Source: an uncultured bacterium
Lineage (GTDB): Bacteria > Patescibacteriota > Minisyncoccia > Phycocordibacterales > PALSA-1337
DNA: 64,000 nt
Direction: 5' to 3'
NCBI GenBank assembly: GCA_963848635.1
Contig: CAWKEA010000005.1
Coordinates: 257,526-321,525, forward strand
Shown here one piece after another: positions 1-64,000 of this stretch. How positions within the stretch are numbered: the stretch's first letter is position 1; the number at the start of each line of letters is the position of its first letter. Under the pieces are notes generated by a model. The model saw only the letters and a program-made list of their open reading frames with translations. It was not told where the DNA came from and made no database searches. Made by a program: the position numbers and the translations under genes.

Positions 1-915
1 ATAAATAGTCACTGCGAGCACGTCTTTATTCAATTTTGAGAGCTCTTTCAGGGTAAGAGAAACAGTGGCAGGCTCGACCATATCTGTTTTGGTGAGTATG
101 ATCGTCTCGGCTTTCTCATCCAGTCCGTGGCCGTACTGTTTCAATTCCGCGCGGATGGTTTTGTAATTTTCCACGATAGAATCGACATGTTCGAGCGATA
201 TCAAATGAAATAATATCTTCGTCCTCCGCACATGCCGCAGAAACTTGTGCCCAAGGCCCTTGCCTTCCGATGCCCCTTCGATCAAGCCCGGTATGTCGGC
301 CAGGACAAAATTATAAAGTGCGCCGAGATTCGGCTCGAGGGTAGTGAAAGCGTAGTTGCCGACTTTGGCGTCCGCATTGGTGAGGACGTTCAAAAGGCTC
401 GATTTCCCGGCGTTCGGCAAGCCGATAAAGCCGGCATCGGCCACAAGCTCGAGCTCGACGGTAAAATCTCCCTCCTCGCCGTCATAGCCGTCGGTCGATT
501 CCATGGGCGTCGTATTGGTCGAGGCCTTGAAATATTCGTTGCCGAGACCGCCGGAACCGCCCTTGAGTATGCGCACGGTTTCGCCTTCATCCAAAAGCTG
601 GAATGTATGCCCTGTGCGGTGATCGGTGACGATCGAACCGATCGGCAGATCGATGATGAGCGTCTCGCCGTTTCGTCCATGCCTCGAGTCGTTCATGCCA
701 TTCTCGCCTTTTTCTGCATTGAATTCCTTTATATTCCGATATCTCTGCAGAATGCCGAGATCGCGTACGGCCCGCACGCGCACGTCGCCTCCGCGGCCGC
801 CATTGCCGCCAGCCGCGCCTGACCACTCCTTTGCGTATTCATGCCGCCAACGCACCACGCCGACGCCTCCGCGCCCCGCATGTGCATGAAATTTCATTTC
901 GTCTACGAATGCCAT
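1..915 (-). CDS. obg: GTPase Obg (partial, C-terminus runs off window start)
   Basis: Minus-strand translation from ATG at 913-915 gives MAFVDEMKFHAHAGRGGVGVVRWRHEYAKEWSGAAGGNGGRGG... (Obg N-terminal glycine-rich fold). It is followed by GTPase motifs GLPNAGKSSLL (G1), DIPGLIEGA (G3) and TKTD (G4). No stop occurs inside the window, so the ORF track missed it. Confidence 0.9.
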   Translation of the reverse strand, partial: MAFVDEMKFHAHAGRGGVGVVRWRHEYAKEWSGAAGGNGGRGGDVRVRAVRDLGILQRYRNIKEFNAEKGENGMNDSRHGRNGETLIIDLPIGSIVTDHRTGHTFQLLDEGETVRILKGGSGGLGNEYFKASTNTTPMESTDGYDGEEGDFTVELELVADAGFIGLPNAGKSSLLNVLTNADAKVGNYAFTTLEPNLGALYNFVLADIPGLIEGASEGKGLGHKFLRHVRRTKILFHLISLEHVDSIVENYKTIRAELKQYGHGLDEKAETIILTKTDMVEPATVSLTLKELSKLNKDVLAVTIY

Positions 916-1038
916 GATGGTTTATTAGTATGCAGTATTCTGATCCGATCTCCAGCGCGAAAAAATTGATGCTGTACGAAAACGAGATAGTGCAGTGAGA
1001 ACATCCTACCAAAGAAACCATGCAAAGTCAATTTTCCT

Positions 1039-1866
1039 TTATTTTGCGGATGACGTCACATCCACAGCCCTCGCGCTCCGGGCAAAGAGATCATCCAGAT
1101 ATTCGGCCAGATCGAACATGGCCTGTAACTGCTCTCTAACCAAAATAAGCTTCGTCGCATAGATATAGAGCTTGTTCCCGTTGAATTCAAAGTTGAGGTC
1201 TTTGGCGCGGTCGATAAGATCAGCCATGACGTTCGGTGGAAATATCTGGTAAGCCTCAGTTTCGTAGCCTTTCGGGACTTTTAAAGTAAAGTATTTGTTG
1301 AAGTCCCCTTCCAATTGGATATGCTCACTGCCGTCAAAAAGATCGAATTGAGGCAAGCTTCCAAAGAATACGCTTGCCTTTGTCGTAAGGACGATATCCG
1401 GCATATTGTTGGAAAAGGCTGTCTCAAAGACGGTGCAATAATACGTGTGAGAATTTTTGCCACTGCCTACGGTAAATTGATACGAGAAGAGCCTCGAGTT
1501 CCTGCCATTCATAGTTCCTGACAAAACGTCATATATTCTCTGGCTATGGCCGATCTTGAATAGCTTGCCGGCAACGCTCGACATATCTGCACTTGATGAA
1601 TAGGCAAAGCCGATCGATGCACCGAATTGCTGTGTGAACTCGCGTTTGATCTTCGCTTTTACATGGCCGTAGCCGATGATGCCGATGATGGCCGGGATAT
1701 AGAGCAAGCGGATATCGAGCTGTGCATACATGATGCCGATAATGCTTCCAACTACAATCACAAGGTAAAAAAGGGCCAACATCTTGTCATTCTTCAAAAT
1801 ATAAGACTCCGTGCTCTTGTTGACGTTGTCGATGATAGGGTCTGTGGGGTTAGAAATATCTGGCAT
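1039..1866 (-). CDS. hypothetical membrane protein (2 N-terminal TM helices; DUF3137-like, tentative)
   Basis: 275-aa ORF with a hydrophobic N-terminal segment LALFYLVIVVGSIIGIMYAQL...IPAIIGIIGYG. No recognizable catalytic motif. Confidence 0.55.
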   Translation of the reverse strand: MPDISNPTDPIIDNVNKSTESYILKNDKMLALFYLVIVVGSIIGIMYAQLDIRLLYIPAIIGIIGYGHVKAKIKREFTQQFGASIGFAYSSSADMSSVAGKLFKIGHSQRIYDVLSGTMNGRNSRLFSYQFTVGSGKNSHTYYCTVFETAFSNNMPDIVLTTKASVFFGSLPQFDLFDGSEHIQLEGDFNKYFTLKVPKGYETEAYQIFPPNVMADLIDRAKDLNFEFNGNKLYIYATKLILVREQLQAMFDLAEYLDDLFARSARAVDVTSSAK

Positions 1867-1874
1867 GGTTCGGT

Positions 1875-3300
1875 TTAATAATAAACTTCAATGTTGAGAT
1901 CAACCTCATTACTGCTTCCCCTTCCGCCGGTATCGACGATGATCTTGTAATTTCCAGGCGTAGTAGCGGTTTGTTCATTCGACGGACATACAGCATTTGA
2001 AGTTAGGGGTATCAGACACAACTTGGAAGGCAAGACGAATGATATCTGGCTATTTCCTTGCGCGCTCGAAGGAATGCCTACCCATAGTACAGCCGAGTAA
2101 TTTCCGTTTGTTAGCCTGACTTCGGTCAAGTCAGTGGTGCTCGACATTCCCAAAGGGACAAAGTTATAGCCTGTGATCGTTATCGTATTGCCAACTTCAG
2201 CAATCGCAGGATATATCGAATTTATAACAGGAAATCCAGGATTTGAGAAGGAATTTGCTGCGGTTGTGTCAGCTGAATTCGTCTGTACGTTCATAGAATT
2301 CTGTTCATTGATCTGCTTATAGAAGCTAAATTTATCTATAGAGCTTGTCCCGAGAATCTGCGACTGAATTTTCCAAAGGAACGGCATGACCATAAAGATC
2401 AAAGCACCTATGATCATGAATACGACTAATATCGTCTTTCTGCTCTTGTGCTTGCTTGTGTCAGCGGCATTCGATACTATCCGACTCTCCTTTGCATTAA
2501 AGTAAAGCTCGAAATACACCAACATAAGCAGAGGATACACGAGTACCACCAATGCTCCGATGAGCGCAATCCCAAAGAGCACTCCGAATATGATCAGCAA
2601 GACTTCCAAATGCAGGATCGTCGCCAGGCCAAATGCTATAACAAAGAAAATCACTGATACGATCTCCGCTATCATAGCGACGAGACCACACAAGAGGCCG
2701 ATGAGCAGGATTTTACCGAATATGCTCCACCAGCGGTCCTTTACCAGAGACCAACTGCCGATAAGAGCATCGAAACCGCGCTTGCCATCAACCATAAACT
2801 CAAACTGACTGAAAAGAAGATATATAAGGAAGGCAATGGCCGGAATGATGAGGAGATATTCTCCGGCATAAAATATGAGAGTGGTTGCGACAGTCAATAC
2901 GAGAAATGGCCAAAATATCCTGATTCCTTGAATATGCGACTCCGATGCCTTGAAAGTCGCTTTTGTAGAGATCAGTGACGCCTCGAAGAAAAATGGCCAG
3001 GAAAAGAACGATGACCAGAAAAACACATCCGAGAGTAACCAGATAGAGCGGGCCTACGGCAGAAGCTGGAAAATTTCCTTGCTGGCCAGAGAATATCGTG
3101 TAAAAGAATCCTGCATACAGAAGAATGACTCCAATGGCACCGACACCGATAGTCGCCAGAGAGAGCGGCCACAATCTTTTGAAGAATAATTTATAGGAGG
3201 TCCATGCTTTTTCTACGATGATGACGGTCGGCAAGAGAGGTTTAAGAGGGATCGCTTGCAAAGCGGGAGCAACAGTATTCGATATATCCTGTGGGTTCAT
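1875..3300 (-). CDS. polytopic membrane protein with C-terminal IPT/TIG-like beta domain; apparent frameshift near 2925-2945
   Basis: Two overlapping minus ORFs (2800..3300 and 1875..3026) both look protein-like on either side of ~2930 (TM-rich segments). Joined they give a ~475-aa protein ending in an IPT/TIG-like segment (NPGFPVINSIYPAIAEVGNTITITGYNF...GNYKIIVDTGGRGSSNEVDLNIEVYY). Confidence 0.5.
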
Positions 3301-3504
3301 CGTTTTATTGGTTTTGAATAAGCGGTAATTGATTCACGTTGTTACCGCTCTTGATTTGTGCCTTGAGCTAAATGTGATTTTATATAGTCGAGTAATTGCT
3401 GGTTCATTTTGGTGTATTATTATTAATTTTCGTCGTTAATGACTTGACGATATAGTACAACGTATTGTTCTCTTAATCAATGCCCCTATTTTGCAAAAGT
3501 GGAC

Positions 3505-3540
3505 AAGAAAAAACCGCCGGACCCTCGTCCGAGCGGCTTT
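3505..3540 (-). terminator. rho-independent terminator-like hairpin (CCGCtCGGAC-GAGG-GTCCGGCGG + U-run on minus strand)
   Basis: Plus strand reads aaaaaaccgccggaccctcgtccgagcggcttttcc, a GC stem flanked by an A-run and a T-run, about 230 nt downstream of the 16S 3' region. Confidence 0.5.
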
Positions 3541-3911
3541 TCCTAGTGCTTGTATGCCTTTCTTTCTTTATACATTTATATTTTAACCGACGTCCTCTCT
3601 TTTGTTCCGTTCATCCATGAGCTTTTCTATAGAGAAAGCCCATGTATGCCATTCACCTTCTCATGGCTGAGGCTATAGTTCGAGTCTACAGCTAGACATT
3701 CATACTTCGAAGTCAAAGACTTCTCAGCATGATCGACACGTTAAGTCATCGTTCACCGAAGCGAACGAAAACGTTTTTCACCTTGAAAATTTCCACGAGC
3801 AGCTTCCGCTACCCGTGCCTTGTTACGACTTACTCCCTGTCATTGAGCTTACCTTAGGCCGCCATACGGCGGACTTCGGGTATTCCCAACTCCCTTGAGT
3901 TGACGGGCGGT

Positions 3912-4788
3912 ATTGTGTTTCGATAAATTTTCGAATATGCTCGTTCCCACGTAGCGAGCGGATTTCCCGCACTACGCGAGTCCAAAGTTTGCAAATTCAT
4001 AGTCTCTCGAACTGTCAACATCTTTTGTAATACCTTTTTCGTCAGATGCTCTTTGCTTTCACCAAGCGATCAATCTGGCAGAAAATCTCGCAAATTCTTT
4101 TGCTTTGAAGCAATTGAAAAGGATTTTTCTTGAAGAAAGGATGATTATTTTACCAAGATATCCTATTGAGAACTTACCGAGTAGCAATAACATTGGCAAT
4201 GATTGGCGCGTTCTTCTTTTTGAAAGTAACACTTCGCCGCATTTCAATGATAATTCTGTCACATCGTTCCAAAGATCTCCTTGTCCCTTTCCTGCATCTT
4301 CATAGTGGAGTCATTTGGACACTCGACTCCTCATGCGTTATAAAGAAGACTTCCGATATTGACATAGAAGCAACCTTCACCATCGATAAGTCCGACAACA
4401 TAATCTGTTTGACACCTTTGGATTTGTGTCCTTCCCATGCGCTTATTATATCAAATTAAGTTGACGCATAGTACTACGACTCAGCTGACTTCTACATAAA
4501 TTTAATTATACTTTATCATTTTTGATAACAACGCATCAGATCTCCCGGGTCATTCATTTTTCTGTTCCAACCATCCTAATCAAGGTTTTCAACGGAAATT
4601 TCCCCTGACTCACCGCCCTTAGTTGGAGTCGTCATCGCCTTCTTTCTATCGGGCTGCCCTTTGCATCCCGGATCCTCCGAACATCCCCTCGCGGAAGATG
4701 TACTATCCTTTCGCTACTACCGCACTCATAAATCACGGAATGGATTTTAACAGCTAGATGACACGACTGCCAAGCGCATTGCATTCTG
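3912..4788 (-). mobile_element. intron-like insertion in 16S rRNA (between the 1392 block GACGGGCGGT and GTACAAG...GAACGTATTCACCG), probably a group I intron with a degenerate LAGLIDADG homing endonuclease ORF
   Basis: The conserved 16S sequence stops after gacgggcggt(attgtg) at ~3912 and resumes at ~4788 with tgagtacaagacttgagaacgtattcaccg. The ~875 nt between have no 16S homology. A minus-strand mini-ORF in them encodes MGRTQIQRCQTDYVVGLIDGEGCFYVNIGSLLYNA*, which carries a LAGLIDADG motif. Confidence 0.7.
4330..4438 (-). pseudogene. degenerate LAGLIDADG homing endonuclease remnant (first LAGLIDADG motif, premature stop)
   Basis: Minus-strand translation gives ...DYVVGLIDGEGCFYVNIG...; VGLIDGEGCF matches the LAGLIDADG/LAGFIDGEG consensus. 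The ORF is only 35 aa before its stop. Confidence 0.55.
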
Positions 4789-5874
4789 AGTACAAGACTT
4801 GAGAACGTATTCACCGCAGCGTGCTGATCTGCGATTACTAGCGATTCCGGCTTCATGAGGTCGAGTTGCAGACCTCAATCCGAACTGGCGCATCCTTTAG
4901 AGGGTTGGCTCCGCCTTTTATCGGCTTGGCGTCCTTTTGTAGATGCGATTGTAACACGTGTGTAGCCCAGGGTATCAGAGGGCCATGCTGACTTGGCGTC
5001 ATCCTCGCCTTCCTCCCACGATTCTGCTCGATCAAGTCCAATCCTAAGTCATAAAGTCTTAAGTTCGCATTCTTGATTTACTTTATGAACTTCCGATTGA
5101 ATGCAATCAAAATCGTGGGCAGTCTCGCCTGACATATATAACAGGCAACGAGGGTTGCGTTCGTTACCCCACTTAAGGGAACAATTCAAACCACGAACTG
5201 ACGACAGCCATGCAGCACCTGTCTAACTGCCTTGCGGCGACCAAAGTTTCCTCTGGTCTTCAGCTAGATTTCTAACCCTGGTAAGGTTTTTCGTTTGTCG
5301 TCGAATTGAACCACATGTTCCACCGCTTGTGCAAGTCCCCGTCTATTTCTTTGAGTTTTAACCTTGCGGTCGTACTACCCAGGCGGATCTCTTAACGCGT
5401 TAGCTACGGCTCGAGGAGGGTCGATACTCCTCAAACCAAGAGATCATCGTTTAGGGCGTGGACTACTGGGGTATCTAATCCCATTCGCTACCCACGCTTT
5501 CGTGTTTCAGCGTCAAGAATGCTCCAGTCTCCTGCCTTCGCTTTTGGTGTTCCCCATGATATCAACGCATTTCACCGCTACACCATGAGTTCCAGAGACC
5601 CCTCGCATCTTCTAGCTATGCCGTTTCCCGCGCAGGTCCCCGGTTGAGCCGAAGAATTTAACGCGAGACTAACACAGCCGCCTACACACCCTTTACGCCC
5701 AATAATTCCGGATAACGCTTGAGGCACTCGTATTACCGCTGCTGCTGGCACGAGTTTAGCAACCTCTTATTCATGAGCTCTTCAATAAACTTAGTCGCTC
5801 ATAAAAGGTTTTTACGTACCGAAGTACTTCATCAACCACGCGGCGTCGCTCCGTCAGGCTTTCGCCCATTGCGG

Positions 5875-5905
<31 letters not shown>

Positions 5906-6457
5906 ATGGACCGTGTCTCAGTTCCATCGGTGGGGGTCAGCCTCTCAGCTCCCCTAGACGTCATAGCCTTGGTAGGCCGTTACCCTACCAACTAGCTGAT
6001 ATCGAAAAGGCCGTTCCAAGGGCGAAAAAACTTTACCCTTCAGCCTTGCGGCTTCAGGGACTATCGGGAATTATCTAACCTTTCGGCTAGTTATGCCCGA
6101 CCCTTGGGGACGTACCTGATTATTACTACCTCGTCTGCCGGTGACCCTTGCGGATCCCCTAGACTTGCATGCCTTATCCACGCCGCCAGCGTTCATCCTG
6201 AGCTAGAATCAAACTCTATCAATAAATGAACGGAACAAAAGAGAAAACGCAAATTCGGCTTGTCTGCCGTGAGGCAGACCTGTGCCGACTTTCATAATCG
6301 CCAATGATCACTGTTTATTGATATCGTCCCATCCAGCTCGTAAATTATCGTTTATTATTTGGACTTGCTTTTATCTCAATCTTTTTTCAAGATTGTGTGT
6401 GAATTTCAATTTTCTAAATTTTCAAAGGGCCCAGCCCCCGTTTGGGACATGGGATGT

Positions 6458-6486
6458 ATTCTATTCTAAGCAAGAAATAAAGTCAA
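6458..6486 (-). promoter_or_regulatory. sigma70-like promoter candidate for the 16S rRNA gene (TTGACT-N17-TAGAAT)
   Basis: On the minus strand, the reverse complement of 6481-6486 is TTGACT and the reverse complement of 6458-6463 is TAGAAT, separated by a 17-nt spacer, ~230 nt upstream of the 16S 5' end. Hairpin GTCTGCC-GTGA-GGCAGAC at 6261-6278 lies in the leader. Confidence 0.4.
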
Positions 6487-6626
6487 GCGGTGAATGGCGC
6501 CGTCCAATCTCTCGGGATATGGCCAGAATAATGAATGCATTGACCTGCTGGGCCACCTGCCAAGATAAAGGTTTCTTTAGAAAAAATTTAACTATTCATA
6601 ATGACTGACCCTGTATAATTCGACCC

Positions 6627-7055
6627 ATGAACGAGAAGTACAGGAAAAATTTTGACGAATGGAATGGGCGTAAGAAATATATCGATCAAAACATCTTGCC
6701 GGATGATTTCTTTTTCCTGGAAGGAGAAGTCTGGTGGGCTTCGCTTGGTGTAAATGTCGGACAGGAAATGGACGGCAAGAATGCATCGTACGAAAGACCG
6801 GTCCTCATTTTAAAGAAATTCAGCGATGAACTGTTATGGGCAATCCCTTTATCGAGCACAAAAAAGACTCGTGAATATTTTTATCCGATCATATATCAAG
6901 GCAAGCCCAGAACCCTTCTTATATTGCACATGAAAACAATAAGCAGCAAAAGACTCCTGCGCCTTGTTTTTAGAATGGAAGAGAAGGAATTTGCTCTGAT
7001 AAAGATGAGAGTCAATGATATTATATCTTCTATAAATGAAATTCCCTCCGATTAA
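6627..7055 (+). CDS. PemK/MazF-family endoribonuclease toxin-like protein (orphan, N-terminal extension)
   Basis: GEVWWASLGVNVGQEMDGKNASYERPVLILKK...LWAIPLSSTKK matches the MazF/EndoA pattern (G-[DE]-V-[YW]-[FW]-A-x-L...G-x-E-x-x-G...RP-V-L-[VI] ... [AV]-I-P-[IL]-[ST]-S). There is a TATAAT box at 6614-6619. Confidence 0.55.
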   Translation: MNEKYRKNFDEWNGRKKYIDQNILPDDFFFLEGEVWWASLGVNVGQEMDGKNASYERPVLILKKFSDELLWAIPLSSTKKTREYFYPIIYQGKPRTLLILHMKTISSKRLLRLVFRMEEKEFALIKMRVNDIISSINEIPSD

Positions 7056-7140
7056 GGAGGGAATTTCTGGGTGCCATGTCTGTAACGTGCTAGAAGTATA
7101 GCACGATTCAAATCACAGTGCAAATCTATTTTGTACTATT

Positions 7141-7215
7141 CCTATATCACTGATTCAACAGCCGATCCAGTAGGATCGTGCCTGGCTTCCTCGTGGAGGG
7201 ACCGACCACGCCGAC
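7141..7215 (-). repeat. degenerate remnant of the PG-binding-domain gene 3' end carrying a 25-nt hairpin insertion (CCGATCCAGTAGGATCGTGCCTGGC)
   Basis: tatatcactgattcaacag[ccgatccagtaggatcgtgcctggc]ttcctcgtggagggaccgaccacgccgac aligns to the 3' ends at 7625-7690 and 9112-9175 (tatatcccctgattcaacagattcctcgtggcaggaccacaacgccgag), apart from the bracketed insertion. Confidence 0.5.
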
Positions 7216-7362
7216 AATTTTATTTATAATGATTCGTTATTTTGAACACTTCAACAATGTCTTCTTTGATAAAAAGAAAAGCGCGCGATGTCTTCTTCCA
7301 TTTCAAAACAAGCCCTCTTTGGGCGAGATAGTCTAGAAGATCTTGCCGAATCGGCTCTAGTT

Positions 7363-7584
7363 TCATGCCATCCGACGGCTCGTATAAGATGATTTTTTCA
7401 AGCCGTCTTCAAGGTCATCAATAAATTCCTTTGAATAGAGACCGGAAGCACGAAAATCGTCAACGACTGCTTTGACAGGATCCTTTATAAGAATCTCGAA
7501 CAAGCGCGAAGCCACTGCCCGGTATGCTTTTGACTCTTTCTTGAGTTTTTTATATTCAGTTTTTGAAATAGTTATTCTGCTCAT
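7363..7584 (-). CDS. hypothetical small protein (73 aa)
   Basis: ORF encoding MSRITISKTEYKKLKKESKAYRAVASRLFEILIKDPVKAVVDDFRASGLYSK... with no diagnostic motif. A possible antitoxin-like role is speculative. Confidence 0.3.
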   Translation of the reverse strand: MSRITISKTEYKKLKKESKAYRAVASRLFEILIKDPVKAVVDDFRASGLYSKEFIDDLEDGLKKSSYTSRRMA

Positions 7585-7628
7585 AGCACAAGCATATCAA
7601 ACGAACGAGATGAATGTCAATTACTCAC

Positions 7629-7832
7629 TTATATCCCCTGATTCAAGAGATTCCTCGTAGACGGCCCGATCACGCCGAGAGGGCTCAATCCGTGCTTTGT
7701 CTGATATGCCATGACTGCGGCTTTTGTGGCGGGGCCAAAGTAACCGGTTGCAGAACCTTTGAGGAAACCGTCTTTTATGAGCCGCTTTTGCAAGGCGACG
7801 ACGTCAGGATTCGATTGGCCGATCTTGTTCAT
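7629..7832 (-). pseudogene. stand-alone fragment duplicating the C-terminal peptidoglycan-binding domain of the 591-aa surface protein
   Basis: MNKIGQSNPDVVALQKRLIKDGFLKGSATGYFGPATKAAVMAYQTKHGLSPLGVIGPSTRNLLNQGI is near-identical to the last 67 aa of ORF 9114..10889 (MNKIGQSDPDVVALQQRLIKDGYL...NLLNQGI). The PF01471-like pattern is present (DV..LQ..L...GY......G.FG..T..AV..FQ). Confidence 0.55.
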
Positions 7833-7903
7833 GTTGACATAGAGATAGCTGTTGAAATGTTGCTGCAGGCATGCATACGAGGCTGTATGGACAAAGTAAT
7901 ATT

Positions 7904-9026
7904 TTATAGCACAAATTTCAAATAATTTTCTCGATTGACGATTTCAAATGATGAACCCGGATAACTTTCCAAGAATTTTTGTGGCCTTGGTGCTTTGCCA
8001 CTCCACTTGAATTCATACGCCTTGAAAGCGCCGTCTTTTTCTTCCACCAAATCTATTTCCTTTTGCTCGTACGTTCTCCAAAAATATCGATTAGCAAATA
8101 TGTTCTGGCATGAATTTTTCTTGAGTCGCTCTATGAACATGAAATTTTCCCATAGTGCGCCGATATCATTTCTATTTTCCATGTCGCTAAATTGCGCCAA
8201 CAAAGCGTTACGTACGCCGTTATCATAAAAATAGTATTTCTTTTTTCCTCGTATCTCGTTTCTAAGGTTCCTTTTCAAGGCAGACAACGATACGATGATA
8301 AAACCTTTTTCCAAGACATCTACGTATTTTTCGATCGTCCTGACGTTGGTATTCAAATTCGTCGCAAGTTCTGTCAGCGATACTTCAGACCCTACTTGAA
8401 GTGCAAGCAATTTAACCAGATCAACGAGGGTCTTTGATTTTTTGATATTGTCGAGTGCAAGAACATCTTTGAGAAGATACGAATCCACGATTTCATTCAG
8501 CATTGTTATTTTCTTTTGATTATCTTCAGTCAAAAATACGTCCGGATAAGAACCGTACACGAGAAATTGGCCAAGTTTTTGCCGTATATCAAACTCGCTA
8601 TAGTCCTCTACCAATTCCATCTGCGCAAAAGGATAAATAATGATGGTATTTTTTCTGCCAGTTAACGGCTCTCCGATCTGATTTGACAGGTCAAAGCTCG
8701 AGGAACCGGTTACAATAACTTTGATTCCTGGAATTTGATCCACTATTATTTTCAATCCTTGCCCTACGTTGGGTATGTGTTGGGCTTCGTCTATTGCGAT
8801 AAGATCAAGGCCTGCCGCATATTGTTTTATCTTTTCGAAATCATTTGATCCTAATACTCTCTTGGACTCTTATATTTTCCCCGGAATCTAGCCTGTATTT
8901 AAGCTTTGTTTCTTGCAAAAAAGAGTTAAGAATCGTGGTCTTTCCCACCCTCCTTGGGCCGTACATAACCAGAACTTTGTTGGGCAACAATAATGGCTCT
9001 ATTGAGCTGTAAAAACGTTTAATCAT
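7904..9026 (-). pseudogene. COG1373-type AAA+ ATPase (AAA_14 + DUF4143), disrupted by a frameshift near 8845-8870
   Basis: The N-terminal piece 8841..9026 carries Walker A (LVMYGPRRVGKTT). The C-terminal piece 7904..8755 (VIVTGSSSFDL...) continues in another frame. The alternate frame across 8756-8840 reads GSNDFEKIKQYAAGLDLIAIDEAQHIPNVGQGLKIIVDQIPG, bridging the two pieces. Confidence 0.6.
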
Positions 9027-9113
9027 GAATTTGTGTATTTACAATACATATATTAGTATTAATATGTGTATTTATACTACACGAAATTGATAAAATAAGC
9101 AACAGTTACACAC

Positions 9114-10889
9114 TTATATCCCCTGATTCAACAGATTCCTCGTGGCAGGACCACAACGCCGAGCGGGTGAAAGACCGTTCGCTGTTTGATACTCTTCAAC
9201 AGCGGCCTTTGTAGCAGGCCCGAAATAGCCAGTCGCAGAGCTCGTGAGGTATCCGTCCTTTATCAAACGCTGTTGGAGAGCAACTACATCTGGATCAGAC
9301 TGACCAATCTTATTCATGCCTTCATAAAGATAATTATTAAAGGTATATGAAGTAGATGAAGTATTAACTATGCCTTGAGACGGCACAGGCGTCGCTGTGG
9401 GCATGCAGACAAGGCCGGCGGGACAATTGGAGGCGACTGTGGATGAAGAAGCCCCCAACGAGGCCGATGAAAAATTGCCTGTCCAAAAGTACTGCTTTAT
9501 AGAAGAGCCAGCAGAGTTCGAGAACGAGATAATGACAGGCAATGGCATGCTTTCGGAGCCTGTCATCGTGTATACCGCCGTGTAAGGACCACTGCCGGAC
9601 CCATTGACCGATACTGTCGAATTGTTGACCGACACTGAAGGATTGATAATGCTCTGGTTCGCATTGAATCCGATCGTCAGAGAATTACTACCGACAAGGA
9701 AGCTGTTGCTCTGATTTCCCGAAGAAATGGAAAAAGAAGAAAGCGCGAGAGGAATCGAAAGCGTCGAGGAGACGTTTGAAGAAACGCTCACATACAGAAC
9801 ATTGCATTGATTGTTTGTACTGCAGACATTTATGTCCGAGCTACCGACACCGATAGCATTCAACGTCAAGATGTTTCCATTTAGGTTCGGTTTCACGACG
9901 CTCGGATTCGAATTGTTCGAGACATAATATTGCCCTGTATTGCTTCCGGAAAGCGAAACCACCTGATTCTGCCCTGGTGCCAGATTGACGTTGCTCGGAT
10001 TAAACGTAATCAATGAAGAAACAGATGTATTGGATACCGACCCTCCTGCTGGATTCGAATAAGAATTTATCGTGCCGCATTCTCCATCCGACTGGCATAC
10101 TGTTATAGTAGAGCCGCCAGCAGAAAGTCCGGTAACGATCACGTTGTCTCCGCTGACTGTTACCGATACTGAAGATGGATTCGTATTTTGCGAGATAGAA
10201 AATGGGCCAAGGCCAGATATTGTTATGGTTTGACTCTGACCAACCGTCAAGTTTGCGACACTTGAACTTAAAGAAAAAGATGAAACCGGCGACGACAAGA
10301 CACTTATGTTTATGGGCTGACAGTCATTGTTCGCATCACAGACAGTTATTGTGACTGTACCTAAGTTATCATTAGCCGTTATTACAACCGTATTCCCAAA
10401 TATGGTCCCGATAGCTACGGCTGGATTCGTATCGCCTGAAATATGTAATGCTCCAACAGCGTTGTTTGCGGTCACACTTCCGCTCTGCCCCGCACCCATG
10501 TTCAATACAATTTGGCTTAAAGACAGACTGCCTGATGAGCCCGAATTCACTGGCCAATACGAAGAAGAAGATTGCGCCCCGTCAACAACCGCATATACTG
10601 GAGCGCTTCCAGGAATACCGTACGTTCCGGCATTGATCGTACTAGATAGATAGCCGCTTGAATTCGTCAGTCCCAGGCTGACGTACCCTGTCGAAGACGT
10701 AGCAGAAGTATAATAAAGCGTTACTGCGGCTTCTGGGTCAGCGCCATACACAGTGACTTGCACGGAATTGCCAGCAATAGCGGACAAAGTGAGAGAAGGA
10801 GTCGATGCGGCAGATACCTTTAAAAAACCAACAAACAAAAACAATACGATCATCAAAGAAGACAGGATTATATGTTTACTTTTTCTCAT
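9114..10889 (-). CDS. secreted S/T/N-rich surface protein with Ig-like repeats and C-terminal peptidoglycan-binding domain
   Basis: N-terminal signal/TM MRKSKHIILSSLMIVLFLFVGFLKVSAAST, long low-complexity S/T/N/G-rich beta-repeat region, and a C-terminal PG_binding_1-like domain (...SDPDVVALQQRLIKDGYLTSSATGYFGPATKAAVEEYQ...). Confidence 0.75.
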   Translation of the reverse strand: MRKSKHIILSSLMIVLFLFVGFLKVSAASTPSLTLSAIAGNSVQVTVYGADPEAAVTLYYTSATSSTGYVSLGLTNSSGYLSSTINAGTYGIPGSAPVYAVVDGAQSSSSYWPVNSGSSGSLSLSQIVLNMGAGQSGSVTANNAVGALHISGDTNPAVAIGTIFGNTVVITANDNLGTVTITVCDANNDCQPINISVLSSPVSSFSLSSSVANLTVGQSQTITISGLGPFSISQNTNPSSVSVTVSGDNVIVTGLSAGGSTITVCQSDGECGTINSYSNPAGGSVSNTSVSSLITFNPSNVNLAPGQNQVVSLSGSNTGQYYVSNNSNPSVVKPNLNGNILTLNAIGVGSSDINVCSTNNQCNVLYVSVSSNVSSTLSIPLALSSFSISSGNQSNSFLVGSNSLTIGFNANQSIINPSVSVNNSTVSVNGSGSGPYTAVYTMTGSESMPLPVIISFSNSAGSSIKQYFWTGNFSSASLGASSSTVASNCPAGLVCMPTATPVPSQGIVNTSSTSYTFNNYLYEGMNKIGQSDPDVVALQQRLIKDGYLTSSATGYFGPATKAAVEEYQTANGLSPARRCGPATRNLLNQGI

Positions 10890-10903
10890 CTGTGTAGATA
10901 TGT

Positions 10904-11881
10904 TTATTGGCTAGTAATATTGAACGGCAGCTCGTTTGAAGACTGATTCGATGAATTCGATGAGGATACATAGACAGACTGTGAACCCGCGAGGGTGTTT
11001 GCCGGGATAGAGAACACCAATACCCTGCCGTCTGGCGACGCATAGAGTATCTGTCCTTGGCCGTTTGATCCGCTGAAATTGATCCTATCGTACGAATTAA
11101 AATCAGATCCATAGAGAACGACTGCTGTGTTCCCATCAGATGGGGCTGACGTCGGGAATACATATGAAAGATTAAGTGTGGCTGCCGATATAGTAAAAGG
11201 ATCGCTTATTGGGTCAGTCGGTTCAGCGCCCGTAGTGGCGTTTTCCATGCGTATCTGATATGAACCAGCCGGAACGACTATGTTCGACTGCGTCTGGGAC
11301 GAGAAGACGTTGCCGACCGTCCAAAGATACTGGCTCTCATTTGCCAGGGACGAGGCTATGAATCCTGCGCCTGCCCCGCTCGAGGAGATGAGGACGAGAT
11401 TATAACGCGAGTATGGCTGAGAATTCCACGTAATGTTGAAAGCATGACCTGTGATCAAAGTTTGTCCTCCTGACGGACCAGTGATTACGGACGAGGAAAC
11501 CGTTGAGTTCACCGGCACTACTGTTGATGGAGCCTGAGCACCAACAGCGCTAGCATTACCCGAGCAACTCAAACTATTGATAGCTGCACGCGTCGCCGGG
11601 CCGACATAGCCCGTGTTCGAGATGCCTCTCGCGACCTGAAAGCTCTTCACAGCAGAGAGCGTCGCTGCGCCGAAATATCCGGTCGACGTGGCTGACAGAT
11701 AGCCTGCCCCAGAAAGATATCTCTGCAAGAGCATGACCGTTCCGTTCGCGGAGCCGTCCATCATCCCATAGCTCACGTCAGACGGAAGTGACGTGCATTG
11801 GACCTGGGCTGATGCGACCGAAATGCCTGAGACAAACAAGACTGCGAACAATGCCATGAGTGAAAAGATGGTTTTGAGCAT
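10904..11881 (-). CDS. secreted surface protein with N-terminal peptidoglycan-binding domain and C-terminal IPT/TIG-like domain
   Basis: Signal peptide MLKTIFSLMALFAVLFVSGISVASA, then GTVMLLQRYLSGAGYLSATSTGYFGAATLSAVKSFQ (PG-binding), an S-rich linker, and a beta-rich C-terminus. Confidence 0.7.
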   Translation of the reverse strand: MLKTIFSLMALFAVLFVSGISVASAQVQCTSLPSDVSYGMMDGSANGTVMLLQRYLSGAGYLSATSTGYFGAATLSAVKSFQVARGISNTGYVGPATRAAINSLSCSGNASAVGAQAPSTVVPVNSTVSSSVITGPSGGQTLITGHAFNITWNSQPYSRYNLVLISSSGAGAGFIASSLANESQYLWTVGNVFSSQTQSNIVVPAGSYQIRMENATTGAEPTDPISDPFTISAATLNLSYVFPTSAPSDGNTAVVLYGSDFNSYDRINFSGSNGQGQILYASPDGRVLVFSIPANTLAGSQSVYVSSSNSSNQSSNELPFNITSQ

Positions 11882-11934
11882 ACCTCTATAATACTACATA
11901 CGCAGCTGTTTTGGTGCCCTGAATATCCACCAAT

Positions 11935-11965
11935 ACAAAAACCGCCCGAAGGCGGTTTTTGTATG
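11935..11965 (-). terminator. bidirectional rho-independent terminator (ACCGCC-CGAA-GGCGGT with flanking A/T runs)
   Basis: acaaaaaccgcccgaaggcggtttttgtatg lies between two minus-strand surface-protein genes. Confidence 0.7.
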
Positions 11966-12019
11966 TTCGTCAAGTACGAATGTACTCGATTAGAACCCTA
12001 GATCACATCACTTAACCAA

Positions 12020-13957
12020 TTAAAGGCTGGTGAGTGAAACTGATGGGCTCTGAACCTGGCTAGGCAATGTGTACAGAGACTGTGAAGTCGAAGTAGCACC
12101 CGATGCTGTTGCCACTGAGCTGTAATAGATACCTGTGAGAGCAGTGATTGCACCGCTGTCAGGAGCATTACCAGAGTTGTTCTCCAAGACATTGATCGTG
12201 AAGGTTCTGGCCTGATTGGACGGAACGTAGAACGAACCTGTTGCGGCTGTTCCAAGACCATTGTTGGTGTCGCCTGTGACAGTTGTCGCAGATGTGATAC
12301 CTGTTGCCTTTGACGATGAAGCTGCATTGCCTGTCAAATCAAAGATATACGTTGCGGCGAGCTTAGGCGTAGCCGAGATGTAGATCGGCGATGTCCCAGC
12401 TTGCACTGTGAAGGTGAACGGCCATTGAACTGCTACGTTACCATTACCATTCGGTACGGTTGTAGGAGTATAGCTAGGAACAGAAGGAGCGACTCCCGGA
12501 ACAACCGAGAAGGCTGCTGTGGTCGAGAATGTCGTGACTGCGCTGACTATCGTGCCGGCGTTGTTGACGGTCGGCGTGTTGTAGTTAGCGTCGACACCTA
12601 CGAAGTTAGAGGTAGATGCTGTGTTGAGCGAAGTGGTTGCAGTAACTCCTGTAACACCCTGGTTGACGTTAGCAACGATCTTCAAAGGAACAGTGACTCC
12701 GAGCGGAAGCGGTATGCTTACGCTGCTGTTGAATACAACTGTGTTTCCTGAGAGAGTTCCGTAGTAAGTCATACCATTAGCTTGGAGCTGAATGGTATTG
12801 AAGACAGAGGCTGGCGTATAGCTACCACCAGAGACTCCGACGTTCAAAGTCAAACCTTGCAGTGTTGCTGCATTGTTCTGAGCTTGGATGTCATAGATAG
12901 CCAACGGTACATTGTTCGTGACTGAACCTGATTGTGTCTGGATGATTTGCGTCTGAGGCGAAGAACCATCGATAGAAACAATAAGGTTTGCAGTCTGATT
13001 ACCGCTGTAAAGCACACTAGCGTAAGGCGAAGTCGTGTTCGGGTAAGGAAGGTTCAAGAGAGGAAGATTCTCTGTATCGACGACTCCTGTTCCATCTACT
13101 GAACGGACCGAAGCAGCGATGACGTCGAGATAGGCACCAGTGTTCTGGCTTATACCAGAAAGTGCTGTACCGGACAAGACGACATTGACTGTCTGACCCT
13201 TAGGAACGACGAAGTTGAGACCACTGATCGTCAAACGATAATCCTCGCTCGCTGTGAGCTCTGTAAAGCTTGAAGCGTTAAGAGGGATAGAAGGTACGAG
13301 AACCTGTCCTGTTGTCTGGTTGACGAGAGAGAAAGTTCCGAAGTACAACCATGGGCGGACATTGAAGTCGGCTGTTATTGTATTGACCTGCATATCAGAA
13401 GGACCAGCTTGGAGCTTGAAGCCTGCGATGTTCACAGTCTGACCTGTGTTGAATGTAGCACCGTTAGCAACTGATCCGCTGTTTGATATCGTCAATGTAC
13501 CTGATATTCCTGGAGTCGTTATACCTGTTGGAGCTGCGACAGTTCCTGTCGTCGTTACTGTCGTACCGACGATCGGTGTGCATGTGAAGCCTGCTGGGCA
13601 AGCCATCGAGACTGAGCCTGTGCCTGTGCCTGTGCCTGTAACAGCTGTGCCACCCTTATTCAAGGAAGCGACTGTCAAAGGACCGACGAAGCCAGTGTTA
13701 GGAATGCTGTTTGCAGCTTGGTAAGCCTTGACTGCAGATTGTGTCTGCGTGCCAAAGTAACCAGGTTGAGCGGCACCGGAAGAGATTGACGGGATGCTGT
13801 AACCATTAGCGATGAGGAAATTCTGGAGAGCCGTAACATCGGCGCCAGTAGATCCAACGCTCAAATAATTTGAGAACGTGTAGCTCGCAGCTGAAGCGAC
13901 GAGGGCAAAGCCCAAGACGATTGCAGCAGCTGAGGCTACGATTGATTTTGCTTTCAT
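12020..13957 (-). CDS. large secreted T/S/G-rich surface protein with N-terminal peptidoglycan-binding domain
   Basis: Signal peptide MKAKSIVASAAAIVLGFALVASAAS, then GADVTALQNFLIANGYSIPSISSGAAQPGYFGTQTQSAVKAYQ (PG-binding), followed by ~550 aa of T/S/G/N-rich repeats. Confidence 0.75.
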   Translation of the reverse strand: MKAKSIVASAAAIVLGFALVASAASYTFSNYLSVGSTGADVTALQNFLIANGYSIPSISSGAAQPGYFGTQTQSAVKAYQAANSIPNTGFVGPLTVASLNKGGTAVTGTGTGTGSVSMACPAGFTCTPIVGTTVTTTGTVAAPTGITTPGISGTLTISNSGSVANGATFNTGQTVNIAGFKLQAGPSDMQVNTITADFNVRPWLYFGTFSLVNQTTGQVLVPSIPLNASSFTELTASEDYRLTISGLNFVVPKGQTVNVVLSGTALSGISQNTGAYLDVIAASVRSVDGTGVVDTENLPLLNLPYPNTTSPYASVLYSGNQTANLIVSIDGSSPQTQIIQTQSGSVTNNVPLAIYDIQAQNNAATLQGLTLNVGVSGGSYTPASVFNTIQLQANGMTYYGTLSGNTVVFNSSVSIPLPLGVTVPLKIVANVNQGVTGVTATTSLNTASTSNFVGVDANYNTPTVNNAGTIVSAVTTFSTTAAFSVVPGVAPSVPSYTPTTVPNGNGNVAVQWPFTFTVQAGTSPIYISATPKLAATYIFDLTGNAASSSKATGITSATTVTGDTNNGLGTAATGSFYVPSNQARTFTINVLENNSGNAPDSGAITALTGIYYSSVATASGATSTSQSLYTLPSQVQSPSVSLTSL

Positions 13958-14049
13958 TTTTGTAATGTTGAGACAGCGTCGATCCGATTATTTATAAAGC
14001 TGATAAGGTTCGGATGAACACTGCCGCTTAGACTAATAAAGAATACCTG

Positions 14050-14400
14050 AACAATTTTCAGCGCGCGAAACTGATGTTCGACATCGCGCGCTATCGTCCG
14101 CCATAGCTCCGTGAGGAGCGACGGCGGACTATCACTATACCCTCCCCGATATCGACTGCGCCGGAGGGATAGTTGGCAAGAAGGGATGAGTCGTTTCGAT
14201 CGTACAGCGGTGATGACGGGACAAACGGGATTATCTTTCGTTTTTGTTGTTGACTATTGTCTATTGTATTGTCAACGAACTGACCCAAGATTCATAGGCA
14301 TAAAAACGGATAGTATCCTGGGACGCAGGCACATAAGGACTACGGAGCCTCATACACCTGCGTTGCAAGACATTATACTGGAAATAGCTTAACGTTAAAA
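14050..14400. ncRNA. candidate structured RNA / long structured leader (identity unknown)
   Basis: Dense nested GC-rich hairpins in non-coding DNA: AGCGCGCGA-N15-TCGCGCGCT (14059-14091), GTCCGCC-ATA-GCTCC-GTGAG-GAGC-GAC-GGCGGAC (14097-14130), CTAT(A)CCCTCC...GGAGGGATAG (14131-14173), and GTTGAC-(TATTGT)3-GTCAAC (14255-14277). The overlapping ORFs translate to non-protein-like sequence. Confidence 0.35.
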
Positions 14401-14434
14401 TGGCTCAATGTGGATAACTCACCTAAAAATACCG

Positions 14435-14458
14435 AAAATCCCCTTTTGGGGCTGTTTT
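14435..14458 (-). terminator. rho-independent terminator (CCCC-TTTT-GGGG with flanking A/T runs) downstream of the 255-aa gene
   Basis: aaaatccccttttggggctgtttt. Confidence 0.55.
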
Positions 14459-14589
14459 AAGGCTATTTTGGGTAGCAGATATTCACAGGGCTATATTACA
14501 CCTATATACAAGTAGAGTCAAGCATAGTCTAAAAGTCGAAGTCCCGAGTGGAACGTCTGAAAAACAACTGTCTACGCATCCACTTTTGA

Positions 14590-15357
14590 CTACTTTAGCG
14601 AATATCTGCTCCAACGCCTATCCCCTTCTTTTTTGACTATACCAGTATGGACAAGATCCGATAGTTCCCGCTGGACTGTCTTTGCGCTGAAACCCGGCAT
14701 GACTTTGAGTATGTCCTTTATCGTCAGATTTGATCGTACTTTCAAGAGCTCGATAATCGAGTTCTTTCGACTGTCCTTTGGAATAGGCATATTTTGCGGC
14801 TGTTTTTTAAAGGACACACCTGATTTTTGTTTTTCGGAAGAAGCAGTATCCGATGTTCGCGCATTTGATGTATCATGTCCTTGATCATCTGTCTTTGATG
14901 GCGGTTCAGCGGCAAAAAAAGATTTCGACAAAACATAGCCCGCACGGACGGCATCATCGATCGCATGATCCTTTATATGGATAACAAGCGCGTCTATCTC
15001 GTCGATTATCATTTCAGCGTTCATTTTCGAGATGATATGAGAGCCGAAAGAGATAGTCACGAAAGCCCTCGTCTCATAGATAGACGCAAGAAAAAAGCGC
15101 ATATAGGAATTTTTCTCCTGAGAATCGATGCCAGCCAAAGCTATGGTCGACGATATCAAAGACATGCAACGCTCACGGATTTCCCATTTGAGAGGGTCAT
15201 TGTCCTTTATCAAGTTCGTAACTAAATACAGAGCAGTGACTATTTTTTCAGTTTTCTTAAAAACATAAAAAAGGCTATCGTCGCCTGATATAAGGCCGAT
15301 AGTTCTCCAAAAACTTTGGTCTGTAGGTATGCTTTTTTGTCCTTTATTATCTTGCAT
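14590..15357 (-). CDS. hypothetical protein with C-terminal winged-helix DNA-binding domain
   Basis: 255-aa ORF. C-terminal NSIIELLKVRSNLTIKDILKVMPGFSAKTVQRELSDLVHTGIVKKEGDRRWSRYSLK has an HTH-wing-like pattern. The central region is acidic and S/T-rich. Confidence 0.55.
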   Translation of the reverse strand: MQDNKGQKSIPTDQSFWRTIGLISGDDSLFYVFKKTEKIVTALYLVTNLIKDNDPLKWEIRERCMSLISSTIALAGIDSQEKNSYMRFFLASIYETRAFVTISFGSHIISKMNAEMIIDEIDALVIHIKDHAIDDAVRAGYVLSKSFFAAEPPSKTDDQGHDTSNARTSDTASSEKQKSGVSFKKQPQNMPIPKDSRKNSIIELLKVRSNLTIKDILKVMPGFSAKTVQRELSDLVHTGIVKKEGDRRWSRYSLK

Positions 15358-15425
15358 GTCCTTTATATTTGTCCTTTATAACTCAATCTATGTCCTTTAG
15401 ATTTTTCGACAAATTATTAAGGACA
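15338..15425. promoter_or_regulatory. array of 4 direct + 1 inverted copies of TGTCCTTTAKA in the divergent 255-aa-gene/ftsK promoter region
   Basis: tgtcctttatt (15338-15348), tgtcctttata (15357-15367), tgtcctttata (15370-15380), tgtcctttag (15391-15400), and inverted taaggaca (15418-15425). The first copies overlap the start codon of the winged-helix protein gene. Confidence 0.45.
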
Positions 15426-15518
15426 TTATATAAGACATCAGGCACAAAAAGCAAGGGCAAAAATAGCAAATCCGAAATGACAAGCATAGGTTCATGTGTG
15501 TGATATAATCCTCTTATC

Positions 15519-17798
15519 ATGGCAAAAAAGAAAAACGGCAAGGACAAAAAAGAGAACGGATCATCGTTCGTCAACGAGCTCAAGACAGAAACACTGCAGG
15601 CAGTACTATCGATCATATTTCTAGTGGCAGGCATACTGACTGCTCTGGCCAAATTCGACAAAGCAGGCTGGGTCGGAAACGTCTTTTACCACTATGCTCA
15701 TACCTTGTTCGGTGTGGGCTATTTTCTCCTTCCGCTCATATGCATCATCCTCGCTACAGCGTTCTTGCGGGGCATACGGCAAAGATTCACCTTCTGGAAA
15801 CTGATCGGCGGATTGCTATTCTTGCTCTCCGGCCTCGGCCTGGTTGACCTTGTCTTCAAGGACGAGGGCGGCATCATCGGCCACTATGTGTCGAGCCCTC
15901 TCATATCGCTCGTCGACGTATACGCCTCCGCGGCGATCCTCATCGCGTTAGTCGCCATCTCTCTTCTCATCACATTCGAGACAGGCGTCACATTTGGAAC
16001 CTTAGCATTTTGGAAGCAAAAGGACGGCGATGAAAAGAAGAAGATGAAAAAAGAGCCAGCCTCGGATGACTCGGACGTAGACGAGATGGTGGAGGAAGCC
16101 GAAAAAAAGCTCGATGGCGACAAGCAAAAAGACGACGACAAAGAGGAAAGAGCAACGCCGATTCCGCCACAGCCAAAAAAAGCGGAAAAAAAGAAGGCGG
16201 ACGATGAAGAGGATTTTGCCATGGCCGCAAACACGAGGAGCATGAAGCCGTTCACTCCCCCGCCGCTCTCGCTCCTTGAAAAAGACAGCGGCCGGCCGGA
16301 GACCGGCGACATCAAGGCGAATGCGAATATCATAAAGAGGACGTTGCAGAATTTCGGCATAAGCGTGGAGATGGACGAGATATCGATCGGACCTTCGGTG
16401 ACGCGATATGCTTTGAAACCTGCTGAAGGCGTCAAGCTGTCGCGCATAACCGCGCTCAGCAACGACTTGTCTCTGTCCTTGGCGGCACATCCGATACGCA
16501 TCGAGGCGCCTATACCAGGAAAGAGCCTCGTCGGCATAGAGATACCGAATACTTCAAAGACGACTGTCGGCCTTGCCACGATTCTCGGTTCCGAAGAATT
16601 CCAGCGGTCTGAAAAGCCCCTGCTCATCTCTCTCGGAAAATCGATCACGGGAGCTTCTCATTTCACCAACCTGGCCAAAGCGCCGCATATGCTCGTAGCC
16701 GGCACCACCGGCTCGGGCAAATCAGTCATGATACACGCTGTCATCACTTCCCTGCTCTACCGCAATTCGCCCGAGGATCTGAAGTTCATCATGATAGACC
16801 CAAAACGCGTCGAATTGACGCTCTATAACAAAATTCCCCATCTTTTGACGCCGGTCATAACAGATGCGAAAAAAGCTATTTTGGCCTTGAAATGGGCTGG
16901 CAAAGAGATGAGCCGAAGATACGATATACTCGAAAAATCCTCGGCCCGAGACATCGAGTCATATCATAAAAACGTCCTCGACCCGGCGATCGAAAAAGCC
17001 ATAGCCAAAGTCAAAAGCCAAAAGGCAAAAGGCACAAGCGAAGATGGGAACGGGGATGAAGGGAAATTCCCCGAAACGATGCCGTATATCGTCATCGTGA
17101 TCGATGAATTGGCTGATATCATGCAGGCGTATCCGAGAGAGCTGGAAAGCGCCATAGTCCGTCTGGCCCAGATGAGCCGCGCCGTGGGCATCCATCTGGT
17201 CCTATCGACCCAAAGGCCCTCGGTCAACGTCATAACAGGCCTCATAAAAGCGAATATCCCGACGCGTGTGGCGTTACAGGTCGCTTCGCAGATAGATTCG
17301 CGCACTATCCTCGACCAGCCTGGAGCGGAAAAACTGCTCGGTGCCGGCGATATGCTCTATCTCGGCGCGGATATGTCAAAACCAGTGCGCCTACAATCGG
17401 CGTATATATCAGAAAGCGAAGTGAAGAAAGTGACCAAGTATCTCGCTGATACATACAAAGACGAGATCATGGGCGAAATAAACCTCTCAGGGCCGCAGAG
17501 CGAGCCGGGTCAGGACGCCGTTTTCTCGGCCAATCTCGATGATGAGACGCTCGAAGACGACGATATGTATGAGGACGCACGCCTCGCCGTAGTTTCCGCC
17601 GGCAAAGCTTCGACATCGTACCTCCAGCGCAAGCTCGGCGTCGGCTATTCGCGCGCGGCAAAATTGATGGACATGCTCGAGGAACGCGGCGTCATCGGAG
17701 CGGCGAACGGATCAAAACCGAGAGAGGTGATGGGTGCGGCTGTGGCGAGCGAAGATTCCTTGATCGACACAACAGAACCGAACGATGAGGCAATTTAA
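15519..17798 (+). CDS. ftsK: DNA translocase FtsK/SpoIIIE
   Basis: N-terminal TM helices, Walker A GTTGSGKSVMIHAVITSL, the characteristic IVIDELADIM and LVLSTQRPSVNVITGLIKANIPTRVALQVAS segments, and a C-terminal gamma domain (YLQRKLGVGYSRAAKLMDMLEERGVIG). Confidence 0.92.
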   Translation: MAKKKNGKDKKENGSSFVNELKTETLQAVLSIIFLVAGILTALAKFDKAGWVGNVFYHYAHTLFGVGYFLLPLICIILATAFLRGIRQRFTFWKLIGGLLFLLSGLGLVDLVFKDEGGIIGHYVSSPLISLVDVYASAAILIALVAISLLITFETGVTFGTLAFWKQKDGDEKKKMKKEPASDDSDVDEMVEEAEKKLDGDKQKDDDKEERATPIPPQPKKAEKKKADDEEDFAMAANTRSMKPFTPPPLSLLEKDSGRPETGDIKANANIIKRTLQNFGISVEMDEISIGPSVTRYALKPAEGVKLSRITALSNDLSLSLAAHPIRIEAPIPGKSLVGIEIPNTSKTTVGLATILGSEEFQRSEKPLLISLGKSITGASHFTNLAKAPHMLVAGTTGSGKSVMIHAVITSLLYRNSPEDLKFIMIDPKRVELTLYNKIPHLLTPVITDAKKAILALKWAGKEMSRRYDILEKSSARDIESYHKNVLDPAIEKAIAKVKSQKAKGTSEDGNGDEGKFPETMPYIVIVIDELADIMQAYPRELESAIVRLAQMSRAVGIHLVLSTQRPSVNVITGLIKANIPTRVALQVASQIDSRTILDQPGAEKLLGAGDMLYLGADMSKPVRLQSAYISESEVKKVTKYLADTYKDEIMGEINLSGPQSEPGQDAVFSANLDDETLEDDDMYEDARLAVVSAGKASTSYLQRKLGVGYSRAAKLMDMLEERGVIGAANGSKPREVMGAAVASEDSLIDTTEPNDEAI

Positions 17799-17869
17799 AA
17801 ATTAATGACGCTATACTATTCCCTTATTTAATTTAAATTAATGCCTTTCATCTCCATCTTTAACCTATT

Positions 17870-18271
17870 ATGAACCGGGGCACCAATCAGAAATTATTCA
17901 CAGCGATCATCGTTGCAGTCATCGCCGGTGGTCTGCTTTATTTTATCTATAAGACTTTCCAGGCTTATTTTTCAGGGCCAAACATAACTGTCACTGAACC
18001 TGCCGATTACAGCGCATTTTCGACTTCGACTGCTACCATCGTCGGTACAGCACAGAGGGTCCAAGACATCACACTCGATGGACGCTCTATCATCATCGAC
18101 AATAAGGGAAATTTTTCGGAAATTATCCTGCTTGTACCCGGTTACAATATAGAAACGCTCGCCGCGCACGATCAGTTCGGTCATATGACGCAAAAGCGCC
18201 TCGAATTGGTCTATACAGCGCCTAAACCAGGGCTCAATACCGCTTCAACGAGCGTTGCGACTTCGACATAA
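17870..18271 (+). CDS. hypothetical membrane-anchored protein
   Basis: 133-aa ORF with a single N-terminal TM (LFTAIIVAVIAGGLLYFIY) followed by a beta-rich ectodomain. Confidence 0.45.
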   Translation: MNRGTNQKLFTAIIVAVIAGGLLYFIYKTFQAYFSGPNITVTEPADYSAFSTSTATIVGTAQRVQDITLDGRSIIIDNKGNFSEIILLVPGYNIETLAAHDQFGHMTQKRLELVYTAPKPGLNTASTSVATST

Positions 18272-18383
18272 ATCAAAAGTTATTTTCTAATAGTCTTCTT
18301 AAGATTCCTTTATAAAAAATTTAACTTTTCTTAATGAGAGTTGTGTATAATATGTGCTATTATACGCTAAATAGAGCACAACT

Positions 18384-18902
18384 ATGTCTACTAAAATCAC
18401 AAAAACAAAGAAAAAAGAGGCCTCGATCGATGACGGATTTTCTACAAAAGCCGATGTCAAAGAGATCGTTAGAAATGCCATCAACGAACTGACAATGATT
18501 ATCGGGGATTCTTTTGGAAAGATGGAGAAATCGATGAATGCTCGATTCGATGAAGCTGATGAGAGATTTGACGAAATGGATTCGAAGTTCAAACTGATTG
18601 ACGAGAGGTTCGATCGGATCGATGAGAAGTTCGTTCTGATTGATGAGAAGTTCGTTCTGATTGATGAGAGATTCGAGCGGATCGATGAGAGATTCGAGCG
18701 GATCGATGAGAAGTTCGTTCTGATTGACGAGAGATTCGACGAGATAGATAGACGGTTCGAAGAAGTCGACTTGAAATTCGACGGTGTAACAAATCGAATC
18801 CAGGGGCTTTGGAATGCTTTTGATTCTCACACCCTCGACTGTGTCAAACGCGACGAGCACGATAGATTAGAAAAGAGAGTGCGGGTATTGGAAACAGCTT
18901 AA
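18384..18902 (+). CDS. coiled-coil protein built from 11 tandem heptads (DE[KR]FxxI), N-terminus resembling RecA N-terminus
   Basis: Protein is ...DERFDEM DSKFKLI DERFDRI DEKFVLI DEKFVLI DERFERI DERFERI DEKFVLI DERFDEI DRRFEEV DLKFDGV... The DNA at 18558-18788 is 11 consecutive 21-bp units, several identical (gatgagaagttcgttctgatt). The N-terminus MSTKITKTKKKEASIDDGF parallels the RecA N-terminus [18 protein letters not shown]. Confidence 0.6.
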   Translation: MSTKITKTKKKEASIDDGFSTKADVKEIVRNAINELTMIIGDSFGKMEKSMNARFDEADERFDEMDSKFKLIDERFDRIDEKFVLIDEKFVLIDERFERIDERFERIDEKFVLIDERFDEIDRRFEEVDLKFDGVTNRIQGLWNAFDSHTLDCVKRDEHDRLEKRVRVLETA

Positions 18903-18930
18903 ATTACAAATTTATATTTAAAATAAAATC

Positions 18931-20034
18931 ATGTCAAAGAAAATCAAGGAAACAAAGGAAAAATCAGCCTCGATCGAAAGCCATCGCGACCCGACCGACA
19001 ATATAAGGGAGACCCTGAATGCTATCCGCGGAAAATTCGGCGATGACGCCATCATGAAGCTCGGCGACAAGCCGCATGTCAATGTTGACGCCATCTCGAC
19101 TGGCTCCATAGGCCTTGATGCCGCTCTTGGCGTGGGTGGAATGCCGCGCGGACGCATCATTGAGGTATTTGGCCCGGAATCATCCGGAAAGACCACCCTT
19201 ACCCTGCATGTGATTGCAGAGGCTCAAAAGAAGGGCGGCATTTGCGCGTTTATCGACGCAGAGCATGCCATGGACCCGGAATATGCGGCCAGGCTTGGCG
19301 TCAAAACAGATGAATTGCTCATTTCCCAACCAGATACAGGCGAACAGGCTCTCGAGATCGTCGATTCGCTCGTCCGTTCCGGCAAGCTCGACGTCATCGT
19401 CATAGACTCGGTGGCCGCTCTCACGCCAAAAGACGAGATCGAGGGCGACATGGGAGCGTATCACGTCGGCAAGCAGGCCCGCCTCATGTCTCAGGCATTG
19501 CGCAAGCTCACCGCCATAGTGGCCAGGTCAAAGACGATCGTCATATTCATCAACCAGATCCGCATGCAGATAGGCGTCATGTTCGGCAATCCCGAGACGA
19601 CGCCTGGCGGCAAAGCGCTCAAGTTCTATACGTCTGTGCGTCTCGATATACGCCGCATAGCACAGATAAAGAAAGGCGACGAGGTCATGGGCGGACGCGT
19701 CAGGGTCAAGGTAGTCAAGAACAAAGTCGCCGCTCCCTTCCGTCAAACAGAATTCGATCTCATGTATAACGAAGGCATCTCAAAGGAGGGCGAGATCATT
19801 GCTCTTGGCGAAAAGATGGAGATATTGGCAAAATCTGGCAATTCGTATAAATATGGCGAGCTCACTCTCGGCCGCGGCTATGATGCTACCCGCCAGTTTT
19901 TAAAGGAAAACAAGGAAGTTCGAGAAGAATTACTGACAAAGATCCGTGCTCGATTGAATGAAGGCATCACTGTCGGAAAGAATGATGCGAATAGCAAATC
20001 AGGCGGAGAAAGCACGTCATCGAGCGAGGAATGA
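18931..20034 (+). CDS. recA: recombinase RecA
   Basis: [20 protein letters not shown] (Walker A), [78 protein letters not shown]. Confidence 0.95.
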
Positions 20035-20248
20035 TTCATCAAAACAATCTTGATGTGATATATACAGGATATACTGTTTTTATCGTGAAAAAACAAAAGA
20101 TATATTTAACAAAGAATCGTCTTGGCCTCGAAATCATCGATCCTGATCTCGCTGAAAGATTGGAAGATATCGCTCATGAAGGTTTATGAGCAAGCTTGCT
20201 TTTATGAATGTTAATTGATAGCTTGAGGTTAGAAAAAGAAAGGATACT

Positions 20249-20554
20249 ATGACAACAGAAAAGATTCTGCAAGTTACGGATGTGTATCGTGCCCGATTCG
20301 AAGCAGAAAAGATACCAAAACAAAGGATAGACCCTCGGAAATTCTTCGGCTGGCTGGAAATCTTTGGGTTCATCGTAGTGCCGAAAAAACGCCTTTTGGC
20401 CCATGCGCATTATTTGCTCGATGGCGTTGAACAATACGCTCGAGATCCTGAGAAAGTCGGCAAAACAGGAAGGCATCTCGGCTCGCTCCAGACTCTCTTG
20501 TGCACCGCCAAGTGGTATACGCTCGAAGAACTTATGGAACATAACCGGCCGTAA
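20249..20554 (+). CDS. hypothetical protein (101 aa)
   Basis: Plus-strand ORF with plausible composition. It overlaps a less protein-like minus ORF (20174..20587). Confidence 0.3.
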   Translation: MTTEKILQVTDVYRARFEAEKIPKQRIDPRKFFGWLEIFGFIVVPKKRLLAHAHYLLDGVEQYARDPEKVGKTGRHLGSLQTLLCTAKWYTLEELMEHNRP

Positions 20555-20679
20555 ATACCGACATAACCGCTGATAGAGACAACACAACCGCCTTGAAATA
20601 CGAGGCGGTTTTGCTTTTTATAGGAAAATCATATAGACTGCTTCAATTCCTCAATTATCAACTTCAATCATCAATTCCT

Positions 20680-21249
20680 ATGTCAATGCTTGAATACAGC
20701 GAGATAACCGAACACAAATACATCATCCTGGACGGCCAGCCCTACGAAGTGCTGACGTCGCACGTCTTTAGGAAGCAACAGAGAAAGCCGGTCAACGCGA
20801 CCAAGCTCAAGAACCTCGTCACAGGAAAAGTGACCGAGTATTCCTTTCACCAGTCAGAAAAAGCAGAAGAAGCAGAGATAGATTCTCGCGAATCGAAATT
20901 CCTGTATGCAAATCGCGGACAATATTGGTTCATCGACCCGACCGACCCGTCAAAACGCTGGAGCGTCAGCGATGAGATCGTCGGCCCTCGCGGCAAATAT
21001 CTGAAGCCGAATAGCATCCTCGAACAGCTCCTTTTTGGCGAGCAGAGCGTCGGCTTCAAATTTCCTATAACAGTCGACCTCAAGGTCACCGAAGCGCCGC
21101 CGAATGTCAAAGGAGACACAGCTACCGGCGGAAATAAAACCGTCACCCTCGAAACCGGCGCGACCGCCAACGTTCCCCTTTTCGTAACCGAAGGCGACGT
21201 CATCCGAGTGAACACTGAGACGGGAGAATATCGAGAAAGGGTCAAATAG
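20680..21249 (+). CDS. efp: elongation factor P
   Basis: C-terminal KVTEAPPNVKGDTATGGNKTVTLETGATANVPLFVTEGDVIRVNTETGEY matches EF-P ([27 protein letters not shown]...VPLFI.EGD.I.V.T.TGEY). Start chosen at MSMLEYSEITEHKYIILDGQPYEV (ATG 20680), not the upstream extension of the ORF-track entry. Confidence 0.85.
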   Translation: MSMLEYSEITEHKYIILDGQPYEVLTSHVFRKQQRKPVNATKLKNLVTGKVTEYSFHQSEKAEEAEIDSRESKFLYANRGQYWFIDPTDPSKRWSVSDEIVGPRGKYLKPNSILEQLLFGEQSVGFKFPITVDLKVTEAPPNVKGDTATGGNKTVTLETGATANVPLFVTEGDVIRVNTETGEYRERVK

Positions 21250-21259
21250 CTGATGATTC

Positions 21260-21290
21260 AAAAAAAGACCGGTCTCCCGGTCTTTTTTCT
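21260..21290. terminator. bidirectional terminator between efp and rpsR (GACCGG-TCTC-CCGGTC flanked by A7/T6)
   Basis: aaaaaaagaccggtctcccggtctttttt. Confidence 0.7.
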
Positions 21291-21303
21291 TCTTTGCTTG
21301 CTT

Positions 21304-21525
21304 TTATCTGACCACGTATGGCAATAAACCCATGAATCGCGAGCGTTTGACCGCGACTGCGAGCTGTCGCTGGCTCTTTGCTGATACGCCAGTGCGCTTG
21401 CGGGATATGAGGCGGCCATACGGATTGATGAATTTTTTGAGGATCTCTGTATCCTTGTAATCGATGAACCGTATATGGTTTTTAGTGAAGTAGCATTCTT
21501 TGTTCATGGTTTTGAGTAGATTCAA
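21304..21525 (-). CDS. rpsR: 30S ribosomal protein S18
   Basis: [50 protein letters not shown] matches the S18 signature. Confidence 0.9.
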
Positions 21526-21627
21526 GATGTAAGATTTATGATTTGAGAAATATCGTTTCAGTATTCTTCTTGAATCTTAAATCATGAGTCTTGTGTCTTG
21601 ATTATTTGTTTCGGTTAATTGATTAAA

Positions 21628-22095
21628 TTAAAATGGTATATCGTCCGGATTTATCTCTTCTTCCGGATATTCTATCGTTTCGCTCGGCACTGGTGGATTA
21701 TCCGAAGAAGGGGCCGCTTCCGGCGCGCCAGCCTCGGTCTTTGCGCCTCCTGACAGAGGAGCGTTTCCCGCTCGCGGGCCGAATTGTATGCGATCGGCTA
21801 CGATCTCGGTTCGGTATTTCTTTTGACCGTCAGTGCCGTCCCACGATCGCGTCTGCATACGGCCCTCTATCAGAGCTGACGATCCCTTCTTCAGATATTG
21901 TGAGACCGTTTCAGCCTGTCGTCCGAAGACGACGACATTGTGATAATCGACTGCCTCTTGGCGAGCGCCTGCCTTGTCCTTCCAAATACGATTCGTGGCT
22001 ACAGAAAAACTGGCGACTTTTGAGCCGGATGGTATAGCGCGAAGCTCCGGATCGCGAGTAAGGTTCCCGTAGACGATGGCTTTATTGAGATACAT
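21628..22095 (-). CDS. ssb: single-stranded DNA-binding protein
   Basis: OB-fold N-terminus MYLNKAIVYGNLTRDPELRAIPSGSKVASFSVATNRIWKDKAG, and an acidic C-terminal tail ending DDIPF. Confidence 0.9.
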   Translation of the reverse strand: MYLNKAIVYGNLTRDPELRAIPSGSKVASFSVATNRIWKDKAGARQEAVDYHNVVVFGRQAETVSQYLKKGSSALIEGRMQTRSWDGTDGQKKYRTEIVADRIQFGPRAGNAPLSGGAKTEAGAPEAAPSSDNPPVPSETIEYPEEEINPDDIPF

Positions 22096-22123
22096 AGTGG
22101 TTGTTATGTTTAGTGTAGCGCTG

Positions 22124-22636
22124 TTAAGCTGCTTTGACTATCTCATCAAGTTTTTGATCTACTGCGGCTATTTCATCAACCGTCAAAGGCGCGACCGCGG
22201 GAGCCGCAGCCGGTTCAATGGCCGGTTCATCTACGACTGGTTTCAGCGGCTTTTCTTCTGATCTATTTTCCGATTTCGCCCTTTTGCCGAGATACGTCTT
22301 TTCTTTGACGGTAGCTACGGCCAACGTGCGCAAGATGCTCTGATTTTGATCGAAAGATTTTTTTATCTCTTCGATGGCAGATGGAGAGCAGGAAAACTTT
22401 ATCCAGCCGAAATATCCCTGGTCAAAGCGCTGATGGGCGCCGCCGCCGGTGCTCTTGTCCATTTCATAGGCAAGAGAAATGAGCGACGGAGATTCTTCGT
22501 CGATGACCTCAGCGGAATTCTTTGCCAAGAGGGCGGCAAACCCCGACGTCTGTTCGGCGACTTTTTCCTGTGGGATGGACGGGACGAGAAGATAACCGAT
22601 TTCGTAGACTTTTGAGTCAGATGTGGATTCGTTCAT
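22124..22636 (-). CDS. rpsF: 30S ribosomal protein S6 (with extended acidic/Ala-rich C-terminus)
   Basis: N-terminal YEIGYLLVPSIPQEKVAEQT...LISLAYEM fits S6. Classic rpsF-ssb-rpsR gene order. Confidence 0.85.
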   Translation of the reverse strand: MNESTSDSKVYEIGYLLVPSIPQEKVAEQTSGFAALLAKNSAEVIDEESPSLISLAYEMDKSTGGGAHQRFDQGYFGWIKFSCSPSAIEEIKKSFDQNQSILRTLAVATVKEKTYLGKRAKSENRSEEKPLKPVVDEPAIEPAAAPAVAPLTVDEIAAVDQKLDEIVKAA

Positions 22637-22980
22637 GGTATTCTCAAGTATGCGGCAATTCGTCTTTTGGACGAAGCATGATCGTGCTTGTTATTCACAA
22701 ATCAGGGCCTCACACGTATTAGCTGATAAAGAGTACTTTCTTCCGTCTTCGCTCGGACGTCATGTCCGCAAGCGGCCACGCCGCTCCTCACTAGCCGGAA
22801 TAGATCCGCCTGTCGCAGGTTTTCTGGCCTGTTTTGGCCATTTTAGCCGCGAGCAAAAAGCGTATGATGAGACTATCACAATGGCATCCCTTGCGCAAGA
22901 TGATGCGACATATAGTATAGCGGAGTGTTATTAAGAAAAGTTAAAATAATTATAAAGAAACCTTAATAAAATAAGGGCGG

Positions 22981-23805
22981 CTACAAAGAGAAAAACTTCC
23001 TCGTATTTTCAAGAAGAGCCGAGCGAACATTTTCATCGTCCTCGCCACGGATACGGGCGATCGCCTTGACCACCTCGATCACATTTGCCGGCTCGTTTCG
23101 CTTGCCGCGATGCGGAACTGGCGCCACATATGGACAATCGGTCTCGGACATGATCTGGTTGAGTGGGACTGCCTTGATGAACTCGTCATAGTCATGGGTA
23201 AAGGTAAGAACGCCGGTGAACGAGACTGCGCCGCCTGATCCAACGATTGTCTGCATATCTTCCATGCTTCCGGCAAAAAAATGAAAGTTGAACGGCACTT
23301 TGGCAGATTTCTTCAATATGCTCAGTGCGTCCTTGTAGGCATCACCAGCGACCGTGCCCGCGTCGCCTTTTCTTTTGCCATTCCTCACATGGAGCATGAG
23401 CGGCTTCCCTGCTTCGTTCGCAAGGGCGATATGTTTTTCGAATGCTTCTATCTGTGCTGGGATATCGGATTCTTGCGTATGAAAGTAATCGAGCCCGCAT
23501 TCTCCTATCGCGACGACTTTTGGGTGCAAGGCGAGACGGCGAAGCTCCTGGAAATCGCTTTCGTCCTGGTCGAGCCCGACATCTGCCGTTTTCACTTCTG
23601 TCGGATGAATGCCGACGGCTGCCCAGATATTCTCGTGAGTCTCGGTGAGCTCGATGGCCAATTTCGAGGTTTTGACATCGGTGCCGATCGTTATCATGCC
23701 GACGCCGGCTTTTTCAGCGCGAACGATTGTCTCCTCCCTGTCAGAATCATATTCAGGAAAGTTGATGTGGCCGTGGATGTCGATGTATCGGATTGCTTTT
23801 TTCAT
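22981..23805 (-). CDS. tatD: TatD-family metal-dependent hydrolase (DNase)
   Basis: YIDIHGHINFPEY...GECGLDY...LMLHVRN...FHFFAGS...SETDCPYVAP is the TatD signature set. Confidence 0.9.
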   Translation of the reverse strand: MKKAIRYIDIHGHINFPEYDSDREETIVRAEKAGVGMITIGTDVKTSKLAIELTETHENIWAAVGIHPTEVKTADVGLDQDESDFQELRRLALHPKVVAIGECGLDYFHTQESDIPAQIEAFEKHIALANEAGKPLMLHVRNGKRKGDAGTVAGDAYKDALSILKKSAKVPFNFHFFAGSMEDMQTIVGSGGAVSFTGVLTFTHDYDEFIKAVPLNQIMSETDCPYVAPVPHRGKRNEPANVIEVVKAIARIRGEDDENVRSALLENTRKFFSL

Positions 23806-23866
23806 TACTATAGTCTAACGTATTTACAGTAACAGGACGAATGGACTATCGAACAAAAGGAGAATT

Positions 23867-24178
23867 ATGTGGTTGTTGATCATTTTACTGGCGCTTGGCT
23901 TTGCAGTTCAAATATATGTCAGAGCTTATCTCGAATGCAAAGATTCTAAGCGAAGTTTACTCATCAAAAGATGGAAACTTGCTCGGGAAGAAAGAATCGA
24001 GTGGAGAGAGAGCTACGGATGGATGGATTTCAACCATCCTGAATACCAGAGGCTCTGGGAAATCGAGATTGGGGCTGAAGATTTATATCTCCTCTACAAC
24101 AAAGGAATAAGCTATGGGATCAGCTGGTCAGATTATTGCTTTGAGAAAAGACTAGCAGAACAAGAAACTGAAGAGTAG
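23867..24178 (+). CDS. hypothetical small membrane protein
   Basis: RBS aaaggag 8 nt upstream; an N-terminal TM (WLLIILLALGFAVQIYV); its own terminator at 24183-24215. Confidence 0.5.
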   Translation: MWLLIILLALGFAVQIYVRAYLECKDSKRSLLIKRWKLAREERIEWRESYGWMDFNHPEYQRLWEIEIGAEDLYLLYNKGISYGISWSDYCFEKRLAEQETEE

Positions 24179-24182
24179 AAAT

Positions 24183-24215
24183 CACGGCCGCCCTCGCAAG
24201 AGTGCGGCTTTTTTG
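24183..24215 (+). terminator. rho-independent terminator (GCCGC-N-GCGGC + T6)
   Basis: cacggccgccctcgcaagagtgcggcttttttg. Confidence 0.6.
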
Positions 24216-24300
24216 TGTTTGCAATATTGGATTCAATTTGAATCCAATATTTTCATGTGCAAAAATGATAGGGACCGTCTCGACCATTTGTATTCTAACC

Positions 24301-25824
24301 TTATTTCCTCATGAAAAGCGGCGCGTCCGGCATCTTGTTTTCCTTTACCAAAGAGATTATTTTTTCTGCAGTCTGCGGCAAAAATGGCTTCAGCATGGTG
24401 CCGATCATATCCAGACGCGCCAACAATTCCTGTATATCCTTTTTAGCTTCGGCCTTGTCGACTTTTATCTTTTTGAACGGCTCGCGCTCTTGGATGATCT
24501 TGTCGGTGGCCGCGATAAAGTCCCAGATCGCCTTTGAAGACCTTTGTAAGTCGTATGAGTCGAGGCCTGCCATCTGCTCTTTGTATGTCTTGTCCATCTC
24601 CTCCGAAGCGGCAATATCCTTGGCTATCTTTTCATCAAAGACGATGCCGTTCGACGTCGCCATTTTCATGACGCGCGAGACGAGGTTGCCAAGACCGTTA
24701 GCCAAACCTGCATTGTAGGCGTCTTTGAACTTTTCTGGCGTGAATGGGCTGTCTTCGAAAGGATGGAGCTCACGCAACGCAAAATAGCGCAAAGCATCGG
24801 TACCGTATTCTTTGACCAATTCGAATGGATCGACGGTATTGCCGAGGGATTTCGACATTTTGATGCCGCCATCGCCCGTGACGAAGCCGTCGATGACGAT
24901 GGTCTTTGAGGGAGGCAGGCCAGCCGCCATGAGCATTGACTGCCACATCGCGGATTGCTGGCGGAGATTGTCTTTGCCGCAATATTGGACGACGCCGCCG
25001 GAATCGATCCACCATTTTTTGAAGGAATTGTCATTTACCGCATTCCCGTCTTCACTTTTGAACTTTGAGTTTTGAGTTTTGAGTTTGTTATCCGGCCATC
25101 CAATGCACGAGACATAATTGACGAGAGCGTCAAACCACACATACATGACCTGATCGGGATCGCCGGGAACATCTATCCCCCACGACATCTTTGACTTGAG
25201 CCGCGATATGCTGAAATCCTCGAGGCCGCGACCGACAAAGGCTTTTATCTCATTGAAACGAAAATCAGGGATAACCAAAGAAGGATTTGACGTGTATAAG
25301 TCGAGGAGTCTCTGCTGGAACGCGCTGAATTTGAAAAAATAGTTCTCTTCTTTTATCATCTCGATCTCCTGTAGCGGATGGAGCGGGCAACGGCCGTCGA
25401 CGAGCTCTGAATCTGTCTTTTCGAGCTCACAGCCGACGCAATATTTTATCGAGTAGTTTTTCTTGTATATAAAGCCGTTCTTTTGGACGATGCGCCAAAA
25501 TTCCTGGGCGGCAAAGACGTGATATGCATCAGTCGTCCGAACGAAATTCGCGTCTGGAAGGACACCAAGCACAGACAGCAATTCCCGAAATTTCTTTGAC
25601 TTTTCATCGACATACGCCTGTGGCGTCAGATTCTGCGCCGCCGCAGTCTTGTCTATCTTTGCCCCATGCTCGTCGGTGCCGGTATTCAGAAAGACCTCAC
25701 AGCCAGCGAGCTTTTTAGCACGCGCGACGGCGTCGGCCCGGATGAGCTCGACGGCAAAGCCGACATGGGGATCGGCGTTCACGTACGGCAAGGTGGTTGT
25801 TATGTAGAATGGAGGTTTTTTCAT
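24301..25824 (-). CDS. metG: methionyl-tRNA synthetase
   Basis: Class I aaRS. TLPYVNADPHVGFA (HIGH-region variant), CVGCELEKT zinc knuckle, KMSKSLGN, and anticodon-binding helical C-terminus. Confidence 0.9.
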   Translation of the reverse strand: MKKPPFYITTTLPYVNADPHVGFAVELIRADAVARAKKLAGCEVFLNTGTDEHGAKIDKTAAAQNLTPQAYVDEKSKKFRELLSVLGVLPDANFVRTTDAYHVFAAQEFWRIVQKNGFIYKKNYSIKYCVGCELEKTDSELVDGRCPLHPLQEIEMIKEENYFFKFSAFQQRLLDLYTSNPSLVIPDFRFNEIKAFVGRGLEDFSISRLKSKMSWGIDVPGDPDQVMYVWFDALVNYVSCIGWPDNKLKTQNSKFKSEDGNAVNDNSFKKWWIDSGGVVQYCGKDNLRQQSAMWQSMLMAAGLPPSKTIVIDGFVTGDGGIKMSKSLGNTVDPFELVKEYGTDALRYFALRELHPFEDSPFTPEKFKDAYNAGLANGLGNLVSRVMKMATSNGIVFDEKIAKDIAASEEMDKTYKEQMAGLDSYDLQRSSKAIWDFIAATDKIIQEREPFKKIKVDKAEAKKDIQELLARLDMIGTMLKPFLPQTAEKIISLVKENKMPDAPLFMRK

Positions 25825-26867
25825 GAGCTCTTCATCGTCCCCTCCCCCAGATGCTTCTTTTTCTCGACATCGCCGACGAATTCCATGAAAGCGGCGGAAA
25901 GCGGCACAGCAAGAACGGCGCCGAGAACGCCTGCTAACTCAGCGCCGATGACAAGAGCGAGGATGACGATGATGGGAGATATGCCGACGATCTTGCGCAC
26001 GACGAGAGGATAGATGAGATTGCTCTCGAACTGGTAGATTATGACATAGAGCCCGAGGACGAGAAGGAGCTCAGTGACGCCGCTCGTGGCATACGCGGTG
26101 ATGAGGGCCGGTATCGATGACATGATCGGACCAAATACAGGGATGAGCTCGAACAAGGCGGCCAATGAGGCAAGGAGGAGCGCATGCGGGATGCCGAGGA
26201 TGAGAAGGCCGAGATACACGAGCACACCAATGATGGCGCAAAGGAGCAATTGGCCTTGGAGCCAGAGACCGATCTTCCTGCGGCTACGGCGCCAAAGGCC
26301 GACGATATATTCATGGCTCTTGACCGGAGTGACGATGCGCAAGAAATTAACGACGCCGTCCTCCTGGACCGAGAGATAGAACGAGAGTATGACAGTCAAA
26401 AGGAAAGAAAGGGCGCCGCCGAATATGACGGTAGCTGTGCGGAAAGCATTGCCGGTTGTGCCAGAGATATTGTTCTGCAAAGCGGCGGCGAGGTCATGGA
26501 GGGAAATTGACTGGCCGGAGAGCGGAATGAAGCTCTGAACCGAAGGCCACAGATCGCTGACGTTTATAGTGTCTGGAATGGTCGAGAGATAGCTGACTGC
26601 TTCATTCAAAAGCTGGGGCACAAAGAAGACGAGGAGCGCGGCAAAACAAAGGCCAATAACGATGTACATGGCGACGACGGCGGCGATCCGATGTATCCTA
26701 TGGCGGATGCACCACTGGGTAGCTGGCTCAAGAGCAGAGGCAATGATAATGGCGGCCGCTACCACAAGGACGATATCGCGCAGATACCAGAGCACATAGA
26801 CGAGGATAAGTATGAGTATCCCCTTAAAAATCGTGCCTGTCGAGATAGTGATAGTGCGGTCGTTCAT
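25821..26867 (-). CDS. AI-2E family transporter (PerM/YdiK-like permease)
   Basis: 348-aa polytopic membrane protein with the characteristic pattern ...FLLTVILSFYL...LLASLAALFELIPVFGPIMSSIPALI.... Overlaps metG start by 4 nt. Confidence 0.8.
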   Translation of the reverse strand: MNDRTITISTGTIFKGILILILVYVLWYLRDIVLVVAAAIIIASALEPATQWCIRHRIHRIAAVVAMYIVIGLCFAALLVFFVPQLLNEAVSYLSTIPDTINVSDLWPSVQSFIPLSGQSISLHDLAAALQNNISGTTGNAFRTATVIFGGALSFLLTVILSFYLSVQEDGVVNFLRIVTPVKSHEYIVGLWRRSRRKIGLWLQGQLLLCAIIGVLVYLGLLILGIPHALLLASLAALFELIPVFGPIMSSIPALITAYATSGVTELLLVLGLYVIIYQFESNLIYPLVVRKIVGISPIIVILALVIGAELAGVLGAVLAVPLSAAFMEFVGDVEKKKHLGEGTMKSS

Positions 26868-26965
26868 GGGGTTATGATAGCATAAAAACTGGTAGAGTCG
26901 AAAACTTGTAAAGGTAAATTTGTGAGATATAATCTGAATAGAAAACGATTCCGAACATTATTGAT

Positions 26966-27121
26966 ATGAAGAAAAAGAAAATTCAAGCAAGCTCAAGCAG
27001 CAACTTAGAGCCTTGCGCCCATTGCCAGATCAAGCCTCGGAAGCCAAAAAGAAAATTCAAGGAGTACCCTTTTTGTTCCAAAGGTTGCGAGCAAGCCGAA
27101 CATCGCTTTGATTGTGAGTAA
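26966..27121 (+). CDS. small TRASH/FCS-like zinc-ribbon protein (51 aa; not in ORF track)
   Basis: MKKKKIQASSSSNLEPCAHCQIKPRKPKRKFKEYPFCSKGCEQAEHRFDCE carries C-x2-C ... C-x3-C. Upstream promoter TTGTAA-N16-TATAAT (26918-26948); strong terminator follows. Confidence 0.45.
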   Translation: MKKKKIQASSSSNLEPCAHCQIKPRKPKRKFKEYPFCSKGCEQAEHRFDCE

Positions 27122-27135
27122 AATTGAAACATTGC

Positions 27136-27167
27136 AAAGACCGCCTCACTGGCGGTCTCTTTTTTAT
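27136..27167 (+). terminator. rho-independent terminator (AGACCGCC-tcac-tGGCGGTCT + T6)
   Basis: aaagaccgcctcactggcggtctctttttt. Confidence 0.8.
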
Positions 27168-27289
27168 AAAGCTAAAAAGTTGGCAACTTTCTTGTCAACT
27201 TTTTAAAGTAGCAGGAAGTAACATCTGTACACTTTTTCAAAAGCTTCCGCACATTTCTACCTACATACCAAATACTTATATACTTTCAT

Positions 27290-28567
27290 TTATGAGTTCT
27301 TAAATGTTAAGATTTTTTTAAACCTCTCCTCATCCTTGTAGTTTCCAACGATAGCCAGGTTGAGATTTTTGTCAACAAATATCTTTTTGGCGACTTCGAG
27401 GACGTCGTCGGCAGTGACCGCGCGGATCTTGGCGATGGTCTCTTCGGGTGTCTTCACTTTTCCTTCCAACACTTCCCTGCCGCCGGCGTAGTTCGCCAAT
27501 GCATCAGACGTCTCGAGCGAGAGCATGATGTTGCCTGCGATGAAGTCCTTGATCTTGACGAGCTCGGCATCCGTGACTTTTTCACGCGTGGTGCGGGCGA
27601 GCTCGGCCAGGATGACTTTGATCGCCTCGTCGACGCGGGAATTGTCGACGCCGGCATCGACAGCAAAGATTCCATGATCAGTGTAGAGGTCGCTGTCGGC
27701 GCTCACGTAATAGCAGATGCCCATCTCGTTGCGCAGTTTGTCAAAGAGGCGCGAGCTCATGCCTTTGCCGAGAATGGCGGCGAGGACAGACAAGGCCGCA
27801 CGATACGGGCTATCGATCGGGAACGAGCGCACGCCGATGATGAGGTGCGACTGGTCGGTCTCCTTTAGACCGATCTGGACGCGAGGTCCATCCTGCTCTT
27901 CTTTTACTTTGACCTTCTCTTTCTTTTTCAAGGAAGAAATGCCTGCAAAGGATTTTTCGACGTCAGCCACTATCTTCTTCTCGTCGAAATGGCCTGAGAC
28001 GACCACCGTCGTTGCCTCTGCGACGTAGTGCGCGCTACGATATGCAACGACTGCGTCGCGAGTGAAGCTACGAACGTTCCCTTCGGTACCGGCGATATCC
28101 CAACCGACTGGCTGGTCGCCGTAGACAAGCTCAAAGAAGATGCGAGCCACCTTTGCCTGCGGCATGTCTTCGTACATACGGATCTCTTCGACAATGACGC
28201 CCTTCTCCTTTTCCATTTCAGCCGCATCGAGCAACGGATTGTTATAGAGGTCGGCCACGATGTCGAGCGCGAGGGCCGCGTGACGAGAGTCTACTTTTGC
28301 GTAATAACCGGTATATTCCTGGCTCGTAAACGCATTGTGCTGTGCGCCGATCGAATCGAACTCGCGCGATATGTCGGCAGACTTTGGCCTCCGCGGCGTG
28401 CCTTTGAAGACCATATGTTCAAGGAAATGCGAGATGCCGTTCTCTGCCTTGGTCTCATATTTCGAGCCAGCCGCAACCATGACGAGCACGGTGACTGACG
28501 GATTGTCGTTCATTGGGATCGTAATGACGCGGAGACCGTTTGAAAGAATAGTCTTATTAAACTTCAT
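27290..28567 (-). CDS. M16-family zinc peptidase (insulinase-like)
   Basis: The inverted zinc-binding motif GISHFLEHMVFKGT (HxxEH) sits near the N-terminus. 425 aa with the two-domain M16 architecture. Confidence 0.88.
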   Translation of the reverse strand: MKFNKTILSNGLRVITIPMNDNPSVTVLVMVAAGSKYETKAENGISHFLEHMVFKGTPRRPKSADISREFDSIGAQHNAFTSQEYTGYYAKVDSRHAALALDIVADLYNNPLLDAAEMEKEKGVIVEEIRMYEDMPQAKVARIFFELVYGDQPVGWDIAGTEGNVRSFTRDAVVAYRSAHYVAEATTVVVSGHFDEKKIVADVEKSFAGISSLKKKEKVKVKEEQDGPRVQIGLKETDQSHLIIGVRSFPIDSPYRAALSVLAAILGKGMSSRLFDKLRNEMGICYYVSADSDLYTDHGIFAVDAGVDNSRVDEAIKVILAELARTTREKVTDAELVKIKDFIAGNIMLSLETSDALANYAGGREVLEGKVKTPEETIAKIRAVTADDVLEVAKKIFVDKNLNLAIVGNYKDEERFKKILTFKNS

Positions 28568-28583
28568 TCAAACATTTTATCAA

Positions 28584-28616
28584 ATAATTTCTAATTGACC
28601 TAATTTCTAATTGACC
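28584..28616. repeat. left 28-bp inverted repeat (tandem TAATTTCTAATTGACC units) flanking the four-helix-bundle gene
   Basis: aatttctaattgacctaatttctaattgacc matches the reverse complement of 28969-28998 at 27 of 28 positions. Confidence 0.75.
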
Positions 28617-28622
28617 TAAAAA

Positions 28623-28967
28623 TTACTTCATTTTCTTGAATATGGCATTGAAGATTAGGTTCAACTCTTTTGCTTCAATCCACAATAATCTAGCCTTATC
28701 TCTCGTGCTTGGTGCCGCAGTGACAATCATTCTTAAAAAATGCTTTACTTCCCTTGATTCTTTTTTACATATACCGATCTTATGCTTGAAATCCGCTCTG
28801 CTCTCAGCATCATCAGCCTCACAATAATTTGCCCCAACAGAGGTGCCGCATTTCACCAACTGCCTTATAAGCGGCCTTGTTACGTCATCTTTATCCAATT
28901 TTCTACAAAAATTTATTATTGATTCACCGAACTTTGCAGTTCTTTCCTCAAGATCAAACTTTTTCAT
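28623..28967 (-). CDS. four-helix-bundle protein (TIGR02436 / '23S rRNA intervening-sequence protein' family)
   Basis: 114 aa. LIRQLVKCGTSVGANYCEADDAESRADFKHKIGICKKESREVKHFLRMI fits the family pattern (L..Q.......N..E......S...F.....I...E..E....L). The gene lies in the loop between the two IRs. Confidence 0.65.
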   Translation of the reverse strand: MKKFDLEERTAKFGESIINFCRKLDKDDVTRPLIRQLVKCGTSVGANYCEADDAESRADFKHKIGICKKESREVKHFLRMIVTAAPSTRDKARLLWIEAKELNLIFNAIFKKMK

Positions 28968-28968
28968 T

Positions 28969-28998
28969 AGTAATTAGAAATTAGGTCAATTAGAAATT
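28969..28998. repeat. right inverted repeat; overlaps the glyQS stop codon (encodes ...KISN*)
   Basis: taattagaaattaggtcaattagaaatt. The GlyRS terminal codons AAA ATT TCT AAT TGA are the reverse complement of 28986-29000. Confidence 0.75.
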
Positions 28999-30342
28999 TT
29001 ATCTGAAATATATTTAACTAAATCCTTTTCACTTATCCTCTCCTGCTTGCCAGAGTCCCTGTCGCGGACGGTCACACCTGCGTTCTTTTCGATGGTATCG
29101 AAATCGATCGTGACGCAGAACGGCGTGCCGATCTCGTCTTGGCGGCGATAGCGCTTGCCGATGTTGCCGTTGTCGTCGAATTCGACGGCTTTGAATTCTT
29201 TTTTGAGCGCTGCAGTAAACCTCCTTGGCCTTTTTGACCAATTCAGGTTTGTTTTTGAGCAAAGGAAATACGGCGACTTTGACCGGAGCCACTGACGGTG
29301 CGAGTCTGAGATATACCCTCTTCTCGCCGCCCATCTCGTCTTCGACATATGCCGAAGTGAGGACCGCCAAGACTGCCCTGTCTACGCCGACTGACGGCTC
29401 GATGACATGAGGGATGAAGCGTTGCTTGGTCTCTTCGTCGAAATATGAGAGATCGACGCCAGAGGTAGCGCTATGCGCTTTGAGGTCGAAGTCAGTGCGG
29501 TATGCAAGGCCATATAATTCCTTTTGACCAAAAGGATAGTCGAATTCTATATCAGTCGTCTTCTTTGAATAGTGCGAAAGCTCTTCTTTTGCATGATCGC
29601 GGAGATGGATCTTTTCCTTGGGCAAGCCGATCTCAAGGCACCAATCCATGCGGATCTTTTCCCAGATGTCGAATTGTTTCTCCCAGTCTTTCGGATCTAT
29701 GAAGTACTCGACTTCCATTTGCTCGAATTCGCGCGCACGAAAGAGATAATCGCGCGGAGCGATCTCGTTTCGGAATGCTTTGCCTATTTGTGCCAGGCCG
29801 AACGGTAGCTTTGGATGGAAGGAATCCATGATGTTCTTGAAATTGACGAACATGCCCTGCGCCGTTTCAGGACGGAGGTACGAGATGGAGTCTTCGCTCT
29901 CGACCGCGCCGACGGTCGTCTTGAACATCATGTTGAATTGACGCGCTTCACCGAGGGCGCCGCCACAATCCGGGCATTTCTTTGCGGCCAAAAGAGCAGG
30001 ATCGATCTGATCCTCACGAAAACGATGCTTGCATTTCTTGCACTCAACGAGCGGATCAGAAAATCCCCCGACGTGGCCAGAGGCGACCCATGCCTTGGAG
30101 TTCATCAGAATCGCCGCATCCATGCCAAACATATCGTCGCGATCCTCGACAAAGCGCTTCCACCAGGTGGCTTTTATATTATTTTTAAGAGCGACTCCAT
30201 ACGGCCCATAATCCCAAGTACCAGCTAAACCTCCATATATCTCCGAGCCTTGATAAATGAAGCCCCGGCGCTTGCAGAGAGAAATGATCGCTTCCATGAT
30301 GTCTGCCCCGTTGTTCTCCTTTTCTTTTTTCATAAACAGCAT
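28986..30342 (-). CDS. glyQS: glycyl-tRNA synthetase (alpha2 type), with an apparent single-base frameshift at ~29205-29225
   Basis: [49 protein letters not shown] (GlyRS N-terminus). The 437-aa ORF turns to nonsense after ...KAKEVY. The alternate frame continues [43 protein letters not shown]...[15 protein letters not shown], the conserved GlyRS anticodon-binding C-terminus (ORF 28986..29348). Confidence 0.85.
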
Positions 30343-30758
30343 TCTACACCATTTGACCGTTTTTGCATAAAAGCGCGTCTGTCATCCTGACAAAATAAAA
30401 ACCCCCTGTCGGCGTCGTCTGCCTCGGAGGAGAAGCAATCGAACGTCGACAGGAGGCCCCATAACAGCCCCTATGGCGGCTGAAAAATAAAGCGGGCGTC
30501 ACTCCCCCTTTTTTAGGAGGGGAAGTGAGGGAGACAAGGATCATCAGGTTTTGGCTAGTGATGGTCGAACGCTTGACAAACAGCAGGTTGACAAGACCTA
30601 TCTGCCGTTCATCCCTATCTCATCGAGAAAAAAATTTCTGTTTAAAGAGAACTGTATGGACATAATCTAGCAAATGTCATACCCGGTGTCAAGGAGCAAA
30701 AAAACAGGAGCAAAAAACATCGACATCCAAGAGTGATCCGGGAGACATCGATGCTTTT

Positions 30759-32699
30759 TTACTGGGTCACGAGATCGTCTCCACTCTGGAAACCAGGATC
30801 AGTGCTCACGCGCGTAGTCAAAGCTCCCCAGGAGCTATAGACGGTGGCACCGGTAAAATTATCTGTGGCCGAGAGGGCGGAAGGATTGAGGAGAGTCGGC
30901 GCCTGGTTGACGTCAGTGACGCTCGGATGCAGGGCGACTTGGAAAGAAACTTGTCGAGGCGTCTGCCCATTCTGGCCTAAATACGCCGCGAGAGTGCCGG
31001 CATTCCATGTGACAGTGCGGCTGCCGGTATCGTATTGTACATTTTCCGATTGCGGACTGACGAAACCGAGCCATGTGACGTTTTCCGGCAATGTTGACGA
31101 TATGCTGGCGCCCGAAACAGTGTTCGATGAATTGCCGATAGTCCAGACGATGGTATAAGTCGTGGTAGCTTCTGCTTTTGGCGGGAACGGACCAGAATTA
31201 GAGAAAGGGCCGTCGGTATATAAAGCTTCAGCGGAAAGAGCGACGCTCGAAGAGATCTTGACTGACCGCGAGACGCTCTCAGTCAAGGACTGCGGGACAT
31301 TGCTCTCCGAAGTCCTCTGTCCATCGATCGAGATCGAGAGACCTACGCTTGGGTCGGATACGGGCACAGCCGGCGTACCGGTATCCTGCGGAGTGAAGCT
31401 GAAGACGACAGATCCCGACCCTCCAGCGGGAATCGATTCGAGGGCCGGCGTGTTTGTCTTGTCCCACGTGATCTCATCGTTCGACGAATCATAAAAGCCT
31501 CCATTCGCCAAGACCGAGCCCTTGTCATACGCATTTCCGGAAAAGACAAGATGAATCTCGGCATCGGAAACAGCGTCAGGCAGATTGTTGAACCACGAGA
31601 TAGTTGCTGTTATAGGCTTACCGAACTGGCTGATGTAATCTCCCGATCCAGAGACGTCGCCTTGGCCGAATGAAAGGGCCGCAGTGATAAAAGGCTTCTG
31701 CAAAGTAACCGCCTCCGAAGCATCGGTATATTCCGTGCCGATGACGGACGGACTGCCGGATTCTGACGCCCCGGCGATAAAATGAAAAATCCTGCTGTCT
31801 TGATCTTGCCCCTGCAAAATCCCGCTCATGGTGATCGTTTTCGATTGCCCCGGCTGGATATCACCTACATTCCATGTGGCTTTATCGGCGAGCGGCGCCT
31901 GATCGGAAGAGACAAATGAATAGCCGAACGGATAAACGACATTGAGCAGGACATCCTTTATCGTGGACTGGGAATTAGAAGTCAGATTGACCGTCATATC
32001 GAACTTCTGTCCGGCCGTCACCTGGCTGAACGAGGTGACCGACAAGTTCAGAGGCGACGAGCTGATGAGCACGTCATAGGCCTTGTCCTTTTCAAAAGTG
32101 GCATTCGATCCTGGGACCTGATAAAAGACTTTGACGACGATCTCCTTCGTGGAATTCTCCTGTCCATACAGGTCGGCGTTGACGGTACGTTGCGTCACGC
32201 CTCCTGGATTTATATCGTCCATGAGCGTCTCATACGTCTTTTGTTCGCTGGTTGTATTCGTCGGATCGACTGAACCCGTCGGGAAATCGACTTCGAGGTC
32301 GACCGTGGTCAGTTTAACGTTGTTTCCGTTCGTGACCGCAACGCCAAACGAGAACGGGGTGCCGCCGGCGATCGATATCGGCCCGTTCACTGCTATGTCG
32401 AGATTATTGGCCGAGATAAGATTCGACCCATTGAAAAACAGATACGCCCCGATGCCGAGGCACAGAAGAAAAAAAACAGCTGAACCGATGAGTATTTTTG
32501 TGAAGAAAGACATTGAGTGGTCGCGGTATGCGGTGGTGAGCTTTTCTGCATCGGCATCTTCCGGGGCATGCGCCCAGTCTTTTGGCACATCAGTCTCCTC
32601 GGGGCTCGCGCGAAAACGGCGGCGCGTGCGGATGTCGGAAGTGGCGCGTGAATAGAGCGATTTTTTCAGATCTTCTATTGAATCTGAATCAGAGGGCAT
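30759..32699 (-). CDS. large membrane-anchored extracellular protein with repeated beta (CARDB/DUF11-like) domains
   Basis: 646 aa. Basic cytoplasmic N-terminus, a single TM (FFTKILIGSAVFFLLCLGIGAYLFF), then ~550 aa of T/S/N/G-rich beta repeats. Confidence 0.7.
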   Translation of the reverse strand: MPSDSDSIEDLKKSLYSRATSDIRTRRRFRASPEETDVPKDWAHAPEDADAEKLTTAYRDHSMSFFTKILIGSAVFFLLCLGIGAYLFFNGSNLISANNLDIAVNGPISIAGGTPFSFGVAVTNGNNVKLTTVDLEVDFPTGSVDPTNTTSEQKTYETLMDDINPGGVTQRTVNADLYGQENSTKEIVVKVFYQVPGSNATFEKDKAYDVLISSSPLNLSVTSFSQVTAGQKFDMTVNLTSNSQSTIKDVLLNVVYPFGYSFVSSDQAPLADKATWNVGDIQPGQSKTITMSGILQGQDQDSRIFHFIAGASESGSPSVIGTEYTDASEAVTLQKPFITAALSFGQGDVSGSGDYISQFGKPITATISWFNNLPDAVSDAEIHLVFSGNAYDKGSVLANGGFYDSSNDEITWDKTNTPALESIPAGGSGSVVFSFTPQDTGTPAVPVSDPSVGLSISIDGQRTSESNVPQSLTESVSRSVKISSSVALSAEALYTDGPFSNSGPFPPKAEATTTYTIVWTIGNSSNTVSGASISSTLPENVTWLGFVSPQSENVQYDTGSRTVTWNAGTLAAYLGQNGQTPRQVSFQVALHPSVTDVNQAPTLLNPSALSATDNFTGATVYSSWGALTTRVSTDPGFQSGDDLVTQ

Positions 32700-32734
32700 G
32701 ATGATGAATTATACCACATATGCTGCTTTCCCGA

Positions 32735-34555
32735 CTATTCCACTGTAACCGATTTTGCCAAGTTTCTCGGCCTGTCAACATTCACACTCCTTGCAACAGC
32801 AAGATAATATGCGAATAGCTGTAACGGCACGATCGAAAGGATAGGGGTCAGCATGTCAATTGTCTCGGGTATAAAAATGAGATCGTCGACATTTTTTGAT
32901 AGACTCTCATTGCCTTCAGTCGTTATAGCCAAGACTTTGCCTTTTCGTGCCTTTATTTCCTGTATATTAGAGACCACTTTTTCATACACGCTGTCTTTCG
33001 GAGCGATGACGACCGTTGGAAAATGCTCGTCAATCATGGCGAGCGGCCCATGTTTCATCTCGCCTGCGCTGTATCCTTCCGCATGTATATACGAGACTTC
33101 TTTGAGTTTGAGGGCGCCTTCGAGAGCTATCGGGTAGCTATACTTGCGTCCAATGTAGAGAAAATCTCGATAATCGGAATATTTCTTTGAAAGCGATCTG
33201 ATTTGCTCGCACTGATTGAATATGTTTTTGATCTTTTCCGGCAAGATCGCGAGTTCGTCTGTTATCTTCTTGCCCTCATCGGATGACATCTGCCTCTGTC
33301 TCCCTAAAAACACGGTCAGCAGAGCGAGAGCTGTCAGTTGGGACAAGAACGCCTTTGTGGAAGCAACGCTCACTTCCGGACCTGCATGATTGAAGATGCC
33401 AGCATCAGTGTCACGAGCGATGGTCGAACCGACAGTATTGACGATGCCGAGGGTTAATATGCCTTTCCGCTTTGCTTCGCGTATGGCTTCGAGGGTATCT
33501 GCGGTCTCGCCCGATTGCGAGATCGCAACAAGAGCAGTCTCGCTGTCCATGACCGGTTTGCGGTAGCGGAACTCGGACCCTACTTCGACCTCGACAGGTA
33601 TCCCAGCGTATTCCTCGATCATGTATTCCCCGACGAGCCCGGCGTAATAGGCAGTGCCACAACCGACGATGATCAACCTCTTTATCTTTTGCAATCTGTC
33701 CGCGACAGCTTCCAGACCGCCGAGCTTGACCAAGCCCTCTCCATGTACCAGACGTCCGCGTAGGGTGTTCTTGACGACATTCGGGCCCTCCATTATTTCT
33801 TTTAACATGAAATGCTCATATCCGTCTTTTTGCACCTGATCCATATCCCCTTCGATCAGCTCTGCCAGCCTATGTATAGGGTCATGTTTGAGGTCATAAA
33901 GCCTATAGGAATCGGAAGTTATGACTGCAATGTCGCCGTCGTTCAGATAAAGGATGTTCTTTGTGTGCCTCAATATCGGTGTGCGGTCAGAGGCGACGAA
34001 GTTCTCATGTTCACCAAGACCCAAAACGACTGGCGCGCCCATACGAGCGGCGATGATAGTCCCGGGTTCCTTCGCATATGAAAAAATGGCCCCGTACGTG
34101 CCGCGAACTTCATTCAAGGCGGCTATGATTGACTTTTCAAATGATCTTTCAGTCCGGAGATGCTCTTCCACGAGGTGAGCCAATACTTCAGTATCAGTCT
34201 CCGAGATGAATGTATGTCCCGAATCTTTCAGTCTATCTTTAATCTTCTGATGATTCTCGATTATGCCATTGTGAACAACCCAGATCTCACGGGAACAATC
34301 ATGATGGGGATGAGCATTGACCTCCGTCGGCTCGCCATGGGTGGCCCAGCGCAGATGAGCGATGCCGCTCGTGCCTTTCATTCCTTTCGGCAATTTAGCT
34401 TTTAGGTTATCGACTGCGCCGACTGATTTGACGGAACCGGATTCTGGGCAATATATACCAACAGAATCGTAGCCCCGGTACTCGAGTGACGTTAGCCCAT
34501 CGACGAGGATAGGCACTGCCTGTTTTTTCCCGACATATCCAAATATTCCGCACAT
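32735..34555 (-). CDS. glmS: glutamine--fructose-6-phosphate aminotransferase
   Basis: MCGIFGYVG (N-terminal nucleophile Cys), two SIS domains, C-terminal ...KSVTVE. Confidence 0.95.
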   Translation of the reverse strand: MCGIFGYVGKKQAVPILVDGLTSLEYRGYDSVGIYCPESGSVKSVGAVDNLKAKLPKGMKGTSGIAHLRWATHGEPTEVNAHPHHDCSREIWVVHNGIIENHQKIKDRLKDSGHTFISETDTEVLAHLVEEHLRTERSFEKSIIAALNEVRGTYGAIFSYAKEPGTIIAARMGAPVVLGLGEHENFVASDRTPILRHTKNILYLNDGDIAVITSDSYRLYDLKHDPIHRLAELIEGDMDQVQKDGYEHFMLKEIMEGPNVVKNTLRGRLVHGEGLVKLGGLEAVADRLQKIKRLIIVGCGTAYYAGLVGEYMIEEYAGIPVEVEVGSEFRYRKPVMDSETALVAISQSGETADTLEAIREAKRKGILTLGIVNTVGSTIARDTDAGIFNHAGPEVSVASTKAFLSQLTALALLTVFLGRQRQMSSDEGKKITDELAILPEKIKNIFNQCEQIRSLSKKYSDYRDFLYIGRKYSYPIALEGALKLKEVSYIHAEGYSAGEMKHGPLAMIDEHFPTVVIAPKDSVYEKVVSNIQEIKARKGKVLAITTEGNESLSKNVDDLIFIPETIDMLTPILSIVPLQLFAYYLAVARSVNVDRPRNLAKSVTVE

Positions 34556-34592
34556 AGTTAAAGGATACCATGCAGGCGAATATTGTGAAATT

Positions 34593-35189
34593 CTATAGAT
34601 GGCTCTCTGTCAGGCCTTTGTTTATGGCAAAGATAAGCTGCGGCACGAGCGGCTTTGCCGTGGCGACAAGATCGATATCCATCATCAAAGGAACGACCAA
34701 AGCCTCCGTCGTCGCGTCGGATTTTATGTAGCCGAGCGCGTAGAGGATGCGAAACACAGCCAACGTTTCGATCGCAGAGATGTCGATCTCTGATCTCTTT
34801 TCTTCGACGAGGAGGCGATGCAGACAAAAAAGCGTCATGAAGACCGGCTCGTTCTTTTCTTCGCCACGGACAAGACGGCGGATCAAGGACAGAACGCGCG
34901 CATATGCGGCCAAAGCTTCACCATTCGATTCTGCCGATTCGAGGGCCGTGATGCTTTCGATCTCTTCTGCTCCGACAAGCCTCCAAATATCTCTACCTTG
35001 CACAAGCGTAAAATCCCTCATAGAAAGATCCTGCGTATGATAGCGAAGCTTTGAGACAGAGTGGCGGACGCCCGCGGCCACTGCGGTGACCAAGCCAAAA
35101 TCTTCCGTATAGATGGACAATATCTTGTCCGCCTCGCGATAGGCCGAGGCGGAGACGATGAGCCCTCGGGTTGTGTATTTCTCGTGCAT
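34593..35189 (-). CDS. recO: DNA repair protein RecO (short form)
   Basis: TRGLIVSASAYREADKILSIYTEDFGLVTAVAAGVRHSVSKL matches the RecO N-terminal OB-fold pattern. Confidence 0.7.
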   Translation of the reverse strand: MHEKYTTRGLIVSASAYREADKILSIYTEDFGLVTAVAAGVRHSVSKLRYHTQDLSMRDFTLVQGRDIWRLVGAEEIESITALESAESNGEALAAYARVLSLIRRLVRGEEKNEPVFMTLFCLHRLLVEEKRSEIDISAIETLAVFRILYALGYIKSDATTEALVVPLMMDIDLVATAKPLVPQLIFAINKGLTESHL

Positions 35190-35197
35190 TGTTTGTC

Positions 35198-38100
35198 TTA
35201 TAAGACGAGGTCGAACTTGATGCCAGCTGTGGCATCAACTACTGCACCATTTACAACAATCTCAATATTCTTCAACAATACCGCCTTCACGAGCTCTTCC
35301 TTGTTCCTTTCGATGAAAGCCTCCCCCGCCTTGTCCGCGGCAAAGACCTTGAGGATCGGCCGATCCTGTATCGTGAGCTTTTGCTCCTTGCGCCTATCCT
35401 GGATGGCGCGCATGAGGTCGCGCAGTTCCCCTTCTTCTTTCAATTCAGGCGTTATGTTCAGATCAAGCTCAACTTCTGTGCTGATACTTCCATCAACAAC
35501 GACTTCCTTCACATTGACTTCTTCGTTGATCAAATCAAGCAAGTTTTTGTCTTCAATTTTGAACTTTGCATTTTGCACTTTCAATTTTGAGAGCGGCTGT
35601 CTGACGTTTATCTTTGCTTTTGAGCGAGCTTCGAGGCCAAGGGATGCTATGTCGCGGACAAGCTTCATATTCTCAATCAGATCTTTGTCGATTGCACTGA
35701 GAGCGGGCCAACTCTCGAGATGCACGCTTTCACGGCCGCCTTTCAGTCTCATGTAGACGTCTTCGGCAAGGAACGGCATGAACGGCGCTAGTAATTTTGA
35801 TACTTCAAGGAAAACGAGGCGCGTCGTTGCGAGAGCGGCCGACTTATCAGCTTCATCTTCCCCCTTGAACCTGTCTCGCGAGCGACGCAAATACCATGTA
35901 GAAAGGTCATCGATAAAATCTGCAAACGGCCTCGTCGCCTTGTCGAGCTCATATTTCTCCATTCCTTCAGTCACCTCCTTGTTCAATTCATTCAGGCGAG
36001 AGACGATCCATCGGTCAAGGATGTTTTTGCTTGCATCGCTTCGCGACGGAATGGTCTCGCTCACACGAAATTCTTCTGTTGAAGAATTTCTCCGTTCCGC
36101 GCCGTCGCGCTCCACGAGGTTCGCTCGACCCATTCCGGTCGCTTCGCCTGCATACAATTCATAGAACGTCACGACATTCAAAAGCCTGCCGATGTGCTTC
36201 TTGACCACTTCATCGACGCCCTTTTCTGAAAAACAGAATTCCTGGGCACGAACAGCAGGAGAAGACAAGAGATAGTAGCGCAAGGCATCGGCTCCATATT
36301 TCCGGACGACAGGCATGAGATCAGGGAAATTATTCTTTGATTTGGACATCTTTTGCCCGTCTTCAGCCAGAATGATGCCATTGACAACGACATTTTTATA
36401 TGGCGCTCGGCCAAAAAGCGCCGTACCGAGCACGATCATGCTATAGAACCATCCGCGCGTCTGATCGACACCTTCAGCAATGAAATCCGCAGGATATCCC
36501 CTACTTTTCCCCAACTTATCCCCAGTTATCTTTGCGAGGAATCCCCTCGCTGGATCGAATTCTTTTGTATCAAAAGGATAATGCGCCTCGCCGAACGGCA
36601 TCGAGCCTGATTCGAACCAGCAATCGAAGACTTCCTCGACGCGCTTTAGTTTTTCGCCGCCCGGCAGATGCAATTCGATATCATCGATGTATGGCCTGTG
36701 CAAATCGATCTCGAAATCGTCATTGTGCGGCAGTGGCACAAAATCGAGCTTTTCAGGAGCGGCGTTATCGAAATAATGGAGCTTGCGGTTTCTGAGATTG
36801 AGGGTCCCTTTGTCATCGAGCCCGAGCGAAACAGATGCCAGCATAAAAGCCGGCGCATCGTGAGTGACGATAAGGATGTTCTTGCCTACATACCTCCTCT
36901 CCATGTCATAGATAAAACTGCCGACCCGCTTTCGGATATCGGCGTAGTTCTCCCCCTTTGGAAGGCGAATAGAAAAGCGCTTCTCATGCGGGAAAGCTTC
37001 CATGAACTCATCGAATGGCTTGCCGTCATAGATGCCGGAATCCAATTCGTGAAGACGATCGTCGACGATGATATTTTTCTTCGGAAAATCCAGTCCAGCC
37101 GCAAGGATATCTGCAGTCTCTTTTGTGCGGACAAAAGGCGAGACAAAGATGATATCGATCTTCTTGTCGGCAAAGAATGCCGCCGCAGCCTTCACTTGCG
37201 CCTTTCCTTTCTCTGTCAGATGCTTTGGGTCGGTTGCTTTCGCGCTCATGACGCCGAGCGTGTTATTCTCCGCTTCGCCATGACGCATGATGTAGTAGGA
37301 GTTTTTGGCTTGCGAATGCTTCCTGAGGTCGTTGATCGAACCGAAGCAATGGATAGAGCCTGACTTTTCGCCGCGCCAGACCGGGATCGGAGCGCCCCAA
37401 AAACGCGAGCGGGAGATGGCCCAGTCGCGAGCTCCCGCGAGCCAGTTGCCGAAACGTCCTTCGCCGACTTCTGGCGGAGTCCAACTGACTTTGCCGTTCG
37501 CGGCAACGAGCTTGTCCTTGAAATCGCTGACGCGCACGAACCATGACGACGCGGCATAATTGAGGAGCGGCGTGTCGCAACGCCAACAATGCGGATACGA
37601 GTGCGTCATATTCTCCTTTGCAAAGAGAAGGCCTTTTTCTTGGAGCCACTGGATGACTTTTATATCCGTGCGCAAATGCGCGTCCTTGTCTTCCGGCGTA
37701 TCCTTTGGCTTTACTTTCAAACCTGAAAAATCAACGACTTCTTTTTTGAACGTGCCGTCGATATTGACGTGCTGAACGAACGGCAGATTTTCCTTTTGTC
37801 CGAGCGCATAGTCATCAGCGCCGAACGCAGGCGCGATATGGACGATGCCGGTGCCGTCGGTCGTCGTGACAAAATCGGCGGCATATACTTTCCAGCCGTT
37901 TTCGCGATTCTTGAGACTTGTGTCTTTTGAATAATAGTCAAAGAGGGGCACGTAGGATTTGCCGACGAGGTCGGAACCCTTCATCTCTGCGACGATTTCA
38001 TATGCTTCTTTTTTGAAAGTTGCCTCGAGCCTTTCTTTTGCACAAATATAAAAAACTTGATTCTCTCCGCCAACGACAACAGGAACACTTTTTCTACCCC

Positions 38101-39010
38101 CTTCGGTGGAGCGAAAAAGTTTCCTCTCGTCTTGTGTCGCGGCTGACGAAGCGTCCTGTGCCGGTGCATCATTTGAGCTTTCGATTTTTTGTTCAGGCCC
38201 TCCGACTTTCACTTTCACATAATCAATATCCTTGCCTACAGCCAATGCGACATTGCCGGGCAATGTCCACGGCGTCGTCGTCCATGCCAAGAGATACGTA
38301 CCTTCATCGTCCCCGTCTGCATCTTTGAGTTTTGAGTTTTGAGTTTTGAGCTCGAACTTCACATACACTGAAATGTCCTTTATGTCTTTATACCCCTGCG
38401 CGACCTCAAAATTCGATAGCGTCGTCTCGCAGTGCGGACAGATCTGCATCGGCTTGAAGCCCTCATAGACGAGCCCTTTTTCATGCAATTGCTTGAAAGC
38501 CCACCAGACGCTCTCGGTGTAGCTCGAGTTCATGGTCTCGTAATCGTTCTCCATGTCCGCCCAGCGGCCGAGTCGCGGGATGATCTCCTTCCAATCGTTG
38601 ACGTATCGGTGCACCGCTCTTCGAGCGGCAGAATTGAAATTTTTGATGCCAAAATCGATGATGTCTTTCTTGCTCTTGAGCCCGAGTTCCTTTTCAATCA
38701 GATTCTCGACCGGCAAGCCGTGACAATCCCAACCCCAGCGACGGCGCACGCTGTAGCCTTGCATCGTCTTGTAGCGAGGAACTGCGTCTTTTATCGAAGT
38801 CGGCAAAACGTGGCCAAAATGCGGCAATCCCGTAGCGAATGGCGGCCCGTCATAAAAGACGAACTTGCCGCGCGGAGCTTCCCTATCGACGCTTTTCTTA
38901 AAAATATCGTTCTCCTTCCAATATTTTAAAATGCGCTCTTCGCGCTCTTGTGCTGGCGTTTTTGCGACCACCTTGTCGCCAGTTTGGCCTGCATTCTGAT
39001 TTGTTGTCAT
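35198..39010 (-). CDS. ileS: isoleucyl-tRNA synthetase with a ~200-aa histidine-phosphatase (PGAM-like) domain inserted in place of the zinc-knuckle segment
   Basis: FYDGPPFATGLPHFGHVL (HIGH), GWDCHGLPVE, KMSKSKNN, and a C-terminal anticodon-binding domain. Residues ~565-765 read YYIMRHGEAENN...LTEKGKAQV...IIFVSPFVRTKETADIL...DDRLHELDSG...ILIVTHDA, matching histidine phosphatase branch-1 motifs. They lie between WRGEKSGSIHCFGSINDLRKHS and DLHRPYIDD...EVFDCWFESGSMP. Confidence 0.9.
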   Translation of the reverse strand: MTTNQNAGQTGDKVVAKTPAQEREERILKYWKENDIFKKSVDREAPRGKFVFYDGPPFATGLPHFGHVLPTSIKDAVPRYKTMQGYSVRRRWGWDCHGLPVENLIEKELGLKSKKDIIDFGIKNFNSAARRAVHRYVNDWKEIIPRLGRWADMENDYETMNSSYTESVWWAFKQLHEKGLVYEGFKPMQICPHCETTLSNFEVAQGYKDIKDISVYVKFELKTQNSKLKDADGDDEGTYLLAWTTTPWTLPGNVALAVGKDIDYVKVKVGGPEQKIESSNDAPAQDASSAATQDERKLFRSTEGGRKSVPVVVGGENQVFYICAKERLEATFKKEAYEIVAEMKGSDLVGKSYVPLFDYYSKDTSLKNRENGWKVYAADFVTTTDGTGIVHIAPAFGADDYALGQKENLPFVQHVNIDGTFKKEVVDFSGLKVKPKDTPEDKDAHLRTDIKVIQWLQEKGLLFAKENMTHSYPHCWRCDTPLLNYAASSWFVRVSDFKDKLVAANGKVSWTPPEVGEGRFGNWLAGARDWAISRSRFWGAPIPVWRGEKSGSIHCFGSINDLRKHSQAKNSYYIMRHGEAENNTLGVMSAKATDPKHLTEKGKAQVKAAAAFFADKKIDIIFVSPFVRTKETADILAAGLDFPKKNIIVDDRLHELDSGIYDGKPFDEFMEAFPHEKRFSIRLPKGENYADIRKRVGSFIYDMERRYVGKNILIVTHDAPAFMLASVSLGLDDKGTLNLRNRKLHYFDNAAPEKLDFVPLPHNDDFEIDLHRPYIDDIELHLPGGEKLKRVEEVFDCWFESGSMPFGEAHYPFDTKEFDPARGFLAKITGDKLGKSRGYPADFIAEGVDQTRGWFYSMIVLGTALFGRAPYKNVVVNGIILAEDGQKMSKSKNNFPDLMPVVRKYGADALRYYLLSSPAVRAQEFCFSEKGVDEVVKKHIGRLLNVVTFYELYAGEATGMGRANLVERDGAERRNSSTEEFRVSETIPSRSDASKNILDRWIVSRLNELNKEVTEGMEKYELDKATRPFADFIDDLSTWYLRRSRDRFKGEDEADKSAALATTRLVFLEVSKLLAPFMPFLAEDVYMRLKGGRESVHLESWPALSAIDKDLIENMKLVRDIASLGLEARSKAKINVRQPLSKLKVQNAKFKIEDKNLLDLINEEVNVKEVVVDGSISTEVELDLNITPELKEEGELRDLMRAIQDRRKEQKLTIQDRPILKVFAADKAGEAFIERNKEELVKAVLLKNIEIVVNGAVVDATAGIKFDLVL

Positions 39011-39119
39011 GATAGTAGGCCAATTCTATCACTTTTTTGAGCTTGTGAATAATCTCTATGAACAAGCTCACCGTTTTTAAAAGAAAAAGGGCGGCCATTG
39101 AAATAGAGATGCATACCAT

Positions 39120-40910
39120 TTACATCCTCTCCGGCACTTGGATGCCGAGGAGGGTGAGACCGTTTGTCATAACGATAGAAAAGGCCTCGGTTAAAGCGAT
39201 CTTGTAGGGAGAATACGTGTCATCGGCCGAAATGATCTGATTGTTCGCATAATAGCTGTTGAATATGCCGGCGAGTTCAGTGAGGTATGTCGTGATGTAA
39301 TGCGGTTCGTATTCGCTCGCCGCGCGTTCGACTATCTCTGGAAGACGACAGAGCATCTTTTCGAGCTCATGGGCGGATTCGGTCGGCTTCTTGAATGATC
39401 CGATGACGCCTGCTTCCTCTGCTTTTCTCAAGATAGATTTCGCCCGCACAGCCGAATATTGCAGGTATGGGCCAGAGTCGCCTTCAAAGGAGATCGACTT
39501 GTCGAGATCGAATATGATGTCGTCTCCGCTCGATTGCCGGAGGATCGAATATTTTATGGCGCCTATCGCTATCTCTTCGCTTATTTTTGGCGCAAGGCTG
39601 ATGGCTCCGGCGTCTTTCTTGCCGAATCTCTCATCTATCGAATCTGTGACTTTTCCTATGAGAGACAGCGCCGTAACTACGTCTCCTGTACGAGATGACA
39701 TCTTGCCGGAAGGCAATCGAAGCATCCCGTGCGGGAGATGCCGGATGTTCGTCCCTTTTGAATCGCCTGCGACAAAGACTTTTCCGATAGCATCCAAAAG
39801 CACCTTGTAATAATCTTTTATCTCGTTTCCCGTGACGACCAACGACAGATCATAGGGATATTTTTTCCTCTTCATCTCGACCAGGCCGAGCTCTTTCGCT
39901 TCATAGGTCGGCAAGCCCTCCGAACTGATGAAAACGCGCGTATGCAGGCCTTTTTCCTCGTCGCCTTTGAAGACGACTGCTCCATCGCTCTTTTCGAATA
40001 TGCCGTTCTTTAGATTGTCTTCGACGATCTTCTTGCCGATAGGGCCCGCTTCGCTTTCAAAGAAAAAGAAGTCGTAGCTCGTGCCGAGCTTTTGATACAT
40101 CGCCGCGAAATATTCGAGCGAGACCTTCCTTCCGAACTCATATATGCTCTGGATTTCCGGATCCTCTTTCGAATATATCTTTTTATTTATCTCGATTATC
40201 TCTTTTTTTGATCTTTCGTCATTCTCGTAAGCACTGGCGCCTTTCGCATAATAACCGCCGAGCTCGGCGGCTGTGGCCTTTTTTTGCAGAGCTCCATTCT
40301 CGGTTTCAGCATGCGTCCATCCCCAGATCGCTTTCGCCACGTGCAGTCCGACATCTCCCTGATAGCACGCACGCATGACCTCCGCTCCGGAAAAAGCGAT
40401 GATACGCGCGACAGATTCGCCGATGGTGTCGCTCATAAGATGCCCGATATGGAATTCCTTGAACGGATTCGGGTCGGTATACTCGATCATGATCTTTTCA
40501 AGCTTAGCCCTCTTGAAAAAATCGTTCGAACCGAATTTTTCCTTTTCTTTCAAGACTTTGCCGACCTGTCCAGCAAAGAATCCCCTTTTGAGATGGAAGT
40601 TGATGAAACCCGGGCCAGCGATGTCTATCTTTTCGACTTCGTCGGGCTTTTTTTTATCGAGCTCTGCAACGAGCTTTTCCGCCAATTCGCGCGGCTTCAT
40701 CTTTACTATTTTTGAAAAGACGAGCGCGGCGTTCGTCGAATAATCGCCATGAGACAGATCATCTGGATGTTCAACGGCAAAATCGCCCTTCGCTATCTCA
40801 AGGCCCGAAAGTGCATCATCGACGGCTTTCTTCAAAATAGCTGATATCATGGCCATAGTGTAGCTTTTTTTTGCAAAAGATTCCACGAGATATCGGACAG
40901 CGTTTTCCAC
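39120..40910 (-). CDS. argS: arginyl-tRNA synthetase
   Basis: YTDPNPFKEFHIGHLMSDTIGESVARI (HIGH region), the ArgRS anticodon-binding DALR domain, and the typical ...RM C-terminus. Confidence 0.9.
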   Translation of the reverse strand: MENAVRYLVESFAKKSYTMAMISAILKKAVDDALSGLEIAKGDFAVEHPDDLSHGDYSTNAALVFSKIVKMKPRELAEKLVAELDKKKPDEVEKIDIAGPGFINFHLKRGFFAGQVGKVLKEKEKFGSNDFFKRAKLEKIMIEYTDPNPFKEFHIGHLMSDTIGESVARIIAFSGAEVMRACYQGDVGLHVAKAIWGWTHAETENGALQKKATAAELGGYYAKGASAYENDERSKKEIIEINKKIYSKEDPEIQSIYEFGRKVSLEYFAAMYQKLGTSYDFFFFESEAGPIGKKIVEDNLKNGIFEKSDGAVVFKGDEEKGLHTRVFISSEGLPTYEAKELGLVEMKRKKYPYDLSLVVTGNEIKDYYKVLLDAIGKVFVAGDSKGTNIRHLPHGMLRLPSGKMSSRTGDVVTALSLIGKVTDSIDERFGKKDAGAISLAPKISEEIAIGAIKYSILRQSSGDDIIFDLDKSISFEGDSGPYLQYSAVRAKSILRKAEEAGVIGSFKKPTESAHELEKMLCRLPEIVERAASEYEPHYITTYLTELAGIFNSYYANNQIISADDTYSPYKIALTEAFSIVMTNGLTLLGIQVPERM

Positions 40911-40920
40911 GAATCAGGTC

Positions 40921-41190
40921 TTGACAAATTTACATTCTTTGCTATGCTCTCATATAGAGATGGCACCTCCAAAGGCTGTGGACGGGTCCGTAAGCACGGA
41001 TTGCCTTAGGCACCTCGTCCTCGGACGGGCTTGTCTGAAGACACTAACAGCAGGATCTGGACTGCAGAAGCTGCCTTCTCGATGGAGTTCAGCGGATTGC
41101 CCCGCCGCTTCATTTTGAAAAAGCTTCCAATAGATCATCCGTCCCGTCTTATTCTGCTAACCCTCTCGCCTCGAGCGAGGGGGCTTTTTA
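40921..41190 (+). ncRNA. candidate ~240-nt small RNA bounded by a sigma70-like promoter and a rho-independent terminator (identity unknown; weak SRP-RNA-like motif)
   Basis: TTGACA (40921-40926)-N16-TATGCT (40943-40948), then a transcript ending at CCCTCTCGC-CTCGA-GCGAGGGGG + TTTTTATT (41161-41190). The 5' GGACGGG can pair with the 3' CCGUCCCGUC. The internal AGCAGGAUCUGGACUGCAGAAGCUGCC loosely resembles SRP domain IV (CAGGUCAGGUCCGGAAGGAAGCAGCC). There is no protein-like ORF. Confidence 0.35.
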
Positions 41191-41304
41191 TTGGAAGCAC
41201 AAACCAACAAGCACGACGAACGAGGGGCTCTCACATCGCTCTGATGTCATGCCTGGTCAGGCGCGCAAAATTCCATCGATCCTTTCCGCGATCTTCTTGA
41301 AATC

Positions 41305-41427
41305 CTACTCTTTCCTTGCCGCGAGTACATCGCGGGATACGAAATTTTCGGAGGCGATGAGATTGATAGTGATTTTCTGACGCTTTTTTTCCGCCGATAT
41401 CAATTTTTGTATTTGGATGTCTTTCAT
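41305..41427 (-). pseudogene. glyA: serine hydroxymethyltransferase (glyA) 5' fragment, only first 40 codons
   Basis: MKDIQIQKLISAEKKRQKITINLIASENFVSRDVLAARKE* matches the SHMT N-terminus (..IELIASENYTSPRVMQA..) and then terminates. Confidence 0.6.
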
Positions 41428-41509
41428 AGAGCAAGTGTAGGATAAAATATTTAAAGTTGGAAGACGGAAGACACAGACGCAAGACACAGAAAAGAGAAAC
41501 TGCACTGAT

Positions 41510-41540
41510 AAAAAAAGCCCGCCACACTCGTGACGGGCCA
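41510..41540 (-). terminator. rho-independent terminator on minus strand (GCCCGCCACactcGTGaCGGGC + U7)
   Basis: Plus strand reads aaaaaaagcccgccacactcgtgacgggc. Confidence 0.65.
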
Positions 41541-41545
41541 GACTA

Positions 41546-41910
41546 GATAACAACAACCAACAATGCTACGTAGTGCCGTACGGAAATCGGCCGAGCTGGG
41601 TCTTGGCGACGCAGGGTTGTAAGTCCTCTCGTCACGGTAGCAGCCGGCGCTTTTGTTCGGAAGGAATCGATCAAGAAGTGTACCGCAATAGTATTCCCCA
41701 AAGGAGAACCTTTATCCGTCCACAACTCCGACCGAGAGCATTCCTGGGAGACAAATATGTCGCCCTTTTACCCAGTAAACGCCTGGGTTTCGCGACCAGG
41801 CTTATTAGGTCCATGCCTAATGCTTCATTCAACAACTGCTTTTGTACCTGAGCGGATCCCCTTTATCAGAGGTCCGTATGAGATAGTATACCTTTTGTTA
41901 TTTATGTCAA
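41546..41910 (-). ncRNA. candidate ~360-nt minus-strand structured RNA with its own promoter (TTGACA-N16-TACTAT, reverse complement of 41883-41910), ending at the 41510-41540 terminator (identity unresolved)
   Basis: No protein-like ORF (the track ORFs translate to nonsense). Many GC hairpins such as GCCUGG-UCGCGAAAC-CCAGGC and a GGGUAAAAGGGCG segment. Length fits RNase P RNA or tmRNA, but P4 and T-arm signatures were not found. Confidence 0.3.
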
Positions 41911-41991
41911 GAAATCCCACAAAAAGTTATCCACATACAGAGGTCGGACCTATATGCCGTATTCTCGTAAAAATAATGATGAATGAGGGAG

Positions 41992-42663
41992 TCACAACAA
42001 CAATTGCCTGACATCGAGAAGCGTCGGCAGTTGCGGAGAGCCAATCTTTGGATCGGCTTGCTTTTGATTCACGAGGATCGTATTGATGCCGAGCTCTTGC
42101 GGGATGTAATGATCCGTCTTTGGCCTGTCTCCGATATATATAAATTCTGTCGCGGCAAGATCAGGATATTTTTTCAGCCACATCCTATAGGCATCGCTGT
42201 TTGATTTTGAAAAATGGTCGTCAGTGATGATGTGATTGAATATCTTTGGATCTATACCGAGATGCCCCAATTTTTCGCTCGTGATCTTCATATTGGATCC
42301 AGTGATAAGGTCGATGGCATAATATCTTTCTTTGATATCAAGAAGAAGCCGACGTATCTCTTCATTTGGCTTTAAAAATCTGCCGATATCAGCTTGCTCG
42401 AGCGCCTCTTGGACTGAATTCGTTGAATCGGGAATATCGAGCGCCTTAAGAGCCTGACTGCCGCTCAAACCGCTCCCCTCACGGTAGAGATCCTTGAATC
42501 TCTTTTCGGCCTCGTTCAAAGGAATATGCAGATGATCTGCTATCTTATGGTAAAGATAGACCTGTATAGCGCTATCGATCTCCGGCGACTTCGGATAAAG
42601 GGTCTGATCGAGATCAAAACCGATGACCTTGATATATTCTTTATAATTAAATATATCAGTCAT
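41992..42663 (-). CDS. HAD-superfamily hydrolase (phosphatase)
   Basis: Motif I VIGFDLDQTL (DxDxT), and motif IV ...FIYIGDRPKTD. Confidence 0.8.
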   Translation of the reverse strand: MTDIFNYKEYIKVIGFDLDQTLYPKSPEIDSAIQVYLYHKIADHLHIPLNEAEKRFKDLYREGSGLSGSQALKALDIPDSTNSVQEALEQADIGRFLKPNEEIRRLLLDIKERYYAIDLITGSNMKITSEKLGHLGIDPKIFNHIITDDHFSKSNSDAYRMWLKKYPDLAATEFIYIGDRPKTDHYIPQELGINTILVNQKQADPKIGSPQLPTLLDVRQLLL

Positions 42664-45079
42664 CGTTAAAATTTATGTAAAGAACGAATATATCGCCGAG
42701 CGATGCCTTGAGAGCTTGTGCATAGCGTGTCATGAGGTAATCGCACATCTCCTGATCACGTTTCTTGTTCTGGAGCGAGCGATTCATGAACACCGCTGTT
42801 GCATATACTTTTTTGCCATAGACGTTTGCCTGGAAATAGGCCAGCATATCATCCTGTGAATTCTTGTTCTTTGCGTAAAATTCAGTCAAGAGAGGATTAT
42901 TGTGCATTCCTCCTTTTGCTTTTAGATAGTCGATAGCTTTAGAGACCGTATCGACGCCTTCGTAGTTCTCAAGCCTGTCCAATATCTCGTGCCGAGGCCG
43001 TCGATCCACACGGCCGGCTTTAACGGTGAAATACGCTACGCCGCCTTTCAATGAAGGCCTCTTGATCCCGTCACCCAAGAGATACGGCCCCGAAACAGTG
43101 TCTAGGTCTCCAGGGGGCTTTGATGGCTCAGCCAGAATTTTTTTTGTGCGCTGTTCTTCTGTTATGAGCAGTATATTCGCGCGATTGGACAACATATACA
43201 TATCGCCGGCATGGAACCGGAGGCTCTGCCGTATTTTAGTCACATACGCATCATAAAGGCCGAAGATATTCTCTGGATACGCATTGACCGCGTTATGCGC
43301 GCGAGCGATATGGAATGAGTGTAATTTTTTTCCGAGAGTGAAATAGATATCGTGGGTCAAACAAGGATCATGAGTGTATTTGGTTTTCTTTGCCACAGGA
43401 TCGACATGAGAGGTCATGTCATTGATAGGATCGAAACGCTGGACAATGACCGCGCGAGACGGGTCATTCTTGAGGGTTTTTATGGCGTGCTCCAATTGGT
43501 CATAGCCGAAATACGATCGAGTCCTTTCGCCGTAGGTATACGTGCCGTCATGATCCTTTCGCAACAACTCTCTCTTATAGAGCTTGCGCATCGTCTCGGT
43601 ATCCGATGAGCTTTGCTTGTAGATAATCGGCAACGCGCGGAGCGACTTGTTGGTCTTGCGGTATATGGCGAGAACCGCGGCCGTGCGCGCAAGGCCCTTT
43701 TGCTTGTCGCCATGCTCATCAGTTATACCTTCGGTGTATATCTTTCGAAGGACTGTCTTGTGAACATCGAGAAAGCTATCGCCGTCAGCGACGACGAACG
43801 GCAGAGCTTTCTTATTGATCTTGAAAATGGTGCTGAAGTCCTGGATAAAAGAATAGCCGAGCTTGGCGGCGATGCCAGCGGCAGCGATCTGTGTGCCGAT
43901 GTCGAAACGATGGAGGATATCCATCTCGTAGTCTTGGAAACGATCCTCTCTAGCTATCCTCTCCGCGATGAGAATGGGGCTTTTGGAGACAAGCTCGAAG
44001 AATTCCTCGCATTCATCGAACGCCATGCAGAGGACGCTGACATTCTTCCCTTGCGTCCGAATCCGATAGTAGAATTCTTTGTCCACTTTCAACTGCATGT
44101 TTGACTCGAGCGGAACCTCTATCTTTCCTTGAACGCCGTCCGATTTGACGAATGACGGATATTTCAAGCCATTCGCGATTTCGACGGAGACGCGGCCGAC
44201 CTCCATGCCGAGAAGAATCTGCTCCTGCGGCGACAGCTTTTTTTTCTTCGAGCCGATAAGCTTCATAAGCGAGTAACCGAGAAGGAACGCGTTTCCCGAG
44301 CGTATGACATAGCTCTCATCACCGAGCCGTACGTCTGCACGTATCGCGCCCTTTTCCTGTCTGACAGAGAACGGGCATTTTATGGCATGTTCAATGCCCG
44401 TAAGGACGATTTTCGGCGGCTGAAGCTGTTGGAACTGCTTTGGATCAAGTTTGACTTCCCTCTTATCTCGCTTCGGCATCTTGGCGATAGCCTCGATGAG
44501 CTTGTTGAGCGAGTCATAGTAGATCTTGTCCTTCGTCGAAAGCGATTTAAGCAGGCTGTGGACTTCCGATGACACCATTGGCTTTAACCATTCCAGATAC
44601 CTTGAGATGATGGCCCTACTCTGTTTGTTCGTCGGCATGAAGATCGGCAAAACCATTATCTCCTCCCTGAATGCAGAAAGGATGTCATTGTTGAGGTTCG
44701 GATAATGCGGCGAAGCGGCGACGCCTCCTTTTATAAAGTTCCCTTTCTTGACTATATCGAGCCCTTGAAGGATAGCTTGCAATAGGTTCGTGCTCGGCGC
44801 GAAAGTGAGGCTCTCTTCTGAGAAGAGGATGAGGTACTTGAGCGTCGGATGTACCAGAGAATTGATGATCATCCTTTCGACGCCGTCGCGGCTGACGATG
44901 CATGGACCGAGAACGCAGACTTTGTCTCTATTCTCCTCGCTGATCTCGTTATAGACCTGGCCGGGCGCGGACGTATTCGTACAGATGGCGATCTGCGAAT
45001 GTTCCCCTTCTTTTGGGGTAAAGAGGATCGCTTCGACAAGGGGGAATTTGATGTTTGTCTTCATTTTTTGTTGGTCCAT
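42656..45079 (-). CDS. 807-aa protein with C-terminal thymidylate synthase / dNMP-hydroxymethylase fold fused to a ~500-aa uncharacterized N-terminal region
   Basis: C-terminal DQLEHAIKTLKNDPSRAVIVQRFDPINDM...HDPCLTHDIYFTLGKKLHSFHIARAHNAVNAYPENIFGLYDAYV...GDMYMLSNRANILL aligns to ThyA (DQI..V...LKNDP.SRRIIVSAWN...[42 protein letters not shown]...GD..W.GGD.H.Y), including the catalytic Pro-Cys. The N-terminal 500 aa have no motif I can name. Confidence 0.7.
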   Translation of the reverse strand: MDQQKMKTNIKFPLVEAILFTPKEGEHSQIAICTNTSAPGQVYNEISEENRDKVCVLGPCIVSRDGVERMIINSLVHPTLKYLILFSEESLTFAPSTNLLQAILQGLDIVKKGNFIKGGVAASPHYPNLNNDILSAFREEIMVLPIFMPTNKQSRAIISRYLEWLKPMVSSEVHSLLKSLSTKDKIYYDSLNKLIEAIAKMPKRDKREVKLDPKQFQQLQPPKIVLTGIEHAIKCPFSVRQEKGAIRADVRLGDESYVIRSGNAFLLGYSLMKLIGSKKKKLSPQEQILLGMEVGRVSVEIANGLKYPSFVKSDGVQGKIEVPLESNMQLKVDKEFYYRIRTQGKNVSVLCMAFDECEEFFELVSKSPILIAERIAREDRFQDYEMDILHRFDIGTQIAAAGIAAKLGYSFIQDFSTIFKINKKALPFVVADGDSFLDVHKTVLRKIYTEGITDEHGDKQKGLARTAAVLAIYRKTNKSLRALPIIYKQSSSDTETMRKLYKRELLRKDHDGTYTYGERTRSYFGYDQLEHAIKTLKNDPSRAVIVQRFDPINDMTSHVDPVAKKTKYTHDPCLTHDIYFTLGKKLHSFHIARAHNAVNAYPENIFGLYDAYVTKIRQSLRFHAGDMYMLSNRANILLITEEQRTKKILAEPSKPPGDLDTVSGPYLLGDGIKRPSLKGGVAYFTVKAGRVDRRPRHEILDRLENYEGVDTVSKAIDYLKAKGGMHNNPLLTEFYAKNKNSQDDMLAYFQANVYGKKVYATAVFMNRSLQNKKRDQEMCDYLMTRYAQALKASLGDIFVLYINFNDD

Positions 45080-45951
45080 TGAGCCGGAAGATAATCATCG
45101 ATGCGGACGATGCTCTCTGAATCGGGAATGTCATTATACGCAAAGCAATGGATCTCCATAGCCAAGCCTCTTTTAGCCGAGATCTCCGCGATGAATTGGC
45201 GGCAGACGCCGCAACAGTTGCATGCCTTGCCGACATGCTTCGATGACACGACGCCGAGATGCGTTATCTGGTCGTCGCCACTCATGAGAGCCAGCATGAT
45301 AGCCGACATCTCTGAATGCAGTCCGAGCCTGCGGTCGAACGAAGCATATTGCCCTGCAAAATATATATTGTTCTTTTTAGTGAGAACCGCTGTTCCATAT
45401 CCAGAGGCACCCTCATACATCGGAAAATTTCTCATAATCCCCTCTTTAGCGTATTTTTTCAGTGACGCCGAAAGGTTTTCCTTGGGGTCAAATTTAGCGA
45501 CAGGCAAAGAAACCTTTGCGGCCTTGATCTTCTCGAGCAAGGGAAAAACCGGATTATAGAACGGCATCGATTGGCATACATCATCGATGGAAAAAATATT
45601 TTTGCCTTCCACATCGTAGATCTCATACGACATCGGGGTTCTTGTGCGGAGAGAATGATCGATGAGAAATTTAAGCACGAGCGGCGAAACATCCCTGCCA
45701 GATTGCTCCTCTTCGACTACGCTTATGATCTTGTCAAGAGAATAATCCCGGGCCATCGCGGCCTCGACGAGCGCGCCCTGCTCGGAAGTTATCTTTATGA
45801 GCCCGGTATCCGCATCGATCTGGCCTGATGCATATCGCGCGCCGCTTCTCGAAAAAGCGATACTGCCCGATCTCAGATTTTCAGATACAGATAGTCCGAG
45901 AGCTGATTTGAGTTGTTGCAGTTCTTCTTTTTTCATTTGTATATTGCTCAA
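45061..45951 (-). CDS. cdd: two-domain cytidine/deoxycytidine deaminase (zinc motifs in the C-terminal half)
   Basis: HSEMSAIMLAL...GKACNCCGVCRQFI gives the H-x-E and C-x-x-C-R-Q-F cytidine deaminase signature. The 296-aa length is similar to dimeric E. coli Cdd. Confidence 0.7.
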   Translation of the reverse strand: MSNIQMKKEELQQLKSALGLSVSENLRSGSIAFSRSGARYASGQIDADTGLIKITSEQGALVEAAMARDYSLDKIISVVEEEQSGRDVSPLVLKFLIDHSLRTRTPMSYEIYDVEGKNIFSIDDVCQSMPFYNPVFPLLEKIKAAKVSLPVAKFDPKENLSASLKKYAKEGIMRNFPMYEGASGYGTAVLTKKNNIYFAGQYASFDRRLGLHSEMSAIMLALMSGDDQITHLGVVSSKHVGKACNCCGVCRQFIAEISAKRGLAMEIHCFAYNDIPDSESIVRIDDYLPAQWTNKK

Positions 45952-45967
45952 TATGAGCCGACTGTTG

Positions 45968-46879
45968 TTATATGTTGCTTCGGAGTCTGCTCACGTTGAG
46001 CTCGGCTTTCGTCCAATCATAATGCAGCGTCTTTTTCAGAAAATCATTGAATAGATGTATCTTGTCCCGTTCCAGCCTCGGGTACATCTTTTCCGCTTGC
46101 TTGCTGGAAAGGCGGATGGTCGGATAGAACGGCACAGGAAAGGCATAATAAGGGACGAGGTCATATTTGCCGGGCTTGACGACAATGACATTGATCGGCT
46201 CATTGAGCTTTTCGAGCGAGTAATCTATGCGATGGCTGCCGTCGCAGACGATATAGAAGTCGACCTTGCCGCTGAATCTTGATCCGTAGTTTAAAAGATG
46301 GGAATTATGATGCAAGGCGTCCATCTCGCGCACGGCGCTCACCTCATCTATATAGAACGATTCGAGATACCTTTCCGATATCTTGTGCATAGTATCCTTT
46401 GAATCCTTCACGTACAGGTCACCGAATTTTTTGAGAAGCTTCTTGAAATCTATATAGCCATTCTCCATATCATATGTATGCATCTCTATGATGGGCGGCA
46501 ACATATGGAAATCTCCCCTTCCTTCCCAATTATATTGGACAGCGCCCTTCAATTTGTTGACCCGCATATGATTCTTCTTGAGAAAAGAATCCACAGTCTC
46601 GATGATTTCGAGCTGGTTCAAATAAATAGTCGGCTGAGGTGAAAAGAGAGGATGCTTTCCTTTGCCGCTAATCTCGATTGAAGGAGACTCGCCGAGTATG
46701 CGAGAAGGATAAACTTTAGCCAAGGAAAACGTCGCGTATTTATACGGCAATGCGGCGCATCCTTTCTTGTTATAGATACCTCTGAACTCGATCTTCTTGA
46801 GGCGTTCGGCCAATTCTTCGAGATCCATGGTGTCGATAAGGGTGATTTTTTCCTTTATGATCGCGTTCATAACTCTCAT
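45968..46879 (-). CDS. hypothetical protein with ParB/Srx-like motif (IVCDGSHRIDYS)
   Basis: Start placed at MRVMNAIIKEK (RBS AAAGAGG upstream). The upstream extension in the ORF track overlaps dut and is not protein-like. The DGSHR motif resembles the ParB/sulfiredoxin nucleotide-binding fold. Confidence 0.5.
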   Translation of the reverse strand: MRVMNAIIKEKITLIDTMDLEELAERLKKIEFRGIYNKKGCAALPYKYATFSLAKVYPSRILGESPSIEISGKGKHPLFSPQPTIYLNQLEIIETVDSFLKKNHMRVNKLKGAVQYNWEGRGDFHMLPPIIEMHTYDMENGYIDFKKLLKKFGDLYVKDSKDTMHKISERYLESFYIDEVSAVREMDALHHNSHLLNYGSRFSGKVDFYIVCDGSHRIDYSLEKLNEPINVIVVKPGKYDLVPYYAFPVPFYPTIRLSSKQAEKMYPRLERDKIHLFNDFLKKTLHYDWTKAELNVSRLRSNI

Positions 46880-47010
46880 CTTACCTCTTTGGGAAAAGAA
46901 AACAAAACTGACACAACAATGATTATATTGTTTAGTTTTTAGGCGATAAGGCAAAAAACCGAGCATTACCGCACAAATTCCATTTGCTGTATAAAAAGCG
47001 TATGATACAG

Positions 47011-47433
47011 TCACCTCCCCGAGCTTCCGAGCCATTTGTCCCCTCTCGGCGAATCCGAGAGCGCATCGACTTCTTCGAATTCGGCTTCCTCGACTCTTTG
47101 GATCAAAAGTTGTGCGACTTTGTCGCCTTTTTCGAACTTGAATTCTTTATCAGAAAGGTTCATGACGCCCACGTGATATTCTCCACGATAACACGAATCG
47201 ATGACGCCTCCGAATTGCTTCAGCCCGTGCTTATGTGACAGGCCGCTCTTGTCCCAAACAAGAGCAACATACCCTGGAGGCAGTTCAATAGCAATGCCGA
47301 GCGGGATCGACTTGCGCTCGCCGGGGGCTAGCACGACCGTCTCGATGGTGTAGAGATCCATACCGGCATCTCCAGGATGCGCATATTTCGGGATGATCGC
47401 ATCTGGATGAAGCCTCTTTATCTTTAGTTTCAT
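47011..47433 (-). CDS. dut: dUTP diphosphatase
   Basis: AIIPKYAHPGDAGMDLY (motif 1-2), ...IPLGIAIELPPGYVALVWDKSGLS...GVIDSCYRGEYHVGVMN (motif 3-4 with the RGE). Confidence 0.9.
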   Translation of the reverse strand: MKLKIKRLHPDAIIPKYAHPGDAGMDLYTIETVVLAPGERKSIPLGIAIELPPGYVALVWDKSGLSHKHGLKQFGGVIDSCYRGEYHVGVMNLSDKEFKFEKGDKVAQLLIQRVEEAEFEEVDALSDSPRGDKWLGSSGR

Positions 47434-47439
47434 GGTTCA

Positions 47440-47466
47440 AGTATAACAAAAAACCGCTTCGAGCGG
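47440..47466. terminator. bidirectional terminator (ACCGC-TTCGA-GCGGT flanked by A6/T5) between rplK and dut
   Basis: aaaaaaccgcttcgagcggtcttttt. Confidence 0.7.
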
Positions 47467-47546
47467 TCTTTTTACATAAGCGATTCAGCAAATGATCCAG
47501 CAGGATCATCCTCGGGGCTCGTGCCTGGCTCGGACATACCTATGTA

Positions 47547-47972
47547 TCAGCCTTTTATATCGATGCCGAGCGACTTTGCCGCTCCGCCCATGATAGCCAT
47601 AGCGCCCTCGATGTCATTCGCGTTGAGGTCGGGCATCTTGCGTTCAGCGAGCTCTTTTAATTTTGCTTTGGTGATCGAACCGGCCTTCTTTTCGACATGC
47701 TTTCCTGCCCCCTTTTCGACGCCAGCGGCTTTCAAAAGCAAGTTCGTAGCTGAAGGCTGACGAAGGACGAACGTGTAAGAACGATCGTCATATACAGTGA
47801 TGAGAACCGGAACGACTTCGCCCATCATCGTCTTGGTGGCTTCATTGAATTTCTTCGTGAAATCACCTATGTTGATACCGGCCTGTCCGAGAGCCGGACC
47901 TATCGGCGGCGCAGGCGTAGCCTTGCCTCCCGGAATCTGCAATTTGACTTTTTTTACTATTTTTTTTGCCAT
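47547..47972 (-). CDS. rplK: 50S ribosomal protein L11
   Basis: [46 protein letters not shown] matches L11. Confidence 0.93.
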
Positions 47973-47996
47973 GATGTTTGTGGGGTTTAATCTACT

Positions 47997-48542
47997 CTAA
48001 ATCTTCTTTACTTGCAAGAAATCGAGCTCGACAGGCGTTTCGCGACCGAACATGGAGACGAGGACTTTTATCTTGCCTCGGCTGTCATCGACTTCGGCTA
48101 CCTTGCCTTCAAACTCCTTGAACGGCCCATCGACTATCTTGACCATATCGTCAGCGGTCAGGTCGATGGCATGCTTGGTCTCTGTAGTGCTCATGCGCGC
48201 GAACAAGGCATCGACTTCAGTCTTGTCCAACGGGACCGGTACGACACCCGCTCCGACGAAGCCCGTCACGCGCGGAGTGTTGCGCACGACGTACCAGGAG
48301 TCGTCAGTGACGACCATATCCACGAGCACATAGCCGGGGTATATCTTTTCCTCCTCTTCGACGCGCTTGCCTGCTTTTATCTTTATCTTCTTTTCGACCG
48401 GAACGACCACGGCAAAGATCCTGTCCTCCATGCCGAGAGATTCGATGCGCTGTTTGAGGTTTCGGGCAACGGCATTCTCATAGCCTGCATAGGTATGGAT
48501 GGCGTACCAGTTGCGTTGTCCGTCAGTTGTTTGTTTTGCCAT
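47997..48542 (-). CDS. nusG: transcription termination/antitermination factor NusG
   Basis: WYAIHTYAGYENAVARNL (NGN domain) and a C-terminal KOW (DMVKIVDGPFKEFEGKVAEVD). Confidence 0.92.
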   Translation of the reverse strand: MAKQTTDGQRNWYAIHTYAGYENAVARNLKQRIESLGMEDRIFAVVVPVEKKIKIKAGKRVEEEEKIYPGYVLVDMVVTDDSWYVVRNTPRVTGFVGAGVVPVPLDKTEVDALFARMSTTETKHAIDLTADDMVKIVDGPFKEFEGKVAEVDDSRGKIKVLVSMFGRETPVELDFLQVKKI

Positions 48543-48642
48543 AGTGGTTTTAGTCGAAAGTCATAAGCCCCTAGCCGAAAGTCGGGAAAAAGACTTTCGA
48601 CTCGGAACTCGGTACTTTTGGCTTCAGTTAAATTTCATTCTT

Positions 48643-48819
48643 TTAAAAAAGTAACGTAAGGAGACGCGAGAAGATGAAGTCGAAGGCCCCGAGCAGTGCC
48701 GCGACGACCAGAGAGATGCCGATGACGAGCGCTGAATACGCCAGCGTCTGCTGTCGGGACGGCCATGTGACATGGCTCATTTCCGTGCGCGTTTCCTTGA
48801 GATAATCAGTCAATTTCAT
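48643..48819 (-). CDS. secE: preprotein translocase subunit SecE (59 aa; below ORF-track cutoff)
   Basis: Minus-strand MKLTDYLKETRTEMSHVTWPSRQQTLAYSALVIGISLVVAALLGAFDFIFSRLLTLLF matches the SecE pattern (E..KV.WP.......T..V) plus a single TM. Immediately upstream of nusG, as in the conserved secE-nusG-rplK cluster. Confidence 0.75.
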   Translation of the reverse strand: MKLTDYLKETRTEMSHVTWPSRQQTLAYSALVIGISLVVAALLGAFDFIFSRLLTLLF

Positions 48820-49030
48820 TGTATTCTTGTAATTTAAAACCCCTTCCCGGGGTTGATAGGGCTCATAGTACTCCTTTATAAAAATAAGTCAAATGACTGT
48901 TCGCGATATGATGGCATTCTATGAAAAGATGTGCTTTAATGGCTGAAAAGAAAGGAGCTCTTTATGATACGACATGTCGAAGGAAACATCCCAGACGTTC
49001 TTTCCTTAAAGAAGACAAATTCTGGGCGGC

Positions 49031-49267
49031 TTGCATTATCTGGTGCCTCAGGAGCTCGCGATCGCTATCCTTGAAAAACACGATATCGATGCGGCGCATT
49101 GGTGGAGGAACCAAGGCTTTCTGCTTCCAGGGTGCGACTTCTCGATCCAACTGGATGAAGCCAAGGTGGTTGGCAGATTGAAAAACATCGTTCTGAAAGA
49201 AGTCAGGCAATTTGTCGGTTTATTGGAAGTCGGCGTCGGCGCGCACGACTATCCAGCAAATAATTGA
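49031..49267 (+). CDS. hypothetical small protein (78 aa) with its own terminator (49286-49315)
   Basis: Protein-like composition. Followed by GACCAGGGG-CGA-CCCGGGTC + T7. Confidence 0.35.
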   Translation: MHYLVPQELAIAILEKHDIDAAHWWRNQGFLLPGCDFSIQLDEAKVVGRLKNIVLKEVRQFVGLLEVGVGAHDYPANN

Positions 49268-49311
49268 ATCGAGAGCACTCAACAGAGACCAGGGGCGACC
49301 CGGGTCTTTTT

Positions 49312-50187
49312 TTATCGTATCTCGTACGTGATCGATACGTTGTCAGTCACTTGTTGTTGGCCAGCAGGCACTTCTGGCGTTGGCGCAGATTTCGAGACAG
49401 ACCCACTGGCCGCCATCGCATACATGACAGGCTGGATATAGCCGTTATTGTCGTCAGAAAAACTAGTGACGCGGACGATCGAGACGCCGAGCTCCTTGGC
49501 CAATTCCTGTGCTTTTGATGTGGCGTCTGTGATGGCTTTTGAGCGAGCTGAGGCCTGCACTGAATCAGGATTGTCGACAGTGAATGATGGTCCGTTCAAA
49601 TCGCTGACGCCAGCTGAACCGAGTGCGGCGAGCAATGAGCCGGCCTTTGTCAGATCGCGGAGCTTGACGGACACGCTCTCGGAGACCTGGTAGCCTGTCA
49701 GAGTCTGTTTGCCCGGCGGACAGTAGACCACGGAAGTCGGCACAGGAGCGATAGAAGGGATCGCAACGCCGTTTACGGCTGATCCGGATGAGACGCTCGA
49801 ATCATAGATAGATGGAGAAGGACAAACGGCATTCTGATATTCATATTGCGGGCTTATCGAATATGACGTGGTCTGGATGTCCTTGTCCGCTACCCCAGCC
49901 GAACGCACGACCGCGAGAGCGCTATTGCCTTCTGCTGTCACCTTTGTCTGAGCATCGACAACAGCCTTTTCAGTGTCGCTCACGGTAAATGAAAACGTGG
50001 CGACGTCAGGAATGGCATATGCATCACCAGTACCGGTGACGCTGATGGTATTCACCGGCGAGGCGTCTCCGACATGCGAGATCGAAGCGAGCTCCTTGAT
50101 CGATATGACGAGGAGGAACAATATGAGCAAGCCGCCGACGCCGCAACCGATCTTCCAAGCTTTTATTTTGAGTTGTTGTTCGTTCAT
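49312..50187 (-). CDS. SIMPL-domain (DUF541/YggE-like) periplasmic protein
   Basis: N-terminal TM, then ISVTGTGDAYAIPDVATFSFTVSDTEKAVVDAQTKVTAEGNSALAVVRSAGVADKDIQTTSYSISPQY fits the SIMPL pattern. Confidence 0.7.
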   Translation of the reverse strand: MNEQQLKIKAWKIGCGVGGLLILFLLVISIKELASISHVGDASPVNTISVTGTGDAYAIPDVATFSFTVSDTEKAVVDAQTKVTAEGNSALAVVRSAGVADKDIQTTSYSISPQYEYQNAVCPSPSIYDSSVSSGSAVNGVAIPSIAPVPTSVVYCPPGKQTLTGYQVSESVSVKLRDLTKAGSLLAALGSAGVSDLNGPSFTVDNPDSVQASARSKAITDATSKAQELAKELGVSIVRVTSFSDDNNGYIQPVMYAMAASGSVSKSAPTPEVPAGQQQVTDNVSITYEIR

Positions 50188-50205
50188 GATTTTAAAATTA
50201 AGATA

Positions 50206-50391
50206 TTATTTCCATTTATAAAGATGCACTGCTATGTACATCGCGAGCATGCCGAGCGCAAATCCGCCGCAAACCGAAGAGAACGTTTTAAAGCTTGCGG
50301 TGCCGCCCGAAAACCATGCGACACCAAGGATAACTGCCCATACGATGGCGACAGCGATCACATAAATATATAAAGGCCTTTTATTTTGCAT
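50206..50391 (-). CDS. hypothetical small membrane protein (61 aa, two TM)
   Basis: YIYVIAVAIVWAVILGVAWF ... GGFALGMLAMYIAVHLY. Confidence 0.4.
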   Translation of the reverse strand: MQNKRPLYIYVIAVAIVWAVILGVAWFSGGTASFKTFSSVCGGFALGMLAMYIAVHLYKWK

Positions 50392-50461
50392 AGTTTTTTA
50401 AAGTCATTTTAAAGTCATTAAAACTATAGATCCTGTAAAATGAACGCAACCATTCATGGAT

Positions 50462-51334
50462 TTAGTTTAGAGACTTCAGTAGCTTTTGACTTTCTGGGCT
50501 CATTATAGCGCAATCGACAAGATTCTCAAAGAGAGCGAGAACCGTCATAGGACCGACGCCGCCGGGAACCGGCGTGATAGCGCCCTTTTCTCCCAAGACT
50601 GCCGTCACCTTTTCAAAATCGACGTCCCCGACAAGTTTGCGGCGGCCAATCTCTTTATTCAGACTATCACCGCACACCTCATTGATTCCCACATCGATCA
50701 CCACCTGGCCAGCCTTGACATGCTCCGCGCCGACAAGGCCCGGCTTGCCCACTGCGGATATGATGACGTCGGCAGAGCGCGTTTCTTTCACGAGGTCTGT
50801 GGTCTTGGAATGACAGACCGTGACAAAAGCTCCGCGAGCACGACAAAGGACGGCGATCGGCGTCCCGACGAGCGCGGAGCGGCCGATGACGCAGACTTTT
50901 TTCCCCATGAGAGGGATCTCGTAAAAATCGAGAAGCTCGCCGATGCCGCGAGCAGTCGCCGGATACAAGACTGCGTCAGCATCCTTTGATGGAACGACAG
51001 TGTCGAGTATGATCTGCTCGTCCATATCTTTTGGCAAAGGCAATTGCACGATTATCCCCGCAATCCCCTTGTCCTGATTCAATGCCTTTATCTCATCGAT
51101 GATTTCTTTTTGGCCTATGCTTTCTCCGAAGGGAACGAGCTTTACAAGCACGCCTATCTCTGAGGCGAACCTTTTCTTTGCATTGACATACGCTGTCGAA
51201 TCGGCCCTATCGCCGACTTGGATTATGGCTAAAACTAGAGACACGCCTCGCTCGTCTCGCAAGGATCTTATTTTCGCGACGAGCGATTTCTTTAATTCGT
51301 CCCGCGCGATCTTACCTGAGAGAATGATCGACAT
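50462..51334 (-). CDS. folD: bifunctional methylenetetrahydrofolate dehydrogenase/cyclohydrolase
   Basis: GIIVQLPLP, VIGRSALVGTPIAVLL-type Rossmann, PVPGGVGPMT. Confidence 0.92.
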   Translation of the reverse strand: MSIILSGKIARDELKKSLVAKIRSLRDERGVSLVLAIIQVGDRADSTAYVNAKKRFASEIGVLVKLVPFGESIGQKEIIDEIKALNQDKGIAGIIVQLPLPKDMDEQIILDTVVPSKDADAVLYPATARGIGELLDFYEIPLMGKKVCVIGRSALVGTPIAVLCRARGAFVTVCHSKTTDLVKETRSADVIISAVGKPGLVGAEHVKAGQVVIDVGINEVCGDSLNKEIGRRKLVGDVDFEKVTAVLGEKGAITPVPGGVGPMTVLALFENLVDCAIMSPESQKLLKSLN

Positions 51335-51393
51335 ACATGCAGAGTATCATTATTAAAAGAGAATTCCTACGCCGGGTCCTACGCCAGGCAGAT

Positions 51394-52377
51394 TCATCTC
51401 GCCGACCACCTCGCGAAGATGCCGCACGGCAGTAGCCTGGCGGTCGCGCTTTGTCCTAGTTTCGCCGGACCTTTTTGGGTCTCTTCTATCGTCAACTCGC
51501 CTGCCTCGATCGTACCGCCGAACTTATCCTGCAAAATTTTCAAATTATTCGCATAAGCGATTGGTGAATATCCTGCCGCGTATCCGTTTATCAAAAAGAA
51601 AAGCGGCTTGGCTGAGAGAAGCTTCACGCAATCATTGAAAAGCGGCACGAAATCTTCTTCTATCTTCCAAACCTGTCCTTTGTCGCCACGGCCAAATGAC
51701 GGCGGATCCATGATGATGGCATCGTATCGGCGCTCACGGCGCAATTCCCTTTTCACGAAATCGCGCGCATCGTCGAGCATCCAGCGGATCGGTTTTTCTG
51801 CGAGACCGGAAAGCTCCGCGTTCTCCTTTGCGCGAGTGATGGCGACTTTCGACCCATCAATGTGGACAACAGACGCGCCCTCAGCTGTACACGCGAGCGA
51901 TGCGCCGCCGGTGTAGCCAAAAAGATTAAGCACCTCTAGCTTTGAAGCTTGACCCCCAATTTTGGGCTTTGAGTTTTGAGTTTTGAGTTTTTCCTTCATC
52001 CATTCCCAATTCGCTTTTTGTTCAGGAAAAAGGCCGACATGCTTGAATGGCGTCGGCTCGACAAAGAATTTGAGACCGGCAAAACTGATAGGCCATTTTT
52101 CAGGCGTGCCTGCCTTCAACTTCCATCTGCCTTTCGAGCTTGCCTTGCCCTTTACATCTTCACCATCGCTTTCACTGGCGACACGGCTAAAAGTCCCGTC
52201 TGCCTTTGCCCATTCATCGGGCGATAGCTTCTTTTGCCACAAAGCCTGCGGATCGGGGCGCGACAAGACATATTTACCGAACCTCTCCAGCTTTTCCCCG
52301 TCGCCGGAATCGAGCAGTTCGTAGTCTTTTTCGGCGGACGTCGCAAGAATTTCGTTTTGCTTCCAAGATTGATTCAT
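51394..52377 (-). CDS. class I SAM-dependent rRNA methyltransferase (RlmI/RlmK-like)
   Basis: VLNLFGYTGGASLA (motif I), IIMDPPSFG (motif IV DPP). N-terminal PUA-like region. Confidence 0.75.
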   Translation of the reverse strand: MNQSWKQNEILATSAEKDYELLDSGDGEKLERFGKYVLSRPDPQALWQKKLSPDEWAKADGTFSRVASESDGEDVKGKASSKGRWKLKAGTPEKWPISFAGLKFFVEPTPFKHVGLFPEQKANWEWMKEKLKTQNSKPKIGGQASKLEVLNLFGYTGGASLACTAEGASVVHIDGSKVAITRAKENAELSGLAEKPIRWMLDDARDFVKRELRRERRYDAIIMDPPSFGRGDKGQVWKIEEDFVPLFNDCVKLLSAKPLFFLINGYAAGYSPIAYANNLKILQDKFGGTIEAGELTIEETQKGPAKLGQSATARLLPCGIFARWSAR

Positions 52378-52494
52378 GGAGCGATGATAGCAAACCTTGG
52401 CTCTATTAACAAATAAATCATCTCGATCACATGCGCACCTTTTTTCTCGACTAGCGAGCTTGCCACGTGGGTGGTTGTATACAATTTATATGCA

Positions 52495-52522
52495 TGTTTA
52501 CAATGTATATACATTGTAAACA
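52495..52522. promoter_or_regulatory. 28-bp perfect palindrome TGTTTACAATGTATA/TACATTGTAAACA (candidate operator), preceded by the palindrome TTGTATACAA (52475-52484)
   Basis: Read directly from sequence. The reverse complement is identical over 28 bp. Confidence 0.45.
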
Positions 52523-52751
52523 CAGACAAAAATAAGGGACACCCCCCCTACAGAGAATGATTAGTCTTGAATGATTTCAATCGCTCGATTGATTATTCTT
52601 TCGCCGATTTTCCCCCAATCAAAGTATTTTTTGTATTCTTTTGGATCGATGAGCTTTATCTCTGTCACGCTCCCAGCGGGATCGGAGACGAACGGCCCGA
52701 AAGGCTCGACGATGCAAGCGTACCGAATATGACTAAACCGCCGTCACAGTT

Positions 52752-53228
52752 TTATTCTTCCAACTTTATCTTCGGACTCCCAAACAGCGACCAATAGGAC
52801 AAGAAGAAGATCGTCATCGACAGCGCGGCGGACAGGAGACAATACTGGCACCACGCATGGATGATAAAAGCCTGGGCCGAAATGAACCAAATATCAAAGA
52901 GAACGCCAAAAACCGAAAAATGGAGCGCAGTGTTGAGGGCACGCACGTCCTTTGCTTCAAAATACAAAAAATACATCACGAGGAGGGCGAAATAAAAGAG
53001 AGCGCCGAGAAGCGCGACGGGCACGCCGAAGAGAGCCGAATACGCGCTTGTCAAAACAGTCTCGCAACCGTGAATGGTGCAAGGAGGTATCGCGTTGGCA
53101 AAATGCTCAACAGTGAGGTATGCCGCATCGGCAAAACCGGCCACAGCCAGGACAAGAAGGACCGGAACGAGCCACTTATGGTGTGGTCGAACTGGCGGCT
53201 GTTTGAATAGCTTGAATAAATTCATCAT
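52752..53228 (-). CDS. vitamin K epoxide reductase (VKOR)-family thiol oxidoreductase
   Basis: 4-TM protein with loop cysteines (PPCTIHGC) and the TM CxxC AWCQYCLLSA. Confidence 0.75.
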   Translation of the reverse strand: MMNLFKLFKQPPVRPHHKWLVPVLLVLAVAGFADAAYLTVEHFANAIPPCTIHGCETVLTSAYSALFGVPVALLGALFYFALLVMYFLYFEAKDVRALNTALHFSVFGVLFDIWFISAQAFIIHAWCQYCLLSAALSMTIFFLSYWSLFGSPKIKLEE

Positions 53229-53832
53229 ATGATTCTGGATTCTGGATGCGATAGCCGTTTATAAAGAACGTCGGCGTAGCATCGATGCCGGCCGCAGTCC
53301 CGACAGTGGCGCTGTCAGTTATCTTTTGCGCCGTCGTCGTCGAATTCATGTCCAAGGCAAATTGCGTCATATTGAGGCCGAGCTTTTGGGCATAGCCATT
53401 GAAGACAGTCGTTGGATCTGCCAAAGTATCCCAATCGCTACCGTTCGGATAGAGGAGCGCGTACATCTGCCAGAACTTGCCTTGATCGCCGGCGGCTTCG
53501 GCGGCTTTTGCCGCGGGAATAGCATCAGCATGTTGAGGCAGTGGGAATTCGCGGAAGACCATGCGCACCGTAGAAGAAGCGGCGGCAAAGACTTGCTCGA
53601 CGACAGGATAATAAGCCTGGCAGGCCGGACATTGGAAATCGCCATACTCAACGAGCGTGACCGGAGCATTCGGATTGCCGCGCATCCAATCAGCCGAAGT
53701 GACCGGTGCGGGCAGAGGTATGGCTGATTCGCTCGTCGTCGGATGTTTTTTCGACGCGACGACAAGCCCCACGATAATGAGAGCGACGATGACGATGAAG
53801 GCGAGCCATGTAAGGATTCTTTTTATGTTCAT
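53176..53832 (-). CDS. DsbA-like thiol:disulfide oxidoreductase (thioredoxin fold)
   Basis: N-terminal TM anchor and active site LVEYGDFQCPACQAY. Overlaps the VKOR gene, the usual VKOR-DsbA pairing. Confidence 0.85.
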   Translation of the reverse strand: MNIKRILTWLAFIVIVALIIVGLVVASKKHPTTSESAIPLPAPVTSADWMRGNPNAPVTLVEYGDFQCPACQAYYPVVEQVFAAASSTVRMVFREFPLPQHADAIPAAKAAEAAGDQGKFWQMYALLYPNGSDWDTLADPTTVFNGYAQKLGLNMTQFALDMNSTTTAQKITDSATVGTAAGIDATPTFFINGYRIQNPESYDEFIQAIQTAASSTTP

Positions 53833-53896
53833 ATGTTTGTTGTCGCAATTATACTTGAACTCGTCTGCTTCTGTCTAGCTCTCTTCCCTTCTTGGC

Positions 53897-54373
53897 CTAT
53901 GCATGATGATATTTTCCGCCCCGAATGATCTCTGCCGCGCGATAGATCTGTTCGACGAGAAAAAGCCTGACGATCGCATGCGGCAAGGTCATCGCAGAGA
54001 GGGAGACGATCTTTTGCGCTCGCAGGCGCACGCTATCCGTGACGCCATACGCTCCGCCTACGACAAAGACGATCCTCTTGGCGCCATCCGTGACTGCTTT
54101 GCTCAGCGTTTGCGAGAACTGCACAGATGTCTGTGCGATGCCATTTTCATCGAGCAAGATGACGAGATCGCCGTCGACGATCGACTTTAAAATCGTCATG
54201 CTCTCGTCTTTTTTATCGCCCGCAGAGATGAACCTCCACGACAGATCAAATCGCCCGCGGAGCCGTTTTTCGTATTCGCCGATCATGACAGCCATTTCCG
54301 GCGAATGCTTCTTGCCGGGAGATACGATGAGAATGTTCATATAAGATATAAAGGAGTATATCAGACGGAACAC
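53897..54373 (-). CDS. rlmH: 23S rRNA (pseudouridine1915-N3)-methyltransferase RlmH (SPOUT)
   Basis: MNILIVSPGKK...ILLDENG...IVFVVGGAYG...SLSAMTLPHAIVRLFLVEQIYRA matches RlmH. Confidence 0.88.
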   Translation of the reverse strand: MFRLIYSFISYMNILIVSPGKKHSPEMAVMIGEYEKRLRGRFDLSWRFISAGDKKDESMTILKSIVDGDLVILLDENGIAQTSVQFSQTLSKAVTDGAKRIVFVVGGAYGVTDSVRLRAQKIVSLSAMTLPHAIVRLFLVEQIYRAAEIIRGGKYHHA

Positions 54374-54464
54374 CCAAACATCGTTTTAATATGCTTTTGC
54401 CATAGGGCTCATAGTCGCCACGTCGTCCTTTGACCGATATTGGTGTGCAGACGCTTGCATTTAT

Positions 54465-55760
54465 TCATACACCGCTATAGGCCATAATAAAAGGTTACCG
54501 TAATTGAGTTCCAGATTTTGCCGATTTTTACGACATTTGGCTTCCGTGTTTCCTCTGCACATCATACAGAACTGTTCGTAGCCGTACAATTTCTTTTAAC
54601 AATACTGCTGGATTCAATTTGTCATGTTCCATGCGAAGCTTCTCTTTTACATCGTTGGATATTTTAGGATGTGCCAACACTCTCTGATAGGGCGTGAATG
54701 CTTTTTCAAACGTGCGTTTGTATGTAGCTCCGATTCTCACATTCTCGATCGTCCTCCTTGATGGAATGAAATGGTTTGTGTACGTATTCAAGACTTTGAA
54801 AAGATCGTTGAGCGCTTCGACAGCTTTGATGCAGTCGAGCCTCACGTATCCGACATATTTTCGAACGATATGGCCGTTCCTTTCCTCGACGTAAGCGTTG
54901 TCATTTTTCTTGTTCGGCCTGCTCCGCGTCAGCTTCACATTCGTCTCATCATTCCACCTCACCGTGTTCCAGTTGATGAACTCGCTGCCGGTATCAGAAT
55001 GATCGTGGATATGGGGAAAAGGTAGTAATCCCCTCAACTTTTTTCGGTTCTCGATCGTGGCCTGCTCGCCCTTGTTCCATTGCGCCCCAAGAAGGTTCCA
55101 ATACGTCGCCACGTCCGTAGAATTGAGCGTATACACCATATCTCCTCTCAAGGTGGATCCACAATGGACGACGGTATCGATTTGCTCATGGCCGGGATCC
55201 AGATCTTTCCATGGACCCATGAATACAGGAATGATGGTCTTTACGTTTGATGGCGATGTCGAAGAGAATCCCTGGCTTTTTCTTCTCGTCTTTTCAAACT
55301 CATGAACACGTCTCTTGACTGTACGTTCGCTCATAGAGAAGAGCTTGCCGGTAGCTTCATCGGAATGATTCCACGTGTCATCGCGCTTGAAGATATTCAC
55401 GTACTCGGAAATGACGGGGTGGAGCAATTCTCCGCAGAGTCCGTTCGAAGCATCAGAGACGTCTTTCAAGGCCGCAGTGACATCGGCGGTGTAGTACACA
55501 GCGCGACCGCGTTTTTCCTCCTCGCATGGGTCTTTGGTTTGCAGACGTCTGAACTTTCGGATGGCCGACTTTCTCGACATCTTGGAGACGTCGCAGACGA
55601 TATCTAAAATCTCTCCGCATCTTCTTCGGCCCCCGTTCTTTTGAATCCTTACCTTAAAGTATTCGTTTTTGTATCGCTCAAATATTTCTTTTTTTGTTTC
55701 CATGGTCATATGGAAACTACGGTAACCCTTTTATGGCCTATCCGTGTCCATTAGGGTATC
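54465..55760 (-). mobile_element. insertion sequence: DDE transposase flanked by ~35-bp imperfect inverted repeats
   Basis: Left IR (54466-54512) acaccgctATAGGCCATAATAAAAGGTTACCGTAATTGAGTTCC. The reverse complement of the right IR (55717-55760) is GGACACGGATAGGCCATAAAAGGGTTACCGTAGTTTCC. An extra IR-like copy TTTTCAATGGCCTATAACGTACAC lies at 55775-55800. Confidence 0.75.
54528..55709 (-). CDS. DDE-type transposase (integrase core domain; IS481/IS30-like)
   Basis: N-terminal HTH, then GHEQIDTVVHCG...(D)...HSDTGSEFIN (D)...VEERNGHI (E), the DDE triad pattern of retroviral-integrase-type transposases. Confidence 0.8.
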   Translation of the reverse strand: MTMETKKEIFERYKNEYFKVRIQKNGGRRRCGEILDIVCDVSKMSRKSAIRKFRRLQTKDPCEEEKRGRAVYYTADVTAALKDVSDASNGLCGELLHPVISEYVNIFKRDDTWNHSDEATGKLFSMSERTVKRRVHEFEKTRRKSQGFSSTSPSNVKTIIPVFMGPWKDLDPGHEQIDTVVHCGSTLRGDMVYTLNSTDVATYWNLLGAQWNKGEQATIENRKKLRGLLPFPHIHDHSDTGSEFINWNTVRWNDETNVKLTRSRPNKKNDNAYVEERNGHIVRKYVGYVRLDCIKAVEALNDLFKVLNTYTNHFIPSRRTIENVRIGATYKRTFEKAFTPYQRVLAHPKISNDVKEKLRMEHDKLNPAVLLKEIVRLRTVLYDVQRKHGSQMS

Positions 55761-55941
55761 TTTTTCAATGGCCTATAACGTACACTTGCATTCCTAGAAG
55801 AATTGTTGTACACTCTCATCAGTCTGCACTTTCGCTGTCCCTTAGGGTTGGGCACAGTAGGCTTGCCTTGCGACACAACTTGGACAGCGACCCCCGGTTG
55901 TGCCGCCCTTCTGAGCGTTGCCGGTGACCGCGTATAAGCCT

Positions 55942-55985
55942 ATATCACTGAAGAGCCGGGACATCTCTGTCTCGGCTCTTTTTAT
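55942..55985 (+). terminator. rho-independent terminator (GAGCCGGGACA-TCTC-TGTCTCGGCTC + T5)
   Basis: gagccgggacatctctgtctcggctcttttt. A GC-rich structured segment lies upstream (55860-55940). Confidence 0.6.
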
Positions 55986-56270
55986 TGTCGCTCAAAAAGG
56001 GCATAATACCCAAATATCGTGGCATGAAACCAGACTTCTGTAGCTTGGTTAAGGTGTAGAAGTGTGATAGCTACAAGAAAATGCTTCAAATAAATGATCT
56101 CTGATTGCTTGAGAGGTTCAATATTCTCCGCCATATAATGCCCTTTGTATGGTGTGGATATGCACGATTGACAAGACGTAGTTATCCATGCTATGATAGC
56201 GCCAGACGCTCCGATACTGATCGACAGCGCAATAACAAACAAAAAAACAACCAACGAAAGTGAGTTCTCT

Positions 56271-56561
56271 ATGATCGTGCTTGCACTTCTGTCTCCCACC
56301 ATCTATTTCATCGTGCGGAAGAAAATTGGCATGGCTGTGGTAACCTCTGTTCTATTTTGGGTCGGCCTCACACTTATGTTTTTTATCGTCCCCCTCGTGC
56401 TTTTCTGGATTGCCGCGAGGGTCTTGTCGGTAAAACATCTGATGAACGAACGCCGGCGCAAAGAGAGCGTTCGTCTGACTGAATATGGCGCAAAGTTGGT
56501 CGGCGAAGAAGTCGGCCGGCAACTTCGTCAGGCATCGGCCGGCAGTCATCCAATTGACTGA
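56271..56561 (+). CDS. hypothetical small membrane protein
   Basis: Promoter TTGACA (56169)-N18-TATGAT (56193) upstream. Start chosen at MIVLALLSPTIYF. Two TM helices. Strong terminator at 56588-56632 (CCCTCGAAGCC...GGCTTCGGGG + T7). Confidence 0.5.
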   Translation: MIVLALLSPTIYFIVRKKIGMAVVTSVLFWVGLTLMFFIVPLVLFWIAARVLSVKHLMNERRRKESVRLTEYGAKLVGEEVGRQLRQASAGSHPID

Positions 56562-57336
56562 TCCATATGCAGGATGAATGCACTCTACTAACCCCTCGAA
56601 GCCCGTCACAGCGGCTTCGGGGAGTTTTTTTATTTTCTGATTATAACAAGCACAGGGCCTTGTCCGCAGACCGACAGTTACCCCCAAATATAAGCAGTAC
56701 GCACCGGTTTGTGACGACGCCGTTTGAATAATCGGAAGCGATGGTTTGCAAAACTCCTTTTTCTCTATCGTGCAAGACGACGCGATTCCATTCGGCCGAT
56801 CCAATAGTGTCTGTTCCACTGGCAACTTTTTTTGACTCTGCCATACCTCGATTAAGAGACTCGGTGTTTTCAGTTATCCGCGGAGTCATGTTGGCCTCGA
56901 CTGCGAGAAATAGGCCATCGTTCATATCCATCACGTTTTCGCCGAAGCGAGACCGCACAGGAAAAGCTAGGAAGTGCTGATAGAACTGGATCATCCTCGC
57001 ACCGCTATTGGAGTTCCTGTTGTCGGGGTTGTTCCAGTTGAACCTGACCTTGCGGTTGTCCGGATTCCAATTGCCGTTCGCGACATTGCCGTCGGAGAGA
57101 CCGTGTTAATGCCTCACTTCGTCCATGTCACCGGTAATGGAGAACAACAATATGCTCAACATATTCCTGAGTTATCACGCGGTAAAGCGTGCATAGTATA
57201 AAATGAGGCACGCAATTTCTTTTTTCGCGGCAAATTGCTGTTGCGCTTTTACGCGGAACCAATTTCAGAGCCGTAGAAAAAATATATATGAAAGTGGCAC
57301 AGAGACAAGCTCTGCGCCACGGTGAGGGAACAAGGT

Positions 57337-58152
57337 TCAAGGTTTGAGGGAAACAGACATTGCCACACGGGCACCGCCATTGGAGCCCCTGTCGTCGGGG
57401 CCGTTCCAGTTGAACCTGACCTCGCGGTCGTCCGGACGCCAATGGCCGCCCGCGACGTAGCCGTCGGAGAGACGATCCTCGGGAAACCACGTGTAGGTCT
57501 CGGCATCAAGAAAGTCCTTTGAGACGAAGTGGCGGAGACCAAAGGCCAGTGCATAACCGCGTAATTTCAGGAACAACTTACCAGTTTTACGGAGCTGATT
57601 CGGTGAGAGACCCATCGTGTCGGCCGTAGGTCGCAGAGAATTTTCAATGAGATGAAGCGTCGGCTTGTCGGAGGCTTCCGAACCGCTGTAGTTCATAACA
57701 TCGACTCCTTCCCAGACTTTCAGGCCTTGATCTTGAAGGACATCTTTGATCACACTGCGGTTGGTCATCCTGCCGGGGATAAAGACTGGCAAGATGTTCT
57801 TCCATGGAAGTTCCTCAGGAAGCACGAACAGCTTCCGAAGATCAATCGTGGCACCAAAGACAGCTTTGGCATATTCCTCGGTCTTCCCCAACATGACATC
57901 AAGGTCGGTGTCCGATGCTTTGAAGAGCGTCGGCGGAACCGCGACAGGAGCTTCCTACACCGGGATGATGAAGCCGCGGCGGATGGCCGTCGGAAGTTCA
58001 TCAAGATGATGTTCGTAATATTCGATCAATTCCTCGGTAAGGACATCCGCGAAATTCGCGGCGGCCTTGCAACCGAGATTGCAGGCACGTTTGACTAAGG
58101 GTGTGTTCAACATATGAACGTTTCCTTTCTTTGTTTTATTTGTTGTTTTCAA
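57337..58152 (-). pseudogene. hypothetical protein split by an in-frame TAG (57955-57957); a C-terminal segment is duplicated at 56990-57100
   Basis: ORFs 57955..58152 and 57337..57894 are in the same frame, separated only by TAG (...RRGFIIPV*EAPVAVPPTLFKASDTDLDVMLGKTEEY...). The C-terminal ...DGYVAGGHWRPDDREVRFNWNGPDDRGSNGG has an ~85%-identical DNA copy upstream of ORF 56641..56994. Confidence 0.4.
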
Positions 58153-58624
58153 AAGCTTTGTGCTCTGCCAGTAGGCTGCACTCCGCTGTACTGTTTACCG
58201 TGGTATTATACCATACCTATATAATTAAAGTCAATAGCGACAGAAAACAGCCCCCGGATGTGCGTAGTGTGTCCGATTCGAAGAGATTTTCCGCTACCTG
58301 CGTATACCAGTCTTTCTTAGAAAATTACCCACTAGGGTGAAAGAAACTGCATAGACAACAAACAAGACTATTTTCAACGGATACCAAAAAGAACACGACC
58401 ATTGAGCAGGCGTCCGACACTTCAATGCACGAAGTTGTTAAGGATTTGATAAAACTTTCAGAACTACTGAAACACGGCTCTACATATTACGAATTGGCTA
58501 ATTCCAGAGAAAAAGAGGAAATTATGAGAATAATCTTTTCAGAACTTTCTGTTTCCGGAAATATCCTTACGTACAAATGTAAAAACGGCTTCAAGGCTCT
58601 AGAAAGTCGTTTTAATCATTCTTG

Positions 58625-58696
58625 TATCCCCACGTGGAATCGAACCACGATCTCGAGCTTCGGAGGCCCGCGCTCTATCCGTTGAGCTATGAGGAC
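58625..58696 (-). tRNA. tRNA-Arg (anticodon CCG)
   Basis: Reverse complement gives GTCCTCA-TA-GCTC-AACGGATA-GAGC-G-CGGGC-CTCCGAA-GCTCG-AGAT-CGTGG-TTCGATT-CCACG-TGGGGAT-A. The acceptor stem pairs 7 of 7 (2 GU), the T-loop is TTCGATT, the anticodon loop CT-CCG-AA. No encoded CCA. Confidence 0.85.
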
Positions 58697-58718
58697 GAAT
58701 CGGCTATACTTGTCCATT

Positions 58719-59369
58719 ATGCCACTAAAACAGGATACCACGAACGTCCCTCGGCCAGCGCATCTGCCCGACAAGGACGGCTATTGTTATCTCGGGCACA
58801 GCACTCTCTATTATCTGCTTTTAAAGTACGGCTTCCCCGCCATCATCCTTTTCCTTGTTGAATTGATCCTGCTCGCCGCGGCGGCTGGAGGAAATGTTCT
58901 GCCGCCATTCTCGGAATGGGTCTCTTCATCCGCGGGCTTTGCCGAGGCAGTCCATGTGGCCGCTGGCGTGATCCCTCTCGTCATCTTCGCGACTGTTGTC
59001 TTTGCTTTCGTCATGGCCTACGGATGGTACTGGTCGTTCCGCTACAAATTAGAGGACAATGACCTCTCTTTTGAACAGGGCCTCATCAGCAGACAGGAAA
59101 TCTCGATACCTTTCCGTCAAATTCAGAATGCCGATATCGAACAGAGCATTCTCTATAGGATATTTGGCCTTGCCGATCTTGTGATATTGAATTCAGGGCA
59201 CGAAGACCCGCAAAGCGCGACGAAAAACGAGAGCGAGATCATTATGCCAGCATTGAATATACAAGAGGCGCGCCGCCTCCAGGAATATCTGCTCGATAGA
59301 GCCAACGTGCAAAAAGTAGTCTCTGTCAGTCCCGACACCGAGCCGCCGGTTCCGCCGCCTTTCCAATGA
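58719..59369 (+). CDS. membrane protein with bacterial PH (bPH_2/YdbS-like) domain
   Basis: Start chosen at MPLKQDTT to avoid overlapping the tRNA. Two TM helices flank ...WYWSFRYKLEDNDLSFEQGLISRQEISIPFRQIQNADIEQSILYRIFGLADLVI (bPH_2-like). Confidence 0.6.
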   Translation: MPLKQDTTNVPRPAHLPDKDGYCYLGHSTLYYLLLKYGFPAIILFLVELILLAAAAGGNVLPPFSEWVSSSAGFAEAVHVAAGVIPLVIFATVVFAFVMAYGWYWSFRYKLEDNDLSFEQGLISRQEISIPFRQIQNADIEQSILYRIFGLADLVILNSGHEDPQSATKNESEIIMPALNIQEARRLQEYLLDRANVQKVVSVSPDTEPPVPPPFQ

Positions 59370-59767
59370 GAAAATTAAAAAAATCGAGCGAATTGTATGT
59401 TGTAAAGAAAAAATAATATTTTTTTTCAAGAAAAAAAGGAAAAATTACCGAAATAAACAAAAAAAATAGTTTGACGTCGTTCGCTTTTTGATTTTAATTT
59501 TAAAAAACCACGTCAAAGCGCGCCTGAACTGCTGTGTTTTTCCGCCTTGAACTTTTTTCATAAAAAAAAATCGAAAATCCCCCACTTATCCACAACGATT
59601 TTCGAACTCATCCCACTGTTCCTTGTTATACTGGGCTTCACAAATTATTATGACAAATGAGAAGCATGTGAGAACGTATTCATTATCACAATGTTCGATG
59701 ATTCAGTAGAATCACCTACTGGGTTGCAGTCATAAGAAAGTAAACTTTATCACTTAATTTAACACCC

Positions 59768-62086
59768 ATGACACCAAAAAAGAAGCCCTTGCTTGCAAAA
59801 CCAGCCGTAAAAAATATCCAAAAGAGAGACGGGACGATCGTTCCCTTCGATAAGAACAAGATCACATCGGCCGTCGAGAAGGCGATGAGAGCTGCGGGCG
59901 AAGGCAGTCATGGCGATGCGGAAAAAGTCGCCGGAAACGTCATGAAGGAGATCGCGAAGATCACTTCAAAGTATAGAAATTTCGTTCCAGCGGTCGAAGG
60001 CGTGCAGGATATCGTAGAAAAACAGCTCATTATGAGCGAACACGCGAAAACGGCCAAGCATTACATCCTTTACCGCGACGAGCGGTCTCGCATCAGGTCA
60101 AAAGGCTTGCAGGTCCCGCCAAAAGTCAGGAAATTGGCCGAGGATAGCAAGAATTATTTCCGCAATCCGCTCGGAGAGTTCGTCTACTATCGCACCTATT
60201 CAAAATGGATCGATAGCGAAGGCCGCCGTGAGACATGGATTGAGACAGTCGACCGTTATATATCGTTCATGAAAGAAAATCTCGGCGACAAATTGAGCGA
60301 AAAAGAGTACGCCGAAGTCCGCGAAGGGATACTGAAACAAGAAGCCATGCCTTCGATGAGGCTCCTGCAGTTTGCTGGAAAAGCGACGGCTTCGACGAAT
60401 GTCTGCGCGTACAATTGTTCGTTCACCGCTCCGGAAAAATTCCAGGACTTGGCCGAGATCATGTACATATCTATGTGCGGAGCCGGCGTCGGTTTCGCGG
60501 TCGAAAGCCGGAACGTGCAAAAATTCCCGCAGATCAAAACGCAGACGGGCAAAAAATTGCCGACTCATGTCATACCCGACAGCAAAGAAGGCTGGGCCGA
60601 CTCGCTTGTCATCGGCATGGAGGCCTGGGCCGAAGGCAGAGACATCGAGTTCGATTTCTCGCTGTTGCGCCCATCCGGCGCGCGCTTGAAGACGATGGGC
60701 GGAAAATCTTCGGGCCCAGACCCATTACGCCGTCTGCTTTCTTTCACCAGAAAAGTCATGCTATCCCGTCAGGGCAAACGCATGCGCAATATCGATCTTC
60801 ACGATATCATCTGCACGATCGCTGATTGCGTCGTAGCAGGAGGCGTGAGGCGGAGCGCCATGATATCTTTGTCCGATTTGGACGATGTAGATATCCGCGA
60901 TGCAAAAATGGGCGCTTTTTATACCACTGAACCACAAAGAATGTTGGCAAACAACTCGGCAGTATACATACAAAAGCCCTCAAACACTGAATTCATGGAA
61001 GAATGGATGGCCCTCATGAAATCTGGTTCGGGTGAGCGAGGCATATTCAACCGAGGTTCACTCGCAAATACTCTGCCTGAAAGGCGCGTCAAATTGCTCA
61101 GAGAAAAGCATCCTGATTATTTCGACGCGGATCAAAAGACCATTATCGGCTACATGGGCACGAATCCATGTGGCGAGATCATCCTCCAACCAAAGCAGTT
61201 CTGCAATCTTTCCGAAGTGGTGGCCCGTTCAGAAGACACTGTGGCGACGCTCACACGCAAGATCCGTCTGGCAACCATCATCGGTACATATCAATCGAGC
61301 TTGGTCCATTTCCCTTACCTTTCAAAGGAATGGAAGGAGCACTGCGAAGAAGAGCGCCTCCTCGGCGTCTCGATCACCGGTCAATGGGATTCGCCCGTAG
61401 TGCGTTCCCCGAAGATCTTGTCGAAATTGCGCGAAGAGGCTCTCAAGGTGAACCGCGAATATGCCAAAAAATTCGGCATAAACGCCTCTGCTTGCATCAC
61501 CTGCGTCAAGCCTTCTGGCACGCTCTCCCAAACCGTCGACTGTTCGTCAGGCATGCATCCGCGACATGCTCCATACTATATACGCCGCATCCGCATATCA
61601 GCTACCGATTCCCTCTTTAAAATGCTTCGTGATCAGGGCGTGCCATATCATCCAGAAGTCGGCCAGAGCGCGGAGAATGCGACGACGTATGTCCTCGAAT
61701 TCCCCATCGCCTCGCCTCCAGGCTCCATCTATCGCGACAGCATCACGGCGCTCGACCAGCTCGAGCATTGGAAGATCGTAAAGAACAACTATACGGATCA
61801 CAATCCGTCGGTGACCGTCTCTGTCAGCGAGAATGAATGGATCGCAGTCGCTGATTGGATCTACAGGAATTGGGATATCGCCGGCGGACTCTCGTTCCTT
61901 CCTCGCGACAACCATGTCTACCAGCTCGCTCCCTATGAAGCGATCGACGAAAAGACCTACCTCGAGCTCTCTCGCAGGCTCGCGCACATCGACTATTCAA
62001 AGATCATGACGTACGAAAAGACCGATGAGATCGATGTAAAAAAAGAATTAGCTTGCGTCGGTAATGTGTGCGAGATAGCGCTATAA
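59768..62086 (+). CDS. ribonucleotide reductase with N-terminal ATP-cone (class II/NrdJ-like active site NPCGEI)
   Basis: ATP-cone VKNIQKRDGTIVPFDKNKITSAVEKAM. Catalytic TNPCGEIILQP. C-terminal redox cysteines ...ELACVGNVCEIAL. Confidence 0.75.
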   Translation: MTPKKKPLLAKPAVKNIQKRDGTIVPFDKNKITSAVEKAMRAAGEGSHGDAEKVAGNVMKEIAKITSKYRNFVPAVEGVQDIVEKQLIMSEHAKTAKHYILYRDERSRIRSKGLQVPPKVRKLAEDSKNYFRNPLGEFVYYRTYSKWIDSEGRRETWIETVDRYISFMKENLGDKLSEKEYAEVREGILKQEAMPSMRLLQFAGKATASTNVCAYNCSFTAPEKFQDLAEIMYISMCGAGVGFAVESRNVQKFPQIKTQTGKKLPTHVIPDSKEGWADSLVIGMEAWAEGRDIEFDFSLLRPSGARLKTMGGKSSGPDPLRRLLSFTRKVMLSRQGKRMRNIDLHDIICTIADCVVAGGVRRSAMISLSDLDDVDIRDAKMGAFYTTEPQRMLANNSAVYIQKPSNTEFMEEWMALMKSGSGERGIFNRGSLANTLPERRVKLLREKHPDYFDADQKTIIGYMGTNPCGEIILQPKQFCNLSEVVARSEDTVATLTRKIRLATIIGTYQSSLVHFPYLSKEWKEHCEEERLLGVSITGQWDSPVVRSPKILSKLREEALKVNREYAKKFGINASACITCVKPSGTLSQTVDCSSGMHPRHAPYYIRRIRISATDSLFKMLRDQGVPYHPEVGQSAENATTYVLEFPIASPPGSIYRDSITALDQLEHWKIVKNNYTDHNPSVTVSVSENEWIAVADWIYRNWDIAGGLSFLPRDNHVYQLAPYEAIDEKTYLELSRRLAHIDYSKIMTYEKTDEIDVKKELACVGNVCEIAL

Positions 62087-62148
62087 AACTTGGTTTTAGA
62101 AAAATTTAATTAAAGAAAAAGCCGCACGAGAGATGATGGTGCGGTTTT

Positions 62149-62919
62149 TTAGTTCAAAATCGGAAGTTTTTTCTTCAAATCAAGAAGCTTCTTTTTTAAT
62201 TCCTGGTCAGCGAGCGTCACCGTACCATACTTCTCATCTGGTACACGAAACAATTTCCAGAAAAGCTCATAAATATCAGCTTCTTCTTGAGGTTTAAGTT
62301 TGAACTTTTCCTCCCTCCTGCGCGTCAGTTCGGTCTCAATATTGCCGCCATTATACTTTTGCCGTTCAAAAAATGCCTCTATATCAAGTGGCATCGGATT
62401 CTTGATGTCAATTCCATACTTTTCATAAATATCTGTGAGAATCTGGCTTTGATCTCCAAAAGGGGTTACCGCACCTTTGTCCAGCTCTCGTTTGAAGGTC
62501 TCTTGCCAATGCTCCATATCATATTCTCTGAATTTTTCGGCAATAAGGCATCCGAGAAGCGTATCGTCGAAGAGTTGATGGAAGAACTTTTTAAGATTTT
62601 CTTCTTGATTGTCAACTGATTTTAAAACTTCGTCCTCTGTTGAAATTGATTGTATCGGCTCTGAAGCCGGAACGACGGCATGATTTTGTGCTTCTAATTC
62701 AGGACGTGATACTGCTCGTAGATCTTGTTTCAACTCCCCTATTTTTTTATTGAGAGAATTTATTTCATCCGGCGATAATTTCTCGATATTTTCAGAGCTT
62801 AGGTCAAAAGAGCCAAGCTCTGAAATAAGCCGTTGTTGTTCTTTTAACCGTTCTCTTTCAGCTTCGTTGTTTTCTTCATTCTCTGGATTTACACCAAAAA
62901 ACTTCTCAAATATGCTCAT
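62149..62919 (-). CDS. hypothetical coiled-coil protein (256 aa)
   Basis: Long charged helical ORF with no diagnostic motif. Confidence 0.45.
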   Translation of the reverse strand: MSIFEKFFGVNPENEENNEAERERLKEQQRLISELGSFDLSSENIEKLSPDEINSLNKKIGELKQDLRAVSRPELEAQNHAVVPASEPIQSISTEDEVLKSVDNQEENLKKFFHQLFDDTLLGCLIAEKFREYDMEHWQETFKRELDKGAVTPFGDQSQILTDIYEKYGIDIKNPMPLDIEAFFERQKYNGGNIETELTRRREEKFKLKPQEEADIYELFWKLFRVPDEKYGTVTLADQELKKKLLDLKKKLPILN

Positions 62920-62958
62920 AAATAAATTATATCATAAGGCAGTTTCTACTTCCCGAGC

Positions 62959-64000
62959 TTATCCATTCAATTTCTCCTCGATCTCCATCAACCTGTTATA
63001 TTTGCACGATCTCTCACTACGGATGAGCGAGCCGGACTTTATGTATTCGCACGAGAGGCCGACTGCAAGGTCGGCGATGAATGTGTCAATCGTCTCCCCG
63101 GAGCGATGTGAGATGAACGGGATCCAGCCCTGCTTTTTTGTCAGCTGGATAGCCTCGATCGTCTCGGTCAATGAACCGATCTGATTCACCTTGATGAGGA
63201 CCGAGTTGATCGCTTTCTTTTCGACAGCTATCTGTATCCTCTTTACATTCGTCACAGTCAAATCATCGCCCACGATCGTCACTTTGTCGCCAAGCTGAGC
63301 TGTCAGGTTTGCAAAGCCATCCCAATCGTCTTCGGCAACGCCGTCTTCGATAGAGATGATAGGATATTTTTTAACGAGGCCTTCGTACCAGCCGACCATC
63401 TGCGCGCTCGTCATCTCTTTTTTCTTGCCCGCGATCCGCAAATGATACGCTCCTTCTTCAAAAAAACTCGACGCGGCGGCGTCTATGCCGATCTTGACGT
63501 TGTCCGTAGAGTATCCGGCGTCTTGTATCGCTTGAACGATCACATCAAGGCCTTCTTCGTTCGAACCGAGCTGTGGCGCGAAGCCTCCTTCGTCGCCGAC
63601 AGAGATGACGTCTCCTTTGCCCTTTAATATCTTTTTCAAGGAAGAGATGATTTCAGCGCCTGCGCGGACTTTTTCCTTGAATATGCTTATCCCTTCTGGT
63701 ATAAGCATGAATTCCTGGATATCGAGCCCGCTATCCGCATGCTTGCCGCCATTGATGATATTAAAAGCCGGATGAGGCAATTTGAAATCTTTATTGCCTG
63801 CGAGATCGCCGAGATGTTCATAGAGCTCGATGCCCTTTTCATGTGCATGTGCTTTGGCGAAGGCCAGAGAAACGCCAAGAATGGCGTTCGCCCCGAGCTT
63901 TGATTTGTTCGGCGTGCCATCGAGCTCGATCATGGCTTCATCGAGAGATTTTTGGTCGAATTCTTTGCCTTGCACGAGCCCGCTTATCTCAACGTTGACG
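62959..64000 (-). CDS. eno: enolase (partial; N-terminus beyond window end)
   Basis: ...IELDGTPNKSKLGANAILGVSLAFAKA...INGGKHAD...GDEGGFAP...IKVNQIGSLTETIEAI...SHRSGETIDTFIADLAV. The frame continues open to position 64000. Confidence 0.92.
   Translation of the reverse strand, partial: VNVEISGLVQGKEFDQKSLDEAMIELDGTPNKSKLGANAILGVSLAFAKAHAHEKGIELYEHLGDLAGNKDFKLPHPAFNIINGGKHADSGLDIQEFMLIPEGISIFKEKVRAGAEIISSLKKILKGKGDVISVGDEGGFAPQLGSNEEGLDVIVQAIQDAGYSTDNVKIGIDAAASSFFEEGAYHLRIAGKKKEMTSAQMVGWYEGLVKKYPIISIEDGVAEDDWDGFANLTAQLGDKVTIVGDDLTVTNVKRIQIAVEKKAINSVLIKVNQIGSLTETIEAIQLTKKQGWIPFISHRSGETIDTFIADLAVGLSCEYIKSGSLIRSERSCKYNRLMEIEEKLNG

Follow-up and report, generated by a model that had tools for sequence, protein, structure and literature searches.

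Results

An isoleucyl-tRNA synthetase gene with a nested phosphatase domain

The window, that is, the whole 64,000-nucleotide stretch of DNA analysed here, carries on its minus strand the genes argS, ileS and a recO-like gene (Table 1). As the first-pass annotation had read it, the ileS reading frame is uninterrupted through 1270 amino acids, and it encodes an isoleucyl-tRNA synthetase (IleRS). The protein scored 870 bits against the ileS equivalog TIGR00392 (cut-off 621.4); matches to MupA/MupB-like families were also present among the profile results, and the top PDB matches were the human, yeast and Candida cytosolic IleRS together with P. megaterium IleRS2. Class Ia membership is borne out by the TIGR00392 score, the HIGH and KMSKS signatures and the CP1 editing motifs. 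Across 120 homologues, His-64 and Gly-66 of the HFGH motif are invariant and His-67 is at least 90% conserved, and the His/Asp motif of the CP1 editing domain, GIVHIAPAFGADD (aa 388-400), is invariant or nearly so. With its HIGH, KMSKS and editing motifs intact, the protein is predicted to be a working type-2 synthetase.

Besides the phosphatase described below, the protein contains three lineage-specific insertions, at aa 266-320, ~817-835 and 956-995. Against the GNAT-type IleRS family NF040702 the window protein scored 337 bits, below the cut-off of 1999, and Pfam showed no acetyltransferase in it. In the NCBI pipeline such proteins receive just the name 'class I tRNA ligase family protein'; with no more than this class-level name, the essential ileS gene is under-annotated in many Patescibacteria genomes.

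Table 1 Features of the ileS locus (positions in the window; amino acid numbers refer to the 1270-aa protein)
Feature	Position	Strand	Description or evidence
argS (arginyl-tRNA synthetase), upstream neighbour	39120..40910	(-)	ORF; tblastn matches of window ArgRS in adjacent-form loci
ileS	35198..39010	(-)	1270 aa, type-2 (eukaryote-like) IleRS with nested phosphatase; TIGR00392
HIGH signature (HFGH, aa 64-67)	38810..38821	(-)	homologue alignment
CP1 editing-site threonine-rich motif WTTTPWTLPGN (aa 243-253)	38252..38284	(-)	invariant, 120 homologues
CP3 N-terminal half (aa 541-570, PIPVWRGEKSGSIHCFGSINDLRKHSQAKN)	37301..37390	(-)	aligns with human to residue 496, yeast to 495; no CxxC
Complete insert (aa 571-768)	36707..37300	(-)	198 aa
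Histidine-phosphatase (branch 1) core (aa 571-756)	36743..37300	(-)	PF00300, AF2, Foldseek, stand-alone relatives
RHG motif: R576, nucleophile H577, G578	37277..37285	(-)	120/120 conserved
R628, phosphate-pocket arginine (SPFvRT motif)	37127..37129	(-)	120/120 conserved
E655, presumed proton-donor glutamate (LHELDSG)	37046..37048	(-)	120/120 conserved
H717, second catalytic histidine (VTHD)	36860..36862	(-)	120/120 conserved
Connector FVPLPHNDDFEI (aa 757-768), returns chain to CP3	36707..36742	(-)	nested form only
CP3 C-terminal half (aa 769-795, DLHRPYIDDIELHLPGGEKLKRVEEVF)	36626..36706	(-)	aligns with human from 498, yeast from 499; second CxxC lost
KMSKS signature (aa 887-891)	36338..36352	(-)	K887 and K890 invariant (120 homologues)
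Anticodon-binding domain PF08264 (aa 999-1142), then DUF5915 C-terminal region	35585..36016	(-)	Pfam
recO-like gene, downstream neighbour	34593..35189	(-)	ORF; conserved synteny

The insert lies between the two halves of CP3

The limits of the insert were taken from an alignment with human and yeast IleRS, in which residues 570 and 769 of the window protein flank a gap of one to two residues; the span given by the first-pass annotation, 36718-37318 (aa 565-765), is correct to within 11-18 nt. The junctions read AKN/SYY and FEI/DLH. The GC content of the insert, 0.503, is identical to that of the remainder of ileS, and no compositional break was detected at the insert in this gene. Hint, homing-endonuclease and transposase domains were sought in the window protein with Pfam and none was found, so the insert does not qualify as an intein.

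The published limits of CP3 in IleRS are Sc 459-526 and Ca 473-534 (PMC7955072, PMC7191050). It is a peripheral subdomain of variable topology, and the insert sits in its middle, displacing nothing. The first-pass annotation had the zinc-knuckle segment between 'PIP' and 'DLHR' replaced by the phosphatase. This did not hold up: the segment is retained and aligns with eukaryotic IleRS, the phosphatase interrupts it, and all that the window clade lacks is the zinc-ligand cysteines. Relatives keep both CxxC pairs of the zinc knuckle around the insert, in a motif that resembles that of T. thermophilus IleRS. The cysteines have been lost in 117/119 close relatives and in 47 of the 80 nested forms collected from GTDB, and in none of six IleRS of the adjacent form, in which the phosphatase is a separate neighbouring gene.

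The phosphatase core is followed by a connector. In 149 nested sequences its residues F757, P759, P761, H762, N763 and E767 reach 90% conservation or more; the stand-alone phosphatases compared with them lack these residues. The connector has high pLDDT in the predicted models.

The insert has the residues and predicted fold of a branch-1 histidine phosphatase

The first-pass annotation had recognised a branch-1 histidine phosphatase in frame inside IleRS, and had proposed that the RHG region be compared with histidine-phosphatase HMMs and its autonomy examined by structure prediction. Pfam His_Phos_1 (PF00300) matched aa 573-737 of the whole window protein with E = 1.1e-33, and the excised 200 aa with E = 7.6e-35, at 117-121 bits against a gathering threshold of 21.7. 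The motifs quoted in that annotation, RHGEAENN, SPFVRTKETA, LHELDSG and VTHDA, are all present in the ORF. Residues R576, H577, G578, N583, R628, E655 and H717 are invariant in the 120 homologues, and the catalytic residues are nearly invariant even in the 30 most divergent representatives; E655 aligns with the Glu of the PspA 'ieidhG' motif. With all catalytic residues present, the nested phosphatase appears to be catalytically competent. Insert length is 196-206 aa, gap-free, across the 120 homologues, and the insert is as well conserved (0.67) as the anticodon-binding region.

An AF2 model of the domain alone gave a pLDDT of 95.5 and a pTM of 0.91, and in a near-full-length IleRS model the phosphatase was the most confident part; on these models the domain is predicted to fold autonomously. 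Foldseek matched it to PspA (4ij5/4ij6), HFP (9mmh) and PhoE (1h2e) with TM ~0.75 and a probability of 1.00.

The top NCBIfam match of the insert was NF005567 (bifunctional RNase H/acid phosphatase), at 87 bits, and no NCBIfam equivalog cut-off was reached by the insert or by its stand-alone relatives. The insert fell below the cut-offs for dPGM (TIGR01258, 21 vs 81.7 bits; NF038349, 81.5 vs 225 bits), PspA (NF045917, 74 vs 350 bits), CobC (TIGR03162, 83.7 vs 162.9 bits) and SixA (TIGR00249, 42.9 vs 74.5 bits, with a match spanning the N-terminal part only). The curated families thus provide no substrate assignment.

The insertion recurs across Patescibacteria

Orthologous IleRS in related genomes, which the first-pass annotation had suggested checking, carry the same insertion. 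PF00300 occurred together with IleRS domains in 120/120 of the best homologues (identity 55-73%), which represent clusters drawn from NCBI, JGI, ENA and Logan. A GTDB scan returned 485 stretches, of which the best 80 loci were all from Patescibacteria, with the domain in frame in every one. Residues flanking both junctions are conserved in the 120 homologues. More than 200 independent assemblies share these junctions, and this recurrence stands in for the read support that the first-pass annotation had asked for; hundreds of these ultra-small bacteria thus have the nested domain. An apparent split of ileS at the junction in one locus (L067) was an artefact caused by 10 consecutive Ns in the scaffold. 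In the close clade the domain co-diverges with its host gene (r = 0.85).

Some relatives differ in how many phosphatase copies they carry (1-4) and in where the insertion lies. One relative, P0211, combines IleRS, RAYT, His_Phos and GNAT domains, the RAYT being nested in the same IleRS; it occupies a different gene neighbourhood and is not informative on synteny.

A full-text search of the literature, including CPR, Patescibacteria and Parcubacteria, found no paper on a phosphatase-in-IleRS architecture. The statement in the first-pass annotation that this is not a known architecture is therefore correct as regards the publications searched, in which it is apparently undescribed, but public MAG proteins with PF00133 and PF00300 are common, and the pairing is already visible in Pfam domain lists.

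A stand-alone phosphatase gene precedes insert-less ileS

The nearest stand-alone relatives of the insert are proteins of ~190 aa, encoded directly 5' of an insert-less ileS in 9/10 cases; the remaining one is not near ileS. The adjacent form has a shared locus order, argS-phosphatase-ileS-recO, and the 109-nt argS-ileS spacer in the window corresponds to the position of the stand-alone phosphatase gene in relatives. In related loci ileS has RecO_N/RecO_C genes downstream of it, a tblastn RecO match was obtained in 69 of the 80 nested loci, and argS often abuts ileS in these loci.

Every adjacent-form IleRS is without an insert at exactly the nested-form site, and no second phosphatase copy was found in the window or in any of the 80 nested loci. 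The two forms exclude one another. When aligned with the window protein, the stand-alone relatives cover aa 568-756, and the catalytic core residues are common to both forms. That related Patescibacteria have the stand-alone phosphatase gene directly 5' of insert-less ileS would imply that the two enzymes became associated before they were fused.

The two forms also differ. Nested domains evolve faster, with 34-36% identity versus 48% for the stand-alone proteins at similar IleRS divergence, and an 'SSWPE' loop near the active site, conserved in the stand-alone proteins, is not kept in the nested ones. Faster evolution and the differing loop together suggest that function may have shifted. In the IleRS tree nested and adjacent forms are interspersed, with at least four state changes; the tree of the phosphatase domain is star-like and carries no information on monophyly. 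Genes of the IS200/RAYT type are present in the ileS neighbourhood.

Discussion

Comparison with known systems

The window IleRS shares with the known type-2 (eukaryote/archaeon-like) enzymes, among them P. megaterium IleRS2 (8c8u), T. thermophilus IleRS (1ile) and the yeast and human cytosolic IleRS (7d5c, 9w01), with matches at E = 1e-187 to 1e-202, the full class Ia layout, comprising HIGH, CP core, CP1, CP2, CP3, KMSKS, the anticodon-binding domain and a DUF5915-type C-terminus. Unlike them, it has a 198-aa enzymatic domain in the middle of CP3 and belongs to a clade that has lost the CP3 zinc ligands.

The insert itself resembles the compact branch-1 phosphatases PspA (4ij5), PhoE/YhfR (1h2e/1ebb), the riboflavin-pathway HFP (9mmh), GpgP Rv2419c (4pz9) and CobC (6nru) in its alpha/beta fold (TM ~0.75, rmsd 2.4-3.1 Å), in the arrangement RHG...R...E...H, and in its length of ~190-200 aa without mutase-typical insertions. 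It differs from them in identity, which is only 19-26%, in not being a free protein, and in its extra C-terminal connector; PspA is the closest solved structure, at 25-26% identity. Its closest free relatives are the stand-alone phosphatases of other Patescibacteria (e.g. Ca. Staskawiczbacteria; P0205, P0375), at 35-44% identity, which are separate polypeptides, end ~12 residues earlier than the nested domain, and have annotations that do not go beyond 'histidine phosphatase family protein' or 'PhoE'.

The extra domains of aminoacyl-tRNA synthetases (aaRSs) are mostly non-catalytic and mostly found in eukaryotes. A curated precedent for an extra enzymatic domain in bacterial IleRS is provided by NF040702, IleRS with an N-acetyltransferase, although the extra domain there is a GNAT and in the window IleRS a His_Phos. 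Branch-1 phosphatases are also fused to a second enzyme in PFK-2/FBPase-2 (1bif) and in the Rv2228c-type RNase H/acid phosphatase (NF005567), but these are end-to-end fusions with other partners, whereas the window phosphatase is nested in a loop of its partner. In human IARS1, CP3 is the docking site for the UNE-L domain of LARS1 (PMC13439101). CP3 thus attaches an extra module in both human IARS1 and the window protein, the human case being non-covalent, vertebrate-specific and without catalysis.

A proposed bifunctional synthetase/phosphatase and its alternatives

On balance, the evidence somewhat favours a bifunctional IleRS/phosphatase, in which a competent branch-1 phosphatase in CP3, the counterpart of the neighbour gene, hydrolyses a small phosphomonoester while tethered to the synthetase. 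According to this model, a compact PhoE/PspA-like phosphatase of ~190 aa would be nested in a CP3 surface loop of a working type-2 IleRS, its chain entering and leaving through two close points in mid-CP3, between the original halves of the zinc knuckle. It would fold alone and rejoin CP3 through the conserved 12-residue connector, with hydrolysis proceeding via a phospho-His577 intermediate. The nested module would derive from the stand-alone gene that lies 5' of insert-less ileS in relatives, and nesting would have made covalent a partnership of gene neighbours, possibly a non-covalent, CP3-docked complex. Architecture, conservation, catalytic-residue invariance, fold, insertion site, gene order and the exclusivity of the two forms are results of the analysis; we infer that both activities are real, as well as the neighbour-gene origin, the cooperation of the two proteins and a small-molecule substrate. 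Adjacency may explain only the origin of the fusion and not its persistence, because the order of the functionally unlinked genes argS and recO is conserved as well.

A bolder form of this proposal, which we regard as unlikely, is an obligate IleRS-phosphatase unit in Patescibacteria, in which nesting reproduces an earlier docking of the free phosphatase at CP3 and the phosphatase acts on a substrate that IleRS generates or encounters. Candidates would be a phosphorylated tRNA end, the synthetase in phosphorylated form, and by-products or inhibitors that contain phosphate. Nesting of the neighbour gene would then have happened more than once, or the nested segment would have spread between ileS alleles by recombination; by either route, a domain insertion would have arisen in nature, and repeatedly, through capture of an adjacent gene.

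It is also conceivable, at similarly low probability, that the tethered phosphatase acts on a macromolecule of translation, removing a terminal 3'- or 5'-phosphate from damaged tRNA-Ile before charging, or reversing an inhibitory phosphorylation of the synthetase. In the latter variant the domain would counter in cis the Hip-type kinase toxins that phosphorylate aaRSs, for which HipA-GltX and HipT-TrpS are precedents. Such a substrate would fit the persistence of the ileS association in two structural forms across deep divergence, and the connector, being conserved and well ordered, suggests that the domain is kept in a fixed geometry with respect to IleRS. CP3, moreover, begins next to the CP2-3 linker, part of the lining of the tRNA CCA pocket (PMC7955072), and the superfamily includes the protein phosphatases SixA, PGAM5 and Sts-1 as well as the CobC-like/RNase H fusion NF005567. 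These points are offset by the variable copy number and insertion site, which argue against a precisely placed active site. Nor did we see anything that ties the domain to tRNA chemistry, or a partner of the kinase or toxin type in the vicinity. The domain is, besides, not basic but slightly acidic, with a net charge of ~-2 (family mean -1.7), so that charge lends no support to tRNA binding.

A non-enzymatic role is more doubtful again. The domain would here have a structural or regulatory function, either stabilising CP3 as a substitute for the lost zinc knuckle or binding a phosphorylated ligand and so tuning IleRS. The pattern of cysteine loss, frequent in nested forms and absent from adjacent ones, points in this direction, as do the faster evolution of the nested domains and their lack of the 'SSWPE' loop. 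Against it stand the catalytic residues, which are retained in 120/120 homologues, including a proton-donor Glu that mere phosphate binding does not require, and which stay nearly invariant among the most divergent representatives.

That the domain is a selfish or neutral passenger, intein-like or delivered by a transposon and of no benefit to the cell, we consider highly improbable. The scattered distribution of the nested state on the IleRS tree and the IS200/RAYT-type genes nearby, with one RAYT nested in a relative's IleRS, are what such a passenger might leave behind, but the window protein carries no Hint, endonuclease or transposase domain, the insert is constant in length and shares the GC content of its host gene, its catalytic residues are invariant, it co-diverges with the host in the close clade, and no upstream copy ever accompanies the nested one. 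An assembly chimera or a frameshift joining separate IleRS and phosphatase genes is effectively refuted, since the same in-frame junctions, flanked by conserved residues and unaccompanied by a compositional break, recur in 120 clusters of homologues, drawn from four data sources, and across 80 genomes of GTDB.

Implications

The bifunctional IleRS/phosphatase that we favour would place a complete second enzyme domain inside the catalytic body of an essential bacterial synthetase, kept over long evolution in tiny genomes. Patescibacteria genomes are among the smallest known, and useless sequence is normally lost from them. The neighbour-gene form and the failure of the two forms to co-occur are two independent lines of evidence for an undescribed partnership between IleRS and a phosphatase. 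The locus offers a tractable natural system for studying the origin of domain insertions, the role of a synthetase-tethered phosphatase, and how a zinc knuckle, once lost, can be replaced structurally by an inserted domain.

Domain composition and recurrence of the ileS reading frame

The window ORF matches the isoleucine-tRNA ligase equivalog TIGR00392 with 870 bits (cut-off 621.4). In its NCBIfam profile matches the protein is similar to IleRSs of the eukaryote-like, mupirocin-resistant type, and its closest solved structures are human, yeast and Candida cytosolic IleRS, P. megaterium IleRS2 and T. thermophilus IleRS. The Pfam layout comprises tRNA-synt_1 in two stretches, Anticodon_1 and DUF5915, with His_Phos_1 (PF00300) lying between the two tRNA-synt_1 stretches (aa 573-737, E = 1.1e-33). 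The excised 200 residues, searched alone, match PF00300 with E = 7.6e-35. GC content is 0.503 both within the insert and outside it, without a break in composition. The first-pass annotation had read a phosphatase domain inside IleRS, in a single frame of 1270 aa; both points are borne out, and its span for the domain (36718-37318, aa 565-765) agrees with the aligned limits to within a few codons.

Coordinates of ileS, its insertions and the RNA genes of the window
Feature	Position	Residues	Strand	Basis
ileS ORF, uninterrupted	35198-39010	1270 aa	-	ORF call
Histidine phosphatase insert	36707-37300	571-768	-	alignment to human and yeast IleRS
CP3 halves around the insert, zinc-knuckle cysteines lost	37301-37390 and 36626-36706		-	comparison with relatives
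Low-complexity insertion KVKVGGPEQKIESSNDAPAQDASSAATQDERKLF... in the CP1 editing domain	38051-38215	266-320	-	alignment, model
Lineage-specific insertion DPARGFLAKITGDKLGKSRG, ~17 aa, just after DCWFESGSMP	about 36506-36562	~817-835	-	comparison with human and yeast IleRS
Variable disordered insertion, ~40 aa, between the KMSKS region and the anticodon-binding domain	36026-36145	956-995	-	alignment, model
16S rRNA gene, complete, bacterial, without insertions (1247 bits)	4739-6224		-	
tRNA-Arg(CCG), sole tRNA in the window	58624-58696		-	

The nested architecture is not an artefact. In a collection of 5.8 billion proteins, all 120 best homologues (identity 55-73%, length 1143-1440 aa) carry PF00300 together with IleRS domains; they derive from NCBI, JGI, ENA and Logan assemblies, and those with a name are MAGs of Patescibacteria, Parcubacteria or Paceibacterota. 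A pattern scan covering GTDB with one genome per species yielded 485 stretches that code for relatives of the insert; the 80 best all come from Patescibacteria (Taylor-, Nomura- and Campbellbacteria, Parcubacteria, Paceibacterota). At these 80 loci the phosphatase lies in frame within an IleRS-length ORF, the 58 complete frames measuring 1130-1269 aa. The same insertion is thus present in the IleRS of related genomes. One apparent exception to in-frame nesting, locus L067, was rejected as a scaffold gap of ten Ns.

Insertion site in CP3

On human IleRS, window aa 570 corresponds to residue 496 and aa 769 to residue 498; on yeast IleRS, residue 495 pairs with aa 569 and residue 499 with aa 769. 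In neither alignment does the insert replace an IleRS segment. CP3 is a peripheral subdomain whose topology differs among IleRSs and which bears a zinc motif in T. thermophilus; it spans yeast residues 459-526 and Candida residues 473-534 (PMC7955072, PMC7191050). Since the alignment points fall within these limits, the insert is located in mid-CP3. In human IARS1, LARS1 docks on the CP3 surface (PMC13439101).

In many relatives, one CxxC directly follows the 'PIPxW' strand and a second follows 'DLHRPxID', with the phosphatase positioned between the two halves of this zinc knuckle. Both CxxC pairs are kept in 6/6 insert-less relatives, 10/24 divergent nested forms and 19/80 GTDB nested forms. 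The window protein has lost both, as have 117 of 119 close relatives and 47/80 GTDB nested forms. This pattern suggests that the inserted domain took over the stabilising role of the lost knuckle. The earlier description of the knuckle as replaced is half right: the window's clade lacks the cysteines but keeps the backbone of the segment, and knuckle and phosphatase coexist in other lineages. A 12-residue connector, FVPLPHNDDFEI, runs from the phosphatase back into CP3; its conserved residues (F757, P759, P761, H762, N763 and E767) are found only in the nested form.

Conservation and fold of the insert

In an alignment of the 120 members, the IleRS motifs HFGH, KMSKS, WTTTPWTLPGN (editing) and GIVHIAPAFGADD vary little or not at all. 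Nine insert positions are invariant (R576, H577, G578, N583, R628, E655, E687, R695 and H717), corresponding to the whole branch-1 histidine phosphatase catalytic set and the family's GES...R motif. The insert is gapless and 196-206 aa long in every sequence, with a mean conservation of 0.67 versus 0.65 for the anticodon-binding region, and in the close clade its divergence tracks that of the host (r = 0.85). AlphaFold2 with the alignment supports an autonomous domain, aa 566-772 alone giving pLDDT 95.5 and pTM 0.91; a near-full-length model is mediocre overall (pLDDT 76.5, pTM 0.66), the insert being its most confident part (blocks of 90-97).

Foldseek groups the insert with compact ~200-aa phosphatases, not with the longer mutases, the matches being PspA, a riboflavin-pathway HFP, PhoE, GpgP and CobC (TM about 0.75, identity 19-26%); a PDB sequence search is consistent with this placement. 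No curated threshold was reached for the NCBIfam equivalogs dPGM, PspA, CobC, SixA and GpmB, and the substrate is therefore not readable from homology. Its net charge of about -2 makes the domain slightly acidic. Judged by residue conservation and predicted models, both the synthetase and the phosphatase look functional.

In contrast to the gapless phosphatase, the insertions at aa 266-320 and 956-995 are rich in gaps and lack conservation. Most relatives have no counterpart of the former or a different one (gap frequency 0.79), and the model predicts disorder there (pLDDT <50); model confidence is also low at aa ~796-855, around the ~17-aa insertion. The aa 956-995 site is where the relatives P0180 and P0190 (1419 aa) hold a second His_Phos domain. 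Some Patescibacteria IleRS polypeptides (P0174, P0180, P0190 and P0252) contain 2 to 4 His_Phos domains, housed in CP3 and at another site that precedes the anticodon-binding domain, so the copy number of the nested phosphatase varies. Another IleRS-like protein, P0211 (locus L095, 6001-9201), has a RAYT/IS200-like domain nested in CP1 (NF047646, 81.3 bits, cut-off 80), His_Phos in CP3 and GNAT at the C terminus, and its gene neighbourhood is a different one (ProRS, RidA); this ORF could be a degenerate or mis-assembled gene. Elsewhere in the 64-kb window there are no 23S or 5S genes, and the rRNA genes are therefore unlinked.

A stand-alone phosphatase adjacent to ileS

The insert was used as a query against 1.84 billion representative proteins, and the top 150 matches were classified: 65 are flanked by IleRS sequence on both sides, 33 are fragments of an IleRS, 5 are multi-copy and about 47 are flankless. 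Most of the flankless matches are genuine ~190-aa proteins with 35-44% identity to the insert. They form a large Patescibacteria family (e.g. in Ca. Staskawiczbacteria) whose annotation goes no further than 'histidine phosphatase family protein' or 'PhoE'. Stand-alone and nested forms have the catalytic core positions in common; the active-site-proximal loop 'SSWPE', at least 90% conserved in the stand-alone proteins, is not kept in the nested ones.

Genomic context was retrieved for ten stand-alone phosphatases. In seven of them the gene immediately 3' of the phosphatase, on the same strand and after a spacer of 1-119 nt, is an insert-less ileS (931-962 aa if complete), and the order is argS-phosphatase-ileS-(x)-recO. 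In one, ileS is convergent beside the phosphatase gene; in another (locus L094) a CYTH (triphosphate tunnel) gene at 5070-5660 intervenes; and one, on a 3-kb contig, is not near ileS. The window likewise has the order argS, ileS, recO, with an argS-ileS spacer of just 109 nt, and the residues flanking its insert are two codons apart in insert-less IleRS. Each of 80/80 nested loci has exactly one phosphatase-like segment, and where argS is visible it abuts ileS in about half, leaving no space for a further gene. Given the insert-less ileS of the adjacent form, the two arrangements exclude each other in this sample. Further phosphohydrolase or nucleotide-hydrolase genes occur in the ileS neighbourhood, namely CYTH (L094) and HIT; the latter, with an IS200-like Y1 transposase gene, is upstream of argS in a Staskawiczbacteria genome (L091/L092, 56-505 and 1398-1904).

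Evolutionary history

On an IleRS-backbone tree (41 taxa, 892 columns, insert columns removed), adjacent and nested IleRSs are intermixed: a clean split appears in 0/200 bootstraps, and 197/200 call for 4 or more state changes. Well-supported pairings of an adjacent with a nested form are L093 with P0141 (100%) and L084 with P0170 (82%). By identity, the phosphatase sequences group by form, not by IleRS backbone. Adjacent phosphatases share 48% identity among themselves and 36% with nested ones, and nested phosphatases share only 34-36% at similar IleRS divergence. The insertion site and connector are common to all nested forms. Possible histories are several independent nestings of a slowly evolving neighbour gene, each copy then evolving faster, or a single nesting that was passed between ileS alleles by recombination in the strongly conserved flanks, after which the neighbour gene, now redundant, was lost. 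The incongruence of backbone and phosphatase could also be a tree artefact.

Proposed function and precedents

The best-supported reading is a bifunctional IleRS/phosphatase, whose module would be the counterpart of the ileS-neighbour gene, structurally integrated into CP3. Its substrate is most likely a small phosphomonoester, for three reasons: the fold class is that of phosphatases acting broadly on metabolites, the domain has a slightly acidic character, and some relatives differ in the number and position of their phosphatase domains. A translation-related macromolecular substrate, such as a tRNA end or a phosphorylated synthetase, is a live alternative. A purely structural role is unlikely because the catalytic residues are invariant.

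Adjacency by itself is weak evidence for a common function, argS and recO being just as syntenic. Taken together, the persistence of the pair in two forms, their mutual exclusivity, the conservation of the connector and the loss of the zinc knuckle argue that the association of IleRS and phosphatase is more than accident.

A full-text literature search found no paper on IleRS, or any aaRS, with a histidine phosphatase domain. The initial claim that this is not a known architecture therefore holds for the literature searched; it does not hold for databases, the arrangement being already visible in precomputed Pfam annotations of MAG proteins. Homologous IleRSs are named 'class I tRNA ligase family protein' or 'hypothetical protein' by NCBI and isoleucyl-tRNA synthetase by JGI. 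The insertion may be the reason for the vague NCBI names, which leave the essential ileS under-annotated in many Patescibacteria MAGs. A curated precedent for a bacterial IleRS with an added enzymatic domain is NCBIfam NF040702 (IleRS with a GNAT domain), to which the window IleRS does not belong. The window protein exemplifies an aaRS with an accessory domain, the unusual feature being that this domain is a nested, complete second enzyme.

Follow-up and report, generated by a model that had tools for sequence, protein, structure and literature searches.

The window (the whole 64,000-nt stretch analysed, from a Paceibacterota bacterium) contains exactly three exact copies of the 21-mer CTTTGAGTTTTGAGTTTTGAG, found on the plus strand at 25063-25083, 38323-38343 and 51967-51987. 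The copies lie about 13 kb apart at unlinked loci and correspond to the coding strand of metG (MetRS ORF 24301-25824, minus strand), ileS (IleRS ORF 35198-39010, minus strand, 1270 aa) and a gene for an RlmI-like methyltransferase (Methyltrans_SAM/RlmI-like ORF 51394-52377, minus strand), respectively. The first-pass annotation of this DNA had reported the same 21-nt core in these three genes together with the encoded peptides; core and peptides are as it described them, at coordinates one base lower than it gave. TRF called period-7 arrays at all three sites (25056-25086, 38324-38350 and 51960-51991), with 3.9-4.6 copies and 87-100% matches. All three arrays are inside coding sequences, none is intergenic, and all end in CTCAAAG. 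The stretch common to the sites is only 21-34 nt long, and the metG and rlmI arrays have 31 of 34 nt in common, more than the rlmI array has with those of its own orthologs.

Shuffling gave a chance expectation of 0.01 for 21-mer matches, and no shuffle reached the observed count. The rlmI array is unchanged in an independent JGI contig (L256), whose neighbouring proteins are 98-100% identical, and in a 99% identical ENA protein (P0241), and is thus not an assembly artefact. Shuffles and independent assemblies together rule out chance or artefact as the source of the arrays, and the three sites are identical to a degree far above chance. Hairpin or terminator structure at the sites was ruled out by folding, which was worse than for shuffled sequences (z +0.9 to +2.0). 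No target-site duplications are visible at the window sites or at the five copies of a dispersed element in a relative (L121), and an Rfam scan of the window returned only SSU rRNA and one tRNA, with no match at the arrays. Pfam scans of 43 window ORFs found no transposase, RAYT, reverse transcriptase, integrase or other candidate mobilising enzyme.

As the sequence itself shows, each of the three sense frames of (CTCAAAA)n gives the cyclic peptide LKTQNSK, and each of the three frames of its complement contains TGA. Shared frame, peptide and strand are therefore largely forced. The three copies are in frame with the same peptide, as annotated, but this is an automatic property of the unit and neither an independent coincidence nor evidence for the selected peptide that had been proposed from it. 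The accompanying remark that 7-nt slippage would cause a frameshift holds for stepwise 7-nt changes, and argues for the gain of an array as one block.

Comparison with orthologs

At ileS site a (38309-38350, minus strand), four units (CTCAAAA three times and CTCAAAG; 38323-38350) are followed by the tail ATGCAGACGGGGAC. The inferred insert measures 39 nt or 13 aa (KTQNSKLKDADGD) and lies ahead of the WTTTPWTLP editing-domain motif. Most Paceibacterota orthologs read KFELVD-EPGTF without an insert, one IleRS ortholog (P0121) has a homologous insert built of TGCAAAA units with the same GACGGGGA tail, and the site is length-variable in ortholog alignments. The metG insert (25024-25089, minus strand) measures about 66 nt or 22 aa (NKLKTQNSKFKSEDGNAVNDNS), and its array (25056-25086, minus strand) reads AAACTCA three times, then AAGTTCA and AAAG. 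MetRS orthologs P0003/4/6/10 have GWPDDQKKFKKFW and no insert, and in other MetRS orthologs this site is filled by unrelated inserts of 20-80 aa. The first-pass annotation had advised mapping the inserts onto synthetase structures; in an AF2 model of MetRS the array region is a predicted disordered coil between two helices (residues 247-263, pLDDT<50). Compared with the empty orthologous sites both arrays are complete blocks, and the comparison with orthologs lacking them, also advised, identifies both as insertions relative to most orthologs at insertion-hotspot loops. The metG and ileS copies are thus lineage-specific inserts in length-variable, disordered loops.

The rlmI-like array (51960-51991, minus strand; CTCAAAA, CTCAAAA, CTCAAAG, CCCAAAA) lies in the linker ahead of the SAM-binding LNLFGYTGG motif. 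In orthologs that are 60-80% identical, this position is likewise occupied by four NTCAAAR units (seen in each of L127, L128 and L129), which differ in their bases but show no indel; this is the outcome that the first-pass annotation had named as speaking against a recurrent element. The site is length-variable in alignments; the length of the array itself, for rlmI only, is identical in L256, P0241 and L127-L129, with no copy-number variation. Judged from these alignments, the rlmI array is an ancestral, positionally conserved four-unit array; starting from a state like that of L127, two point changes could have made it perfect. By heptamer position, identity is 0.38/0.71/0.67/1/1/1/0.58, and by codon position it is flat (0.80/0.78/0.70, vs 0.85/0.96/0.49 in the flanks), so that conservation tracks the heptamer register and not the codon register.

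A diverged fourth copy had also been annotated in ileS (35540-35580). The segment at 35552-35590 (minus strand) is heptamer-periodic (TTGAAAG, TGCAAAA, TGCAAAG, TTCAAAA, TTGAAGAC), and all orthologs have native IleRS sequence aligned to it, which rules it out as an insertion. The proposal of a small in-frame insertion element is thus partly supported, by the metG and ileS copies and by dispersed in-frame heptamer elements in relatives, but does not extend to rlmI or to the fourth copy.

S23p cassettes and related elements

An IVS-like cassette, the sole one seen in the window, lies at 28586-28998 (minus strand), flanked by genes for a class II aaRS and a peptidase M16, and not in 23S rRNA helix 25 or 45. 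Its S23p/four-helix-bundle ORF (28623-28964; TIGR02436 E=1e-17, PF05635 E=2.8e-11) is enclosed by perfect 27-nt inverted arms of 7/9-nt repeats (28586-28612 and 28972-28998, 27/27 complementary). The arms read TAATTTC/TAATTGACC, another dialect than the CTCAAAA arrays, and the cassette is not adjacent to any of the three arrays. A homologous cassette in a relative (L124) occupies a different place in the same conserved gene order. The window also has an array in FtsK (16994-17039, plus strand) in yet another dialect (AAAGCCA/AAAGTCA/AAAGGCA), in frame and followed by SEDGNGDEG, at the same site as a hairpin element in a relative's FtsK. No CTCAAAA/TTTTGAG hairpin was found in the 64 kb. The hairpins of the relatives have a conserved loop motif, AGTCAAGAAAAA; in the window it has only three one-mismatch matches (0.5 expected), none of them arm-flanked, and it was rejected as a feature of the 64 kb.

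Relatives carry other heptamer dialects at the same loops, one dialect per genome, at high density and many inside genes. Their elements are often hairpins of about 75 nt (two arms and a short loop) copied in frame into many genes, with fold z from -3.4 to -7.3, and loops and irregular units are common to many loci. Two such elements, A3 and A4, occur in several copies that share sharp boundaries and differ in their flanks, and the dispersed element of L121 has five copies with sharp boundaries, the genic ones all in the same reading frame. In L124 the cassette arms share the dialect of the in-gene arrays (27/27-nt identical arm), whereas in the window they do not. A mini-hairpin at 21385 of L124 is identical to the arms of the S23p gene over 27/27 nt on the left and over 18/18 nt where the right arm starts. 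Minis stand in frame in metG and ftsK of L124, and solo arms are present in ftsK of L124 and ileS of L125. The L124 in-gene hairpins are deletion derivatives of an S23p/four-helix-bundle (Avd-like) cassette with inverted heptamer arrays.

Inverted heptamer-array arms flank 23 of 25 S23p loci from several phyla. They were present at 11/11 loci of one set, at 6/8 of a set picked by protein alone using a narrow S23p alignment as query (IR scores 19-35 vs a null 99th percentile of 13), and at 6/6 plasmid loci from cultured Nostoc, Anabaena, Planktothrix, Euhalothece, Bernardetia and Treponema. Arms in the CTCAAAA dialect surround S23p at six of the 25 loci (L246, L231, L259, L242, L090 and L149), one from a Patescibacteria relative among them; L149 also encodes a RecA that is 64% identical to that of the window. 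Many low-GC contigs, several of them syntenic or homologous to the window, have in-frame inserts that repeat the composite arm of L259; global counts from the genome and metagenome collections are lower bounds.

Interpretation

The explanation we favour, with a probability of roughly 0.55, is that the three sites are solo arms of a genome-specific repeat, (CTCAAAA)3-4 ending in CTCAAAG, belonging to a heptamer-periodic selfish family whose complete form is an IVS-like S23p cassette. The family probably takes the form of cassettes (an S23p/Avd-like gene between inverted arrays), hairpins of about 75 nt and solo arms, and in Paceibacterota it probably occupies, in frame, those loops of housekeeping proteins that are disordered and vary in length. 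In the genome of the window itself, a direct link of the arrays to an S23p cassette is putative.

A pre-formed arm of at least 21 nt would be copied in as one block, through the family's own propagation mechanism or by template switching between arrays; block copying is proposed because growth by 7-nt steps would put an essential gene out of frame. Selection would keep inserts with a multiple of 3 nt, in a permissive loop, with the stop-free strand as sense. The TTTTGAG partner arm has TGA in every frame, so that only solo arms would survive in genes. After fixation, the unit number would be frozen (rlmI has four units in every ortholog) and the unit sequence homogenised to the dialect of the genome, and the encoded peptide would be a neutral hydrophilic spacer tolerated as a floppy loop. 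Several observations weigh against the cassette family: the arms of the window cassette differ, and the 64 kb contain no CTCAAAA hairpin, no mobilising enzyme and no target-site duplications. The rlmI array is ancient and could have reached perfection by two point changes, and the non-lethal entry of a solo arm into an essential gene, which the cassette family does not cover, is also counted against it.

Ordinary heptanucleotide simple repeats, arising by in-place slippage in A-rich Lys/Gln/Asn-coding loops and converging on an easily reached unit with no copying or cassette, are an unlikely source of the arrays as a whole. Heptamers are the most abundant long simple-repeat class in prokaryotes according to Mrazek (2007), as cited in PMC4679880. 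In IMG/VR, (CTCAAAA)3 occurs at 33 loci, vs 24 and 34 for composition-matched permuted heptamers; this rules out CTCAAAA as a universally special unit, and since triplets of A-rich heptamers have about the same frequency there whatever their sequence, ordinary simple-repeat formation contributes. The ancestral rlmI array, near-perfect in relatives, and the periodicity of native IleRS at 35552-35590 also fit slippage. Any +/-7-nt step, however, shifts the reading frame of an essential gene, whole blocks stand against empty orthologous sites at metG and ileS, and the 31/34-nt likeness of the metG and rlmI arrays is closer than that of rlmI to its own orthologs. Slippage also cannot make the loops and irregular units common to the relatives' many loci. 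Templated insertion from the cell's own 16S rRNA gene (about 905-930), by reiterative AAAACTC copying and possibly leaving a 16S mimic in the mRNA, is improbable and was kept for the ileS site alone. There, AAAACTCAAAGATGCAGACGGGGAC (the 3' end of the array plus tail) is identical at 22/25 positions to 16S AAAACTCAAAGAAATAGACGGGGAC (5335-5359, minus strand, the universal 907-930 region), where 0 matches are expected; two lineage-specific 16S variants fall within the match, and adding two units to the 25-mer gives the 39 nt of the insert. The CTCAAAG end of all three arrays is also like 16S. In flank-only tests, p was 0.03 for ileS, 0.11 for metG and 0.40 for rlmI, and with only ileS significant a 16S origin of all three arrays was rejected. 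Even at ileS it is opposed by the TGCAAAA units of the homologous P0121 insert, by arrays elsewhere that run on as CTCAAAACT, which is not 16S sequence, and by the arms of S23p cassettes, which account for the arrays without a 16S donor.

It is quite improbable that the arrays encode a selected lysine-rich peptide, in which KLKTQNSK-type RNA-binding appendages of tRNA and rRNA enzymes would have converged and been kept at the protein level. All three host proteins bind RNA, the K-x-K-x-Q-N-x-K pattern is kept in many RlmI orthologs, and the DNA-binding FtsK also has a K-rich array; yet in the rlmI array the 7-nt register is conserved, codon third positions are not relaxed (0.70 vs 0.49 in the flanks), and residues vary while bases stay fixed. 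The insert is moreover predicted to be disordered, close orthologs work without it, and in other phyla the same array is found inside RibH, GDP-fucose synthase, TatD, TopA, LigA and YebC. Phase variation classically acts on tandem repeats with a unit length not divisible by three. It is nevertheless scarcely credible that the arrays are phase-variable contingency repeats or programmed-frameshift sites serving as on/off switches of the three genes: the hosts are single-copy essential genes, the unit number of the rlmI array is the same in independent assemblies and in all rlmI orthologs, and 3-4 units are short for efficient slippage.

Under the cassette-family explanation, the gene-dense, tiny genomes of Patescibacteria would tolerate in-frame selfish repeats where aminoacyl-tRNA synthetases, FtsK, UvrC, Ddl and similar proteins have disordered loops, and such repeats bear on gene calling, protein-length comparison and structure modelling in this group. 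We tentatively consider a wider possibility, in which heptamer arrays broadly, instead of being plain slippage products, would be inverted arms, mini-hairpins and solo arms of a widespread and so far unrecognised selfish class of S23p/Avd-like cassettes that includes the 23S IVSs, with S23p recognising or propagating the arrays. This would link two old puzzles, the abundance of heptanucleotide repeats in bacteria and the role of S23p/IVS proteins. If it is true, the cassette class would explain the prokaryotic excess of 7-nt repeats (STRR, TAACTGA, GGGAATC and others), its derivatives in Patescibacteria would colonise essential genes in frame, and S23p, for 30 years without a known function, would gain a role in recognising or propagating heptamer arrays.

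Comparison with known systems

Dispersed heptanucleotide repeats include the cyanobacterial STRR and the TAACTGA arrays of Beggiatoaceae, Cyanobacteria and Bacteroidetes (PMC4679880), as well as GGGAATC of Xanthomonas and GGGGAYT of Nostoc (PMC4692102). Like the STRR, TAACTGA and GGGAATC repeats, the window arrays are short 7-nt arrays of one unit, scattered in the genome, with lineage-specific units that sometimes form inverted pairs, and the stop-codon content of the unit sets the orientation permitted in ORFs. The known repeats are overwhelmingly intergenic and often just upstream of start codons, whereas the window arrays are in frame in essential genes, in loops of conserved domains. To our knowledge, no link of dispersed heptanucleotide repeats to S23p genes has been described.

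The small dispersed repeats (SDR, 21-27 nt) of Nostoc punctiforme, reportedly described by Elhai et al. in 2008, are said to have been proposed as mobile and to occur sometimes within genes; we know of SDRs in cyanobacteria only. They resemble the window arrays in being very small (<30 nt).

Rickettsia palindromic elements are in-frame selfish repeats in unrelated housekeeping genes, tolerated because of their place in surface regions and the innocuous peptide that they encode (Ogata et al. 2000, as presented in PMC10969869). The window arrays are likewise in frame in unrelated housekeeping genes at a tolerated location. The Rickettsia elements, as portrayed in that account, are palindromes of about 100-150 bp with no heptamer periodicity, whereas the window arrays are non-palindromic single arms of 21-31 nt; the hairpins of about 75 nt in the relatives are the closer analogue.

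In Coxiella the IVS has terminal inverted repeats of 28 bp and, beside S23p, tandem GACAGAT heptamers whose number varies by strain, and the 23S rRNA IVSs of Coxiella and Leptospira are regarded as selfish elements (PMC4990558). As in these IVSs, the cassettes described here enclose a four-helix-bundle S23p ORF in terminal inverted repeats that pair into a long stem. Classical IVSs interrupt 23S rRNA at helix 25 or 45, from which RNase III excises them, whereas the present cassettes lie between protein-coding genes, have arms that consist wholly of heptamer arrays, and have miniature derivatives inside coding sequences.

Results

The 21-mer CTTTGAGTTTTGAGTTTTGAG occurs exactly three times in the window, at 25063-25083, 38323-38343 and 51967-51987, against 0.01 matches expected by chance (dinucleotide-preserving shuffles); the first-pass annotation had recognized all three sites but numbered them one base too high. 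Tandem Repeats Finder delimits arrays with a 7-nt period (3.9-4.6 units each) at 25056-25086, 38324-38350 and 51960-51991, located in minus-strand ORFs for MetRS (metG, 24301-25824), an unusually long IleRS of 1270 aa (ileS, 35198-39010) and a Methyltrans_SAM/RlmI-like protein (rlmI-like, 51394-52377), respectively. By its best protein matches, the organism falls in Patescibacteria/Paceibacterota. The rlmI array is unchanged in an independent JGI contig (L256), whose neighbouring proteins are 98-100% identical to those of the window, and in an ENA protein (P0241, 99% identical), and the feature is therefore real. The arrays are non-random.

Since 7 and 3 share no common factor, each of the three sense frames of (CTCAAAA)n encodes the same cyclic peptide, L-K-T-Q-N-S-K, as direct reading of the sequence shows; in the complement (TTTTGAG)n, every frame runs into TGA within 21 nt. 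Genic survivors must therefore sit on the coding strand and encode this peptide; the common frame, strand and peptide of the three copies are no additional coincidences. Counted from the array end, the reading phase of the ileS copy differs from that of the metG and rlmI copies. The metG and rlmI arrays have 31 of 34 nt in common, exceeding the match of the rlmI array to its own orthologs, and none of the three sites folds as well as shuffled sequence (z +0.9 to +2.0).

Two of the three arrays, those in metG and ileS, are inserts in hotspot loops. The MetRS hotspot is the segment from GWP[DE] to FKKWW, which reads GWPDDQKKFKKFW without an insert in four orthologs 76-85% identical in alignment (P0003, P0004, P0006, P0010), holds 22 extra-loop residues in the window protein, and carries unrelated inserts of 20-80 aa in other relatives. 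In an AlphaFold2 model, residues 247-263 of the window MetRS are coil with pLDDT <50, between helices 232-241 and 266-274. In most orthologs from Paceibacterota the ileS site reads KFELVD-EPGTF; the window protein is 13 aa (39 nt) longer here, and inserts of other kinds occupy the equivalent position in many further lineages. In an ortholog 80% identical (P0121), the insert is homologous and built of four heptamers of another unit (TGCAAAA), followed by the window's tail, GACGGGGA. The empty ortholog sites uphold the in-frame insertion element proposed in the first-pass annotation for metG and ileS. The proposal fails for the rlmI copy, since orthologs of 60-80% identity (L127, L128, L129) each carry four NTCAAAR units at the identical position with no indel, and for a supposed fourth copy in ileS (35540-35580), which aligns to native IleRS sequence without an insertion.

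Further insertions and repeats were noted. A complete histidine-phosphatase domain (His_Phos_1, E=1e-33) lies inside the IleRS catalytic domain (aa 573-737, ~36800-37294); PF00300 is also found in many Paceibacterota IleRS matches, several of them annotated as split or 'partial' at its insertion point. A second lineage-specific IleRS insert (~38056-38200, aa ~271-318) reads GGPEQKIESSNDAPAQDASSAATQDERKLFRSTEGGRKSVP..., its motif APAQDASSAATQDE has a counterpart, APARDASSAETQDE, at the MetRS hotspot of a different genome (P0009), and its site is occupied in locus L125 by a solo heptamer arm, a single array with no inverted partner. Hotspot loops of a MetRS (P0007) and an RlmI (P0249) from related genomes contain peptides of the kind that translated REP-like palindromes typically give (VIPAKAGI...DPRLRRDDK; IPASRSEAEAKAGI...QDPRFRGNDK), and PSCAAAIVSRRVSEEG is a third recurrent hotspot-loop peptide in relatives; these loops thus host several families of repeats. 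Elsewhere in the window are eight tandem 21-nt (7-aa) repeats (18536-18766) in a 172-aa ORF with no Pfam match (18384-18899) just upstream of recA, a 103-nt direct repeat (85%; 56999-57101 and 57371-57473), and a 50-nt direct repeat (86%; 7618-7667 and 9103-9152) located where neighbouring genes end, one of them coding for a PG_binding_1 protein.

A period-7 survey of related genomes found in each its own dominant heptamer dialect, with about one array per 2-3 kb, frequently in inverted pairs and frequently within genes. In L121 (MetRS 83% identical), a ~78-nt element composed of an (AGTNCCN)n left arm, a loop with GTCAAGAAAA and a complementary right arm is present in five copies: one lies in the 5' UTR of metG, and four are inside genes and in frame, one each in metG and ddl and two in a UvrC-like gene. 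The copies have sharp boundaries and unrelated flanks, and every genic copy encodes ..VPSSEYLVPSQENRNSVLGTRNSEL... Elements built in the same way, with AAAGTCG/GACTTTC/GACTCGG as their dialect, are found in L124 in metG, ftsK and one intergenic site, and solo left arms of the L124 type in ftsK and in L125 ileS. The L121 and L124 elements fold as hairpins (z -3.4 to -7.3). Where L124 ftsK has its element, the window FtsK gene carries one more array (AAAGCCA/AAAGTCA..., 16994-17039).

The window also contains an S23p ORF (28623-28964; TIGR02436 "four helix bundle protein", PF05635 23S-rRNA-intervening-sequence protein, Avd-like family) within a cassette (28586-28998) bounded by perfect 27-nt inverted arms of short tandem repeats, between the class II aaRS and peptidase M16 genes. 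The L124 homolog is flanked by arms in that genome's dialect, identical to those of a mini-hairpin (L124:21385) over 27 of 27 nt on the left and 18 of 18 nt on the right, so the mini-hairpins seem to derive from the cassette by deletion. Cassette position differs within a common gene order, being aaRS (class II)/S23p/M16/AI-2E/metG in the window and aaRS/M16/S23p/AI-2E/metG in L124. Relatives hold the family in three forms: cassette, mini-hairpin and solo arm.

Searching with two S23p proteins (tblastn) against 340 loci (2.5 Mb), nearly all selected solely for containing a heptamer triplet, gave nine further S23p genes, and inverted heptamer arrays flank 11 of 11 genes (window, L124 and these nine). 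Arms of (AAACTCA)n/(TTTTGAG)n occur in L246, L231, L259, L242, L090 and L149, the last with a RecA 64% identical to that of the window; cassettes with CTCAAAA arms are thus present among Patescibacteria relatives. Two independent sets of loci bore the arrangement out. Among IMG/VR loci picked by protein similarity alone, inverted-repeat scores were 19-35 in 6 of 8 distinct loci (150 random intervals: mean 8.9, 99th percentile 13, maximum 15), and the arms had 7-nt periodicity of 0.7-1.0. Plasmid loci of cultured organisms have inverted heptamer arms around S23p in 6/6: Nostoc punctiforme PCC 73102 (CAATTCG x4.5), Euhalothece natronophila (CTGGTCA x13), Bernardetia sp. (TTAGTGA x12), Treponema saccharophilum, Anabaena cylindrica PCC 7122 (pANACY.01, L352; four-helix-bundle cassette between cas2 and cas1) and Planktothrix agardhii (p1, L355; four-helix-bundle cassette between DISARM drmD and BREX pglX). 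The L352 and L355 cassettes are intergenic hitch-hikers within defence loci. Overall, inverted heptamer arrays flank the S23p gene in 23 of 25 loci, and such arms are found on S23p genes across phyla.

Upstream, the L259 cassette has an arm of the form (CTCAAAA)n CTCAAAG TTCAAAA ...AAAACT, and arms of this type are also in-frame inserts in many low-GC contigs, several with window synteny or homologs; one of these (L273) has a CTCAAAA array in IleRS, in a loop other than the window's. In a metagenome contig (L308), a CTCAAAA-type composite arm stands in frame directly after CVTGDTLL, a motif that resembles an intein N-terminal block.

Discussion

Copies of (CTCAAAA)3 are found in at least 120 GTDB and at least 120 metagenome loci (both counts exceed 120), among the matches listed in cyanobacteria, Chloroflexia, Bacteroidota, Acidobacteria, deltaproteobacteria, Saccharibacteria and Levybacteria, and in frame within conserved domains including YebC, GltX, RibH, GDP-fucose synthase, TatD, TopA, LigA and L4 tail. 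In IMG/VR, CTCAAAA (33 loci) is not commoner than permuted controls (24 and 34), and the unit itself is therefore not special. At rlmI, compared across four sequences only, pairwise identity in the array is 0.38/0.71/0.67/1/1/1/0.58 over heptamer positions 1-7 and flat over codon positions (0.80/0.78/0.70), versus 0.85/0.96/0.49 over codon positions in the flanks; this 7-nt register points to DNA-level constraint or homogenisation rather than peptide selection. Directly upstream of this gene is an AT-rich tandem/palindromic stretch (52469-52548) with TGTATACAATGTATATACA x2 and 40-nt inverted arms.

Ribosomal DNA was considered as a template. The 3' end of the ileS array with its tail (AAAACTCAAAGATGCAGACGGGGAC, 38309-38333) is identical at 22 of 25 nt, where no such match is expected, to the 16S 907-930 segment of the window (5335-5359), two lineage-specific 16S variants included, which may reflect rDNA-templated insertion or coincidence. 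Flank-only tests gave p=0.03 for ileS, 0.11 for metG and 0.40 for rlmI; 16S was set aside as a general origin, the likeness being a feature of the ileS site only. The 16S gene (4739-6224, minus) is followed by ~1.4 kb (3300-4738) without a long ORF or Rfam match; with no 23S gene present in the window, 16S and 23S appear not to be linked.

The most likely identity of the arrays, which we place somewhat above even odds (roughly 0.55), is that of solo arms belonging to a family of heptamer repeats, with an S23p cassette as its complete form. The weakest point of the solo-arm reading is that the window's own cassette arms have a repeat different from the CTCAAAA arrays. Arms would enter as ready-made blocks, since each 7-nt step would cause a lethal frameshift in an essential gene, and selection would retain only in-frame, stop-free copies in loops; for the CTCAAAA dialect this would exclude the partner arm and leave solo arms. 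Unit number would then be frozen, unit sequence would drift to the genome's dialect, and the peptide would serve as a neutral spacer. No transposase or reverse transcriptase was found in the window, and no target-site duplications were seen at the elements examined.

The wider association between S23p genes and heptamer repeats is of greatest interest here and can be tested directly; full-text literature searches returned no paper linking S23p genes to heptamer arrays in general, and none on such elements in Patescibacteria coding sequences. Dispersed heptanucleotide repeats are known, unexplained and mostly intergenic (STRR, TAACTGA; PMC4679880), and GGGAATC/GGGGAYT are further, mostly intergenic examples (PMC4692102). 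Rickettsia has selfish palindromes in frame (PMC10969869). The S23p-encoding intervening sequences of Coxiella have 28-bp terminal inverted repeats, are excised by RNase III, and contain GACAGAT heptamers that vary by strain (PMC4990558).

Follow-up and report, generated by a model that had tools for sequence, protein, structure and literature searches.

The stretch of DNA analyzed here (64,000 nucleotides, hereafter the window) includes approximately 1.1 kb without a solid gene (40857-41991), flanked by argS and a gene for a HAD-family hydrolase. A sequence-only reading had noted in this region a TTGACA-N16-TATGCT promoter and an intrinsic terminator, and had proposed an independent promoter-to-terminator sRNA gene divergent from argS. 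Both signals are present in a consensus scan, and the locus is composed as follows:

39120-40850/40856, minus strand: argS, whose protein is 100% identical to database protein P0001
40921-40948, plus strand: sigma-70-type promoter (consensus scan), with -35 TTGACA at 40921-40926, a 16-nt spacer and an extended -10 TG-C-TATGCT at 40940-40948 (TATGCT at 40943-40948)
40954-41189, plus strand: predicted transcript of ~235 nt, from a conserved (C/A)AGAG to the U-run of the terminator
41161-41189, plus strand: intrinsic terminator (consensus scan), CCCUCUCGC-CUCGA-GCGAGGGGG plus U-run, a hairpin with compensated changes in all homologues
41992-42663, minus strand: HAD-family hydrolase gene

We infer both transcript ends from consensus signals; the start would lie 6-9 nt past the -10 box, at the (C/A)AGAG. 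The terminator stem (41161-41183) has 9 pairs, 7 of them GC, and is followed by a T-run to 41189. A 238-nt stretch covering the unit has a minimum free energy of -90.5 kcal/mol (z = -2.9 relative to shuffles). By themselves, the matches to promoter and terminator consensus are not beyond chance: the scan of 2.5 kb returned 3 promoter-like sites where 3.5 were expected and 6 terminator-like sites where 2.8 were expected. The unit is significant because its promoter, spacing, 5′ AGAG and terminator recur syntenically in every close relative that has a glyA-argS gap, and it is this recurrence that bears out the proposal of an independent sRNA gene.

No gene lies downstream of the unit on the plus strand, the next feature being the 3′ end of convergent glyA, which is a stump in the window. 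On the other side, a -10 box belonging to argS (TACAAT, or TACACT in the window) is conserved 0-6 nt ahead of the ATG, and the gene has a leaderless appearance. With this box just before the start codon, the sRNA as predicted from these signals is not the argS 5′ UTR, the other identity that had been considered for the region. As a rule, gene starts in this genome look leaderless; a Shine-Dalgarno (SD)-like motif was found in only 3 of 41 long ORFs, and the 3′ tail of the 16S rRNA lacks CCUCC, the anti-SD sequence.

We retrieved relatives of the locus as contigs encoding an ArgS 70-76% identical to that of the window. The window itself belongs to a CPR bacterium of the Parcubacteria, whose nearest named ArgS relatives are in Minisyncoccia, Parcubacteria, Paceibacterota and Taylorbacteria. 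These contigs have a common gene order, rplK-dcd-dut-folA-thyA-tmk-glyA, then a gap of ~320-390 nt, then argS-ileS-recO. Alignment of the gaps revealed that each holds the sRNA unit on the strand opposite to both glyA and argS, and that synteny, promoter, 5′ end and terminator are conserved in 8 relatives found through ArgS homologues. The features common to the gaps are CTTGACAAAT-N11-TGCTATnnT, a (C/A)AGAG located 10 nt past TGCTAT, a body of ~190 nt and a GC-rich terminator. CTTGACAAAT and TGCTATnnT occur at equal spacing in nine loci (L003, L005, L007, L009, L010, L011, L014, L015, and L016), and in the relatives the terminator U-run stops 1-40 nt before the stop codon of glyA.

R1, a covariance model based on eight sequences, gave scores of 113-220 bits in nine loci, namely the window, L003, L005, L007, L009, L010, L011, L012, and L014. 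The match in the window (40954-41152, 113.5 bits) is the sole copy within it. In three further syntenic gaps, L015, L016 (= L017), and L008, the body is very diverged, but promoter, AGAG start and terminator are kept. With filters off, the element of L016 was the best match of R1 in 40 kb (11.5 bits, E = 0.005), while those of L015 and L008 were undetected even under these settings. Loci at 61% (L019) and ~50% (L001 and L002) ArgS identity have other neighbors upstream of argS and no sRNA match; a scan of genome contigs with ArgS returned only two distant loci (~50% identity), both lacking the sRNA. A pattern scan of metagenomes found 3 loci only, and a viral scan together with a BLAST search of phages found none. 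The family is therefore narrowly distributed, being restricted, as far as sampled, to one sub-lineage of uncultivated Parcubacteria (Paceibacteria/Minisyncoccia-like CPR).

Another promoter-to-terminator unit lies 300 nt away on the minus strand (41880 to 41509). Rfam gave no match for it, and paralogy between the two units was rejected, as R1 matches the window only once.

To derive the fold, ten distinct homologues, all from one clade, were segmented by hand and the segmentations were checked against the real sequences. We used a hand-made alignment because both MAFFT and covariance-model alignments misplace P1, P5 and the tail in the window, L009, and L010; being hand-made, the structural alignment leans towards structure, and the counts below should be read accordingly. 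Pairs were counted twice, with our own script and with a counting tool run on an N-padded copy of the alignment; P5 of the window was under-counted because MAFFT had shifted it by 3 columns. The strand order of the sRNA is P1a-H0a-H1a-P2-H0b-P3-P4-P1b-P5-H1b, with the following elements in the window, all on the plus strand:

40957-40965, plus strand: P1 5′ strand (GAGAUGGCA), pairing with 41072-41080 (helix 1: 11 pairs, 6 double-changed, 89% paired)
40966-40971, plus strand: J1/0, a single-stranded insert CCUCCA read from the sequences, a C/U-rich motif that lies in the P5 loop (GGUUCCUC) in other members
40972-40977, plus strand: H0 5′ strand AAGGCU, pairing with 41002-41007 (helix 2: 6 pairs, 5 double-changed)
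40980-40985, plus strand: GGACGG, the 5′ strand of the H1 pseudoknot, in the internal loop that separates H0 from P2 (helix 3)
40986-41001, plus strand: P2 hairpin GUCCG-UAAGCA-CGGAU (helix 4: 5 pairs, 4 double-changed, 100% paired)
41002-41007, plus strand: H0 3′ strand UGCCUU (helix 2)
41008-41036, plus strand: P3, a long two-part hairpin with outer AGGCA/UGUCU and inner CUCGU/ACGGG (helix 5: 10 of 10 pairs double-changed, 95.8% paired)
41037-41049, plus strand: J3/4 with a semi-conserved GAAGACA, which is AAAGACA or AAGGCA in relatives (alignment of homologues)
41050-41065, plus strand: P4 hairpin GCAG-GAUCUGGA-CUGC (helix 6: 5 of 5 pairs double-changed), part of the stretch likened earlier to SRP helix 8
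41072-41080, plus strand: P1 3′ strand (UGCCUUCUC), pairing with 40957-40965
41082-41113, plus strand: P5 hairpin AUGGAG...CUUCAU with inner stem GCGG/CCGC (helix 7; variants AAGGAU/AUCCUU, AAAGAU/AUUUUU and AUGGAG/CUCCAU)
41139-41144, plus strand: H1 pseudoknot 3′ strand CCGUCC, pairing with GGACGG at 40980-40985 (helix 3)

Comparative folding with the homologous loci, a check that the sequence-only reading had suggested, thus yielded seven covarying helices across ten homologues. The seven helices comprise 51 pairs, and 91.6% of their cells are paired, compared with 38-42% when the 3′ partners were slid by 1-3 columns. Double changes occur in 37 of the 51 pairs, against 3-9 in the slid alignments and 15 ± 2.5 in shuffled ones, and none of 500 shuffles reached the observed value. 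Compensated pairs are present in every helix. The loops and junctions are more variable: J4/1 reads AAGGUAA, AGAAGC, CGAGAUCA and others among the members, and the P4 loop is CCAGA, UAUGA, AUCGAA, GAUCUGGA or GAAA. Most members, the very diverged L008 among them, expose the C/U-rich motif in a loop or junction.

The 8 pairs of H1 consist of 4 that are invariant and 4 that are double-changed; the helix is compensated in diverged members, as GGGACGA/UCGUCCC in L016 and as the 10-bp ACGAACGAGA/UCUCGUUCGU in L015, and it has extra, compensated flanking pairs in L009 and L011. As P1 encloses the 5′ strand of H1 but not the 3′ strand, H1 is a genuine pseudoknot. The pairing of GGACGG with CCGUCC that had been noticed earlier is therefore real and covaries in relatives, although it crosses P1 and is not a closing stem. 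Energy minimization, a method that cannot model pseudoknots, favors a nested structure that is closed by GGACGG/CCGUCC. We rejected this nested, closed-end fold, which needs pairings of the 5′ end with the tail and of J3/4 with the P1 3′ strand that are unsupported in L009, L010, L016, and the window; the alternative J3/4-P1b helix, itself favored by energy, is contradicted by the same four sequences. The closed-end architecture originally suggested does not hold up, since covariation pairs the true 5′ end with nt ~120-128, in P1.

We considered whether the region may hold no functional RNA at all, and be instead decaying DNA, a small protein gene, or a promoter and terminator that insulate argS from glyA read-through. 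The window region is visibly decaying, with the glyA stump adjoining, and mechanical ORFs of 62-89 aa overlap the unit; JGI called a 78-aa ORF on the sRNA strand in L003. In the window, such ORFs of 65 aa (40921-41118, plus strand) and 89 aa (41031-41300, plus strand) overlap it, so that the earlier statement that there is no ORF applies only in the sense that no frame is conserved. In the alignment, the homologues differ by indels of 1, 2, and 5 nt as well as by paired compensatory substitutions, and a conserved reading frame is excluded because the indels are not multiples of three and the substitutions compensate each other in pairs. With every frame broken in this way, 37 pairs showing compensatory double changes, promoter and terminator kept in all members, and an identical sequence in two strains despite rearranged flanks, an explanation without a functional RNA seems highly improbable. 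The locus is very probably a real structured RNA gene.

The relationship of the sRNA to its neighbors could be assessed from loci in which those neighbors have changed. In L012, the sRNA and its promoter are 100% identical to those of the window, and beginning ~15 nt upstream of the -35 element the argS side has given way to an IS transposase gene. A similar insertion on the argS side is found in L014, in another lineage. In the window, only the first 38 codons of glyA are left, joined to a remnant of its C-terminal part, a stump also present in L012, and the locus contains no tmk, thyA, folA, or dcd; the window sRNA nevertheless keeps all of its helices. Since the sRNA is kept where glyA, tmk, thyA, and folA were lost and where IS elements replaced the argS side, it is autonomous, and it lies between glyA and argS through inherited synteny and not through a functional link. 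Comparison of sequences shows an autonomous, single-copy, non-coding locus whose structure is under selection and whose consensus transcription signals are strong.

The sRNA did not correspond to a known RNA family in our searches. With Rfam 15 at the gathering score, the whole window gave only 16S rRNA and tRNA; at E ≤ 10, the 1.3 kb from 40800 to 42100 gave nothing relevant, and at E ≤ 1 no family matched in the relatives L005, L009, L010, and L016. The SRP, 6S, tmRNA, and RNase P models, whose use had been suggested along with the original proposal, thus give no match even at E ≤ 10. ARAGORN found no tmRNA and reported only a tRNA-Arg at 58624-58696, and our literature searches turned up no description of such an RNA, the only related account being that of diverged CPR RNase P RNAs (PMC8172020).

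Some similarities to housekeeping RNAs nevertheless deserved a closer comparison. The stretch CAGGAUCUGGACUGCAGAAGCUGCC of the window loosely resembles the SRP helix 8 consensus, as had been remarked before, and GAGGUAGCGG in relatives recalls the Alu domain of Bacillus SRP RNA. The helix 8 resemblance dissolves in the alignment, where the stretch proves to be P4, J4/1 and the P1 3′ strand, with a sequence that is unconserved in homologues (e.g., GCGGCCCAGAGCCGCAAGGUAAUGUC). We rejected SRP RNA because the candidate stretch (41046-41075) is unconserved, because there is no GNRA-capped helix 8 with the symmetric and asymmetric Ffh-binding loops, and because there is no helix 5. 6S RNA (RF00013 and relatives) is comparable in being ~200 nt long and stand-alone, with a strong housekeeping-type promoter and a structure conserved over sequence. 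However, 6S RNA forms a long, interrupted rod in which the 5′ and 3′ ends pair and a bubble occupies the center, whereas the present RNA is branched and has no Rfam match; 6S RNA was rejected as the 5′ end here pairs mid-molecule in a branched four-way junction and the closed-end outer stem is without covariation (L009, L010, and L016). tmRNA was rejected in view of the lack of tRNA-like ends and of any hit by ARAGORN or Rfam.

RNase P RNA required more care. CPR genomes are known to include RNase P RNAs whose divergence takes them below Rfam cut-offs and which lack helices; these were found at lowered thresholds (PMC8172020). The sRNA resembles them in its CPR setting and in having one invariant long-range helix flanked by variable peripheral hairpins. 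On the other hand, it is ~195 nt long compared with at least 276 nt, its P1 does not enclose the long-range helix, it has no motifs of the GAGGAAAGUCC or ACAGAAnnCGGCUUA type, and it gives no match even below noise cut-offs. We rejected RNase P RNA given the incompatible strand order, the CR-I/CR-V motifs not being seen on reading the sequences, and no model match at E ≤ 10.

These comparisons bear on the more general idea that the RNA is an extremely diverged 6S, SRP, RNase P or tmRNA, beyond recognition by Rfam in this CPR lineage. Its length of ~200 nt is in the range of 6S or large SRP RNAs, its promoter is strong and its synteny stable, the long-range, sequence-invariant H1 is reminiscent of P4 of RNase P, and there is the precedent of the CPR RNase P RNAs below Rfam cut-offs (PMC8172020). 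However, no family matched at E ≤ 10 in the 1.3 kb or at E ≤ 1 in four relatives, the topology supported by covariation fits none of 6S, SRP, RNase P or tmRNA, and the sequence turns over, at 70-76% ArgS identity, much faster than in those RNAs. We therefore give this idea only a slim chance.

Several classes of cis-acting RNA were also considered. A T-box leader, which the nearby argS and ileS could suggest, was rejected as the sRNA is transcribed away from argS and Rfam gave no T-box match. A cis-antisense RNA was rejected as there is no overlap with argS and, in relatives, the U-run ends before the glyA stop codon. A riboswitch leader was rejected since the sRNA is not located in the same-strand 5′ leader of any gene, glyA being convergent. 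The closest formal parallel is with the ZTP (pfl) riboswitch (RF01750), in which an internal loop likewise pairs with the 3′ tail after a later hairpin, just before the terminator. ZTP riboswitches regulate glyA and folate genes. The H0/H1/P2...P5-H1′ order of the sRNA is similar, and glyA adjoins. The sRNA differs in being ~3 times larger, with an intervening four-way junction, without the ZTP consensus sequence and without an Rfam match; it is also convergent to glyA rather than upstream of it, has a terminator without a competing structure, and survives the loss of glyA.

A further reading is a riboswitch-like sensor, in which a ligand-dependent pseudoknot would control the terminator and hence antisense read-through into convergent glyA. 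The aptamer-like complexity of the fold, with a four-way junction and a loop-to-tail pseudoknot directly before the terminator, would suit such a role, as would the position of the terminator, which in relatives adjoins the stop codon of glyA, and the folate/thymidylate cluster nearby (dcd-dut-folA-thyA-tmk-glyA). However, conservation is poor at the junction nucleotides, the place where ligands bind, and the 3′ strand of the pseudoknot does not overlap the terminator stem. Reading the sequences of 10 homologues, we found no conserved complement to either terminator arm; as no conserved sequence pairs with these arms, there is no anti-terminator. The Rfam ZTP, THF, and glycine models gave no match at E ≤ 10, and the RNA remains complete in two loci, the window and L012, that have only a 38-codon stump of glyA and no longer contain the folate/thymidylate genes. 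Control of glyA by such a sensor is accordingly very unlikely in our opinion.

Alternatively, the RNA may act in trans by base pairing: a structured body would protect it, and mRNAs would be bound by a short, single-stranded seed (GGUUCCUC/CCUCC, AAAGACA, or the 3′ tail AAACCUCAUUUGU). Trans-acting sRNAs typically run from promoter to terminator in this way, and the exposure of the C/U-rich motif in most members, including L008, is consistent with a seed. However, with so few SD sites in the long ORFs and no anti-SD in the 16S rRNA, the usual target of C/U-rich seeds is missing. In addition, the candidate seeds are not conserved throughout, the C/U-rich motif shifting between J1/0 and the P5 loop, and a seed-type sRNA would need far less structure than seven covarying helices with a pseudoknot. 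We regard a seed-type sRNA as unlikely, though worth keeping in mind. Three more specific versions of pairing or binding were rejected. A pairing of the P1 3′ strand with the 5′ end of glyA (AUGAAAGACA) shows no covariation, as the P1 strand changed in L016 and the start of glyA did not. An anti-SD mimic was dismissed since the genes are without SD sites and the 16S rRNA is without an anti-SD. A CsrA-type sponge was dismissed as GGA motifs, judged by eye, are frequent only in the window copy and not in relatives.

The features of the locus are those of stand-alone structured sRNAs, namely a conserved promoter and terminator, compensatory substitutions, and no conserved ORF. It is most similar in kind to the orphan structured sRNAs that stand alone as Rfam motifs (e.g., of the raiA type), which have their own promoter and terminator, a covarying multi-helix fold, no obviously controlled adjacent gene and a lineage-restricted distribution. 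It differs from them in matching none of the 4227 families of Rfam 15 and in a fold and host clade (Parcubacteria) of its own. It is a new, narrowly distributed family of stand-alone structured bacterial sRNA, unmatched in Rfam 15.

In the model that we propose, transcription would begin at the conserved AGAG from the near-consensus promoter, and this autonomous gene would produce a compact non-coding RNA of ~195 nt plus the terminator hairpin. P1, formed by the 5′ end with nt ~120-128, closes a four-way junction with three arms (H0+P2, P3, and P4), and P5 is a fifth hairpin 3′ of this junction. The CCGUCC of the 3′ tail then pairs back into the GGACGG of the internal loop in the first arm, so that the pseudoknot ties both halves together, and does so just before a constitutive intrinsic terminator. 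Action in trans through three-dimensional shape is suggested because the helices are compensated while loops and junctions drift, because no gene lies downstream on the same strand, and because there is no conserved anti-terminator. We thus lean toward a stable trans-acting RNA that works through its pseudoknotted shape, most plausibly a protein-binding or scaffold RNA. The invariant H1, the junction with the semi-conserved AAAGACA, and the GGUUCCUC/CCUCC element, which is exposed, are candidate sites of contact.

To our knowledge, almost nothing has been described of CPR non-coding RNAs beyond diverged rRNA, tRNA, and RNase P. That a strongly promoted, seven-helix, pseudoknotted RNA is kept in a genome of ~0.5-0.9 Mb while its metabolic neighbors decay implies a function worth the space. 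The analysis provides a well-delimited sRNA candidate with a testable fold, belonging to a family that is invisible to annotation pipelines based on Rfam. We give the finding moderate weight, as new orphan structured RNAs turn up regularly and the present one has so far been seen in only a narrow clade. A bolder interpretation is that the RNA represents a new CPR-specific class, either a sensor or catalytic RNA that binds a one-carbon or nucleotide metabolite with its pseudoknotted four-way-junction core, or the RNA subunit of a lineage-specific ribonucleoprotein that replaces a housekeeping function in hosts with SD-less, leaderless mRNAs; we consider this quite unlikely. Were it true, the second promoter-to-terminator unit on the minus strand (41880 to 41509) would point to a few stable RNAs that are specific to CPR bacteria.

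Beside the first RNA, the structured small-RNA gene divergent from argS, the window carries the remains of glyA and a second unit bounded by a promoter and a terminator:

41190-41430, minus strand: remnant of glyA (serine hydroxymethyltransferase)
41509-41935, minus strand: second unit, about 370 nt from promoter to terminator and lacking a convincing ORF
41910 to 41883, minus strand: promoter of the second unit, TTGACA-16-TACTAT
41539 to 41516, minus strand: terminator of the second unit
41927-41935: perfect DnaA box, TTATCCACA, just upstream of the second unit's -35 box

The 3′ part of the second unit (CCGGCCGAUUUC and the terminator) is kept in four relatives' loci (L005, L009, L010, and L016), where it lies between tmk and glyA. 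The unit has GUGGACGGAU in common with the first RNA, and it had no match in Rfam, even at E<=10.

In the glyA stump, the first 38 codons (41427 to 41311, MKDIQIQKLISAEKKRQKITINLIASENFVSRDVLAARKE*) are fused to what is left of the C-terminal part, while in relatives the gene is intact and encodes 390-400 aa. Given that tmk, thyA, folA, and dcd are likewise absent from the window locus, we conclude that the window has lost its local folate/thymidylate cluster. One relative's locus, L007 (ENA contig_69595), was left out of the gene-loss evidence because its thyA, glyA, and ileS, each broken into several ORFs (2570-5626), may reflect either real pseudogenisation or frameshift errors from long-read assembly.

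In two further loci, which belong to different lineages, the argS side has been replaced by an IS-type transposase gene:

L012, 57-1355: IS-type transposase gene, in a locus from a variant strain of the window's source organism
L014, 1679-1903: IS-type transposase gene

Both were inserted 8-15 nt upstream of the -35 box of the first RNA, whose gene was left intact.

An SD-like motif was found upstream of only 3 of the 41 long ORFs (>=150 aa) in the whole window, and many of these ORFs, including argS, ileS, and glyA, have a TAnnnT -10-like box 5-10 nt ahead of the ATG. Together, these observations suggest that the mRNAs of this organism are mostly leaderless, consistent with the 3′ tail of its 16S rRNA, which reads ...GCUCGUGGAAAUUUUCAAGG and lacks the CCUCC anti-Shine-Dalgarno sequence.

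3780-6224, minus strand: 16S rRNA
35198-39010, minus strand: isoleucyl-tRNA synthetase (ileS), 1270 aa

The Rfam match to the 16S rRNA stops at 4739, whereas the conserved 3′ end (AAGUCGUAACAAGG) sits near 3831; this implies that about 900 nt have been inserted close to the 3′ end. Within the isoleucyl-tRNA synthetase, residues ~573-737 form an inserted domain of the histidine-phosphatase type (His_Phos_1), also present in relatives L003, L005, and L011.
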